In this document: in pieces, positions 1 through 64,000 of the stretch | Layout of the letters: each line of letters starts with the position of its first letter | Numbering within the stretch: position 1 is the first letter of the stretch | Source: Squalus acanthias | Lineage: Eukaryota | Assembly (NCBI GenBank): GCA_030390025.1 | Contig: CM059431.1 | Span: 108,006,001 to 108,070,000 of the forward strand | DNA: 64,000 nucleotides | Direction of reading: 5' to 3' | Notes under the pieces: generated by a model | The model's input: only the letters and a program-made list of their open reading frames with translations | Database searches by the model: none | What the model was told of the DNA's origin: nothing | Position numbers and translations under genes: made by a program

Positions 1-540
1 TAAGACTACATTTGGCAGCACCCTAGGCCAGGTGGGCACCTAAGCTGTGCCAGTCATGATGTGGGTGCCGCCCACACCTGTTAAAATGGGGTTATCTCCC
101 ATTGAGCCCCTGAACCACAGCTGGTTCAGCTCAGGAGGTCATCATTTGGCGCAATGCCGACATATTTACAGAACTGTGTCTGCACATTTTTGCGGCCCCA
201 CTGACTCTTTGATCACGGGTGATTGACAGCATCATCTTCAGAAAACCTTAAAGACTGGATGAAAATTCACCTGTTGGTTTTACTTCTGGCACAATAATCC
301 AAACTGTGAATGAAATGGAAATTCACATCAGCTACATACAACATCCCATGGCCACAGTGTGCACAAGAGACAAATCTGTTCAATCCCAAAGTCTGTTGCC
401 TATTGGGCTTTGTAGGAAACATTCTAACAGAGAGTATATTTACTTGTGGAATGATTCCAATTTTGATTGTTTTTTTAAGTTTGTGCAGTTTTAAAATCTT
501 GCATTTACCCTTTGGCTTGAGTGTGTATTTCAATTTACAT

Positions 541-897
541 AAGAACATAAGAAATAGGAGCAGGAATAGGCCACTTGGCCCCTGGAGCCTGCTCCACCAT
601 TCAATAAGATCATGGCTGATCTCGGGCTCAAAGCCACTTCCCTGCCCGCTCCCCATAACCCTTCACTCCCTTATCTTGCAAAAATCTCTCTATCTCTACC
701 TTAAATGTATTTAATGACCCAGCCTCCATGGCTCTCTGGGGCAGAGAATTCCACAGATTTACAACCCTCTGAGAGAAGAAATTCCTCCTCATCTCAGTTC
801 TAAAAGGGCGACCCTTTATTCTAAAACTATGCCCCCGAGTTCTAGATTTCCCCACGAGGGGAAACATCCTCTCTGCATCTACCGTGTCAAGCCCCTC
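541..897 (-). mobile_element. CR1-type LINE 3' fragment
   Basis: C-terminal peptide SRTRGHSFRIKGRPFRTEMRRNFFSQRVVNLWNSLP and 3' UTR ending ttcttatgttctt. Confidence 0.85.
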
Positions 898-1221
898 AGT
901 ATCTGTGAATTTGTGAATAAAATTGGCCAGCTGGTTTTATCCTGTATACATTGAACTAACAGCATGCTAATGGTCCATCGATCAGAAGGTCAGAAGAGCA
1001 TGGTGGGTATCCCATGTATTCTCCAGTGGTGATTATTTCTCAAATAGGGGGCTAATTCTTAAGCCTGGACATGCTAACTATGCATGGCTTATACAATGTT
1101 GAAGATTTTGGTTCAATAATGGAAACCACCTTTCAATTGGAGCCACAGTACAAAAGTGCCAGGAAGGAGTCTGAAATATATCATCTTCCAATTAAAGAAT
1201 AGGAATGTCTTTTAATTAAGA

Positions 1222-1548
1222 AAGACTTGCATTTATGTAGCACCTTTCATAACCTCAGGACATCCCAAAGCGCTTTACAGCCAATTAAGCACTATTGGAG
1301 TTTAATCACTGTAGTAATGTAGGAAACGCGGCAGCCAATTAAGCACAGCAAGCTCCCAAAAACAGCAATATGATAATGACCAGATAATCAGTTTTTAGTG
1401 ATGTTGATTGAGGGATAAATATTGGCCCAGGACACCGGGGATAACTCCCCTGCTCTTCTTCAAAATAGTGCCATGGGATCTTTTACATCCACCTGAGAGA
1501 GCAGATGGGGCCTCGGTTTAACGTCTCATCCAAAAGACGGCACCTCCA
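1222..1548 (-). mobile_element. tRNA-derived DeuSINE (SacSINE1-like), 5'-truncated
   Basis: Reverse complement of the SINE body seen full length at 43728-44199. Confidence 0.8.
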
Positions 1549-1699
1549 CAAAGATATTGAGCTGCTGTGGCTGGACGCAACAGCTGACCACCGACAAGGG
1601 GATTAAATTCCTCTTACCGACTTAATAACAACTTAATGGCGTGAATAAAAAGTGGAATTTCTCATTTGTAACCAAGTTGACCGGAATTTCATACGTCAT

Positions 1700-2100
1700 A
1701 TAGAATCATAGAATAGTACAGCACAGAAGGAGGCCATTCGGCCCATCGAGTCTGTGCCGGCTCTTTCGAAGCGCAATCCAGTTAGTCCCACTCCCCCTCT
1801 CTTTCCCCATATCCCTGCAATTTTTTCTCCTTCAAGTATTTATCCAATTCCCTTTTGAAGGCTACTATTGAATCTGTATCCACCACCCTATCATGCAGTG
1901 CATTCCAAATCCTAACCACTCGTTGTGTATAAAAGTGTTTCCTCATGTCGCCCCTGGTTCTTTTGCCAACCACCTTAAATGTGTGTCCTCTGACCCTTCA
2001 GCCACTGGACGCAGTTTCTCTTTATTTACTCTATCTGAACCCTTCATGATTATAAACACCTCTGCCAAATCTCCTCTTAACCGTCTCTGCTCGAAGGAAA
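1700..2100 (-). mobile_element. CR1-type LINE 3' fragment
   Basis: Peptide RTRGDMRKHFYTQRVVRIWNAL; ctatgattcta tail. Confidence 0.8.
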
Positions 2101-3207
2101 ACATGTGCCATAGTAATGGGAAAAGTTATTCTCTGATATGGAAAATAGTGTCATTCATAAGCAAGAATGAATTTTGCTCTTTGCATTATTTTAGTTGGAC
2201 AGATGCTTCCAAATTTCAGAAAATGTTAATTTGGGGGAAACTTGGGTGCTCCTGGGATGAACTCCAAATGACCCTGTTTGGATGACTTTGTCAGTTCAGT
2301 TCAGTTCAATGACCGTCTCTAGTTCAGATTGCCCTTGAAGTGCCTGCAGTGGGATGGTTGGGCTCTCTAGTTGTATCATCTGTAGCTGTAGTCTTCCGAA
2401 CTAACATTAGACCTGATTCACAGAGCTTTTGCTAATGTATTAAAAGCATTTTTGTGCAAATCGTCAGAGAACAAATTCATTTTGGCGTACAAACATTGGA
2501 AAAAAAAATCCTGAAAAATCGCAATTTTGCAATTCATAAAAATGAATTGTGAATTCAACCAATGCATCTGGGAAAATGAGCTGTAACAGATATACCATTA
2601 GGTTTTTATCATTTTCATTATCTGATGCCAGGAAGCGCTCCAGAGAGCAGCAGGTTGTCTTTAAGAATAATACTCCAGACTTTATATTATTTTTAGTTCA
2701 AAAAATTATATTTCCAAAAGGCAACAACATGAATTAAAATTGGGTCAGTGCTTCGACCAATTTGTGCCATTGTCTACGTTTCCTTGGCAAAATGATTACC
2801 TGAAGAGCAAGTAGCAATTTAGATAACGTCAATGATCACACAATTCAGATAATATCATACATGAAGCAACCACTGTTTTCTTCCTCTGCACATTGAGTTA
2901 CAAGGTAGACCGGGGTGGGACTGCAGCCAGTAAATGGTCTTTGTAAACCAGGATAGGGCCCAGAGCCTAGATTTACTGATCAGTCCTACAGCAAGTTGCA
3001 GCGTGCATGGGTCATACCTGCCCAGACCATAATTTACTAGTATTACATAGTATTTACGGCACCAAAACAGGCCATTCGGCCCAACAGGACAATCCGGTGT
3101 TTCTGCTACATTGAAATTAAGTTGCCCCTTCTCTGCAAGTTTGTTCTCGTCTTCTTGTGTTTTGTCGCAGTCTCCCCCAGTATTAACTATGCCCCCTCAA
3201 TTTCTTT

Positions 3208-3540
3208 ACATAGAATTTACAGCAAAGAAATAGGCCATTCGGCCCAACTGGTCTACTGTGTTTATGCTCCACATGAGGCTCCTCCCAACCCTCTTCATCT
3301 CACCCTATCAGCATATCCTTCTATTCCTTTTTCCATCATGTACTTATCTAGCTTCCCCTTAAATGCACCTATGCTAGTCGCGTCAACTACTCCCAGTGGT
3401 AGCGAGTTCCACATTCTCACCATTCTCTGGGTAAAGAAGTTTCTCCTGAATCCCTTATTGGATTTATTAGTGACTATCTTATATTTATGGCCCCTAGTTT
3501 TGGACTCCCCCTACAAGTGGAAACATCTTCTCTACGTCTA
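3208..3540 (-). mobile_element. CR1-type LINE 3' fragment
   Basis: Reverse complement of the subfamily at 20140-20646 (FRRNFFTQRMVRMWNSLP). Confidence 0.75.
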
Positions 3541-3759
3541 ATTTGGTGTCTTCCGCAAATTTTGATACTGTACTTCCAATTCCCGACTCCAAATCACTTA
3601 CAATCCGTAGAAACTTCCGGAGTCAACATAGCTTAAATATGAGGAGGTGATAAATGAAAAATGCCTCTCATTGAGCAGCTCACCCTTTGCAGGGTGAGGT
3701 GTCTCCGTGCTCCAGGACTTCAATGCTTGCAGCAGCTTAAAAGGGGCAGGCACGCAGGA

Positions 3760-3951
3760 AAGCAATCTCAACAAGGAGTGGAGTAGGCCCCGGAGCAGCC
3801 TGGTTCGCCCACGAAACCACTGAGATTTTACTTGAGGAAGGGCGAGAAGCGCTTTTGGGCAGGCTCCCAGGAGAATGGGAGGAGGTGGTGACCAGTGTCA
3901 ATGCCTCCTCACATGGAAGTAGTAGAAGAAAAGCTTCAATGACCTTAACAG
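3760..3951 (+). pseudogene. Old Myb/SANT-like (Harbinger second gene) remnant
   Basis: AAWFAHETTEILLEE...WEEVVTSVNA then, after a frameshift, KSFNDL followed by a GT donor; same pattern as the exon at 16262-16020. Confidence 0.5.
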
Positions 3952-4582
3952 GTATTGCTAAAGTAGGAGAACCTAACATGACCTCCGTTAATCCAGCGTA
4001 CTAAGCATGTATGGCATTTAGCAATTATCTCCCTTTCACACTGTCTTAAAATACAGTCCCCACCACATACATCAGGCACATCAGCATTAATGCGGATTGC
4101 CAGCTGTGACCTTCAAAGCTGTAAGTACAGCTGATACCGTCAAGGAGGTGACCCTTGTCACCTGCTGTAATTTGACATAGTACAGCGATTGCCTCCCATA
4201 GATACTGCTCTCTTCTGTTCACCCCACGTCTGATGTTCTGTCTCTCTAGATCCTCCCCCTCAGATACGGAGGTAGGCTTTTTGAATTTGTCCCGTTATTG
4301 CAGCTGTGAGCTGGATTCATGGGTAATGTGTGCACAGCTCTCTTAAGTGATCAGAAAATACAACACTGTCTGCTTCTTTCCCCCACAATCTTCTCCCCTT
4401 TTCTCTCCATCCTCCTTTGAAAGCAGTGGCTAATGTCAGAGCGTAGTTCCACAAGTGTAGATAAGCTTTCAGCATTTCCGACCATTCTTCACATCGCAAT
4501 CTGCCACAGTCTCGACAATATTTGGCCAGAGATGACATAAAGTCCAGTTGAGCCCAATTCTCCTCTCACACAACGTCAATAG

Positions 4583-4957
4583 AGTGTCAGCCGTGACTCA
4601 TTTGGTAGCACTCTTGCCTCGGAGACAGAGGTTTGTGGATTCAAATCCCACTCTAGAGACCTGAGCACAAAAATCCAGGTTGACACTCTAGTGCAGTACT
4701 GAGGAAGTGCTGCACTGTCGGAGGTGCCATCTTTCAGATGAGACGTTAAACTGAGGCCCCATCAGCTCTCTCAGGTGGACGTAAAAGATACCATGGCACT
4801 ATTTTGAAGAAGAGCAGGGGAGTTATCCCTGGTGTCGTGGCTAATATTAATCCCTCAATCAATATCACTAAAACAGATTATCTGGTCATTATCACATTGC
4901 TGTTTGTGGGAGCTTGCTGTGTTTAAATTGGCTGCTGCGTTTCCCACATTACAACAG
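4583..4957 (+). mobile_element. tRNA-derived DeuSINE (SacSINE1-like)
   Basis: gtgtcagccgtg head with A/B-box-like motifs and the same body as 43728-44199. Confidence 0.85.
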
Positions 4958-5404
4958 CACCCCTGATTGATTTTTCCCCCTCCCTAGCCAGGAAGTCCAT
5001 AGCAATCACTGTCATTCGAGTTGAGATCAACTAACTTAGTAAAGTCAAGGAATCAAACATGGTACCTTTCTGTTTCCAATGGCTCATTAATATATCAAGC
5101 ATTAAAATAGCCTCCTGATCTCACCGGGGGAGTTTAACACGATTCACTCCAGAGTGGGTTTAATTGCTGCTGTACTGGTTGGTTCACGAGCTTTTGTCTA
5201 TTGTTGTAAATCTATGTCAGAAACTGGTAACCACTGTCCACAATAGAAGACTGATTTGATGGTCATTAGCACTGCTGTCTTCACTTGTCATTGGAGGCAT
5301 GTCCACCAATCTCCTGCATTTAATGTGCTTGGGGTGATTAAATACTGGTCAATTTTCAGAGTAAAATGTTCATCTGGAGATTTGCACAACCTATTTGTTC
5401 AATG

Positions 5405-6307
5405 CCTCTATTTTAAATGGATTATTCCCAGAACAGAACCCAGATGTACGGGTTTCCCGGGGGTCCTGCCGAATTTAACGGGTGGCGGTGGAAGGATTGG
5501 AGGGGGGGTCATGGATAGATTGGGGGGGGGGGGGGGGAAGTGCCCGTGGATAGATCTGGGCGGGGCTCCATGGATAGATCGGGGGGTGGGGTTGAGGGAT
5601 GGGGGCGTGGCTACATCGAGGAGGGTGGTGGGTGGAGGAATCGGGGGGCCCACAGAGATCGGGGGAGGGCCGTGGATAGATTGGGGAGTGCCGGAGGGAT
5701 CAGGGCGGGCGGAGGGACCGGTGGGGGGGCCTTGGATAGATTGGGGGGGATATGGTGGGTGGAGAATCGGGGGGTCCACAGAGATTGGCGGAGGGCCATG
5801 GATAGATTGGGAAGTGCGGAGGGATCGGGGGGGGGGAGCAGAGGGATCGGGGAGGGGGTCGTGGATAGATCAGCCAGGGCGATCTATCCACGTTCGATTG
5901 CGTGGATTTGCAAACAGGTTTGCTTGGGATGCCGGGGAGAGGCACTTCTGCTCCTCCTGGCCTACGAGGAGTGCAGCAAAGGCACTTACCCGTTACATCT
6001 GGCCGTTCTCATCTCCCTGCAGCTGCCGGGTTTCCCGAGCCCTGAGAAACCTGACCCCCAGGTGTTAAATCTAAAACAGAGCTAAAATTTGAAGCACGCA
6101 GCGTCATTAGAATATTGAAATGATGGATCCACCTCTGGAGAGCAAGTTATTCATCTGCCCCCCAACCCACCTCCGTTAAAACCAGAAGTGGCCTGTGTTG
6201 GATGCAGGTTGGGGTCGTTTTTCCCACTTTTGAAGTTTTAATTTCCCCCCCCCCCCAACGCCCCTCTCCAGACTGTCCTGGGGGTTAAAATCCCGCCCCC
6301 CCCCCCC
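5405..6307. mobile_element. Non-autonomous DNA element with internal G-rich minisatellite
   Basis: Degenerate repeats ggatagattggggg/gagatcgggggg at 5500-5880; right end ggggttaaaatcccgccc resembles other local MITE termini; left end approximate. Confidence 0.5.
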
Positions 6308-7507
6308 CTATAATACAGGCTGCCATGCAGTAGGTATGCATCAGGACTGGGATTGTTTTCGCTCAACAGAATTGAATGTACGGTTCCAGCTACCCTTTCA
6401 TTATTCATACCAAACACTCCATTTACATGAAAGTCTTTAGCTAATGAACCATGAGGCTGAATGTTCCAAAGTACGAAACAGTGTAACATTAGGCACAAGG
6501 TAACCATGGCAAGGCGTAGTCATGAAAAGTTAGAAAATTAATGGTCCTCTCTATTATTAATCGGCGCATTACACTTTACTGCGTTAAGCTAATTAATTGC
6601 TTTTTGTAGGTTCAGAAACAATGGGTATTTCATTAATATCTTATTTGTCACCTCTGAAGAACATTATTTCACTACCTATTTGTCAAACCAGTTTTTAAAT
6701 ACTGGTCCCTTTTTGGAGCGTATGTGTTGGAGAGTGCGCCACTCACGGCTGAGAGGGATGTACGGTAATAGCATGTGACAATGCCATTCATTTTGGATAC
6801 CAGAGAATAATCCATATAATTTAATTCTGAGCTCTTGCTGCCAGACCTGTTGTGATGGCTCCAGTTACTTGATTGCTCAAATGTGTTGTGACATTTTACC
6901 GTACTGTTGCTGAATCGGGAGATTAGCTTCCAGTCCTTGATGTATTCATCTATCATTTGTCTATCTGTAATATATCATGTAAATGTCTGTCCCCTTTACC
7001 TTTAAATTATAATGCTATTCATGGTTGACTGAACAGCTGACTCTCAATGCTCCTCTATCATGCTAAAGCAATTAGGTGTACCGCACATTTTCCCTGGCTT
7101 GTGAAACTGTTTCTCTTATGTACACATTGCTGTAAACGCACCAAAAAGAGCATGAAAACAATTTAACTATACCGCTTTTTCTTTCTGATTCATACTTTCA
7201 GCTTGTTTCATTCTATGACATTTGATGTAGAACTTCCTAATCTGTTTCCTCTGGAGATATCGAAAATGAAATAACATTTACTTTCCAAGTTTTCCTAAAG
7301 GTCAGTACAACACCTGATCAAACAACGCTTGGGTAAAAATAGCAATGATGCCATCGTGTAGATGTATATGACGCTATGCATCTTTTAAATGCTCTATCAC
7401 TGCTCTGCATCTTCTATAGGTCTCTCTGTAATCTCTAATTCTCTGGGCTCATGGGTTTAACCTTTTGCTGCAGTAACTGAGAATATTCTGTCCACATCTG
7501 CTGTCAG

Positions 7508-9600
7508 AACATAAGAAAGAAGTAGGAGCAGGAGTAGGCCATACAGGCCCCTCGAGCCTGCTCCGCCATTCAAGAAGATCATGGCTGATCTTCGACCTCA
7601 ACTCCACTTTCTGCCCGATCTCCATATCCCTCGATTCCCTTGGAGTCCAAAAATCTATCTATCTCAGCCTTGAATATACTCAACGACTCAGTATCCACAG
7701 CCCTTGGGGTAGAGAATTCCAAAGATTCACAACCCTCTGAGTGAAGAAATTCCTAATCGCAGTCTTAAATGGCCGACCCCTTATCCTGAGACTATGCCCC
7801 TTAGTTCTAGACTCTCCAGCCAGGGGGAAACAACCTCTTAGCATCTGCCCTGTCAATCCCCCTCAGAATCTTATGTTTCAATCAGATCACCTCTGATTCT
7901 TCTAAACTCGAGAGTAGACGTCCAATCTACTCAATCTCTCATCATAGGACAACCCTCTCATCCCAGGAATCAATCTAGTGAACCTTCGTTGCACCGCCTC
8001 CAAGGCAAGTATATCCTTCTTTAGATAAGGAGACAAAAACTCTGCATAGTACTCCAGGTGTGGTCTCACCAAAGCCCTGTACAATTGTAGCAAGACTTCC
8101 TTACTCTTGCACTCCAACCCCCTTGCAATAAAGGCCAACATGCCATTTGCCTTCCTTATTGCTTGCTGTACCTGCATGCTAGCTTTCTGTGTTTTTTGCA
8201 CGAGGAAACTCAAATCTCTCTGAACCAACATTTAAAAGTTTCTCACCATTTAAAAAATATTCTGTTTTTCTATTCTTCCTACCAAAGTGAATAACCTCAC
8301 ATTTCCCCACATTATACTCCATCTGCCATCTTATTGTCCATTCACTTAACCTGTCTCTCTCCCTTTGCAGACTCTATGGGCTGGATTTTGTGAATGGAGA
8401 TGAGTTGGAGGCGGGACTGCTGCTTGTCGTGTCAATGTCCCGCCTGACCATTCAGAGGGATTTTCCCCTGATTGAGCTTGTTAAGCTCGCCCTGTGGGCT
8501 CAGCAAGCCAATCAGGGAAGAAGTCACTGACAGATCACGTCAACGTCAGACGTGCTATCTGTCAAGACTTCTTGAAAGAAGAAATGACAGCGTTTGACAG
8601 CTCCATGAAGCCGTCAAACACTGACATTCTCTTTAGTTTGATGAGTTTTTGTGGTGAGGACTCAACAAACATTGAAAATAAATACATTTCAGATGTCTGA
8701 TGGATCGAAGGGTCCATCAGCCATTACCTGAAATTGAGAAGGTGGATGTCCGCTCTCCCGATCCAGCACGACGTAAGGCTATAGAAGGAAAAAAAGGTAG
8801 GTGAACACTTTTTAAACTTATCACTCACCTTGCATACTTACCCCTCCACACTTGCACCCATCACTCACTTCTACACCTAACTTCCAGGCACCACTGACCA
8901 GCGCAGACCTCCTTCACGTCTCCTCCAACCCGGCGGGGTTCTCCGAGGTCGGGAAGCCTTCACCTGTGAAGGTAAAATGGCACTAATCCTTTTTTCTGCC
9001 TGTTAACTACCTGTTAACAGGCAGTTAAAAGGATTAAAAGCCTTTCCTGCCTCCAGGAGACGGGACCCGAAGCTGCACATCTTCCCACCTCCTGGCAAGC
9101 GGGCACGGAGGCGGGATGGGGGCGCGTTTGCCATCCGCCCCCACTTTCTCCGATTTTACGGGATGTCCCGCCTCCATGCTCCGCCTCCTCGGGGCTTGGA
9201 AAATCCAGCCCTTTGTGTCCTCCTCACAGCTTACTGTCCCACCTAGCTTTGTATTGTCAGCAAACTTGGATACATTACACTCGGTCCCTTCCTCTAAGTC
9301 ATTAATATAGACTGTAAATAGCTGAGGCCCAAGCACTGATCCTCGCAGCACATCGCTAGTTACAGCCGGTCAACCTAAAAATGACCTGTTTATCCCTACT
9401 CTCTGTTTTCTCTCCATCAACCAATCCTATTTGTCAAACATGATTTCCCTTTCATAAAACTTTGTTGACTCTGCCTAATTATATTATGCTATTCTAAAAT
9501 GGCATGTTAGCATTTCCTTAATAATGGATTCCAGCATTTTCCCGACGACTGATGTCTGGCTAACTGGCCTGTAGTTCCGTGTTTTCTCTCTCCTCCTTTC
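7508..9600 (-). mobile_element. CR1 LINE (RT C-terminal half plus 3' UTR) interrupted by a MITE
   Basis: GSVLGPQLFTVYINDLEEG...SKFADNTKLGG (9351-9212) and KANGMLAFIARGLE...RPHLEY (8231-7902). Confidence 0.9.
8378..9211. mobile_element. Harbinger-type MITE inserted in CR1
   Basis: TIR gggctggatttt / aaaatccagccc; flanks tat/ttt; CR1 sequence resumes exactly. Confidence 0.85.
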
Positions 9601-9724
9601 TTGAATAGCTTTTGCTCTATCTCTTTCTTCTCTTTCGCGCTGCCTCTTAAATAATTTTCACGTATCAAACAAGGGCTAAGAGATGTGATTAATTTAGACT
9701 CTCTTAACTTTGCATGGCTTATTG

Positions 9725-10148
9725 GATAGCACTATCACCTCTGACTCAGGAGGTTGTGGGTTCAAGTCCCACTCCAGAGACTTGAGCACAAAAATCCAGG
9801 CTGACACTCCCAGTGCAGTACTGAGGGAGTGCTGCACTGTCGGAGGTGCCGTCTTTCAGATGAGATGCTAAACCGAGGCCCCATCTGCTCTCTCAAGTGG
9901 ATGTAAAAAATCCCATGGCACTATTTCAAAGATGAGCAGGGGAGCTATCCCCTGTGTCTTGGTCAATATTTATCCCTCAACCAACATAACAAAAAAAAAC
10001 AGATTATCTGGTCATTATTACATTGCTGTTTGTGGGAGCTTGCTGTGCGCAAATTGGCTGCCACGTTTTCTACATTACAACAATAACTACACTTCAAAAG
10101 TACTTAATTGGCTCTAAAGCACTTTGGGACATCCTGAAATCTTTCTTT
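9725..10148 (+). mobile_element. DeuSINE (SacSINE1-like)
   Basis: Same body as 43728-44199. Confidence 0.85.
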
Positions 10149-11989
10149 CTATTTTCTGCTGAATGTTTCTTTGAACAATGAAATCAATGATTACAATGGC
10201 TTCAAGGAGTTACTGATACCGACAGTGTGAGGGAGTGGATGCCATTAGAAAGCAACAGAGGATACTTAAGTCTGAATGATGCATGTTCATTTAAGCTCCC
10301 TGGTACCCTTGAGCTGAGTAACTCATCAAAGCCAATTTCACCCAATGATGTCACAGGCAATCAATTTTCTAATCAGAAATACTAAAAACGAAGATGTTAA
10401 AGCTAATGAGGAATCTTTGTAGCCATTTCATTTCCCACGTCCTTCCTTCTAACAGGCATGGGCAATCGTGTCAATGCACTGGCACATCATCAGGTAGCCA
10501 TTTTGATTGATTACTCAAACAAGATGGACTAAATGGTGAAAACCATTGTCTACTCACTTTAGAAATGATACTCTACAAATCTTTTCAGCTGATGAAAGAG
10601 GGGTGACATTTTTTGTAGAATCATTTTGAAAACTTATGTTGGCAAATTGGTCTTTGCTTGAGAACACATGACCCACTGATATAAATCACAATGGAATACA
10701 TCATCATGTCAATTATGCTTGATGTTATTGTGGCAAAAATGCATATCTACCCAAACCACATTTCATGAAAATGGTGCCTCTTCTAAAGTTGTATATTTTT
10801 ATTCCTAATTTGCCCAAGTTTGCTCCTTTACCTTGCCTTAAAATAATGAGGGGTACTGGAATCAAATTCCTCATTTCAACAGTTACCACACCCAAATGGC
10901 CATTATTCTTAAGTGTAAAACTAAACAGTGAATGTCAGCAGAATATTTAACCATGACAAACTAGACTGTTATCACTTGATATCCACACACGTAAGTATTT
11001 CTGGTACACATCACTGGCGAGTGACCAGGAATGAGAATCCTCATTGCTTTTATTCCCTTTATTTTACCTGAAGTACTGGTATAGCTTTGACACCACCACC
11101 CCCAAGTATGTCAGCACAAATCAGGGATCAAACCTGGGGAATATCCTGATCTGTGTAGCTCAGTACCACACAATGCGCTTATCCCACTATGTCACTGAGG
11201 GTGCAGCCTGGAGTGTTCCTTTAACCTTTTAAGTATGAACGGCAATAATATTTGTTCTCATTCTTTGCTTTTCCTTCCGCACTGCTTGTTCATTTTAGCA
11301 ACTGAAGTCAACTGGGTCTCTGTAGACATTTACCCTGTGGCTGGGTAAAATGAAGTAGCAACATCAGTAATAGCTATGGTACTAAGCACAAGTCACTTAA
11401 GCTGTTGTATATAGTCGGGCGAGAGGAGGGGATGCAACCATCCAGAGTTATGTACCATAGCTAGTGAAAAGGCTGTCTGTGATTAAATTGCTTTCCGAGT
11501 CAGGTAGAATAATGATTAAACACTACGTCCAATTGCCAATTGTTTTACCATTTTCATTTCTGTCTCTTTCCCCTTTACTTCCAGCTCACTCTTTCATCAC
11601 TCGTTTCTGTTTCGCTAATCCCTCACTTCTGTCTACTTCTCCCTTTTGTATGAATGATACGTAGTCAGCTCCAAAAAAAAAACCTCTGTCAGAAACAGTT
11701 CAGCTGCTTTTGGAGTTCACATGGCAACAGTGCATCAGTTGACATATACCTCCAATGTCGCTACTCTTGCCTCCCATCAGGACCTGCCTCAGGAATCCAA
11801 ACTACTATGGACCTCAACTCAATCATTGGGCCCACCTCACTCAGCTGTAGCCTGGCGATAAGAACTGTAGGGATCAGTTAAGCCACAGAGTGAGGAATAG
11901 CTGAATCCCCTGGTCAATAAATACCAGCACATTGTGCCACCCAACTGCTAATAATCTTGCTTTTCTACCTATAGCAAATATTAAAGATG

Positions 11990-12127
11990 GAGTCTGACAA
12001 AAGGTCATCGACCTGAAACGTTAACTCGGTTTCTCTCTCCACAGATGCTGCCTGACCTGCTGAGTGTTGCCAGCATTTTCTGTTTTTAATTCAGTTCCAG
12101 CATCCGCAGTATTTTGCTTTTGTTTTT
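11990..12127 (+). mobile_element. Penelope-like terminal fragment with degenerate hammerhead ribozyme motif
   Basis: gagt-CTGAcaA-aaggtc-atc-gacct-GAAA-cgtt-a-actc followed by cacagatgctgcctgacctgctgag, homologous to the end of the Penelope at 53610-55515. Confidence 0.7.
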
Positions 12128-12154
12128 ATTAAAGATGGAATGCTTTTTTTCCTC

Positions 12155-12380
12155 ATTCATTCACAGGATGTGGGTGTCGCTGGCAAGGGCAGCATTTATT
12201 GCCCATCCCTAATTACCCTTGAGAAGTTGGAGGTGAGCCATCTTCTTTAATACAACTGAGTGGTACAGGGCAGTTAAGAGTCAACCACATTGCCGTGGGT
12301 CTGGAGTCACATATAGGCCAGAACGGGTAAGGATGGCAGATTTCCTTCCCTAAAGGTCATTCATGAACCAGATGGATTTT
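12155..12380 (-). mobile_element. Second SINE family, 3' fragment
   Basis: 3' ~90 nt match the tail of the LINE at 20647-21365; upstream body is different. Confidence 0.6.
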
Positions 12381-13089
12381 TAGGCACATTTCAAAATTCA
12401 AATAGTTACACGAAAACCACGAAGTAACACATACGCTTTTATATATCTATCCAAATTCAATGAAAGCAAATAACACTTAATCAAAATTCTCTAATCAGCA
12501 ATGTTTTAAAACTCATACAACACATAATCTAGCCTGACACTTAGGTGCAGCACTGAGGGAGTACTGCATTGTCAGAGGTATTGGGTTGGAGAAATTCGAG
12601 TGTAAAGCGCCACACGTTAGTTCCACAAGATGGCGCTAGAACAGCGTTCAGAGCTCTACCGCCAGCTAATGGGGGTCCCAGCGCTGCACGCCATATCCGC
12701 CTTGCCAGCAATGCTGCTGATAAACTCAATCGCCAGGGACATCGCAATCACGGAGATCATGGCGTCAGTGAGTGTGCAACGCTCACTTGACGCCCGATCT
12801 CCCAACTTTGTTTTGGCCACTGAACTTACCAGCTGGAGAAAGCAACGAAAGGTTGAGGTGCCGTGCAGCAGCAGAAATCCGGCTCGAGCAATGCTATTAT
12901 AAGGAATCCTCACCAATCACACGTACCTGACAGGGTTTTGAAGTTTGAGTGGCTGTGTGCTAATTCCTGCTACTGCAAGAGTTTTCTTCCATCATTTCAA
13001 GGTTATTTGGTATCAGGGAGTGTTCTGGCAAGTAAAAAACTCCCTCATTATTTTTGAAATGCTTCAAAGTACAACACTTGCTAAAAGTC

Positions 13090-14243
13090 ATGGGGGCTGT
13101 ACTTGCAGTCAACCTCGCCCTCCAGGATCTATGGCGGAGGGAGCGAAGGCTGCAAGAAAGATGGGAACATGTGTGCAGAGGGAGGAGGAGGGCCATCAGG
13201 GCTTGCAACAGGAGGTCTTATCCTCAGAGGGTCTTCTGACAGCACTTCTCCTACCTTCAATTAAACGAGGAGTAGTGTATTAGGAGGTTTCACTTCACCA
13301 AGGAGGTGGTCACAGAACTCTGCCACCTTCTGCAACCAGACCTCCAGCCTCAGACCAGGGTGACCACGGCTCTCCCAGTGGCAGTCAAGTTCACCGTCAC
13401 CCTCAATTTCTTCGCCAATGGATCCTTCCAGTCTGCAACAGGAGACATAGCTAACATCTCCCAGTTCGCTGTCCATCGCTGCATCCGGGAGGTCACTGAG
13501 GCGCTCGACAGTAGGAGAAGGGACTACATTGGCTTCCCGATCACCAGAGAGAATCAGGACGAGTGTGCATGTGGCTTTGCCAGATAGCGGGATTCCCCAT
13601 GGTGCAGGGCATCATTAACTGCATCCATGTGGCTTTGCGGGAACTGAATAACAATCCTGAGATCTTCCGTAATCGCAAAGGCTAACATTCACTTAATGTG
13701 CAGTTGGTGTGTGACTACACACAGCGAATTCTCAATGTTAATGTTATCCTGGCAGCAGCCACAATGCCTTCATCCTGTGCCAAACCAGTGTGCCAGCACT
13801 CTTCCAGCCACCACGTCAAGGTCGAGGGTGGCTGCTCGGAGACAAGGGCTATCTGCTCTCCACCTGGCTCAGGACTCCCCTCCGCAATCTCAACACTTAT
13901 GCCCAGCATTCATATAATGAGAGCAATGCTGCCACCATGAACATCATCAAGCAGACCATTGGCCTACTGAAGCAATGGTTCCGTTGTCTCAACCACTCGG
14001 GAGGAGCCCTCCAGTACTCTCCAGAGCAGGTGTCCCATTTTGTGGTGGTCTGCTGTATGCTCCACAACTTGGCCATCACGAGGGCTCAGCCCTTGCCACC
14101 ATGGATTGTGGGACCACCTCAGGATGAGGAGGTGGAGGACGAGTAGGGAGAGGAACAGGAGGGAGGGAGGAGGCAGCCAGACAATCGGGCTTCCGGACGG
14201 GTGGTCCATGACTGGCTCATCAGACTCCGATTCGAATGAATGA
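13090..14243 (+). pseudogene. Harbinger (HARBI1-like) DDE transposase, disrupted
   Basis: LNFFANGSFQ..GD...ISQ, GFPMVQG, HSLNVQLVCD, WLLGDKGY, IGLLKQWFRCL, CCMLHN motifs; several stops and frameshifts. Confidence 0.92.
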
Positions 14244-14402
14244 AACCCCAGATCCCTGTTGCTCACCACATCCCCATCATACCATCCCTGTCGCAGGCCA
14301 TATTACAGTGCAAAGCTGAAATGAGAGACACCACAAAAGATTCCAAACACAATTCATAAATTCATCTATACACATATCGCACATATTCATAAACACTATT
14401 AA

Positions 14403-16262
14403 CTAATCACCCTTGTGCAATCCCTTAGTGCCTTTTCCTACTCTAGTGCTCCTACGCAGTGCACCCCTAGTGGCTACAGCACGGCTGGTGGAATGCTTCT
14501 GAGTTTGCATGCGGGAGCCTTCAGATGGCCTTGCACGATGACCTCGACCAGCTCTGGATCTAGAAGGCCTGGCTGTAGAACGCACCACCTCGGCATGTGC
14601 GGCAGCAGTCTGGGCTGGCTGGCTGTCAGGCAGCGACAAGGGCAATGGCAGAGGGCCAGTGGTGAGAGCAGGAATGCTCTCAGCCTGAGAGAGAACTGCA
14701 GGTTCCTGCTCCACTGACCCACTGCCACCCCCCAGGGCAGCACCTCAGCATCCCTAGCAATCTGTTGAAGCACAGATTGCTGGCCTGCTGCGACACCGTG
14801 AAAGCCCTGGTCGACGGTGGTAGACCCAGCCATGATGGCAGCAGTCAGCGCTTGCGTGGCATCACGCTGAGACTGCATGAGAGCAGTTTGAGCTTCCGCT
14901 ACAGCACTAAGACGTGGGTCGCTTCTGTCTGTGCTGCAGTGGAAGCTGCAACGTCACTCATCATGCATGCCATGACATCTGGGTCGCCACGGTCTCTCTG
15001 GGAGTCTACCATCATTTGTAGACTGGAAATGATGGGCTCCTTGCTCTGCGCAGAGCCTTGTGCCATGTTGGAGGCAGACTCCTCCTCGCTCCTTGCCATT
15101 GCCGAGAAGCTCTCGGGCACCCTTACCATTGCACCTATCATCTCCATGTGCATGCCTATCACCCTTCTTCTAAAGGCCTGCCCATCGAGGTCCTCATCTC
15201 AGTCCGGTGCAGCAGAACTCACGTGCGAACTCACCCTCCGGGGAGCTGGCCCCCAAGCTACCCTTTCCTGCTGATCTTGCTGCAGCCCGCTCTTACACAG
15301 TGCCTCACCCTGTGCAGATCCCGCTACTATACTAGCCTCTAAAGAACGGGTAGTGCCAGTATCTGAGCTGGTGTCTGCGGGTGAGACATGCAGTGATGCG
15401 GTGTGTTCTTCGTTCTCCTCTTCTCCCGCCTCGCTCTCTACGGTGCCCTCAGGGACAGGCTGCTCAGGTGCTTGCTGATTATCTGAAAGCATAAAGGCAC
15501 AAGAGTTGGGTTAAGGTGAGGGGAGGGGGGGCAGGAAGGGAGAAATGCATGCATATAGTATGATTAGCTTGAAAGTGGGAAAAGATTGTGGGCTGAGGGG
15601 GAAGTGGGATGTGAGAAGGAGTAGTAGGAATGAACATACCATTGTTGTCCCCAAGGGGGTCAACGTCGCCGGTGGCCACGGTGCCCACGACCTGGTGCCC
15701 AATGATCTCCAGCACTCGGCCCTCCAGCTGGCTCAGCTGTTCAATATGGGCTTGGCCCCCGCCTGTCCGCTCCTGCTTCCTCTGGTTGTGAGCCACCTTG
15801 GCCTGCAAGAGAAAGGAAAGTGTGTGATGCAATGTGTTTGGGCGATGTGCCTGCCATAGTTGAATAGCTGTCATTGTGTGCAAGATGTGAGATGTGGGTG
15901 TGAGTGTTGCTAGGTAGAGATTGTTGGTGGGTGAGTGCTGGGGGTGTGGTGCACTGAGCAGTGTGTGAAGACTGTGGTGCAGATGGTGGTTTGTAGCATT
16001 TGTTGAAGCCTTCACTCACCCTGACCACCCGTGTGAGGTCGTTAAACTTCCTCCTGCACTGGGTGTGGGTCCTGGGGACCACAGTGCTGCCCGTCACTTG
16101 TTGTGCCACCTCCCGCCACATAGTACGGGACACTTGTGGCGAGGGCCTCATGCTGGTTGGCGGGTACAGGACCGCCTGCCTTCTCTCGACCGCGAAAACC
16201 AAAGCCTCTATAGCTTCATCGGAGAACCTCCGGGCTCTCTCCCTGGGGCAACGATCTGTCAT
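14403..16262 (-). pseudogene. Myb/SANT-like DNA-binding gene of the Harbinger element; exons 16262-16020, 15802-15640, 15482-~14403
   Basis: RARRFSDEAIEALV...WREVAQQV...RTHTQCRRKFNDL; GTgagt, cAG, GTatgt, cAG splice sites keep frame (AKVAHNQRKQERTGGG, then DNQQAPEQ); exon 3 has stops and frameshifts. Confidence 0.85.
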
Positions 16263-17186
16263 TAGGATTTGTTAGTAACTGATCCTTCTGCTTCTTCTTC
16301 CTGTTAGGATTGTTGGGGCAGCTGCACACTCAACAATGATGAGAATGAGGTGCTGCAGCATCAATAAACCTCCCCTTTAAGTAGTGAAAAATGCCTGTGG
16401 CAATCATGAGTTGCAATTAGATTGCCCCCGATATTGGTCCAGTTTTTCAGTGTAACGCCAATGAGCTTGGGTTTTTAGACTAGAATCATGACTGCAATCA
16501 TTTTAATGAGGAGTGAGCACGAATTTTCAGGTGCCGCTACTGAACCATTTTTAGTCTAAACACTCCCCATTTCTTGGCTATAACGAATTTCTAGCCCATT
16601 AGATGAGACATTTAACCGAGGCCCAATCTGTTTGTTTAGATGGATGTAAAAGATTCAGCCGCACTATTAAATGAAGAGCAGATGTTTCCCGGTGTCCTGG
16701 CCAACACTTGCCTCTCAATCAAAACCTCCAAAAACAGGTTAACTGGTCACTTATCTCATTGCTGGATGCAAATTTCTGCGATGTTTGACTACAAAACCAC
16801 AGTGACTACACTTCAAAAGCAATTCACTGGCTGTGAAGTTCTTTGGGACATCCTGAGGACAGGAAAGGCATTTCATAAATTCAAGTGCTTTCTTTCTTAC
16901 ACTGTCAAGGCAGAACACACACCAGTGAGGGTTACATATTAAAAGAATCCATCATATCACTGCTGATATGATCTACGCAAGAGATATTACTCCATTTTTT
17001 AAAAACCATTTCCAACTACGTGCCCTAGAAGGAAATTCTGATTTAATTTATATTATGTTACTGATGTAACGTCAAGTTCAGTTGACTCCCAAATATACAC
17101 AAGCTTTCTAGGATTTTGATTACGAACATACGACCAATGATGGACAGAAAATAATCCTTTGGTCCATCCAGCCTGTTCCACACAAT

Positions 17187-18970
17187 GGGCTGGATTTTTC
17201 CAACCTTGGCAGGTCCGGGGCGGGCGACATTCGTGGTGGGTGGGGATTTGGCATCTGTCTTGATCCCGGCCTCCCACAAGATTTTACGATGATGGGGCTT
17301 GTTAAGCCTGCCCTGCGAGGTTCCCGGCCAATTAATAGGAAGCAGATCTGATGACGTCATTTGATGACGTGTCATCAGCCGGTTTCCTTAAAGTGGCCAT
17401 GACCAAATTGATTTTGACAGTTGTGCTGTCAGTCTTCTGCAGCATTGAGGTGCTGCAAACACTGACAAGCACTGCACAAAGGTGCACGGCTGCACCCAGG
17501 CTCTCCCATGACTCCCTCCATATGCTTATGGAGGGAGTCACAGCACGCAGGGAGGTCCTCTTCCCTTCCAATGGGCGGAAGAGAACTCCCCAGGATACCA
17601 ACGCGGCCTGGTTGCACATTGTACAGGAGGACACAAGCAGGGATGTCATCAGGAGGACCAGGCTGCAGTGGTGCAAACCTTTCAATGATCTCAGTAGATT
17701 ACGAAATGTTACTGCAAAGCCACACTCAACCTCATCCTCCTGTGCCACTCATCACATCCCCATCACTCTGCCTTCCCTATCCTACTCCTGCACATCCTTA
17801 CTCACACCAATTACCTTGTACCTCCACCCACCCCTCTCTATCTACATTATCACTTCCCCATCTCACTAGCCACCCCTCATCCTAGTCCAACCTAACCAAG
17901 TAACAACACACAAGGGTAGGCACTTGGGTGTTTTAGCCAATGTTCGTGTAAACTTTCTGTTAATGTGTTGTCAAGCATTGAAATCCTTATTGTCACCACT
18001 TTGCATTCTTGGACAGATTTGTGTGCACCTTTGAAAGTGTCTTAGTGAGTTCCAGTGAATGGTGAGACATATCGTCCCCAACCCCCCGCCCACAATGGTG
18101 ATGAGTGTGAAAGGAATAGCTTGGATATTGTAGGGATGCTTTATGGTGTTGGTGTGGGATGGTGCCAACCTGGTGCATCATGTAGCAGCCAGGGTGTACA
18201 GTGAAAAGTGAAGCAAATCTGGTCATGGTGAGGCCATCGCTGGCGTCCCGGGCAGTAATGTGCACGGGTGATGATGCCCTGTGTCCAGAGCAGCATCAGT
18301 TGATTGGGGAGAAGGTTGGTGTGGATGTTGGTGTTGCTGATGTGCCCGGTGATGCTGGGGTTGGGGCTGATCATGTTGGGATTCAGAGGACCAAGGTGAG
18401 ATTTTTTCAAGGGCACCGATGCTGATGGAACAGATGGCAGGTGAGGTTGAGATGACAGAAGTAATCTGTCAATGTTGAGATAGGTTGTTCCAAGGAGGTG
18501 ACAGTGGATAGAGAGATTACTCCAAACACTTCAAAAGTGCATAAAGCTCAAAAGTGGGTTCTAAATACTGAAGGTTGAAGTTTCTGAGATTGGAAACTGA
18601 CCAACTGTAAAATGGCAGGTTTTAAACCACTTTTGCAGCTGTCACCTATTGAAAGAAATGGAGAGTTGTTCAGAACCCGACCTACTTACCTGGCCTGATC
18701 CCCGAGTGACGGGAACCTCGTGGAAAACTTGGGAAAATGTTTTGTACCTGGTAAAATGGTGATTAAATTGGTTTAAACACCCTCTTAACTAGCGCAATTG
18801 AATGACCCGCCACTTAGTGCCGTGTCTGCAAAGCGCAGGCAGAGCCGGCGTTAGGGAAACTCACAAGGAGGCGGGATTAGAGCGGGATACCGCCCCGCCA
18901 TCAATCTTTTGGATTTTGACAGCGGACCCGCCTCCGAACCCGCCCTCTGAGCGCCGACAAAATTCAGTCC
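17187..18970. mobile_element. Internally deleted Harbinger element (Myb/SANT remnant on +, transposase remnant on -)
   Basis: TIR gggctggatttt / aaaattcagtcc; AAT duplicated; APRLSHDSLHMLMEGVTARREVLF...AAW...QWCKPFNDL at 17480-17700. Confidence 0.8.
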
Positions 18971-19689
18971 AATTTGTGCATCACAGTATATACTCTCTAC
19001 CCCACCCGAAACCATGTGATCTGCTGGGCGAGACAAAAAATTTTTTTTTTAAAGGCCAATTTGGCGGGGGGGTGGGGGGGCGAAATCTGGGAAATTTCTT
19101 TCCGACCCCCCCGAGGTGGTCGAAACTAGTCTGGGAGATTAGGACAGTTATCACGCGAATCAGACCTTTAAACGGTTTAAAGTTAAAAGGAGAGATTGAA
19201 AATCGGCAACGCAAACATGAAATGCTGAAAATACACAGCAAGTCTCTCAGCATCTGTGGAGAGAACAGATACGTTCTTCAGAACTGTTAACACTGTTTAC
19301 TTCAGCACACAGGAGCAGTGGATCGGCCGCCTGTTATACCTCCCGCCCAACTGGAAAGGACACTTGGACAGGTGGAGGGGGGGGTGGGTTTAGTGTATGA
19401 TGTCTTCTGGCACTGCTGAAAGTGAAAATCAGCCCTCGAGGCTTTGGCAGCAGTTCAAAAATCTGCACAAACGATGTGCAAATATTCCAAGTACATGCTA
19501 TTTCTATTGTTTGCAACAACCCCATTAACCTTGGTATGTTAGAAGTGCTTGCTGATTTTTAAAAATAATCTCAAAAATTGTTATAGACAACCTTGATAGG
19601 TTACCGAACCACAAGGAAATTCTACAGAATTAAATTGTGCAAAATTAAGCCTTAAAAAAAACACACACACACAATATATGGAAGAATGT

Positions 19690-20646
19690 GTTCGATCACA
19701 CTTGTGCACAGTTCTAGTCTCCATATTTAAAAAAAGATATAGAAGCACTGGAGAAGGTGCAAAATAGATTTACAAAGATGATACCACAACTGAGAGGTTA
19801 TACCTATCAAGAAAGATTGAACAGGCTGGGGCTCTTTTCTCTCGCAACATATTGGAACATAGGAACAGGAGGAGGCCATTGAGCTCCTCTTGCCTGTTCT
19901 GCCATTCAATGAGATCATGGCTGATCTGTGACCTAACTCCATATACCCGCCTTTGCCCCATATCCCTTAATACCTTTGGTTAACAAAAATCTATCAATCT
20001 CAGATTTAAAATTAACAATTGATCTAGCGTCAATTGCCGCTTGCGGAAGAGAGTTCCAAACTTCGACCACCCTTCGTGTGTAGAAGTGTTTCCTAACTTC
20101 ACTCCTGAAAGGCCTGGTTTTAATTTTAATCTCAAATAATCTAGAGAAGAGAAGGCTGAGGGGTGACCTGATTCTTTAAAATTATGAAGGGGTTTGATGG
20201 GGTAAACGTAAAGATGTTTCCACTTTTGGGGAGACCAAAACTGGGGATCCATAAATATATCATCACTAATAAATCCAATAGGAATTTCAGGAGAAACTTC
20301 TTTATCCAGAGAGTTGTTAGGAATATGGAACTCGCTACCACAAGCCGTAGTTGTGCCAAATAGCATTGATGCATTTAAGGGGAAGCTAGATAAATACATG
20401 AGGGAGAAAGAAAAGAATAGAAGGTTATGCAGATGGGGTTGGATGAGGAAGGGTGGCAAGAGTCTTGTGTGGAGCATAAAAATAAAGAAAGACTTACATT
20501 TATCTAGCGCCTTTCACAACCTCAGGATGTCCCAAAGCACATTACAGCCAATGATGTACTTTTAAAGTGTAGTCAATGTTGTAATGTAAAAAACACCGGC
20601 ATGGACCAGTTGGGTTGAACAGCCTGTCTCTGTGCTGTGCATTCTA
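19690..20646 (+). mobile_element. CR1 3' fragment containing a nested minus-strand CR1 (19846-20128) and a SINE tail (about 20480-20590)
   Basis: ALEKVQNRFTKMIP...GLFS resumes as LEKRRLRGDL at 20140; UTR resumes after the SINE piece. Confidence 0.75.
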
Positions 20647-21365
20647 ACCACCGCCCCTTAACATTCAATGGCATTACCATCGCCGAATCCCCCACCATCA
20701 ATATCCTGGGGGTCACCATTGACCAGAAACTTAACTGGACCAGCCACATAAATACTGTAGCAACAAGAGCAGGTCAGAGGCTGGGTATTCTGCGGCGAGT
20801 GTCTCACCTCCTGACTCCCCAAAGCCTTTCCACCATCTACAAGGCACAAGTAAGGAGTGTGATGGAATACTCTCCACTTGCCTGGATGAGTGCAGCTCCA
20901 ACACTCAAGAAGCTCGACACCATCCAAGACAAAGTAGCCCGCTTGACTGGCACCCCATCCACCACCTTAAACATTCACTCCCTCCACCACCGGCGCACCG
21001 TGACTGCAGTGTGTACCATCTACAAGAAGCAGTGCAGCAACTCGCCAAGGCTTCTTCGGCAGAACCTCCCAAACCCGTGACCTCTACCACCTAGAAGGAC
21101 ATGGGCAGCAGGCCCATGGGAACACCACCACCTCCAAGTTTCCCTCCAAGTCACACACCATCCTGACTTGGAAGTTTATTGCCGTTCCTTCATCGTCACT
21201 GGGTCAAAATCCTGGAACTCCCTCCCTAACAGCACTGTGGGAGTACCTTCACCACATGGACTGCAGCGGTTCAAGGTGGCGGCTCATCACCACCTTCGCA
21301 AGGGCAACTAGGGATGGGCAATAAATGCCGGCCTTGCCAGCGACGCCCACATCCCATGAACGAAT
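20647..21365 (+). mobile_element. Non-LTR retrotransposon 3' fragment (RT thumb and C-terminus; CR1/L2-related clade, not resolved)
   Basis: ILGVTIDQKLNWTSHI...LGILRR...IYKAQVRSVMEYSPLAW; aataaa-containing tail then A-rich end. Confidence 0.85.
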
Positions 21366-21662
21366 ATATAAAAAAAAATTGATGCAATCTCTGGCAGGCA
21401 CAGTGTGAAACTGCCTTAAGGGATTTGTCCCAAATTGAAATACTGTTACAGCACAATGAAGCTGAAAATAAGAAGCATTGTCTATCTCTGCTTTTGACTA
21501 CAAAACGCTGGCAGACTCTGTTGAACTGCAGGGTTCCAAAAGTACTGTGAAGGTAAAATATTCCTTCAGAGTGATTGTTGAAAATTCTTTTGTTCAGGTG
21601 ACCTTATTGAGTCACAGTCATTGTCAAATCCCCTTCCCTCATAACCCCCTATGTCGGTGTTC

Positions 21663-22781
21663 ACAGTGTGCAGTTCAATACATATAAATAGGCATTTGAA
21701 CTGTTTGCTTTTTCCGCACGGCTCTCTAAGTATAAGTTACAGCGAAGTATAACTTCAGAATTTGAAAGCTGTTTGTAAATATACCAATTGATTATCCACA
21801 GTGATCCCCATGGATAAAATGGGTGGATTTATAATAATGTAGCTTAAGTTGTAAAATAATTTTTCAAACAGAATTTATCATCATCAATTGTGGTGAGTGA
21901 CTTTCCCGAGATATTAATCCTGATGGTGGGTGGTATTGGTGACGTACAGAGGCAGCATGAAGGACCGTCTGCCAGGTTACTTATGGATGTCAGTTTTCCA
22001 CCTGTGCAGCCTATTCACTACCACCCATTTTGACACTTGACAAAGTCGAATCCCCCCCCCCAGTGGCTGTTAGATTCAGACACATATCTCAGGTTTCTGA
22101 CTCGGAGGCCAGAGTGCTGCCACTGAGCCATAGCTGACACCTGACACAGAGGCACACCGAAAACATTAACCTTTCCATTTTTTCAAATGTTCATCGGTCT
22201 GCAGTGCCTCTCTGAATTTCTTGTTCTTTTTTTTCCATTTTAGCAAAATCTTGTGTTTCATTCACAAACAGTTCTCTAGTATTATAGTCGCCACTGGTTT
22301 CTGAACCTACTTGATGATATTAAAGGTGTAGCTAAAAATTCTGTGGGTTTTATTTGCTTAGACAAAGGCTCCAATATTTACCCAGGGCATGAGTGCGTCG
22401 TGCGGGTACCGGGGTAGGCGGGAAGGACCCATGACGAAACAGTCATGAGGCCGGACCCATTTTCACTCGTGGACCTTCATCCAGGATGGACTTCCGCCTG
22501 AACCCGACGGGAATGACACAGAAGCCAGTGGGCGGGAGTGGGAATTCACGAGGCAGAAGACCGCCTCCAGGGACCCAAGGAAAATATCCCTGGCAAGTAC
22601 TGAGGGGTGCTGTCCAGAGGCGGTGGCGGCTGGGCGTAGAGGGAGGGAGGCCCGGGATAAGGTAGAGATGAGGTTTCCTTGTGGGGATCTGTAGGACCAT
22701 TCTTGCTCCTCCAGGCACTCGAGGTAAACAGAAAATGAAAAGTTAAACAAGCCTGGGTCTCGTCTGGCTACGATCCCATAG
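21663..22781 (+). repeat. Copy 1 of ~1.1-kb direct duplication
   Basis: Collinear with 29660-30762 from acagtgtgcagttc to gatccc(g)atag. Confidence 0.95.
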
Positions 22782-23589
22782 TCTCTTGGATACGTTAGGG
22801 GTCCCGGGGGCTCAAGCGATGATCAGAATAGTACAGAGTGATGAGAAAAGTTACTCTGAGATTTGGGGCGATATAATATCCCAGGTCCTTGCAAAGAAAA
22901 TCAAATTTAAAGAGGCCGGATGTAAACTGACTTAGGTAACCCACCTCTGTGCCAAGCGTGGAGACTTCAGAGACGAACAGGCGAGAGAGGAGAAGCACAA
23001 AGAGCAGGAGAGACAGTGGGAGATAAAGAGGGCAAAAGATCTAAGTTGCAGGCTAACCAATCTGAAAACTCAGCAAAGGAAGGAAAAAAACAGAGGTCTG
23101 GGGAGCCAGGAAAAGCTGCTGAGACTACAGTTTATGAGGCGAAAAAAAATAAACTTAAAGTTGAAACCGACACTGAGGCTATCAGCTTTTGTGCCGAGAA
23201 AAATAAAACACAAGATTACTGAGTGAAAGGAACCTTGAAAAATGCTGGAATTTCAGTTTGGGTGAAAGTGTGTGTTAAAGCGTATAAGTTTTCCTGACTA
23301 TGAATGTTTAAGAAGTTACAGTATTCCTTTTGTCTGAAAGTCTGTCTTTAAAAGAAAGTGTCTGTTATGTTTGTTTTAGCTCCACCCACTTTTCTGTGCT
23401 TAGAGAGAAAAGCCATTTAACCCATTGTAGTCTTGTCTTGGATGTTGGAAGTTTTAAGAAAGAGTGAATATGTTGAGTACATTCATTTCAATTTAAGATT
23501 GTGCACCTAGAAGTGGGGAAAACTTTGTGATCTACATTTTAAGCTAAAGGCGCTGCTGTGGATATATTTTGACTGGGACGGCTTGTACA

Positions 23590-24675
23590 GCAAACTAAAT
23601 GTGCTGGCCAGGAGTGTTGGGGTTGCAGAGGGGAGTCATGAGCCAGGTGGAGAGCGGATAGCCCTTGTCTCCCAGCAGCCAGCCGCCAGCTTGATGTGGT
23701 GGCTGGAATAGAGCTGGCATACTGGTCTGGCACAGGATGAAGGCATCGTGGCTCTGCCAGTATAGCGGGCATTGACGGTCAGGATTCGCTGTGTGTGGTC
23801 GCACACCAACTGTACATTAAGTGAGTGGTAGCCTTTGCAGTTACAGAAAACCTCAGGATTGGTTTGAGGTGCCCGCAAAGTGACGTGGGTGCAGTCAATG
23901 GCGCCCTGCACCATGAGGAAGCCCGCTATCCTGGAAAAGCCACATGCACAGGACTGCCACTGAGAGAGCCGTGGTGGTCCTGATCTGAGGATAGAGGTCT
24001 GGCTGCAGGAGTTGGCAGAGCTCTGTGACCATGTCCTTGCTGAAGCGGAACCTTCCAACACACTGGTCCTCAGTGAAATTCATGTAGGAGAACTGCTGCC
24101 GGAATAGCCTAGGTGGGTAAGGCCTCCTGTTGAGAGCCCTGTTGGCCTTCCTCCCTCTGGCCACATTTTGTATCTTTCTCTGTGCCTCAGTTGCCTCCGA
24201 CATTGACGCTGGAGGGTGAGGTCGAGTGCCAGTACAGCCCCCGTGAAAGGATCCAAATCTTGCATTTTCAATTCTCCCCTCAATGAAACTGAAGAAATGC
24301 GAAATGCTCAAATTGGTCAAAAGGCCTCTTTGCCGATGTGAAACTAACGACGCAGCATTGTTGGCCGACAAAAACTAAACCGGATGTGGACGCCTTTAAA
24401 TAGCGCTCCTCCAGGGGACATCCGACTGAAAGCCGCCTCCTCTACCTGTCGTTGTTAACGGCAGGCGCACAAGCAGGGGCGAGGGGGAATTTTTCATCCG
24501 GGGCACTGCGCACGGCAATGGCGTCACGATCTCCGGGCACAGGAGATCAGGGCGCAATGTCTTACCGCCGCCGCAAAACATCCGGCGAATCTAGAGGGAG
24601 GCGTTGATATCGCCGCGCCCGGTCGCAAACCCGGAGGCACTAACGGGAGGCGCAAAGGAACCCAATTTCTAGCTC
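23590..24675 (-). mobile_element. Truncated Harbinger (one TIR plus disrupted transposase)
   Basis: GFLMVQGAIDCTHV, KGYHSLNVQLVCD, WLLGDKGYPL; terminus aatttctagctc. Confidence 0.85.
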
Positions 24676-25008
24676 TTGGAGTTTAATCTAAAATGAGAAT
24701 GTTTTATTTAAAGTTAATAATGATAGCTTTACTAATGATTTCTGCTGTTTTAATGGATTTTTTAATTCCTAAGAAAGTTTTGAAGGTACAAAGACTTTGA
24801 AAAAGAACCAAGAACCAATTTATTGTCTTTTCCGATCGGGAAAGTTTTTTTTTAAATTTACGTGAAGTGATGCAATTGCGTGCGTCTGTCAATATTTGCT
24901 CCACCTTTTTATAAACCTGCAAAGGAGTTAATCCTTTCTGCTGACAGGCTTTTTTTTAAGTTCGCCAAGCAACAACTTTAGTATTGCTGAATGAAATTTA
25001 AAGATATT

Positions 25009-25889
25009 GGGGGGAAAATTCAGTATCGCCCCGTTTGGGACGCCATTATTGGCCGTGCGCAAAGTTTAGCGCCTGGCGCTAATTATCGCCTCCGACTGCA
25101 AACTTGACTTTTATCGCCCCTGGAGTTGATTAGAGCGCTAAATCAGGTGCTACACATCTGTCTTAAGGCGCTAACACCGAGGAGCAAGGCGCTACCTCAG
25201 AGCGCTGGCGAACCTAATGTGATGTCAGTCAGCAATGGAACATAGACACACTGGCGCCAGCCAGTTCTTAAAGGGGAGGGTCGAGCTTGCTCTACATCCA
25301 CACCCTGCTCATTGCAGCCTTGAATCTCGGCCTGGAGAAAACTGTACATCAAATCTGTTGGAAAGAACAATGGAGAGGCCCAGGGAAAGAGCTCAGACTG
25401 CAGCCCCCATATTCTCTTCTAAATCAATGCAAGGAAGATCAAACCAGAAATAACCTGCAAAGTGCTGCTCAGTACCCAAAACTCCTCAACACAGCTTTGA
25501 ATATCTCCTGCAGTCTCTCTCTCTCACTCAGAATGCGTGGAGCAAAAATTTCACCGACAAAAATAGGCAGGAAGCGGTCGCCTTTAAATAGCACTCCCCC
25601 AGTCCCTTCCTGACTGCAAAACGCTCCCCTCAACCTGTCGTTGCTAGCTGCAGGCGGTAAGACAGGGGGCGCCACTCAATATCTGGTCCGGGGCATTGCA
25701 CTCTCGACTGACGTCACGATCGGCCAGCGCAGGAGATCGTGGCGGTAGTGTTTAGCGCCGCCGCAAAATGTCTAGTTAATTTCATGAGTGGCGCAAAGAT
25801 CGCCGCGCACGGGCGCTAGTTGTTTTGCACCCCATTAGCGCCCTTTTAAGGCGCTAACGAGAGGCGCAATCCAACTGAATTTTTCCCCC
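25009..25889. mobile_element. Harbinger-type MITE
   Basis: TIR ggggggaaaattcag / ctgaatttttccccc; ATT duplicated. Confidence 0.85.
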
Positions 25890-26894
25890 ATTGGACGTTA
25901 TTAAATTTAAGTTTCTTAATTTTAAGTGAATATTTCCCCACAGTAATAGAAGGAAAATTAGGTTTTGACAAATTAACCCCTTGGGCTCTTAAGCCTGGTT
26001 TCTTTTATTATATGGAAGTTACCTTGGAAACTAATTGCAAGTACTTCTGTCTCTCATGTTAAACCACCATTAGAAACTATCAAGCCTGTTTCTGAAATTG
26101 GAATTGATAAGATAAACTGATAAAAATAAAATTGATATGAGTTGTTGTTTCAAGCGCTCGAGAAGGGAAAATCTAACTGAAGTTCAAGGGGATAGCCAAA
26201 TTTTCATTAAAAGAAACTGGTTGAGAACAGTCGAGGTGGTTTCTGGAAGAACGTTTGTGGGGAAATAAAACTGAACATTGACAAAACCGGTCAGTCCAAC
26301 AATACTGCTGTTGGGATTTGGGATAAGTTTGAAATGATAAAATGGACTCGGGCACAATATAGTGGGTATTAAAGAATTTAAAAAATGTGTAAATAACTTG
26401 GACCAAGTGGGAACGTTTGATCTATGTTTTCTCTTTTTAATATTGTATTGGACAGTAAAGTTCCTCCAGGGCTCATGAGTGAGATATGGATTGTAATTAA
26501 TGGGATGCCTCACTTACAATGCAGATAGAAACAGGAAATGTTACTATATGTTTCATTATACCACCAAATGGGAATAATTTTTCTTAGCTGAATTAGAGTA
26601 AATCACCTGGGTGCAATTCACCAAAAGGTATCAATCTGGTATTAATGTACATTCTTGTGAAAGTCAGGAAAGTGTAGTTAAGAATAGTAAATTGACAGCT
26701 TTCTCTTGGAAAGGTTTGTGTCCTTGCCGATGAACTTTTTAAGAAAACTGTATTTGATAGCCTGACCACTACCCAAGACATCGGGACCATGCAGAGGGAG
26801 ATGAGCAAAGATCTCCAGACAATCTTTTGATGAGATCACGTGAAAGCCCAAGAATGGCTTGTATCGGATGGCACGTGTGGCATATTGGGATACC

Positions 26895-26895
<1 letters not shown>

Positions 26896-26934
<39 letters not shown>
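26896..26934. repeat. (GT)n microsatellite
   Basis: Perfect dinucleotide run. Confidence 0.98.
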
Positions 26935-26937
<3 letters not shown>

Positions 26938-27639
26938 TGGGATTTGTTACTTGTGAAGTAATTAGCATGCAGAAATGCATAGTGCATTTGCACTGAAGAA
27001 CGGCTCTCAGGCATACTCAGTTACTCGAGAACAGCACGACATGAAATGGTTAATGTGGCTCAGGAGAGTGAGACAACTTTTACAGCATTGACACATACGC
27101 CATCGAGAAACTATCTAATTTATGGAACAATCAGAATAGAGATACACATGGTACCTGTCAGAGGGATTAAAATTTAAGTAAAAAGAATTTGGATTGGGAC
27201 AATTGAGGCTAGGGAGAAATAAATTTAGCAAAAATTATACACAAGATGGATGCGAATAAAAGAGATCTGGAGAAACCTTTAAATCCATGAATTGTTGATT
27301 AGATGTTAATACCTTGTAAAGAAAACTACAGTTTATGATTTTCTTTGTCTGCATCATTGTCTCTTGAAATGTATGTACTTAGTCGACATGCTAATGATTG
27401 ATTGTAAAACTGAATTATAACTGTGACTGTAATAATTGTGTTTTGTAGGTAACAGTGTGTGGGAAAAGCCAGTACGAATCCAGTATCAGGTGGTTTTGGT
27501 GGTGCCTCCTGTGTGAAGCATGGGGACTGTCAGCTGCACTGACTAATGCGAATAAGGTGACACAGTGGGATTGGGAACCAAAAGTGGTGGGAGACGGAGT
27601 GAGTCGGAAGGAGGAGACAAGCTCCTACTAGATCTCTAG

Positions 27640-28342
27640 TCTGAACATCCACGAGGGATTCTTCTTTAGGATGTGCAATGTTACCCGGTCTGTGGTGACA
27701 ACGCACTGATTGAGGAAGGAACCAGAGTGTGTATAAAATGATCAGGGGAAAGGAACCTACTGTGTCACTACTACCGCAACTAATATGCTTTACAGGTCTA
27801 ACAGGACCTGACCATTAATAGTCCCAGTTTCTGCTTCACGCCATATCTACCCACAACCATCAACCGACACGTTTTACTCGATATCAAAATCCTATGCTCA
27901 AGTGACACTGACAGTAAATGAGAAACTTAAGTATGAGCTGCACAATTATGTGGCACAATTTGGGTACGACACTCCGCTGTTGTCTGAGGACTTCAGTGAG
28001 CTCATTATGCGACTGAACTCCTCCCTAAAGCATTTTTATGTTTTGGAGTAAGACAACTCGAGAATAGATATTGAAATTGACAGCATAGGGAACGATTCAC
28101 ACTGGTGGAATATCAGACTTAATATATCGGCACACCCTTGGGTTCGTATTATTTCACACGCTCTTGTAGTATTCCAGCTTGTAATGGTCGTGTATTTGAT
28201 GTATGTAACCCGCTTAGTAAAAACTATGTTAAGGAGGCTCGACTCTGGAAGGGCCTTAAATAAAATAAAGAGAACCCTTCTCCACTGGCGCATCAGCCAA
28301 TTGTGTGCTTATGCCTATGACCAACCAGCACTAACAAATTAA
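27640..28342 (+). pseudogene. Retroviral env-like C-terminal remnant (Cys-rich segment, heptad, WW, transmembrane anchor, tail)
   Basis: GKGTYCVTTT...SPSFCFTP, then LSEDFSELIMRLNSSLKHFYVLE*DNSRIDIEIDSIGNDSHWWNI...WVRIISHALVVFQLVMVVYLMYVTRLVK; stop at 28340-28342; lies just upstream of PPT/LTR. Confidence 0.65.
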
Positions 28343-28685
28343 TTGAGCACTCCGAAAGAGAAGATCCGAGACGAAGTAGAGGAGACCCCAGGCAGGGTAA
28401 GATCAGGAAAGATAGAAGAAACAGAGGATACCCCAGGCGGGGCAGAATTGGAACACCGGAACAGCGAACTGAATTTGAGTGAGGGGTCGGAGGAATGCTC
28501 CTCCCCCTCAAGTGTGTGGACTGTAAGAATACTGGGAAAGTCTCCACTTCGCATTCACTTACTAACTACCCTGAAATAGACACACCGATTGAACCGTCAA
28601 AGCAATAATCTACAGTTGGCACGGTTGGTAGAGGGCCGAACACGAGAGGTCGAATAGAGTTTTCTCCCTCTCAAGGTGGGGAGTC

Positions 28686-29429
28686 TGTTAGAAATTAGGG
28701 GCACCTAAAAAATATATGGTTATGTGAATGAAATTGTGACGCAAATAATACTGTGTTTAGATGATTGTATGAGAGCTTGAGATAAAAGTGTCTTCAGACT
28801 AGTATTAGAATAGTTGGATAGATGCTTAAAATTTGCCTATGTTTTCGATTCCCTGCAGATGTTATAACATTCCACACAGTCACATATGACCTTGCTTCCC
28901 AGGCTAGCTGTCTGCTATTCATGTGCTCGGAAGGCTACTGACTGTATCTTTAATTTGGCCAACCAACGCCCAACGCCTATGTTTCTTCCATTACCGCTAA
29001 TAACCATATTATAATGCTAAGTTAAGATTTTGACTTTGTTTAACAAAACCGCTTGCTAAAATGCATAAGTTAACCGGTGTGTGAGAATAGAATAGATACC
29101 CTCGTAGTTTGGGGAATTTAATGATTCATTCCAATATACAATAGTCTGATAATGGAATGAAATAGTTTGTTTGCACAGCAAAGCTGCATGAGCAGCTTTG
29201 AACATAAATAACTGATAACAAGCAGCTATGAATATCAGAAGGATGAGAATGGTATGTCTGACTCCACACTTGGGAGGACAGGGCCGGATGAGATAAGGGG
29301 AAAACAGTCCTTAGCATATTCTACCCCAGGTCCACCCCTAAAAAAAGAGTATAAAAGAAAGACCTGAAAAGCCTCCAGCGCAGATGGTGGATCTATGCTG
29401 ACTTTGGTCTAACACTCTTGGGCAGTTCA

Positions 29430-29472
<43 letters not shown>

Positions 29473-29659
29473 TATTTGCGCACGCCAGCCGTCTGTCCGA
29501 TCGGGGCCGGTCCTCGCCACTTGTCACGGTCGTATGTTTTTGCTGTATAACTAGTGTGTTATATTCCACCTTAAACTATGATTAAACATAATATACCCAC
29601 CATATTGGCTGCAGTTGATCCTGATTATTCGAAGGACCAGAGATAAGCTAATCCCAACA
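28686..29659 (+). mobile_element. 3' LTR (974 bp)
   Basis: TGTTAGAAATTAG...CTAATCCCAACA imperfect inverted ends, preceded by PPT; TATAAAA at 29350; ATTAAA at 29581. Confidence 0.85.
29432..29467. repeat. (GA)n microsatellite within LTR
   Basis: Perfect dinucleotide run. Confidence 0.98.
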
Positions 29660-30762
29660 ACAGTGTGCAGTTCGATACACATAAATAGGCATTTAAACTG
29701 TTTGCTTTTTCGCACGGCTCTCTAAGTATAAGTTACAGCGAAGTATAACTTCAGAATTTGAAAGCTGTTTGTAAATATACCAATTGATTATCCACAGTGA
29801 TCCCCATGGATAAAATGGGTGGGTTTATAATAATGTAGCTTAAGTTGTAAAATAATTTTTCAAACAAAATTTATCATCATCAATTGTGGTGAGTGACTTT
29901 CCTGAGATATTAATCCTGATGGTGAGTGGTATTGGTGACGTACAGAGGCAGCATGAAGGACCGTCTGCCAGGTTACTTATGGATGTCAGTTTTCCACCTG
30001 TGCAGCCTATTCACTACCACCCATTTTGACACTTGACAAAGTCGAATTTCACCGCCCAGTGGCTGTTAGATTCAGACACATATCTCAGGTTTTTGACTCG
30101 GAGGCCAGAGTGCTGCCACTGAGCCATGGATGACACCTGACACAGAGGCACACCGAAAACATTAAACTTTCCATTCTTTCAAACGTTCATCGGTCTGCAG
30201 TGCCTCTCTGAATTTCTTGTTCTTTTTTTTTCATTTTGGCAAAATCTTGTGTTTCATTCAAAAACAGTTCTCTAGTATTATAGTCGCCACTGGTTTCTGA
30301 ACCTACTTGATGATATTAAAGACGTAGCTAAACATTCTGTGGGTTTTTATTTCCTTAGACAAAGGCCCCAGTTTTTACCCAGGGCGTGAGTGCGTGGTGC
30401 GGGAAGCGCCCATGATGAAACAGTCATGAGGCCGGGCCCATTTTCACTCGTGGACCATCATCCAGGATGGACTTCTGCCCGAACCCGACGGGAATGACAC
30501 GGAAGCCGGTGGGCGGGAGAGGGAATTCACGAGGCAGAAGACCGCCTCCAGGGACCCAAGTAAAAGATCCCTGGCAAGTACTGAGGGGTGCTGTCCAGAG
30601 GCGGTGGCGGCTGGGCGTAGAGGGAGGGAAGTCCGGGATAAGGTAGAGACGAGGTTTCCTTGTGGGGCCTGGAGAACCATTCTTGCTCCTCCAGGCACTC
30701 GAGATAACCAGAAAATGAAAAGTTAAAGTAGCCTGGGCCTCTTCTGGCTATGATCCCGATAG
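29660..30762 (+). repeat. Copy 2 of ~1.1-kb direct duplication
   Basis: Begins at the base immediately after the LTR CA; collinear with 21663-22781. Confidence 0.95.
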
Positions 30763-31194
30763 ACGGCAAATTTCCCTGGCAGCTCCGCCAATGGACTTCA
30801 CTGCCAGAATCAGCAGTTAAAATCGCGCCGGGGTCCAAATCAATGTACCCCCAATTGTTTTTTTGTTTTTTTTTGAGTGCGCTGCCCCTTTTAAGGGGCT
30901 GCACGGCCCATTCATAGTTTCACGCATGCGCGAAACGCAACATTGTAAAAGCCGGCAGAGAGCCGCGTGGCCGCGCAGCGTAGAGGGAACGTTGGTCAGA
31001 ATGACATCACCATATCCCGATATTTAAATAAGATCGAGGCTCCCCGACTGCCAACGACTGGCGGCTGTGACGCTGCTAAATACCCGGCAGTTAAAATGGC
31101 GGCTGGCGCAAATGCATCCGGAACGCAGCAGGACCGCCATTTTAACCAGCTGCCCACACCATTCCCGTCAGGCGGGCAGAGTTAAAATTGGCCC
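30364..31194. mobile_element. MITE (complete here; only its first ~400 bp present in duplication copy 1)
   Basis: Ends ggccccagttttta / ttaaaattggccc; GC-rich body. Confidence 0.7.
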
Positions 31195-31671
31195 TATTTA
31201 ATGATTCCGTTTGGTTTTCTCAATGCTGTGACCAATAGGGTTACATCCTGTAGGGTAGCCCACAGTAGACTCCTTTTGAATTTTAAATGTTAATCTTAGG
31301 ACCATGCTCAGAATAATGGCCTGGGCATTTCTCTCTTTGCATTAGATATACAATGTAATGCTCCAAGTAGGTTTGTCAATGTTTTGGTGAAATGGTGGAA
31401 GGACACTACTGACAGAAGAATTCCTATATATTATCTGAATTTGTCTCACTCATATTAGTCAATAATATTCGCACTTATCCTTTGCATTACGCCTCCACAT
31501 TGATGAATAGCACTGTGAAACATTTATTAACCTTTCTCATGCTTTGTTGGGCTAGCTGATTTCATTAGTGTTAAGTCAGCAGAACAAACATACAGGACAC
31601 AATTCAACTCTTACTCGAACATTTTTAAAGAAACCAGCAAAGCATTTTGGGGCGAAATGACTCTATAAAGG

Positions 31672-31938
31672 AAGAAAGATTTGCATTCCTATAGCGCCTT
31701 TCATGACCTCAGGACATCCCCCCAAGGCACTCTTACAGCCAATGAAGTACTTTAGAAGGGCAGTCACTGTTGTCATGTAGGAAACATGCCAGACAATTTG
31801 TAGTATGGGTTGAGGGATAAATTTTGGCCAGGACACCGGGGAGAACTCCCCTGCTCTTCTTCGAAATAGTGCCATGGGATTTTTTACGCCCGCCTCAGGA
31901 GGACAGACGGGGCCTCGGTTTAACGTCTCATCCAAAAG
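31672..31938 (-). mobile_element. DeuSINE fragment
   Basis: Reverse complement of SINE 3' half with an internal deletion. Confidence 0.75.
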
Positions 31939-32683
31939 ATGTATATTAAGATACAAACGTGCTTCGATGAAATTCCTCCGGTCACTATTTTAAACGCAGT
32001 TGTTAACCTGTTTAACATTAATGCACTCGTATGCTAATATCCCATTTGGACACACATGATTCGAACTATAGCTATGCAGTTCATCCATAATTTTGGTAAT
32101 GTTCTTATTGCCTCTTCCATATGCCAATGCCGAGATGAGTAGCCCATTACCTCGACAGGCTGCTCTCCAGTAAGTTACACGCTTTTCCCGTTTGCTTTCA
32201 CTTTTTGCTTCTTTGTCCCATCAATTCACCTTCTCCCACTGTCCTTGGTAAATATTTTTAATACATCTTTTGTCAGGATTTCATTTATATTCATTAAATC
32301 TACCATCAGTTCAGAAGTGATTCTAATGCATTATTCATTTCTCTATAAACCAGTGAACAGCTGAATACTACATTCATAATCAACTTTATGAATACACATC
32401 AAAATTGCAGCATAATATAATAGTTTACAGAAGAAAGGATGCAATAAGGTTTGATTCACAATAGCATCTCATCTTTATAAGATTATTTTTGCCTCTGCTC
32501 AGCGGTGGGCAATAGATATTCCGGCCGTGCTGCTTTCAGATCCCTTCTTACATTTTATCTATTAAGCTCGGTCTCTGTTTATCGGTCTTTAACCAAGTTA
32601 TTGACTATTTGACTTGATGTATGAGAAACAAGTAAGTTTTAAAGACAGAAGTTGCTGTTGGTGATACAAGCAGGTACACATCA

Positions 32684-33419
32684 GGGTCGGGAGTTTCCGC
32701 TCGATTGCGCTGTTTTATTCGGCGCAATTCGCCCGATACGGCCGTAACCGGCGCCAAAGATCATGGAATTTTAAGCACAAATTGCATTCAGCGCAACTCA
32801 AATTTCCACGCTCTTTTGCGCTAGATTTAAAAACATCGCGCTAGAAGCAGGCCCCGTCCACAAAACTGGCCCCGCCCCCAGGGTGAATTAATCACCATTG
32901 GGAGTTTCCGCTAATTGCGCTCAATTGCGGGCCTTCGAGGAGGCTGCAAAAATTAAGCTGGATCTTTTGGGCACAAGGACTCTAGCAAGTACGTTTTGAA
33001 AGGATTTGAATTATTTTTTTTTTAAATTTACTAAAGGAACTCACTATTGTACGCCAATCTAACTAGAAAATAGTTTTGTATATTTTTAAAAAGTCATTTT
33101 CAGTGATTTAAAATCGGGTCACTCACAGGTGGTGGATTTAAAATGCTTATTTTAAGTGATTAATACAGTTGAAAATGGGTTTATCAATTTTTACCAAGTT
33201 ACCACTCTTAAACATATATCGGAGAATATTTTTTAAAGCAAATGTATTTTTAAAAAATTACGTTTTGAAACACTGTCCATTTGCACTAGTGCATGGCAGG
33301 TTTTGCATTCGGCGATGTGCAAATGAGTTTGAGCAGAACTCGGGCAGAAACAGCACTTTGCAGAACGGATGCAACTTGTGCCAGAATCGCCGATTGAGCC
33401 CAAAGCGGAAACTCTACCC
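32684..33419 (+). mobile_element. MITE family C, copy 1
   Basis: TIR gggtcgggagtttccgc / gcggaaactctaccc; collinear with 62022-62744. Confidence 0.8.
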
Positions 33420-33665
33420 GTTAATGGGTTTTGATGACATTCCCCCTGTCCACTGTAAGCGTTTCAGTTCAAATAGCAGTCAGAGGAACGTTATCCGAAC
33501 ATGTTCGGATCTTTCACAGCACCGGCACCTTCACAACGGGCCGAATGGCCTCCTTCTGTGCTGCATGATTCTTTGTTAAGTATTCATCCACCAATGCTGC
33601 CGACAGTCATTTCTGACCTTTAATTACCAACATTCTACCTTTCAAAACTGCACCGAAAGGCGTAC

Positions 33666-33852
33666 CTTTATTAGCATCCATCCCTCCAACTGCATACAGA
33701 GCTCCAACAGTAGACTTCCGAGGCCGAGTCCTTGGACTCTGCATTAAAGGTCGTCTCTCTGGTAACAGATGGTACTTCATGGCTTCAAGAATGAGTTTCT
33801 GGCACTCCAGGTCATCCTTGAAGAGAGCGTTATTTTCAAGGTCTGCCAATAG
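33666..33852 (-). CDS. klhl1: Next internal coding exon (187 nt, phase 0/1) of kelch-like protein 1, end of BACK domain and start of kelch repeat 1
   Basis: Translates [62 protein letters not shown](G); acceptor ttttacAG 33853-33854, donor GTacg 33665-33661; joins in frame to the 49-kb exon. Confidence 0.9.
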
Positions 33853-34199
33853 CTGTAAAACAATAAATAAATAAATTAAATTCAGGTAACTGATTTCTAC
33901 ATTTGCTAGTAACTGCTCATAAAGTATACACACAATAGTGGGTACTGTGGAAGGCTGTAATTCAATCGAGCGGTTTTGATGAAATCGTAAAGGAAAGCAG
34001 GGTTCAAATGGTTTATCAATGTCAATAGAACTTCAAGGTTAAATTTTAGGCTTGTAACTTTCTCTACGGCAGATTTTATTTTCTATAACGTACATTGTGT
34101 TTCTGAAGTGCAATATTTTAATTGTTGATGCATATCATTATACTGCGCTGCTGAAGTGATTGTGAATTGCCAGCAGATTGATAAAAAAAAGCTGAGAGA

Positions 34200-35460
34200 A
34201 GGGAGAATCGTTATGGATTCAAATCTGCCAGAAATACCATCTCAGTTTTAAGGGCGTCAGTTGCTCCCTTAAGCGGTCTGAGCATCTTACTTTTATTGGA
34301 GTGGTCTCAGACTGCCCTATATCTACTTGTATGATGGCTCAATCCAGGGATAGCATCTCCTTACGATCTGGACAGGACACTCGCGTCTTCTGCACCTGTG
34401 TTTCTTCCATCTCTACGAAGGTAGATCAGATATGAACAGAGCCAGTTACAGTGCCATCTCATGACGCAATACACAGAAGCAGAGAGCCAAATCAATCTCA
34501 AAGACACCCACCGACACCCACCAGCCTTCCAGCTCACCTACTCCTGCCACTGGGGGCAGCACCTCGAAAGAGCACTAGGGTTAGGCTCCACATCACCAAG
34601 GCCAAGCAACAAATGCTAGGCACACACACCACTCAATTATAGAGTATTTAATTTGGTTGCAGTTCATTTCAACTGTTTCAGGAGAGTTTTCATGGTACAG
34701 TGTAAAATAAGATATTAATGGATGAAAGGAGTGGGAGTCATGATAGCTGAGTTAGTGCAGAAGCCTATGTTGGTGAGAGAGCCTTTGGCCATTGCATTAT
34801 GTACATGTTGAGGACTGTGAGTGCATTAGGTGTATAAGGGCATTTAGATGAAGGTCTCATTAATGAGATCCTGCTGTATGGCTCTTGTTGCCTGCAAAGA
34901 TGGCTTAGCAGGAATATCTTCTGCCTCCTCAACTTTGTCTTGCTCTGCTCTTGGCTGTGGTTAGGTGTCCTCTTCCTCTCTTGCTATGTATTTATGCCTC
35001 TTTTGCATGGCAACGTTTTGAAGTATGCAGCAGACTACAATGGCTTCAGAGATCCTGGTGGTGGTTATTGTAAGATAGCCTCTGATCTGTCCTGCAGCAG
35101 AAGCTCCAGTTCAAGATGCCTGCAGTGTGTTCAATAATGAATGTGTGGGCCTTGTATCTGTTTGCTGCTGTTCATGGTTGTCTCAGAGGTGTCGGGGCCT
35201 AAAGCTGAAAAGGGGAGCCTAGGTCACCGAAGAGCCACCCTTGCAAATTTCTTTCCCCATCAAGTCATTGTGGAAAGGTGGATTGTCTTAAAATGAAAGC
35301 ATCATGACTGCTGCCTTAGAAGCAGACATTAACTTGTTTTACTAGTCATAGACAATCTGCATGTGGATGAATCGGAAGTCCTCGCATTTCATGAATGGGA
35401 TGAGACTGTGCGTAATATGCCTGTGTGGCCATTAGTGAAAATAATGCCCTGGACTTTAAG
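34200..35460. mobile_element. Highly degenerate Harbinger remnant
   Basis: gcagcacctcgaaagagcactagggttagg resembles the Myb-gene 3' end near 14450; minus-strand HSLN-like segment near 34800; boundaries approximate. Confidence 0.4.
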
Positions 35461-36705
35461 GATTACTAACCTCTGGGAAAAAAATACATACTTCTCTCAT
35501 TCTACTGCTGGTTGCCCGTGGGGAAGTGATGAAGTTGTTTGACCTAGTGAACAACACATCAATCATCTACTTGAAACATCTGCAAACTACAGATTGACTA
35601 ATGTTCATTGTAAGAGCCTAGAATGAGCCAGAGATGTAAAAGTTCTGTGGAAAAGCAGTCAAAGAGTCCTGAACTGTGGTAGGCATAATGGCATTCAGTA
35701 TAGGTTACAACAGTTGATTATGACATCTGCAAAGTAGAATATTATATTGTGTAAAAGAGCTAATAGCTATTTCAATCCTTACCTAGAACAAGATGTGGTT
35801 TGGAAACCAGCCATCACATTCCTGAGCTCTGAATTATTTTCCTGAATCTCTCTGTCTTGTTACATCTCTACTTTCAACAGCTTCATCAAATCCTAGCTCT
35901 TCATTGATCACCTTCCCTAATCTTTGCCCAATTCCTGCTTGATGTCTGGTCTGCCCCTTTGCAAAGCACCTTATGTAAGGCACCATGTACGGTGCAAGGT
36001 GTTAATGTTGATCGTGACGGAGTAATAGTAAGATGGACCTTACTTGAACATGAACCCTAGCCATAACTCATCCATAAATCCCCATTATCAAACATGCTCG
36101 TTTCCAATTCATGACTTTTGCCACTTCAGGGTCAGTGTGCTTCAGTCTGCAGATGCGGTTTTGTGGATACGGGCAGGTGCAAGGAGTCTGCCCAAGATGC
36201 AATCTGACCCACCTCGCATCCCTTCACTCATCCTCACCTTCCTCTAAATAACACAGGAAGAGAGAACTGACCACTGGAACGGCAATTTTCTACTTGAAAT
36301 TGCAGCAACAAAAAAAACAAGCAGGCAATTAAATCTCTCAGCCAAATTGTCAAAGAACAGGCAAAAATAAGTACGTAAAATAAACATCTAGCACAAAACG
36401 AAAGAAAAAAACACTTTGAAATTCTTATCAAAACACAGCAGATCGCCTTTTAAATACTAGCTTACTGTGAGCCCATGATGTGTCTGCCCCATCGCCTGTC
36501 TTATTTGGGGGGGAACTCAACACACTCCTCGTGAGACCCATGAGAAATTACCAGTGCACCAATATGGATCCCATTACAATATATCAATATATTTAAATAT
36601 AAAAATTAAACTTTTGCCTCTTTTGTCCAAGAGTTCCTTGGGACTGCCTTAAGTCCTTGCTGGATGGCTGCACATGACGTAGAATGAATGGCGATCTGGC
36701 ATGAT

Positions 36706-36930
36706 AGGAACATTGGAACAGGAGTAGACCATTTAGCCTGTTCCACCATTCAATGAATTCATGGCTGATCTGTGACCTAACTCCATATACCCGCCTTGGG
36801 CACCTATCCCTTAATACCTTTGGTTACCAACAATCTAGCAATCTCAGATTTAAAATTAACAATTGACCTAGCATTAGCTGCCGTTTGCGGAAGAGAGATC
36901 CAAACTTCTACCACCCTTTGCGTGTAGAAG
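36706..36930 (-). mobile_element. CR1 3' fragment
   Basis: FYTQRVVEVWISLPQTA; same subfamily as 19846-20128. Confidence 0.8.
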
Positions 36931-36934
36931 ACCA

Positions 36935-38595
36935 AGGGGGGGGGCGCCGACTTAACTTCACGCTCTGCGAACTTCGACCTTAGCGCTGAGTTTAACACTG
37001 GGTCCTAAGCTCGCTCTGAAAAGCGAGTGTGCAGCAGACCTACAGAGACGCTGTCCGCATTTCTAAAAGGGACACACACATCTTTCAGGTAAGTTTGCAT
37101 TGAAGCTTTTGGACCGGATTATTTTGATTTTATTGAAGTAGTGGCTTGGTGCAATAAATGTTAAAAGTTTTTTTTTTTAAAGAGTGCAGGGAGTGCCTCT
37201 GGATGCTTGCAAGACCTCAGATGGTAAAGATAGGCCTCTGAGAAGACAGAAAATGCTGGAAATACTCAGCAGGTCAGGCAGCATCCGTGGAAAGAGAAAC
37301 AGAGTTCATGTGCCAGGTCGAGATGCTGCCTGACCTGCTGAGTATCTCCAGCATTTTATGCTTTTATTTCAGTTTTCCAGCATCCATTCACAGAGGGAAG
37401 AGGAAGACGCAGAAGAGGAGGAAACAGAAAAGGAGGAAGCAGAAGGAAGGATGCAACCTAGACAGCTCCTTTCTGGTTGGGATATCCGGGATGGAATCAT
37501 TCACCTGCGGTACCAGTGACCACAACCCCAATTCCCCTTCAACATTTGTCCCACACCTTACCGTCCCTCGGTTACTGACCATCACAGCGTCGTCTTGGCC
37601 TTAAAACTGAAATAAAAGCCACCACAAAGTAAACTTTCCAATCCAACTTTATACACCTATCCATCCAATATGACATCAAGAAATCAACTTATCACCCTTA
37701 AGCATTCCCTGAGTGGCTGTCTTGTGTGTGCCTTTGCCTATCCTACTGATGTCACGCAGTGCTACCGCAGTGGCTGCAGCATGGCTGGTGGAAGGCTGCT
37801 GACTTTCAGTGGGGGACATGGCAGATGGCCTTGCTGGTCGACCTTGAGGAGCTGATGGCTGGGAGTGTCAAATCGAGTGACGGTGTTTCTTCTTCTTCTT
37901 CATTCTCCTCTCCCTCTTCTTGGCCAAACCATTGGCTGAGCAGGCTGCATTTTTTGGGTGTGCGAAATGAGGAAGTCACAAGTGTGGAGTTGTTGTGAGG
38001 GTAGGGCGGGAAAGCAAGAGGTGCATGCGAGAAGGAGGATAACGTATGAGGATACCAGCATCTTGTATCCTTTTAGCCCTGCCGCTGGCCTAGGGCCCAG
38101 CTATGCCTCTGTCAAAAATGGTCAGCACCGTCTTCTCCAAGGGGGTGCGATGAAGCTATTAATGGGAGGTGTGTCTCGTGTTTGGTACAAATTGTTGGTA
38201 GGTGAGTGATTGGGGGGGGCGGTGGGGGGGAATTGTGCATTGAGAAGTGTTTGAGGCTAGTGGTGCAGTTGGTAGGAGATGGCTTTTGAAGATGCATTCA
38301 CTGACCTTGACCACTGGTCAGAGGTCATGAAGCTTCTTTGGGCACTGGAGCCAGGTGATGGGGGTAAAACTGCAGGCAGTGACGGCCTCAGTGATCTGGT
38401 CCAACATCGTTCTTTCTGGAGGAACTCCTGGCCCTTGTGGGTAGAGGACCTCTCTTACAGCGTTGACCCCCTGCACAAAGCTGGAGTGCTGCATGCAAGA
38501 CCCTGGGTGCCTCTTCCCTGGCCTGTTGAGCCATTTGTGTTAGTGCTGAAGCAATGTAGCATTTTTTTTTAGATGCAGAAGGCAATTCAGCTTTA
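36935..38595. mobile_element. Deleted Harbinger derivative with Myb/SANT remnant on minus strand and a nested Penelope fold-back
   Basis: Minus strand near 38300-38520 reads APRV...KLHDL..VK followed by GTcagt/GTgaat; boundaries approximate. Confidence 0.5.
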
Positions 38596-38599
38596 AAGA

Positions 38600-38872
38600 A
38601 AGAAAGAAAGACTTGCATTTATATAGCGCCTTTCACGACCACCGGACGTCTCAAAGCACTTTACAGTCAATGAAGTACTTTTGAAGTGGAGTCGCTGTTG
38701 TAGTGTGGGAAACGCGGCAGCCAATTAGCGCACAGCAAGCTCCAACAAACAGCAATGTGATAATGACCAGTGTCAGCCTAGCTTTATGTGCTCAAGTTCC
38801 TGGAGTGGGACTCAAACCCACAACCTTCTGACTCAGAGGTGAGTGTGCTACCAACTGAGCCACAGCTGACAG
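38600..38872 (-). mobile_element. DeuSINE with internal deletion
   Basis: tRNA-like head joined directly to the 3' tail. Confidence 0.8.
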
Positions 38873-38875
38873 TAT

Positions 38876-39743
38876 AGCCACGATTTTGCCGGCGCTCAGA
38901 GAGGCGGGTCGGAGGTTAAAGTCCTTCTGGTTGATGGCGGGTCCCGAACCCGCCTCCAAACAACCCTCCCAAACAACCTTCCCAAGTGTCAGGTCCCCGA
39001 TTTGCGAATGGACCTGACACCTAGCGGCGGGAAATGGATTAATGGCAATTAACTGCCTATTAACAGGTACTTGTCAGAAGTTTTCAGGCTGTTTTTCAAT
39101 TTTCCCGCTTCTGGGTCGGGTTTCACGACGTCCGGACACCACGCCAGGTAAGTGTGGCATGTTGTGAGACTGGTCTAATGTTTGTGAAAAGATGACAGCT
39201 GCAGAAGTGGTGTGAAGGATCCAATGTTGCACATGGTGAGTTTCAAAGCAAAGAAAATGTTGGTGACTGCATTTTTAATACATATACAGATTTCTTTAGC
39301 TCACAAGTTTTTAAATCCAACTGGACATCCAGTGCCACTTCATTGGGAGAACCTCTCTCACCAGTGACAGATCGCTTCTGTCATCTCACCTGCAGCTGCC
39401 ATCTATTCCAGCATATGGAGGGAGTCATTGGAGAGCCTGGCTGCAAGAGTTCACCTTTGTGCAGTGATTGTCAGTGTTTTCAGCACCTCAATGCTGTCAA
39501 ACACTGAAAAATCAACTGTCAAAATAAAATTGTGCATGGTTCCTTTAAGGAAACCAGCAGATGACGCATCATCAAATGACGTCATCAGACCCGCTTCCTG
39601 TTAATTGGCTGGTAAAGGTGGGCTTAACAAGGCCAATCAAGGGAAAATCACACCTGTGGAGCAGAGGCAGCTGGGGGGCGGGACTGGAAGCCGGAAACCA
39701 GCTGACCCGCCCCCATCCCGACACGGAGGAGAAAATCGCGGCC
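38876..39743. mobile_element. Harbinger-derived MITE, inverted relative of 17187-18970
   Basis: TIR agccacgatttt / aaaatcgcggcc; TAT duplicated; shares the tgacgtcatttgatga block. Confidence 0.8.
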
Positions 39744-40630
39744 TATAGCTCTAGAGTCCCATTTGTGAATTATTTTTAGCGTTATTTTATCCCCCAGAAG
39801 GCAGTTGAGCTGCAAGGGCTAAAAACTGCCTATTTTTACAAGATTTTTATTTTTTCATTTTCCCTTTAAGAGGATGAAATGACAGCCTTGCTTTAAGAGA
39901 AGGCTGTTCTTGCTGCAATGATGCCACGGCCACGCTACATTAGGGCCTCCTGCCGGGGACGAACGCCACGTGATTGGCGTTGCACAGCAAGTTTAGCGCT
40001 GGGTTAATGTCAATTAGCCACCAGCGGCAATTTACCGGTCCTGCCAGCACCATCATTTTCGGCGGCCGTTAACCTGCGGTGGCACCGGCAGGTTTTTACC
40101 GATATCGAATTTTTAGGCCCAAGATTGATATCTGACTGATTTTACACCCCATCTCGCCAAACTCTGGTACCACCAGCAATGGTAACCTTAAAATATAACC
40201 TTATATATACTGCTGCCAGTACTCTACATTCAGTAGTAGCTCTGCGATCTCTTCCACCACTATTATATCCTCAGGTCCTTGCCACACAAGTCAGAATGAA
40301 ATTGTCTTCTTGAGTTTTAAAAAAAAAGCTGCATCTGTTGTTTGTGATTATTTCATCATATATCTGACGAGAAAGCGAAGATTCTCACTGCAACAAAAAA
40401 AATTGGAAGAGGCAGGAGAAAAAGCTATTTAGCAACAAACTAATGAAATCAAATTCATCTTGTACCTCTGTCTGGAAGTGATTATGATGATGAAAAGCCA
40501 CTCGCACTGCTTCTCCTGCGCCCCAGTATTACTGCCGAGCATGTTGAAACTACGTCATCATTAGGATCTGAATCCCCTTGTGGTGCTTTGTGTCTCAGTT
40601 CTAAACTAATGTGAATGTAGAACCAAAAGT

Positions 40631-40900
40631 GGGGGCGATTTTAACCCTGCTCGCTCAGCAGAAACTGTGGCGGGTGGGCAGTTAAAATCGCTCTGGCTCT
40701 TACTTGTCCGAAAGCTGCCCACGATCGCAACATCTACAATTTTAACCTGCTCTCCTGAGCAGGCAGCAAGGACACACGCCCGGAGCCAACAGGGTCCTTC
40801 TTTACCCAGGCATGTTGCGGCCCGATGACATCATTGAGACCCGACTGTAATTTTAACTCAGGCCTGAGCAGGGAATCCACCTGGAGCTAAAATCGGGGCC
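40631..40900. mobile_element. Short MITE
   Basis: gggggcgattttaac / gctaaaatcggggcc; flanks agt/aat. Confidence 0.6.
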
Positions 40901-41082
40901 AATATTTTGAGTCGCTGAAATAGGAAGTGGACAACAATGCTTAACTTACTTTGATTATTTTTCTCTTATTTCTAATTGTAATTTGTATGTATCATTCTGT
41001 TTTTTGCCAATATTTGATTATGTTTTGTGCTTTGTGCTTTGAATACTGTACTGTGTATGTGCTGTTAGAACCATAGTCGGAT

Positions 41083-41827
41083 GGGCCAGAAATTCAACTT
41101 TCAGGCTTCCTGCGGGTGCAAGCATCGCACGCGTACTTGCCCACCGCGCCTGCAGTTGTGCTTCGGGTCCTGGGCCTCCTCCAGCTGCCGGCGTGCAGTG
41201 CTTGTGTATCCCAGGGGCGCAGTTAGTTCGAAGCGTCCCCTGGGATCACGTGGGCCATGGAGAGCCAATCCTAGCAGGGCATTTTCATTCATAGATTTGA
41301 CAGGAAGACCTGTCAAATCTATGAATAGAGATCGGCCCCAAAACCACACTTAAACTTCAAATATTTTTTTTTTTTATCACATTTTTAAAATAACTATAAG
41401 TTACATAAATTAACTACTTTAAACAAAAATTTAAATTTTTGAAAAAATTAATTATACTTTTTAACGGTGCTAAAAATAAACTTACCTTTCTTTAAAGTAT
41501 CTAAAAAAGATAAACCTGTTGAAAAAATGTTTAAATTGTAATTAATTAACCACTTACCTTGTTAAAAACAGGCCTTGCGCCTCCTTTTTAAAAGTGCAGC
41601 TTCTTCATACTTACCTTCCCGGAGAAACCGGAAAAAAAACCTGAAGTTCGCTGCGTGCGCGCAGCCTCTCCCGCGCACGCGTTCAACTTCTGAACCCCTC
41701 CCTTCAGGGGAACGGAAGTTTCGGTTTCCCGTGCATGCACAGTGCATGCAGAAAACCGACACTTCAGGTGGCCTTACGGGTGAGTACACAGCGCGTACTC
41801 ACCCGACAACAGACGAATTTCTGGCCC
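41083..41827 (+). mobile_element. MITE family A, copy 1
   Basis: TIR gggccagaaattc / gaatttctggccc; GAT duplicated. Confidence 0.92.
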
Positions 41828-43727
41828 GATGTGCTGCTATTTGAGCCCAAGAAGCTACATCAAATAACTATATTTGATAAATAAAGCTATCACATCCAAT
41901 CTCGGATCAATAGAACCACTCTGTTACCTTCACCAGCAAAACAAAGAGTATTTTTAAGATGTGACACCTATTACTTCTCCTCAGTGATTCTGTATTGAAG
42001 GAGTATTCCGGCTTCTGACAGCCACATGGGATTCTGATGCCACTGTTCCTCCACATAGTGTGCACTCTGATGACCCTAATCTATGCCAGCCATGTCTGGT
42101 GTTGTTTGGCTGCTGTCACTTCTGACAGGGATAACCGATGGCCCACACTTGACATCCTCTTGACAGCCTCTTAGATGATCCATGACTACTACAGGCACGC
42201 TATTGCTATTGGGCACTCCCTCAGAATATCCACTGATCTGTCTAAGAACTGAACTTTGGGCAATATCAAATCTGTGGATGCTGGGTTCAAGGTTGTCTCT
42301 ATCAGATCTTCAAGCAGGATGACATCTCGAAGACAGGAGTCCAAGGCTATTGTAGCAGCAATATTAACATTCATGAAAGATGCTCCCACTCTGCTTATGA
42401 CCTGTGCCACTGAGGGCTCTGCTCCCGATTCCACAGGAGTTCATCCAACACTTCACAACTCTGAATCATGACCTCTTCCCAAGACCTTGCTTTGTATGGA
42501 CACTGGTGATCATCCTGCTCAAGACAGGAATCTCCGTTTAAAAACAGTCCTTTGAAATTAAATTTCTGGATGTTACATGACAATCAGTAACTACTCTGGG
42601 TCTCTGGCCAGCAGGTGCTTTGTCTAGGCAGATAACACATTTGCTCCTCCTCACCCATGCACAGCAAGATCAGACTATTTCATCTATATACATTCAGTTG
42701 TAACTTCTGGGAAGAGGGAGTAGCCATCTCTACCATACGTTCTCTCCCTCATTTTTCATACCCCTTTAAGTTGTACTTCCAATGCCCTGTCATCTAAAGT
42801 AGCACTTTGTTGCTTCCCATGCGCCATTTCTGGGGTTCAAACAATTGCTTATTACTTTTTAAAGGATGCTAGTCATGACAAGTGATCCTTTGTACTCCAC
42901 TGGGTGCTCCACTGTTTATTTCCCATAGTGTGTGCTAAATCTCAAGGCAAGTTAAACAGTAAAGTCTCAGGCTGACAAGCATGCTTAATTACATTGGAAA
43001 AGCTTAAACAGCACTTAGTTCAACATTTCACACTGCATCAATAATCATTTCTAGACCTGCCAATGAAAAAAAGGTGAAACAGTTTGATCTGCCAGCTGGT
43101 TTGTTTGTGTTAACTTCCTCAAAGTAAATGCTGCAAATGATTTGAATGGAGTACCAAGGGACTAAAGGGCAAGATCCAATTAGACAATGAGAAGTACCAA
43201 CACTTTTTTTTCAACCTTGTCCAAGTCATGGTCTCTTTCCAAACTCTGTGACTGTCAATACCGCCCGAAAAGATTTAGCAGGAATTTGGTAATATTGCCC
43301 CGAAGATGATGATGCTGAAATCTTGTTAAGTTTTTAATAAACCTCAAGGGCAACAAGAACCAAATTGTTGAGGTAAATCTTCAGCTCTGGCTCAATCTGA
43401 TGATCTTTTTACGGATTAGCTAAAGTATAATTGTTAAGGTCTATGCACATTCTTAATTACTTTCTTGCAGTGGATTAAATTAGCATATTTGAGCTTTTTG
43501 TTAGCTGGAAATTAATAAGCACAGCATATGAATGTATAAATCTTGTATGTTGGCAAAGTTGACTAAAGATTTAAGTTTGTTTTATAGTCTAATCTCATCG
43601 ACTGTTAAGGAGAGCTATCAAAGGCGTGCAAATTTTTCTTGCATTTTGGCACTTTGAGTGTTCTACTATTCATCTTTAACAAATGCCTCTAGCTTTTCCA
43701 TTTTGTATTTAATTTCAAACTGTAAAA

Positions 43728-44199
43728 TGTGTCAGCTGTGGCTCAGTGGGTAGCACCCTCGCCTCTGACTCAGAAGGTTGTGGGTTGAAGTCCTACTCCA
43801 GAGACTTGATCACAAAAATCCAGGCTGACACTCCAGTGCAGTGCTGAGGCAGTGCTGCATTGTCGGAGGTGCCGTCTTTCGGATGAGACATTAAACCGAG
43901 GCTCCGTCTGCCCTCTCAGGTGGACGTAAAAGATCCCATGGCATTATTTTGAAGAAGAACAGGGGAGTTATCCCTGGTGTCCTGGCCAATATTTATCCCT
44001 CAACCAACATCACTAAAACAGGTTATCTGGTCATTATCACATTGCTGTTTGCAGGACCTTGCTGTGCGCAAATTGGCTGCCGCGTTTCCTACATTACAAC
44101 AGTGACTACACTTCTAAAAAAAAGTACTTCATTAGCTGTAAAGTGCTTTGGGACATCTGGTGGTCGTGAACGCACTATATAAATGCAAGTCTTTCTTTT
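43728..44199 (+). mobile_element. Full-length tRNA-derived DeuSINE (SacSINE1-like)
   Basis: A box tggctcagtggg, B-box-like ggttgaagtcc, conserved core, tail ctatataaatgcaagtctttcttt. Confidence 0.88.
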
Positions 44200-45739
44200 A
44201 GACAACAGATAATGAATGAACATGTATCCCTGTTATTGGAAATGCTCTCCACTTTGTTACTTTGAAGGTTTTAATGAAAGCCTTCTTTTTATGTCCTTTG
44301 ATGGAGCTAATTAAAATGGCAAGGGCATGCAGGTTATTTATTGAAGGAACAATGGCTTTGGTGTATATTGTGCACTGAAAGCAGTCACTGAATACCCACT
44401 GACAGGTCAGTAAGCACTCTAATTGCTGTTGTATGCAATATTAAGCTAACAGGTGATAAGGCAAACACTGTGCATGGCCATCAATGCAGCAAACTGATAG
44501 AGCTACATTCCTAGTCATGAACAGCCATATTTTTCAGTGATCGATCAATATTTTTATAGCTCACCAGCTACATGACATGTTTTAAGGATTAGCAGCCAAA
44601 ACAAGAAAGCTTGGCTTCACTGATACACAATCTAATATAAATCAAATGAAACTGAAACTGAATAATGTTAAGAGAGCAAGCATACAGACATCATCTTATT
44701 AAGGGTTTCTTGTACCTAACTGGCAAACAGATGTGAATAAAGTGATCTATCATATATCACGCTCCATTCCTCCAACATTGTATGCTCTGCTTAGACTCGT
44801 ACAGAACGTTTTACGTAATTGACAGTAACTTAATAGTATGCAATTATAATCAGCTACGACAAAAGATATTACAAGTTCTGAACTATAAAGGAGTACAGAA
44901 GATGAAGTGTCACTTGATAGCTGTAGATAAAACTATAGACATCATTTGAATTGGATTAGCACGGTAGTTTTATTACGGCATAGTCTGTGAAAGTATACTG
45001 GAAAAACTGCATATATATTGTGCAGATCAAAACTGTTAATTAACACAGAGGCTGGATAAAGAGGATTATTGGACATCCTGGAGAGATTGTATGTTGGACA
45101 TCTTGGGGAGTTAAGGATTAATAGTCGAACTTCTTTGTATCTTAAAGCAACAGGCTTTCCAAGATATAAACACGATGACTTTGAAGTGTTGCAAAAGGAA
45201 TGCATTGCTTGTCTTCTGATATGTAAAGTGCTTGTGTAAGGAAATAAGTATAAGTAAAGCGGGGGTAGCAAATCCATTTGATGAGGTCTTGTTTAAGGGA
45301 AGTAGTTCTGAAATAAACAAACTACAACTGTTTACATGAATAGTCGATTTTCAAAGGGTTTGGGAATAGATACATCATACAGTCTTATCTCTGATATTTT
45401 CCTTTGATGATGTCAAAATATGGTGTATAAAGGATCATGATTTTCAACAGTATCTCAGAGTGTTCTTGAAAGATACAGAAACCAGGAAAAACCACTCTCT
45501 GTATACAGTTAAAAGCCGATCACCTTTTACTCTGTATTAATAAAGTCTGTTCCGTATACTCCACTACAAAGTCTCCTGCTTACTGGAAACGTGTTGTTGT
45601 GAAGCAGATGAGAAAGGAGGTTGACTGCTAACAAGGACAGTCCACACCCCTGGGTTCAACCAGCCTTTCTTCCATCACATTGCTGGGCCACGGGGGCCTT
45701 CTCTTTGCCAGATTTTCCATGCTTCCCTCCTTCTCTGCT

Positions 45740-46210
45740 TTTCTGTGGCACTTATTTACATCTCCTCTGGACCCATCTATTGTTTCTGTACTTGTCTCAT
45801 TAGCAGCTCATTTTACCTTGCACCATCATCCCTTTTGGCATTTAACCACTCCTGCCTTAATCCCTCCACCCGACCACAGACCTCGCCCTTTTGGCATTTA
45901 ACCACTCCTGCCTTAATCCCTCCACCCGACCACAGACCTCGCCCTTTTGGCATTTAACCACTCCTGCCTTAATCCCTCCACCCAACCACAGACCTCGCCC
46001 TTTTGCTCTTTCCATGCCCCACCTTTTCCCAGGCTCAGCACTTGCTTAAAAGCTGTTCATCTCGAACGTCTGACAGTTCTGTTGAAATTCATTGGCTTGA
46101 AACGTTAACTCTGATTCTCTCTCCACAGATGCTGCCTGACCTGCTGAGTATTTCCAGCCTTTTCTTGTTTTTATTTCAGATTTCCAGCATATGCAGTATT
46201 TTGCTTTTGT
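45740..46210 (+). mobile_element. Penelope-like 3' fragment containing a 56-bp tandem triplication
   Basis: Homologous to 55180-55515. Confidence 0.75.
45830..46005. repeat. 3 x 56-bp tandem repeat
   Basis: Units start 45830, 45886, 45942; near-identical. Confidence 0.95.
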
Positions 46211-46529
46211 AAGGAGAACTGTCGTTTATTTTCTCTTTTTTATTCCCAAATAATTAAATGACCCTTATTTTAAGTATATAAGAAGAGTGGATAAATAACC
46301 TGATCTCAAGTATTGTCCAATGCCTCTCATGAGTCGGTTGAGTTATAGGAGAACAGTGTGGAAAATCTATACTCACCCCAGGAGTAAATTGCGGGAACAA
46401 TCTGTAATCTCAGCAAACAGACCACCAAGATAAAGCACTTGCTGGCTGAAATCAAAATTCTGGTTTTGACTATTTCTCCTATTGCAAGGTATTTATCTGT
46501 TTACCCTCTTTGCTTTTAATTTTGTTATA

Positions 46530-46817
46530 GTCTCTCTGCGCTCCTCCAATTCTGGCCTATTGCGTGAACCCGATTTACATCGTTCCACCATTGGCGGCCG
46601 TGCCTTCAGTTGCCTGGGCCCTAAAACTCTGGAATTCCCTACCAAAATCTCTCCACCTCTCTACCTTTCTCTCTCCTTTAAGACGCTCCTTAATACCTAC
46701 CTCTTTGACCAAGCATGTCCTAATATCTCCTTATGTGGCCCAGTGTCAAATTTTGTCTGGTAATGCTCCTGTGAAGTGCCTTGGGACGCTTTACTACGTT
46801 AAAGACGCTATATAAAC
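46530..46817 (+). mobile_element. L2-type LINE 3' fragment
   Basis: SLRSSNSGLL...STIGGRAFSCLGPKLWNSLP...FKTLLNTYLF. Confidence 0.85.
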
Positions 46818-46866
46818 TTGTTTCATCATCAGTCTTGCTCGCATTTTATCTGAGCAAAGAAACATT

Positions 46867-47630
46867 GGGCCAGAAATTCAGCTTTCAGGCTTCCTGCGGG
46901 TGCAAGCACCGCGCGCGTACTTGCCTACCGCGCCTGCAGTTGTGCTTTGGGCCCATGAGGACTTCGGGTCCTGGGCCTCCTCCAGCTACCGGCGCGCAGT
47001 GCTTGTGTATCCCAGGGGCGCAGTTAGTTCGAAGCGTCCCCTGGGATCACGTGGGCCATGGAGAGCCAATCCTAGCAGGGCATTTTCATTCATAGATTTG
47101 ACAGGAAGACCTGTCAAATCTATGAATAGAGATCGGCCCCAAAACCACACTTAAACTTCAAATACATTTTTTTAAAAACATCACATTTTTAAAATAACTA
47201 TGTTACATAAATTAACTACTTTAAACAAAAATTTTAATTTTTGAAAAAATTAATTATACTTTGTAACGGTGCTAAAAATAAACTTACCTTTCTTTAAAGT
47301 ATCTAAAAAAGATAAACCTGTTGAAAAATATTTTAAATTGTAATTAATTAACCACTTACCTTGTTAAAAACAGGCCTTGCGCCTCCTTTTTAAAAGCGCA
47401 GCTTCTTCATACTTACCTTCCCAGAGAAACCTGAAAAAAAAAATTGAAGTTCGCTGCGTGCGCGCAGCCTCTCCCGCGCACGCGTTCGACTTCTGAACCC
47501 CTCCCTTCAGGGGAACGGAAGTTCCGGTTTCCCGCGCATGCGCAGTGCATGCAGGAAACCGGCACTTCAGATGGCCTTACGGGTGAGTACACAGCGCGTA
47601 CTCACCCGACAAGAGCCGAATTTCTGGCCC
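46867..47630 (+). mobile_element. MITE family A, copy 2
   Basis: Same TIR; ATT duplicated; nearly identical to copy 1. Confidence 0.92.
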
Positions 47631-47787
47631 ATTAATTTCAGGTATGTTTCACACCTCTGTACAATTGCAGGATTCTTTTAAAAAATGGACATACTGGCAA
47701 AAATGTATTGTTTGTGTCCACCAGCTTGAAGGGTTGTCCCTGACTGCACTTGGCAACATGATCCTAGAAAGTCAACAAGATTACAAT

Positions 47788-48525
47788 GGGCCGTAATTTG
47801 CGGCCCCAATGGGTGCGTACGAGGTGCGCACGCGCCCGTAGGGGCCGGGCAAGTTCCGGGTTTAGGCATACGAAGCGCCTGCGCTGAAACCCGGCACTTG
47901 CGATCTGTTGAGAATTCTCTTGACAGATCATCCACACCCCTCGGGAAAAGGGTCTCCGTGGGCGGAGAGTTGCGATATTTGACCAACGTCTGCCCAGCAA
48001 ATGCCCTTGAAATTCTTACACCTGGTAAGGCCTGCTTTTACCAGAGTTTTAAAAAATAGAAAAATAAAATGTTATCACTCATTTATACATTAAAAACCCT
48101 GTCCAATAAGGTAAGTTTATTTTTAGCCTCGTTAAAACATATACAGTTTTTTTCAAAAAATTAAATTTTTGTTTAGAATATTTAATTAAATGGCATTTTA
48201 AATATGTAATTTTGTAATGTTTTTATTTCATGTGATCGTGTATTTTTTAAGTGATCCCCATTCATACTTATGGACATTCTGTATATACGGAATCCCCATA
48301 AGTATGAATGGGGATTCCCCTTCTTTCATTGGTTGGGCCGGCCCACGTGATCCCAGGGGCGCAGGCGGTTCACAAGCGCCCCTGGGATACGTGGGCCTCT
48401 GCCCGCTTGTACCAGGAGAGAGGCCCAGGATCGCAAATCAACAAACCACCAAGTAAAAGTTCGTAGATTTTTTGCAGGTCGGAGGCATCCGCCCGCGGGA
48501 AGCCTCCGACCGCAAATTTTGGGCC
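47788..48525 (-). mobile_element. MITE family B (distant relative of A, inverted)
   Basis: TIR gggccgtaatttgcgg / ccgcaaattttgggcc; AAT duplicated; shares cccacgtgatcccagggg and aaggtaagtttatttttagc blocks with A in reverse. Confidence 0.88.
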
Positions 48526-49086
48526 AATATTTTCATGCTGGTACACCTTAACTGGTTCAATACAGCCCACTGGATGCAGCAAGGAAGGACGCAGGTCAAA
48601 AATGTAATCAGGTAGCAGAACGGATCACTACCGCAGCTTGCTAAACACTCACAGGGGCTATTACATTTTGTAACCTTGACAGCTTTACCAATTTATAAGA
48701 TGGTGAAAAAGTAGTGTTTTATTTAAGTGGAAATCCAATGAATCCAAAGACCAAATCTGACAGCGCCATCATTTTTGGGCCAAGAGTTTAATAGTAGAGT
48801 GGCAACTTCGAATCCCAAACGTAACAGGCACGGCCATGTAACAGAGCACCATCTGATATCGAAGATCTTGATTGGGTTGAAGGAATGGGGGATGGTGCGG
48901 TTGTACCAGGGGAATAAGTGGGAACTAACAGAATCATCCTGAAAATGCTTGTTTTCTGTAAATAGGTAAGTAGATGACCCAACCATCTTAACCTTTTAGG
49001 GGAAGGAAATAAAGCATATTAGTATCGGAAGATTTAAAAGAGAGAGAAGTAGGGACAATAGAAATGTTTAAAGTGATTTAACTTAC

Positions 49087-49299
49087 CTGAGGTGGTAGCA
49101 GTGGCAACCTGATATAGGCAAGCAGTGTGCCAAGGTCTCTACACCTTCTTTGCACGTCATATTTTACCCACATCATCAGGGCATGGAATATTGTCTCTTC
49201 ATCGGGAACATTCACGTCATCACTTACAAGAAGCTTAAGGATGTCATCTGCAGGGAGTAGCAGAAATTCCTGATTTTTGATCACCTCCATAATGTGTTC
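49087..49299 (-). CDS. klhl1: Internal coding exon (213 nt, phase 0/0) of kelch-like protein 1, BACK domain
   Basis: Translates [71 protein letters not shown]; acceptor ttttcacAG at 49300-49301, donor GTaagt at 49086-49081. The [22 protein letters not shown] string matches KLHL1 better than KLHL4/KLHL5 as I recall them. Confidence 0.9.
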
Positions 49300-50304
49300 C
49301 TGTGAAAATAAAATTAAAAATGACTGTTCTCAGAAATCATGGTTGAGCTCATTCTCTGGTCCCCGTGGAGTCTTTTTTAATATACTCATAGACCCAAGTT
49401 TACAAAGATCCCACAATCCCACCTCTCCCCATTGTTGCACGCACTATATCTTAAATAATTTTAGGATTTTGACCTCCATGTGCTACCCAGAAATCCACAT
49501 CATATTTTTGGGACTTCTGCCTCTGATGCTTTCTTCATGCTCAGCACCAAAACAAGCCCTTGTCCTACGAGCCAGTGTCTCTTTCCACTCCCAACATCAG
49601 AGTAACTGTTTGTGAGCTCGGGGATCAAACAGAAACCCTTATTTCAGCTTATCGGATATATCACATACCCTCTCATCAGCTTCTTAACTTTGGAAAGTTG
49701 TAGAATAGGCAAAGGTTTGGTTATGTATGTCACCACCCTTAGCAGAAGAACGGAGCAAATTAGAATGATGTTATCAAAATGATATTCGAGGTATTTTGTA
49801 GATTTACCAGCGTTATGGTGCATTTAAGAAAAAAGCTGAACATATTAAAACTGGCTCTGTAATAAACATTTGTAATTCAGGTAGTTAACTGTACAAAACT
49901 TTGTTATGGTCAGCTGAGCAAATATATTTGTATATTTAATATCCCAGCTGATCGAAGCGCCTCCAATCATGAGAAATAAGTTGCACAAAATCAAGAGAAT
50001 CAAAATTTAAATACAGACTCTCAGTAGATCAAGTTATAAATTAAATGATCAATTTCCTCCTAATTTTCTTGACATCTAACAGTGGTCCAAGGCATAGTTC
50101 CTGGCCAGGTCCCTGGAGTTTGACATTCAGAAAGAACTTGTAACTGTAAGAGGAGACAGCTTTGACAATCCAAACCATAGCACAGTAGCACATTCAATAT
50201 AGTGCCATCTCTGGAGTGGTAAGATATAGGGGGAGACTATAGTGTGTGGATTTGCATAATGAATGCCAAGCATTTCAAACTGCAGAAAATATTAAAGTGC
50301 TAAA

Positions 50305-50897
50305 ACTCTCATCCATGCCTTTATTACCTCTAAACTTGACTATTCCAATGTTCTCCTGGCCGGCCTCCCACCTTGCACCCTCCATAAGCGTGGGCTCATC
50401 TAAAACTCTGCTGCTGGATCCTGACTCGCACCAAGTCCAGTTCCCCCAATCGCCCCTATGCACCACTGACCTACATTGGCTTCCGGTCCTGCAATACTGA
50501 AATTCTCATCCTTCTTTTCAAATCCCTCCACCTCCTCACGCCTCCCTATCTCTGTAACCTGCTCCATCCCTACAACCCTCTGAGATCTCGGCGCTCCTCT
50601 GGTTCTGGCCTCTTGCACATCCCCGATTATAATCACGCCACCATTGGCGGCCGTGCCTTCTGTTGCCTCGGCCCTAAGCTCTGGAATTCCCTCACTAAAC
50701 CTCTCCGCCTCTCTACCTCTCTCTCCTCCTTTAAGACGCTCCATAAAACCTACCTCTTTGACCAAGCTTTTGGCAACCTGTCCTAAATAACTCCTTATGT
50801 GGCTCAATGTCAACATTTTGTTTGATAACGCTCCTGCGAAGCACCTTGGAATGTTTTATTATGATAAAGGCGCTATATAAATGCAAGTTGTTGCTGT
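50305..50897 (+). mobile_element. L2-type LINE 3' fragment
   Basis: LIHAFITSKLDYSN...LHWLPV...GGRAF...LWNSL; tail ggcgctatataaatgcaagttgttg. Confidence 0.88.
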
Positions 50898-52179
50898 TTG
50901 AATCTTTCCTGACTTACCAAATATCTCCGCAACATCGCTTCATTTTACCAAAAGATTAAATTAGCTTTATTATTAAGAACATCCCTCCAAACTTGAACAA
51001 GCCCTTCCAGAACTCGCCCTATTCATATTAATTAATTTTCCCGACAATGGCAGAATTCAAAAACATAGATCAATAAAAAAATGTAGCAAATATAATACAT
51101 TACAAAATATAAAAACTCATTCCAAGTCATTCCTCTCCACCCCCGTCCTTCCCCACTCGATTTCATCTCAGCCGTCATCTGTGATTGCCCTTCCAGCTGT
51201 ACTTGCCGACTGTAGGATTCCAACTACTCCATAGAATGTATAATTTTTGTTTGTAAAGTTCTCTCAGCAAAAGTTGAAGACTTCATGCTTTATCTTGTTA
51301 CTGAGGTATTATAAAACAAGAACAAAAATCTGGTTATTTTCACTGCTCCTGAAAGTGTTTTCCCTGGGGTGTTCTGCCCACAGTCATTCTCCATCAGTAC
51401 ACAGGAGTGAAGGAGTAAGCAGGCCTTACAAACACAATACTGACACGTTGCTGCTTGTGCGCAAATTGGCTGCCATGTTTCCCCTACACGTCAAAAGTAT
51501 TCCATTAGCTGCAATACACTTTAGGACATCCTGAGGTGGTGAAAGAAGCTATCTAGTTCTTTCATTCTTTTAACTAAATTGACTGTCTAGAGATCAACAG
51601 AGGGATACTAGGAAGGCCTGAATGTACTGCGTGCCCAGTCCTGGAAATGTATGAGGCAATTCGGGGCACTAATTGGTGTTTCAAGATGATTATAGGAATT
51701 TGTAAGCTAAATAGAGAGAAACTATTTCCTCTGGTGTGAGAGTCCAGAGCAAGGGGCATTACCTTAAAATTAGAGCTAGGTAGTTTGGGGTGATGTCAGG
51801 AGGCACTTCTTCACACAAGTGTAGTGGGAATTTCTCCCCCAAAAAGCTGTTGAGGTTTGGTCAATTGAAAAGATTTATTTTTTCTTACTGGCTCCCCCCG
51901 CCCCCGCACCCCAAACCTCCCGCCCCCAGGCGATCAGAATGTCGAGTGGTCAAACCACTGTTTTTACAGACAGGCAGACATTGTTCAATCTTCAGTATAC
52001 AACTACTCACTGAGCTTTATTTAAATTCTCATCTTTGAAGACTAATAATTTAACTTTTTTCTGGGGGTGTCATTCTGTTTAGGACCTTAAGCTACTGAGA
52101 TCCAGAACCCTTGAAGGACATTGTAAAAGCAATCACTAAACTGAGCAGTTTGTCTTTGAAAGCCTTCCCTTGCTCATTG

Positions 52180-52523
52180 CATGCAGGGAGGATGTTTCCC
52201 CCCCGTGGGGGAATCTAGAACGAGGGGGCACAGTTTCGGGATAAGGGGTCGCCCATTTAAAATGAAGATGAGTAGGAATTTCTTCTCTCAGAGGGTCGTG
52301 AATCTTTGGAATTCTCTACCCCAGAGAGCTGTGGAGGCTGAATCATTGAATATATTCAAGGTGGAGCTAGACAGATATTTGAGCTACAGGGGAGTCGAGG
52401 GTTATGGGGAGCGGGCGGGGAAAGTGAAGTTGAGGGCAAGGTCAGATCAGCCATGATCTTATTGAATGGCGGGGCAGGCTCGAGGGGCCGAATGGCCTAC
52501 TCCTGCTCCTATTTCTTATGTTC
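52180..52523 (+). mobile_element. CR1 3' fragment
   Basis: SRTRGHSFGIRGRPF...RNFFSQRVVNLWNSLP plus UTR. Confidence 0.85.
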
Positions 52524-53609
52524 AATGTTACAGGGTGTGACATTTAGACTTGGGCAGATTAAAATACTCCAAATCAACGTTCCCTGTACGCTGCGCTTTG
52601 TTCTGCGCGGCCTGTTTCTTTCAATGCGCGGTCCCTTTAAATTTCTGCGCATTTGCGGTATTCACAATGTAAAAGCCGGTGAGCGGCCTGCGCGGGACCT
52701 TGCAGAGTACCGCGTGCATGTACCTCAGCGCAAACCTTGCTCCAAGTGCTGGACAACAACCGTTCAAATAACTATTAAATAAACATGAACCAATGGTGAT
52801 TTGGTGGCTGAGGTTTAACAAAGACCAAATATTTACATTACACCCTTGACTGGCACTGAGAGGGGGGTGTTCCAGATCCTTAGGCGGCTCAGTTTTAATT
52901 GATCGATCCATAAAGAATTAAATTATATTACAAACAAATTTGACCTTTCAGGGACAAATTAGCTTTGAGCAAAATGGTTTCTGATTGCTGGGCTCCTGAT
53001 CAATTCTCAATGTGGGATTCCAAATATCAACTGAATCTATCTCAACTAACTCCTGAAGGTCATTGTGAGGAGCATTATTCTATCTGAGTGATGGAGATAA
53101 AGCTCGCAGCTATTTTTTTCAATACGAGGCACACACTTACTTACATATCACATTCCATTGATTTCCACAGCACAATTTTACTATGTCATCTGTGTCAGTG
53201 ATTGAAGTGTACTGGCAGTAAGAATATAATATTCCGTACAACTTCTGAACTTTTATTGACCTGTTGTGAATGTGCTGGTAATCACAACTATGCTGTTTAT
53301 GCATGATCATTAAATATGTTTAAGTTTCCGAAGCAGATTATGATAATCTTTATATTTTGTGGTAAATAGCCCAGCGATATGGTCCAAAACAAATCCTTAT
53401 AAATCTTTGGAACACTTTTCCTTCATGTTATACGATGTTTCCCACTTGTAAGTACTTTTATTAAAAAGATTGCACCAGTTTCCTAACCACTGCATGATTA
53501 TATTCCGCTATGCAACCTATTTTCCACGGGAAGATTTAAAACTTTCCCTGCTTATGGAATCAGTTCTCTCTACAGCCATTGGAGTGAATCGGGATGGATC
53601 AGTCCCTGC

Positions 53610-55515
53610 CAACACTACTATTCCAGTCTCCCCATTTCTCCGTCTCTACCGCATCTGTTCTGACAATGCTACCTTCCATATCAATGCATCTGATATGTCT
53701 TCCTTTTTTCTTAACTGAGGATACCCCTCCACCATGTTTGGCAGGTCCCTCGACCGTGTCTGTTCCATTTCCTGTACTTCTGCCCTCACCCTTTCCCCTC
53801 CCTTCCAGAACCATGATAGGGTTCCCCTTGTCCTCACATTCCACCCCACCAGCCTTCACATTCAATGGATCATCCTCCACCATTTCCGCCACCTCCAGCG
53901 TGATCCCACCAGCAAACATATCTTCTCCCCTTTCAGCATTCTGAAGGGACCGTTCCCTCCGTGACACCCTGCCCCCCTTCCCATGCAAGCGCAGGAGATG
54001 CAACACCTGTCCTTTTACCTCCTCCCTTCCCACCGTCCAGGGCCCCAAACACTCCTTCCAAGTGAAACAACGATTTACTTGTACTTCTTTCGATGTAGTA
54101 TGCTGTATTCGCTGCTCACGATGCGGTCTCCTCTTCATTGGGGAGACCAAACGCAGATTGGGCGACCGCTTTACAGAACACCTCCGTTCAGTCCACAAGT
54201 ATGACCCGAAGCTTCCGGTCGCCTGTCAGTTTAATTCTCTGCTCCACTCACACTCTGATCTCACTGTCCTCGGCTTCCTACACAGTTCCAATGAAGTTCA
54301 ATGTAAGCTCGAGGAACAGCACCTCATCTACGATTAGGCGTTTTACAGCCTTGCGGACTTATCGGCCCTGAAATTCGCCTCTCCGGCTTGCCGCGGGGGT
54401 AAGGATCGCGCGCGCACTTACCTACCGCGCCTGCCATTGTGTTTTGGGCCCACGGGAACTTCAGCTCCTGGGCCTGCTCCAACTGCCGGCGCGCAGTGCT
54501 TGCGTGTCCCAGGGACGCAGTTAGTGCGATGCGTCCCCTGGGATCACGTGGGCTATGGAGAGCCAATGGCAGCAGACCATCTTTCATTCATAGATTTGAC
54601 CGGAAGACCTGTCAAATCTATGAATTGAAATTGGCCCCAAAAGAACAGCTAAACTTCAAATAAATTTTTTTTAAAAACCATCACATTTATAAAATAACTA
54701 TAGTTAAATAAATTAACTACTTTAAACAAAAATTGAAATTTTTGAAAAAATTAAAATACTTTTTAAAAGTGATAAAAATAAACTTACCTTTCTTTAAAGT
54801 ATCTAAAAAAGATAAATCTGTTGAAAAAATGTTTTAATTATACTTAATTAACCACTTACCTTGTTGAAAACAGCTCCTGCGCCTCCTTTTTATAAGCATA
54901 GGTTCTTCCGTACTTACCCTCCCGTAGAAACCTGAAAAAAAATCTAAGTTTGCTGCATGCACGCAGCCACTACCGCGCACGTGGTTCACCTAGGAAGCGC
55001 CCCCTTCACCAAACCGGAAGTTCCGGTTTCCCGCGCATGCGCAGTGCATGCAGGAAACCGGCACTTCGGGACGCCTTACGGGTGAGTACGCACTGTGTAC
55101 TCACCCGGGAAGGGCCGAATTTTTGGCCCAACATTAAGTTCAACAATTTCAGACCATAACCTCTGCCCCCATTTTTTCACACGGCAACTGTTGATGATTC
55201 TACTATTCCCATTTACACCTCTTCTAGACCCATCTTTTGTTTCTTTACCTGTCCCATTATCATCTCCTTTTGCCTTGTGTTATCATTCCTTTTGTCATTT
55301 AATCTCTCCTGCCTTCCACCCTATCACAGACCTTCCCTTTTGTTCTTTCGTCCCCTCCACCCCGTCCCTGCCTCTGAACTTACTGAAAACCTGTTACATC
55401 TGTAACATTTTTCAGTTCTGATGAAGAGTCATCAACCTGAACCATTAACTCTCTTTCTCTCTCCACAGATGTTGCCCGATCTGCTGAGTATACCCAGCAT
55501 TTTCTGGTGTTATTT
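53610..55515 (+). mobile_element. Penelope-like retroelement fragment with GIY-YIG endonuclease remnant, interrupted by MITE A
   Basis: QRFTCTSFDVVCCIRCSRCGLLFIGETKRRLGDRFTEHLRSV...KLEEQHLI; sequence resumes after 55129. Confidence 0.88.
54364..55129 (+). mobile_element. MITE family A, copy 3 (more diverged)
   Basis: TIR ggccctgaaattcg / cgaatttttggccc; flanks atc/aac. Confidence 0.9.
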
Positions 55516-55919
55516 TTGTACTTTACCTTAACCCTGTTAGCTCTTCGATTCTACTCCTCTCAAGCCAATCCTCTTTACTTATTCCCTGTCCACTCCAATA
55601 TTCAGCACAAAGGTGATTTAAAGCATTGTTATTCCCTTGGTGAAAATGTCTGTAACGTGGGTCAATGAGACTTGTTCAGGCATTGGCTAAATCAGATTCA
55701 ACCGTGACTTACTGCCCAACAATTCTACAGCCTGACCTGCACTGTGGGTGGCTCTTCCTCCCTAGTCAGGTGCTTAAATGTGACTGCTGTAGCCTGAAGA
55801 GATGCGGGAAGCCATGCCCTTCACTTATTTAAGTGTGATGGACTGCAAAATTGAGATAGTAGCTGCACCTAAGCTCATGTCTTAATCGTGGTGTATTAAC
55901 ATTGCCATTAATTCCAAAT

Positions 55920-56334
55920 AAAAGAAAGACTTGCATTTATACAGCGCCTTTCACGACCACCAAACGTCCCAAAGTGTTTTACAGCCAATGAGGTATTTTT
56001 GAAGTGTAGTCACTGTTGTAATGTAGGAAATGCGGCAGCCAATTTGAGCACAGCAAGCTCCCACAAACAGCAATGAGATAATGACCAGATAATCTGTTTT
56101 AGTGATGTTGATTGAGGGATAAATATTGGCCAGGACACTGGGGAGAACTCCCCTGCTCTTCTTCGAAAGATCCTTTACGTCCTCCTGAGAGAGCAGACGG
56201 GGCCTTGGTTTAACGTCTCAGCTGAAAGACGGCACCTCCGACAGTGCGGCACTCCCTCAGTTGTACATTATTGTGTACTGGAGTGTCAGCCTAGATTTCT
56301 GTACTCATGTCTCTGGAGTGGGACTTGAACCCAC

Positions 56335-56376
<42 letters not shown>

Positions 56377-56385
56377 GGCTGACAC
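55920..56385 (-). mobile_element. Full-length DeuSINE
   Basis: Reverse complement of 43728-44199. Confidence 0.88.
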
Positions 56386-57317
56386 TATATCAAATAAGAT
56401 CAGACCCAGCTTTATTCCTCTCGTGTAATGTAATGTTGAACATACCTTAAATAATACTGTTATGTTAGAATACAAATATGCTTTTTTGGATACAAGGGTA
56501 AATTCGGCAATCCCACAGGGAGCCATATTCAAAGGTAGCCGAGGTTGGAGATGGGGCTACAACACTCCAGGCAGATTTTCCTGTTCCTAAGCTTTGGGCT
56601 AATGGATCGTTAGGGCACAGCAAATACAAGAGAACCAGGCAGCGAGGAGGCCAAACCCCTTAAGAAGCCAAACCAATTTTCTGTCCACTCAATTAAGTGG
56701 TGGTGGGGGGTGGAAATCAGCATGACTCTCTTACAAACCTGCACTCCTCCCCACCCAATTTTGCTTTACATTACCCAGACAATCCAATGGCCCCAGGTGC
56801 ACAAACAGGAAGATCAGTCCCTGTAGCACTGATTCTCTGCTTCGCACTGCCGATGTGCTAATTGATTTATCTGATGGAAATGATGTACAACTATCACTTC
56901 TAATATAAATGGATATTCTAAAATTGCTTGGTCAATTAGCTGCAATCTTTCTGGAATTACGGTTATTACAGAATTAGTAAAATGAAGTGGCATTGGATCA
57001 AAAAAAATGTAATAGTCAGAATTCTGTTAGAATGTGCCTTATGTACAAATGTAACTATAAGCTAAAGGAATTGTAACAGCCATCTTGTCTGATAGCACTG
57101 TTCAGGAGGAATACTCACTGAATATATTCATGAGTTCTGTTCTTTTTAATAATTCAGCATAATTACAAATGTGAAGTTGATGTGCCTGTAGCTGCAGTAT
57201 CTATAGCAATCAGTCTTCTCTATTTGAAGTCAAATTTTGACTTAGAAGTAAGTCTGAAGCAAGACTATTTTACCAAATGAAATTCTGCAATCAGCTTCCA
57301 TTTCATTTGCAAGAAAG

Positions 57318-57660
57318 AAAAAAGAGTCTTGCTTTGATGTCGCGCGATTCACAACCTCAGGACATCCCAAAGTGCATGAACAGCCAATTAAGTACTCACT
57401 GTTGTAATGTAGGGAAATGTGGCAGCCAATTTGCACACAGCAAGCTCCCACAAACAACAATGAGATAATGAACAGATAATCTGTTTCAGTGATGTTGGTT
57501 GATGGATAAATATTGGCCCAGGACACTGGGGAGAACTCCTCTGCTCTTCTTTGAAAAGTGCCATGGGATCTTTTACATCCACCTGAGAGGGCAGATGAGA
57601 CCTTGGTTTAACGTCTCATCTGAAAGATGGCACCTCTGACAGTGCAGCACTCCCTCAGTA
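57318..57660 (-). mobile_element. DeuSINE, 5'-truncated
   Basis: Reverse complement of SINE body. Confidence 0.82.
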
Positions 57661-57815
57661 CAAGGACCAAGAAGATAGAACTGAGGAAGAACCACAGATG
57701 ATAAAAGAAAGTTTCCCCCGCCTCTAAATTCTTCCCTCCTTTTCCAAAAGTACTGACTCTTATCGGTACCATTGCCAGAGTGCCAGTATCCCTCTGATAA
57801 CTTGCACAAGTGACT

Positions 57816-59904
57816 ATTAAAAGGGAAATTAGAGAAGCGTGCAATAAGAACACAGCAGTTATCATGGGCGACTTTAATCTACATATAGATTGGGCTAACC
57901 AAATTAGTAACAATACTGTGGAGGAGGAATTCCTGGAGTGTATACGGGATGGTTTCCTGGACCAATATGTCGAGGAACCAACTAGAGATCAGGCCATCTT
58001 AGACTGGGTATTAAGTAATGAGAAAGGATTAATTAGCAATCTTGTTGTGCGAGGCCCCTTGGGCAGGAGCGATCATAATATGATCGAATTCTTCATTAAG
58101 ATGGAGAGTGAAGTAGTTGACTCAGAGACTAGGGTCCTGAATTTAAATAAAGGAAACCACGATGGTATGAGGCGCGAGTTGGGTAGGATTGATTGGGGAA
58201 TGTCACTCAAAGGGTTGACGGTGGAGAGGCAATGGCAAGCATTCAAAGATTGCATGAATGAACTACAGAATTTGTTCATCCCAGTTTGGCATAAAAATAA
58301 AACAAAAAAGGTCACTCAACTGTGGCTAAGAAAGGAAATTAGGGATAGCATAAGATCCAAGGAAAGGACATATAAATTGGCCAGAAAAAGCAGAAAACCT
58401 GAGGATTGGGAGCAGTATAGGATTCAGCAAAGAAGGACAAAGGGATTAATTAAGAGGGGGAAAATAGAGTATGAGAGTAAGCTTGCGAGGAACATAAAAA
58501 CTGACTGTAAAAGCTTTTATAGATATGTGAAGAGAAAAAGATTGGTGAAGTCAAGCGTAGGTCCCTTGCAGTCAGAATCAGGGGAATTTATAATGGGGAA
58601 CAAATAAATGGCAGACCAATTAAATACATACTTTGGTTCTGTCTTCACAAAGGAGGACACAAATAACCTCCCAGAGATGTCGGGGAACATAGGGTCTAAT
58701 GAGAAGGAGGAACTGGAAGAAATCAGTATTTGTAGGGAAATAGTGTTAGGGAAATTGACGGGATTGAAGGCCGATAAATCCCCAGGGCCTGATAATCTAC
58801 AACCTAGGGTACTTAAGGAAGTGGCCAAAGAAATAGTAGATGCATTGCTGGTCATCTTCCAAAATTCTATAGACTCTGGAACAGTACCCATGGATTGGAG
58901 GGTAGCTGATGTTACCCCACTATTCAAAAAAGGTGGTAGAGAGAAAACGGGGAATTATAGACCAGTAAGCCTGACATCGGTAGTGGGGAAAATGCTAGAG
59001 TCCATTATAAAAGATGTAATGGCAGAGCACTTGGAAAACAGTGACAGGATCGGACAAAGTCAACATGGATTTACAAAAGGCAAATCGTGCTTGACTAATC
59101 TACTGGAATTTTTTTGAGGATGTAACTGGTAAAATGGATAAGGGAGAACCAGTGGATGTGGTGTATTTGGACTTTCAGAAGGCTTTCGATAAGGTCCCGC
59201 ATAAGAGATTAGCGTGTAAAGTTAAGGCACATGGGATTGGGGGCAAGGTATTGACTTGGATAGAGAACTGGTTGGCAGACAGAAAGCAAAGAGTTGGAAT
59301 AAATGGGTCTTTTTCCGAGTGGCAGGTGGTGACTAGTGGGGTACCGCAGGGATCGGTCCTAGGATCCCAGCTATTCACAATATATATTAATGATCTGGAC
59401 GATGGAATTGGAAGTAATATCTCCAAGTTTGCAGACGACACAAAGCTGGGTGGGAGTGTGTGCCGTGAGGAGGATGCCGAGAAACTCCAGTATGATTTGG
59501 ACAGGTTGGGGGATTGGGCAGAAGCATGGCAGATGCAATATAATGTGGATAAATGCGAGGTTATCCACTTTGGTGTCAAAAACAGGAAGGCAGATTATTA
59601 TCTGAATGGCAATAGATTGGGAGAAGGGGAAGTGCAACAAGACCTGGGTGTCCTTGTGCACCAATCGCTGAAGGTAAGCATGCAGGTGCAGCAGGCGGTT
59701 AAGAAGGCAAATGGTATGTTGGCCTTCGTAGCGAAAGGGTTCGAGTACAGGAACAAGGATGTCTTGCTACAGTTGTACAGGGCCTTGGTGAGACCACATC
59801 TTGAGTATTGTGTGCAGTTTTGGTCGCCTTATCTGAGGAAGGATGTTCTTGCCATGGAGGGAGTGCAGCGAAGATTCACCAGGCTGATACCTGGGATGGC
59901 AGGA
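57816..59904 (+). mobile_element. CR1 LINE ORF2 (APE endonuclease C-terminus plus RT), truncated at both ends
   Basis: MGDFN, ILDWVL, SDHN, KSPGPD, NYRPVSLTS, QHGF, YLDFQKAFDKV, GVPQGSVLG, KFADDTK; one stop (58605-58607) and one frameshift near 59110. Confidence 0.95.
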
Positions 59905-60614
59905 ATGGTCTTCCCCTCACTAGCGCAGAACAGCAAAGCCAATTGCTCGCGATTGCAGATTCCAGCTACCTCAGCACAGGCTGACATTCAAACCTAGTAA
60001 CCCTGTAAGCCTCAGTACCACACCAGGAATGATGCATTAGGGGAGCTAAAGAAAGATACCTTTCCCTGGCATGGGTAGTTGCATTGCAATTACAATATTT
60101 TACATTTCAATATTGTCAAAATTCCAGAGTAACTTTCTCTGCAAGGTAGTACTTTAGGAACCCTTTAAAATATGTATGACCGATAATGTTTAGTATGTTT
60201 CTTTAACATTATTTTTGGAAAAATGATCCACAGAAGTCTCGCGGTGGACACAGCAGTTGGCATTTTGATGTACTGTGCCACCGATTCATACAATATGCAT
60301 GAGAGTTCTCTCACAATGGAATAGGAACTTCGATCAGCACGAAGCAAAACAAGTGAAGTTCTATCACTTTTTAGTTGTGTTTGCTTAGTTAAACTTGGCA
60401 AATGCAGGCACTTCACTCCCAGTTAGCCTCTATTCAGTCATTTTGTTAGGAGATTGGAGATCCAGGATCCCTTTATGAAGAAAGTAGGGGCGGGGGTTAG
60501 GGTTACGAGTCAGGCACCCCAAGATGCTTTACTACACATCAGATAGGAAAAGCCATAGAAGCATTGCGATGAGGCTGTGTGCCTACCCAGTAGTAAAATG
60601 TAATAATTCAACCA

Positions 60615-61100
60615 GAGGAGGTGCAGCGCAGATTCACCAGAATGATACCGGGGCTAAAAGGGTTAAATTACGAGGACAGGTTGCACAGACTGGGCTTGTA
60701 TTCCCTCGAGTATAGAAGATTAAGGGGTGATCTAATTGAGGTGTTTAAGATGAGTTGACAGGGTAGAGAGAAACTATTTCCCCTGGTGGGTGGGGGAGCC
60801 CAGAACAAGGGGGCATTAACCTTAACGTTAGAGCCAGGCCATTCAGGGGTGATGTCAGGAAGCACTTCTTCACACAAAAGGTAGTGGAAATCTGGAACTC
60901 CCTCCCCCAACAAGCTATTGAGGCTGGGGGTCAATTGAAAATGTCAAAACTGAGATTGATAGATTTTTATTAGGCAAGGGTATTAAAGGTTACGGAACCA
61001 AGGCAGGTAGATGGAGATGAGATACAGATCAGCCGAGATCTAACTGAACGGCGGAACAGGCTGAATGGTCCACTCCTGTTCCTATGCTATTTCCTATGTT
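60615..61100 (+). mobile_element. CR1 3' fragment
   Basis: VQRRFTRMIPGLKGLNYEDRL...RRLRGDLIEVFK...HFFTQKVVEIWNSLP. Confidence 0.85.
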
Positions 61101-62021
61101 CCTACCTTCTCTGCCAGGGAATGATGCAGGATTGGGAATGAATTGAATAAAATAAAATAACTGAAGGCTGTATGTTAATGTGGGGTCATGGAGCACTATC
61201 AGGTGGTATATTGGAAGTGGGAAGGGGGGGCGGGGGTGTGTCAGGGACTTATGCAAATAATCCTCTACCTGTTGAGGATCTGACTTTACCTGTATTACAA
61301 GGAATTTTACACCTAGGGTTTCCCTGAAGAAAGCGATGGACATTGAAAAGCTGAGCAAATGATGAGCTGCTATCATGCATAATAGCGACTGATTCAGTGT
61401 GCCATTGGCAGAGAACTGGAATCAGATCCTCTCCCTGCCTCGTGATGCTGGAAGATGCTGGAGGAGGGAATAAAACAAGTCTTACTGTCAATTAATAGTT
61501 TGAATACAAGGACAAAGTAAAAACAATACCAATTGAGTGACATATAACTTGTACCCAAATTTGCAGTGACTTTGCACACCATCTTATTTCAAACATACTG
61601 ATCATATTGCACTTAACCTGATTTGCGCTGTAACAATACTTTTTTGATTAATCTCCTTTCCGAGCTAGGTTTCATATTACCCAATTCTTCTCTTTCTTAC
61701 TGTCCTGGGCTTCATTAGTTCTTTACTGTCTTCAATCTTGTTCATTTATCAGATAGAACTTCAACACACCTTTTAGAGGGTTTTTGGGGGTAGTTCATCA
61801 ATCACAGTATGATACTCAATACGCTGCTTACATAATTTACAATGAATTCAATACAGAATCCTTCCTTGGTGCTACAGAATGCTAAAAACGTCAAAGTATA
61901 ACTACTCACTGCAAAGAGGCACTGGATCGGAGAAGTTCTGGCCCTGAAATCATGCCATGGATTACTTGCTTTACACTTGTTCATCTCAAAAGAAAGCTTT
62001 TCACTATTTCGGAGAAAAAAT

Positions 62022-62744
62022 GGCCCGGAGTTTCCGCTCGATTGTGCTGGGGGGGGGGTTTCTGGCGCAATTCAGCTGAAGTCGGCATAGTCGGCACAAA
62101 AGATCGCAGAATTTTATGTGTGAATTACGTCCAGCGCAAATTGAGTATCCGCGATCTTTGCCGCTAGTTTAAAAAACATCGCGCTGGAAGCAGGCCGCCC
62201 TCCCCGAGGGTGAATTAATCACCATTGGGAGTTTCCGTTAATTGGGCTCGTTTGCGGCCCTTTGAGGAGGCTCCAAAATTTTGGATGCAAGGACACCAGT
62301 AGGCACGTTTTAAAAGCTTTTGAATATATATATATTTTTTCATTTACAAAGAAACTGACTACTGTACACCAATCTAACTCTAAAAAAAAATTCAAAACTA
62401 TTTTCAAGTAATTTTCAGTCATTTAAAATTAGGTTACTCACAGGTAGTGGATTGACACTGTGATTTAAAATGCTTATTTTCTGTGATAAACCCATTTTCA
62501 GCTGTATTAATCAAACTGCACCGAATTACCACTCTTAATGTATCAAGGAATATATTTTAAAGCAACATTTTAAAATAAAAATACGTTTTAAAACGTTGCC
62601 CGATTGCGCTGGTTCATGGCAGATTTTGCATTCGCCGATATGCAAATGAGTTTGAGCGGAAATTCCGGGAAAAAAACACTTTTTGAAACGGGCGCAGTTT
62701 TGACCGCAATTTGCGCCCGAATCGCCAATTGCACCCTCTACCCC
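62022..62744 (+). mobile_element. MITE family C, copy 2
   Basis: Collinear with 32684-33419; flanks aat/att. Confidence 0.8.
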
Positions 62745-63548
62745 ATTAACCCTTTTAAAACAAATGGGGGGGTCACACTTCTAACATGGCAGGGAAAGAG
62801 ATTTCTAATGAATGTTTTTAAGTATATCCCAGGACATGGTTTTCGAGTCTTCCTGACCATTCACACAGAACAAGATAAAAAGACTGAAAGATTTGAAAGT
62901 CATTTTTCAATTATTTAGAACTAAGTACGGAGAAACTTATTGCAGCTTAACATGATGTCGTTGCTCTTGATGCTGACATGTCAATCAGAAAACTCTGGGG
63001 TAAATGTTTCATGATTCTGCTCGGAGCAGGACTGCGCCCAATGGGAGCATGGATCACTTAATTTGATGGACTGACCTCTGTGACGAGTTTAGTAATTAGT
63101 GTTCCTCGCGAGTGAGAATCTGTGCCAGGAGCAGCGTCTTCAAAGTTTAATTCACAGAGAATAATTGAAGCCCTACTGGAAGATGATGGTAATTAATACT
63201 TCATTTGTACTGCAGATCTACTTCTGCTTGACTATCTGTGGCTCCCAGTGTCATGGAGCCGAACGAATTTACATTAAGGGCAGATTGCGCAGCACTGGCA
63301 GCAACGGAGAAACAGCAATACAAGATTGCACATAGAATCATACAGCACAGAAGGAGGCCCATTGTGTCTGTGCCGGGTCATTGAAAGAGCTATCCAATTA
63401 GTCCCACTCCCCTGCTCTTTTCCTCATAACCCTGCAAATTTTTCCTTGCACAGTTGTTTAGAAGTAGAGATCAAGGATTTCATTCTCTTGTCACTCAATG
63501 GATCTTCAAGGCTGGAGAAGCTCCATATAGGTCAACAATACAAATCTA

Positions 63549-64000
63549 GGCCAGGATTTTCCGGGGGGTCAGCGGGCGGGATTGGTGGCGGGTCGGGACC
63601 CCGCGCCTTTCCCAATGTCGGGTCTGTCAGCGCTGAGCAGACCCGACACGCAGCGGTGGGGGACCCAATTAAGCTGATTATTGCTTTGTTGACAGATCAT
63701 TAATAATACATTTAACCTTACCTTTTCTCTTTAACTGCTCGCCCACGGGGGCCACGCTGCTCGGGGGTCACGTCTGTTAAGCTGAGGCGGGAGTTGAATG
63801 GTCATTGAATGAGCTAATTACTTGACAGCTTGAAATGTGCTATAACAGCTCCCACCTCACAGCTGTTCACTTTCCAAGAACCTGTTGCTTACTCCATTTG
63901 GAACACAGATTGAGCTTTATGCTGGCTGCAAGTGTTTGGAGCAAACTCTCTATCCAGTGTCACCTCATTGGAACAACCTTTCTCACCATTGATGGATCAC
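63549..64000. mobile_element. Harbinger-type element running off the window
   Basis: Starts ggccaggatttt; 63930-64000 resembles the reverse complement of 18470-18530. Confidence 0.55.

What the first reader, a model, noticed from the sequence alone, without database searches (positions are those of the whole stretch)
21663..30762. One-LTR provirus flanked by a ~1.1-kb host duplication instead of a short TSD
Seen: the LTR ends cleanly in CA at 29659 and the next 1.1 kb repeats 21663-22781. The upstream copy has no LTR in front of it (an empty site) and ends abruptly inside a MITE, where it joins presumed viral interior lacking 5' LTR and PBS. A simple tandem duplication of a provirus-bearing chromosome would leave an LTR before copy 1, and there is none. 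Inference: either a germline one-ended integration (integrase joined one end, host repair joined the other; known experimentally to give large host duplications and viral end deletions) or an unequal junction between empty and filled alleles. The copies have diverged by several percent, more in the CpG-rich MITE part, which gives a clock for the event.
Basis: partly seen in the sequence, partly recalled or inferred. Interest (0 to 1): 0.72.

Follow-up and report, generated by a model that had tools for sequence, protein, structure and literature searches.

The report
One-LTR provirus with kilobase host duplication
A dead retrovirus in a shark-type genome has lost one end and sits between two copies of 1.1 kb of host DNA, the scar expected from a botched, one-ended integration, a pattern already known at smaller size from human endogenous retroviruses.

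Summary
The structure is real. Host segment 21663-22781 recurs at 29660-30762 (53 substitutions in 1101 sites), directly after a 974-nt 3' LTR (28686-29659) ending in CA. No LTR precedes copy 1. Public contigs of one sample bridge the odd junction 22781/22782 with no mismatch. The interior is a multi-copy family with an env-like remnant; the duplicated segment is low-copy host DNA. The LTR/copy-2 join was not tested with reads. Best reading (0.55): one-ended germline integration, with integrase joining the U5 end and host repair joining a truncated other end. Three post-insertion or pre-duplication routes give the same anatomy and are not excluded. The kind is known: truncated HERV-K proviruses with 111- and 450-bp duplications, and HIV/XMRV aberrant integrants in culture. 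This case is longer and in a cartilaginous-fish-type genome. It may be a provirus-free allele, either never occupied or restored by recombination between the repeats.

The parts
21377..21662 (.). Unique host flank upstream of copy 1 (X); no LTR sequence
   Evidence: No other match in the window; continuous with copy 1 in contigs of two samples (records 1, 9, 17)
21663..22781 (+). Host duplication, copy 1 (A1); holds a short SINE-like piece near 22095-22140 and the left part of a TIR-bounded element from about 22367
   Evidence: one contig per run at the listed sites 21784-22058 (table 3)
22782..22789 (+). 8 nt assigned neither to the host repeat nor to other family copies; possible repair filler or simply diverged viral sequence
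   Evidence: Two other family copies start aligning at 22790 (records 5, 14); weak likeness of the junction to 22757-22772, reached by 3.9% of 5000 random 18-mers, post hoc
22790..23597 (+). 5'-most surviving proviral interior, multi-copy family; 5' LTR and whatever lay between it and this point are absent
   Evidence: 7-35 contigs per run of organism A differ from the window at most listed sites (table 3); family pieces carry 128-134 further upstream letters that fit nowhere in the stretch laid (records 5, 14). No protein match
23601..24690 (-). Nested Harbinger-type transposon fragment, cut at 23601; right edge approximate
   Evidence: Pfam DDE_Tnp_4, E 1.5e-7; 77-83% match to another copy at 13088-13908; loose ends at 23601 in 3 of 4 runs (table 7)
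25008..25890 (.). Nested high-copy MITE, absent from some other family copies
   Evidence: 17-nt inverted ends; joint 25005 to 25890 in runs X1, X3, X5 (table 5)
27746..28273 (+). Broken env-like remnant, C-terminal part with membrane anchor; one stop near 28049 and a frame change between about 27810 and 27890
   Evidence: 11 hits with E up to 0.001, best 1.1e-13; 7 of 8 looked up are named cartilaginous-fish proteins, 1 unnamed; tblastn ranges
28673..28683 (+). Polypurine tract, 2 nt before the LTR
28686..29659 (+). Single 3' LTR, 974 nt, TG...CA, TATA box 29350, ATTAAA 29581
29660..30762 (+). Host duplication, copy 2 (A2), starting at the base after the LTR's CA
30763..31195 (.). Rest of the TIR-bounded element that is cut off in copy 1 (start of downstream host flank Y)
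   Evidence: Inverted-end alignment; copy-2-type contigs run on past 22777 by 131-148 unaligned letters (records 4, 13)

Best explanation
A germline one-ended integration. Integrase joined the U5 end of the viral DNA (CA at 29659) to the host at the start of segment A. The other end failed, lost the 5' LTR and adjoining sequence, primed host repair synthesis about 1.1 kb downstream, copied segment A and was joined back by recombination, giving X-A-truncated interior-LTR-A-Y. Shown: the anatomy, the junction in independent contigs, the host nature of A, the family nature of the interior. Inferred: that all of it arose in one event at insertion, and the repair pathway. The nested transposons, the microsatellite and the env breaks came from decay before or after; their order is not shown.
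For: The repeat starts exactly at the LTR's CA, a terminus of 0.35% background frequency. The pre-insertion join X-A survives with no LTR trace. The other junction lies inside the viral interior with up to 8 unassigned nt. PMC5041404 (sections 10 and 12 read) reports this combination for aberrant HIV integrants: one normal end, the other often truncated, host most often duplicated by hundreds or thousands of bp. PMC2857682 (passages): 1 of 15 XMRV sites had a 273-bp duplication with a damaged U3 end. PMC5488345: 8 of 451 HML-2 sites have duplications over 10 bp, among them a one-LTR provirus. One event suffices where the rivals need two or three (inference). No listed contig shows X joined to an LTR; in run X1 the mean depth over 21360-21729 equals that of the single X-A contig (tables 2, 8).
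Against: Divergence between the copies should be even and is not (2.1%, 4.6%, 7.3%; p = 0.004). Ten listed pieces of other family copies differ from this one by 11.6%, more than the 4.8% between the repeats; the sample favours long, old copies, so this is weak. Microhomology at the junction could not be measured because the upstream letters of other copies were not shown. Only 32 of about 129,570 contig pieces and 24 of 4358 loose ends were listed, so the absence of an X-LTR allele is weak. The rivals give the same anatomy.
Confidence: 0.55

Rival explanations
1. Normal two-LTR insertion first. While it was heterozygous, a break was repaired by switching from an empty homologue (X-A) into the interior of the provirus on the filled homologue, giving X-A-interior-LTR-A-Y.
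For: Gives the same anatomy in one repair event after a normal insertion (inference). A provirus-free allele may still be present in sample S1 (records 1, 9). The low-depth run X6 is closer to copy 1 (4 of 382 differences, one cluster) than to copy 2 (9 of 382), as if copy 1 came from the empty pool; not significant, p = 0.26.
Against: Needs an inter-homologue switch without long homology, within about 1 kb of a heterozygous insertion. No X-LTR parent allele among the listed contigs of two samples (weak).
Confidence: 0.2
2. An older tandem duplication of host DNA; the virus integrated normally inside the second copy; a later deletion removed the end of copy 1's unit, the start of the second unit and the 5' LTR. 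The LTR then marks the start of the surviving repeat without any coincidence.
For: Proposed for HERV-K 6p25.2 in PMC5488345 (Discussion read). Explains a sharp boundary at CA and allows any divergence. This provirus has suffered other losses: no gag or pol match in six frames and a Harbinger fragment cut at 23601.
Against: Three events. No trace of a wider duplication in the window: X and 31200-31660 have no second copy.
Confidence: 0.12
3. Tandem duplication of interior-LTR-A on a normal filled chromosome, then a crossover with an empty chromosome inside copy 1 that removed the first provirus.
For: Each step is an ordinary kind of event; mosaic versions of A are hinted at in sample S1 (records 1, 2, 9).
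Against: Predicts low divergence between the copies near the junction and high divergence at the left; the opposite is seen.
Confidence: 0.06
4. Assembly artefact: two haplotypes mis-joined.
For: The LTR/copy-2 join and the order of parts over 9 kb were not tested with reads; no listed contig spans the stretch laid.
Against: The junction is bridged with 0 differences in two runs of one sample; a second sample has X-copy 1 (4 substitutions, 3 gaps in about 980 nt), 180 nt of this copy's interior with 0 differences, and copy-2-type letters at 22649-22728. That sample S1 may or may not be the assembled one is unknown.
Confidence: 0.04
5. The 1.1-kb repeats are the element's true LTRs or a dispersed repeat.
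For: Two direct repeats flank an env-bearing interior.
Against: A lacks TG...CA ends and a TSD; one contig per run at the listed unique sites of A against tens in the interior; other family copies stop aligning at 22790 and do not continue into A. A proper LTR with polypurine tract lies inside.
Confidence: 0.01

Closest known systems
HERV-K(HML-2) loci with long target-site duplications: 6p25.2 (one LTR, truncated, 111 bp), 21q21.1 (450 bp), 7p21.2 (solo LTR, 250 bp). PMC5488345, main text parts 1-3 of 4 read, supplements listed but not opened; PMC4422153, passages
   Same: Germline provirus, truncated at one end, flanked by a long direct host repeat; an apparently empty allele whose origin (never filled, or restored by recombination between the repeats) is open
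Aberrant one-ended integrants of HIV-1 under integrase inhibitors or mutant integrase (PMC5041404, sections 10 and 12 read), of XMRV (PMC2857682, passages) and of Rous sarcoma virus vectors (Oh et al. 2006, seen only as cited)
   Same: One normal CA end, one truncated end, host duplication of hundreds to thousands of bp
   Different: Those are somatic, in culture, mostly induced and observed at formation; here the event is inherited, old, and inferred from anatomy alone
Cartilaginous-fish endogenous retroviruses with an F-like Env; lokiretroviruses (PMC7947760, passages)
   Same: The env remnant matches shark and ray proteins; one 739-aa hit is named 'Ig-like domain-containing' and carries an RKRR site

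Membership tests
One-ended (aberrant) retroviral integrant | One end is a normal integrase junction (LTR ending in CA, directly on host DNA) | tested here: met
   LTR ends in CA at 29659 and the repeat starts at 29660; from the assembly only, not from reads
One-ended (aberrant) retroviral integrant | Other viral end truncated or abnormal | tested here: met
   No second LTR; family alignment begins at 22790 with 128-134 letters of other copies left over upstream
One-ended (aberrant) retroviral integrant | Long host duplication in place of the 4-6-bp TSD | tested here: met
   1119 and 1103 nt; low-copy host DNA
One-ended (aberrant) retroviral integrant | Short homology between viral end and appended host sequence | tested here: inconclusive
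   Upstream letters of other copies not shown; weak self-similarity, null fraction 0.039, post hoc
One-ended (aberrant) retroviral integrant | Duplication formed at integration: no two-LTR parent allele, single-copy A before insertion | tested here: inconclusive
   No X-LTR contig among the listed rows of two samples; listing is a small part of the whole. No genome or relatives held
Endogenous retrovirus | LTR with polypurine tract, TATA box and polyadenylation signal | tested here: met
Endogenous retrovirus | env-like gene upstream of the 3' LTR | tested here: met
   the hits are uncharacterised fish proteins, their retroviral nature rests on layout and on unchecked earlier notes
Endogenous retrovirus | gag and pol, retroviral RT | tested here: inconclusive
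   No Pfam match in six frames of 22782-28686 other than the Harbinger domain; no homologue of the 22783-23226 frame among 712 candidates. Lost or too decayed; an env-bearing LTR retrotransposon is not excluded
Lokiretrovirus | RT groups with lokiretroviruses | not testable with these tools
   No RT in this copy
Lokiretrovirus | Env similar to Mononegavirales fusion protein (PF00523) | tested here: inconclusive
   No PF00523 match for the remnant or 11 homologues; one weak Baculo_F match, E 0.0011, below cut-off; no F protein among PDB hits
MITE (element cut by the junction) | Terminal inverted repeats, TSD, high copy number | tested here: inconclusive
   Imperfect inverted ends; no matching TSD; low depth at 85% likeness. 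Old or low-copy

The most novel reading that the evidence does not exclude
The locus is still polymorphic, and the provirus-free allele in sample S1 is a revertant: recombination between the two 1.1-kb repeats removed the provirus without a scar. The S1 contig is copy-1-like at its first four diagnostic sites and copy-2-like at 21907 and 22052-22058, and its six unlisted differences equal in number the six copy-2 sites in 22060-22227. With 53 diagnostic sites, one phased long read could tell a never-filled allele from a restored one, which the human loci (0-3 mismatches) cannot.
Probability: 0.25. Interest if true: 0.6.

Novelty: new member of a known kind. Interest (0 to 1): 0.36.

Why it matters
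It would be a natural, inherited example of the kilobase host duplications that aberrant integration makes in cultured cells, longer than the 450 bp found in the HML-2 survey read here and outside mammals. Such loci escape searches for paired LTRs with short TSDs. Because the repeats have diverged, the locus makes an open question from the human cases directly testable: whether an empty allele beside a long duplication is the original or a product of scarless excision. It changes no general model.

Tried and rejected
No genome is held for this window, so no genome-wide count of copies, normal TSD length or primer-binding site could be had. Rfam: 1 match in the window, a tRNA-like piece at 9708-9780, none in the finding. 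Word-based protein search with the env remnant: 0 of 501 candidates; with the 22783-23226 frame: 0 of 712. PDB: 0 hits for the remnant; 9 weak hits for P0003, 6 of them antibody chains on its N-terminal part, best E 0.049. The protein atlas gave no result. Metagenome scan with an 18-nt LTR-end pattern: 11 loci, none shares more than 27 nt, chance. Viral contigs: 5 pattern matches, 0 confirmed. Earlier findings: nothing near, by sequence or in relatives. The terminus-chance test used a start off by one and was redone. A calendar date was rejected: at 7e-10 per site per generation (PMC10587355, passages) 2-5% means 15-36 million generations, from another species' rate and uneven divergence. Retroposition by a LINE was rejected because the element ends in U5-type sequence and CA, 70 nt past the polyadenylation signal, without a poly(A) tail. 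Literature: 9 searches listed no endogenous case above 450 bp or in fish; only titles and abstract starts were seen for most, and subscription papers are not covered.
Full report
Observation. The duplication is as described. Window 21663-22781 (A1) aligns to 29660-30762 (A2) at 93.4% over 1121 columns: 53 substitutions in 1101 ungapped sites, K2P 0.050, and six gap events, the largest 14+2 nt. The left edge is exact: 7 of the 8 bases before the two copies differ. A2 begins at the base after a 974-nt LTR, 28686-29659, which starts TG, ends CA, has 5 of 6 terminal bases inverted, a polypurine tract at 28673-28683, a TATA box at 29350 and ATTAAA at 29581. An end this good occurs at 221 of 63995 window positions. 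No other LTR copy is in the window, and none lies before A1.

The interior. Six-frame Pfam scanning of 22782-28686 found only a Harbinger-type DDE domain on the minus strand (E 1.5e-7); no gag or pol. A broken reading frame at 27746-28273 matches 11 protein clusters (best E 1.1e-13; ranges). Of 8 looked up, 7 are named proteins of sharks or a ray and 1 is unnamed. One is 739 aa, named Ig-like, with an RKRR site and a C-terminal hydrophobic stretch. I read this as an env remnant; an F-like fold, reported in unchecked earlier notes on this genome, was not shown here. Two transposons are nested in the interior: the Harbinger fragment from 23601 to about 24690 and a MITE at 25008-25890. A kelch-like exon lies at 33666-33852 on the minus strand (weak PDB kelch hits; the likeness to KLHL1/4/5 is recalled). 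The motif scan found no other exon, so the provirus probably lies antisense in a long intron (inference).

Independent sequence. No genome is held. A search with host DNA 29660-34200 listed 8 runs; 5 hold over half of the words, from 2 samples of one coded organism. I laid 4 of the 8 on 21360-26880 at 85% likeness. The output lists 32 of about 129,570 pieces, 40 of 573 variant sites, 15 of 201 joints and 24 of 4358 loose ends, so absences are weak. (1) The junction 22781/22782 is bridged with 0 differences by a 425-nt contig (X1) and a 431-nt contig (X3), both sample S1, which may or may not be the assembled animal. (2) Sample S2 has X joined to A1 (record 17: 4 substitutions, 3 gaps), 180 nt of this copy's interior with 0 differences, and A2-type letters at 22649-22728; its junction is not bridged in the listed rows. 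(3) At the listed unique sites of A one contig per run is laid, against 7-35 differing contigs at most listed interior sites: A is host DNA and the interior is a family. (4) Two other family copies align only from 22790 and carry 128-134 upstream letters that fit nowhere in the stretch, so the element does not extend into A, and 22782-22789 is unassigned. (5) A joint 25005 to 25890 in three runs shows family copies without the MITE. The LTR/A2 join lay outside the stretch and is untested.

A third version of A. In S1 the contig that joins X to A (records 1, 9) differs from the window at 18 of 868 sites, against 5 of 898 for the S1 pieces that belong to A1, the junction and this copy's interior (p = 0.006) and 4 of 1157 for the two S2 pieces (p = 0.0003). 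Of its 12 listed differences, 2 lie in X, 4 are found in neither window copy, and 6 are A2-like; at 6 other diagnostic positions it is A1-like. Seven of these sites lie at most 24 nt apart, so they are phased in a 31-mer graph. Over 21663-22059 it differs from A1 at 10 and from A2 at 9 of 397 sites, the copies from each other at 11. Contig depth ratios in S1 exceed what a homozygous filled animal would give in 6 of 6 comparisons (1.46, 1.36 against 1.20; 1.32, 1.19 against 1.02; 1.89 against 1.04; 1.30 against 1.01); the one ratio in S2 falls below (0.72 against 0.85). The two S1 runs are not independent, and the tool warns that depth is no copy number. I put about 0.6 on S1 carrying a provirus-free allele; a divergent filled allele or a graph chimera of A1 and a divergent A2 remains possible.

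Mechanism. PMC5041404 (sections 10 and 12) describes aberrant HIV integrants with one normal end, a truncated other end, and most often a host duplication of hundreds or thousands of bp. Its model: the free viral 3' end primes on nearby host DNA, and recombination completes the join. Applied here, integrase joined the U5 end at the start of A; the other end lost the 5' LTR, primed 1.1 kb downstream and copied A. This fits every junction in one event (0.55). The fit is shown; the single event is inferred. Three routes give the same picture. A repair switch from an empty to a normally filled homologue (0.20) predicts an X-LTR parent allele, not seen in the listed rows. An older tandem duplication with insertion and later deletion (0.12), proposed for HERV-K 6p25.2, predicts tandem A in provirus-free relatives. 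Tandem duplication on a filled chromosome followed by crossover with an empty one (0.06) predicts low divergence near the junction, the reverse of what is seen. Artefact is 0.04.

Results against the best reading. Divergence along the repeat is uneven: 7 of 337, 17 of 366, 29 of 398 (p = 0.004; non-CpG only p = 0.03), where one event predicts evenness; conversion, allele exchange or local rate must be added. Ten listed interior pieces of other copies in runs X1, X3, X5 differ from this one by 11.6% (pieces with 0-2 differences, Harbinger pieces and X6 rows left out), more than the repeats differ; long contigs favour old copies, and all but the fourth route also require the repeats to be at least as old as the insertion, so this does not separate them. 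The junction's likeness to 22757-22772, a possible templated filler, is reached by 3.9% of 5000 random 18-mers and was noticed after the fact.

The clock. A standing haplotype is as far from both copies as they are from each other in the LTR-proximal part, and the rate differs threefold along the repeat. A naive conversion gives 15-36 million generations and is not used.

Comparison with what is known. PMC5488345 (main text parts 1-3 of 4) lists 8 of 451 HML-2 sites with duplications over 10 bp, among them a one-LTR truncated provirus with 111 bp and a provirus with 450 bp; its scan stopped at 500 bp. PMC4422153 (passages) calls the 450-bp locus 3'-truncated and links such loci to aberrant integration. 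PMC2857682 (passages) found 1 of 15 XMRV sites with 273 bp. The supplements of PMC5488345 were listed but not opened; they hold the model figures and further TSD lengths. Nine literature searches listed no endogenous case above 450 bp or in fish; that covers open-licence papers only.

Verdict. A real, well-bounded structure of a known kind, larger than the published endogenous cases found here and in a new host group. Mechanism probable, not proven. The added value is the possible provirus-free allele, whose origin can be read from 53 diagnostic sites. Interest 0.36.

Noticed in passing
window 33666-33852 (minus strand): A 187-nt exon with AG/GT ends encoding the linker and start of a first kelch repeat; likeness to KLHL1/4/5 is recalled. 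No further kelch exon was found by a motif scan of the window, which suggests an intron of over 33 kb.
   Followed up: partly
window 22052-22058: Four clustered substitutions turn copy 1 into a run of ten C; shared by the window and sample S2, absent from copy 2, the S1 contig and run X6. Probably one mutational event.
   Followed up: partly
window 22783-23226: A frame with one internal stop in 147 codons starts right at the junction; could be a gag or leader remnant; no homologue found.
   Followed up: partly
window 28343-28579: An acidic 78-codon stretch in frame after the env stop, before the polypurine tract; possibly a long cytoplasmic tail or accessory remnant.
   Followed up: no
window 41082-41827, 46866-47630, 54363-55129: Three copies of a repeat; the first two are 93-98% alike and 5.8 kb apart, a possible second local duplication or a young transposon pair.
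   Followed up: no
window 12590-16600: A longer Harbinger-like element with a decayed transposase, 77-83% alike to the fragment nested in the provirus; edges by eye.
   Followed up: no
window 24365-24626 and 25554-25816: The two nested transposons share a 266-nt segment at 71% identity, and contigs join 24413 to 25603: related terminal regions of one transposon group.
   Followed up: no
run X6 on window 21657-21807 and 21971-22207: A run under another organism code is nearly identical to the window here (0 of 151 and 4 of 237 differences, depth about 2).
   Followed up: partly
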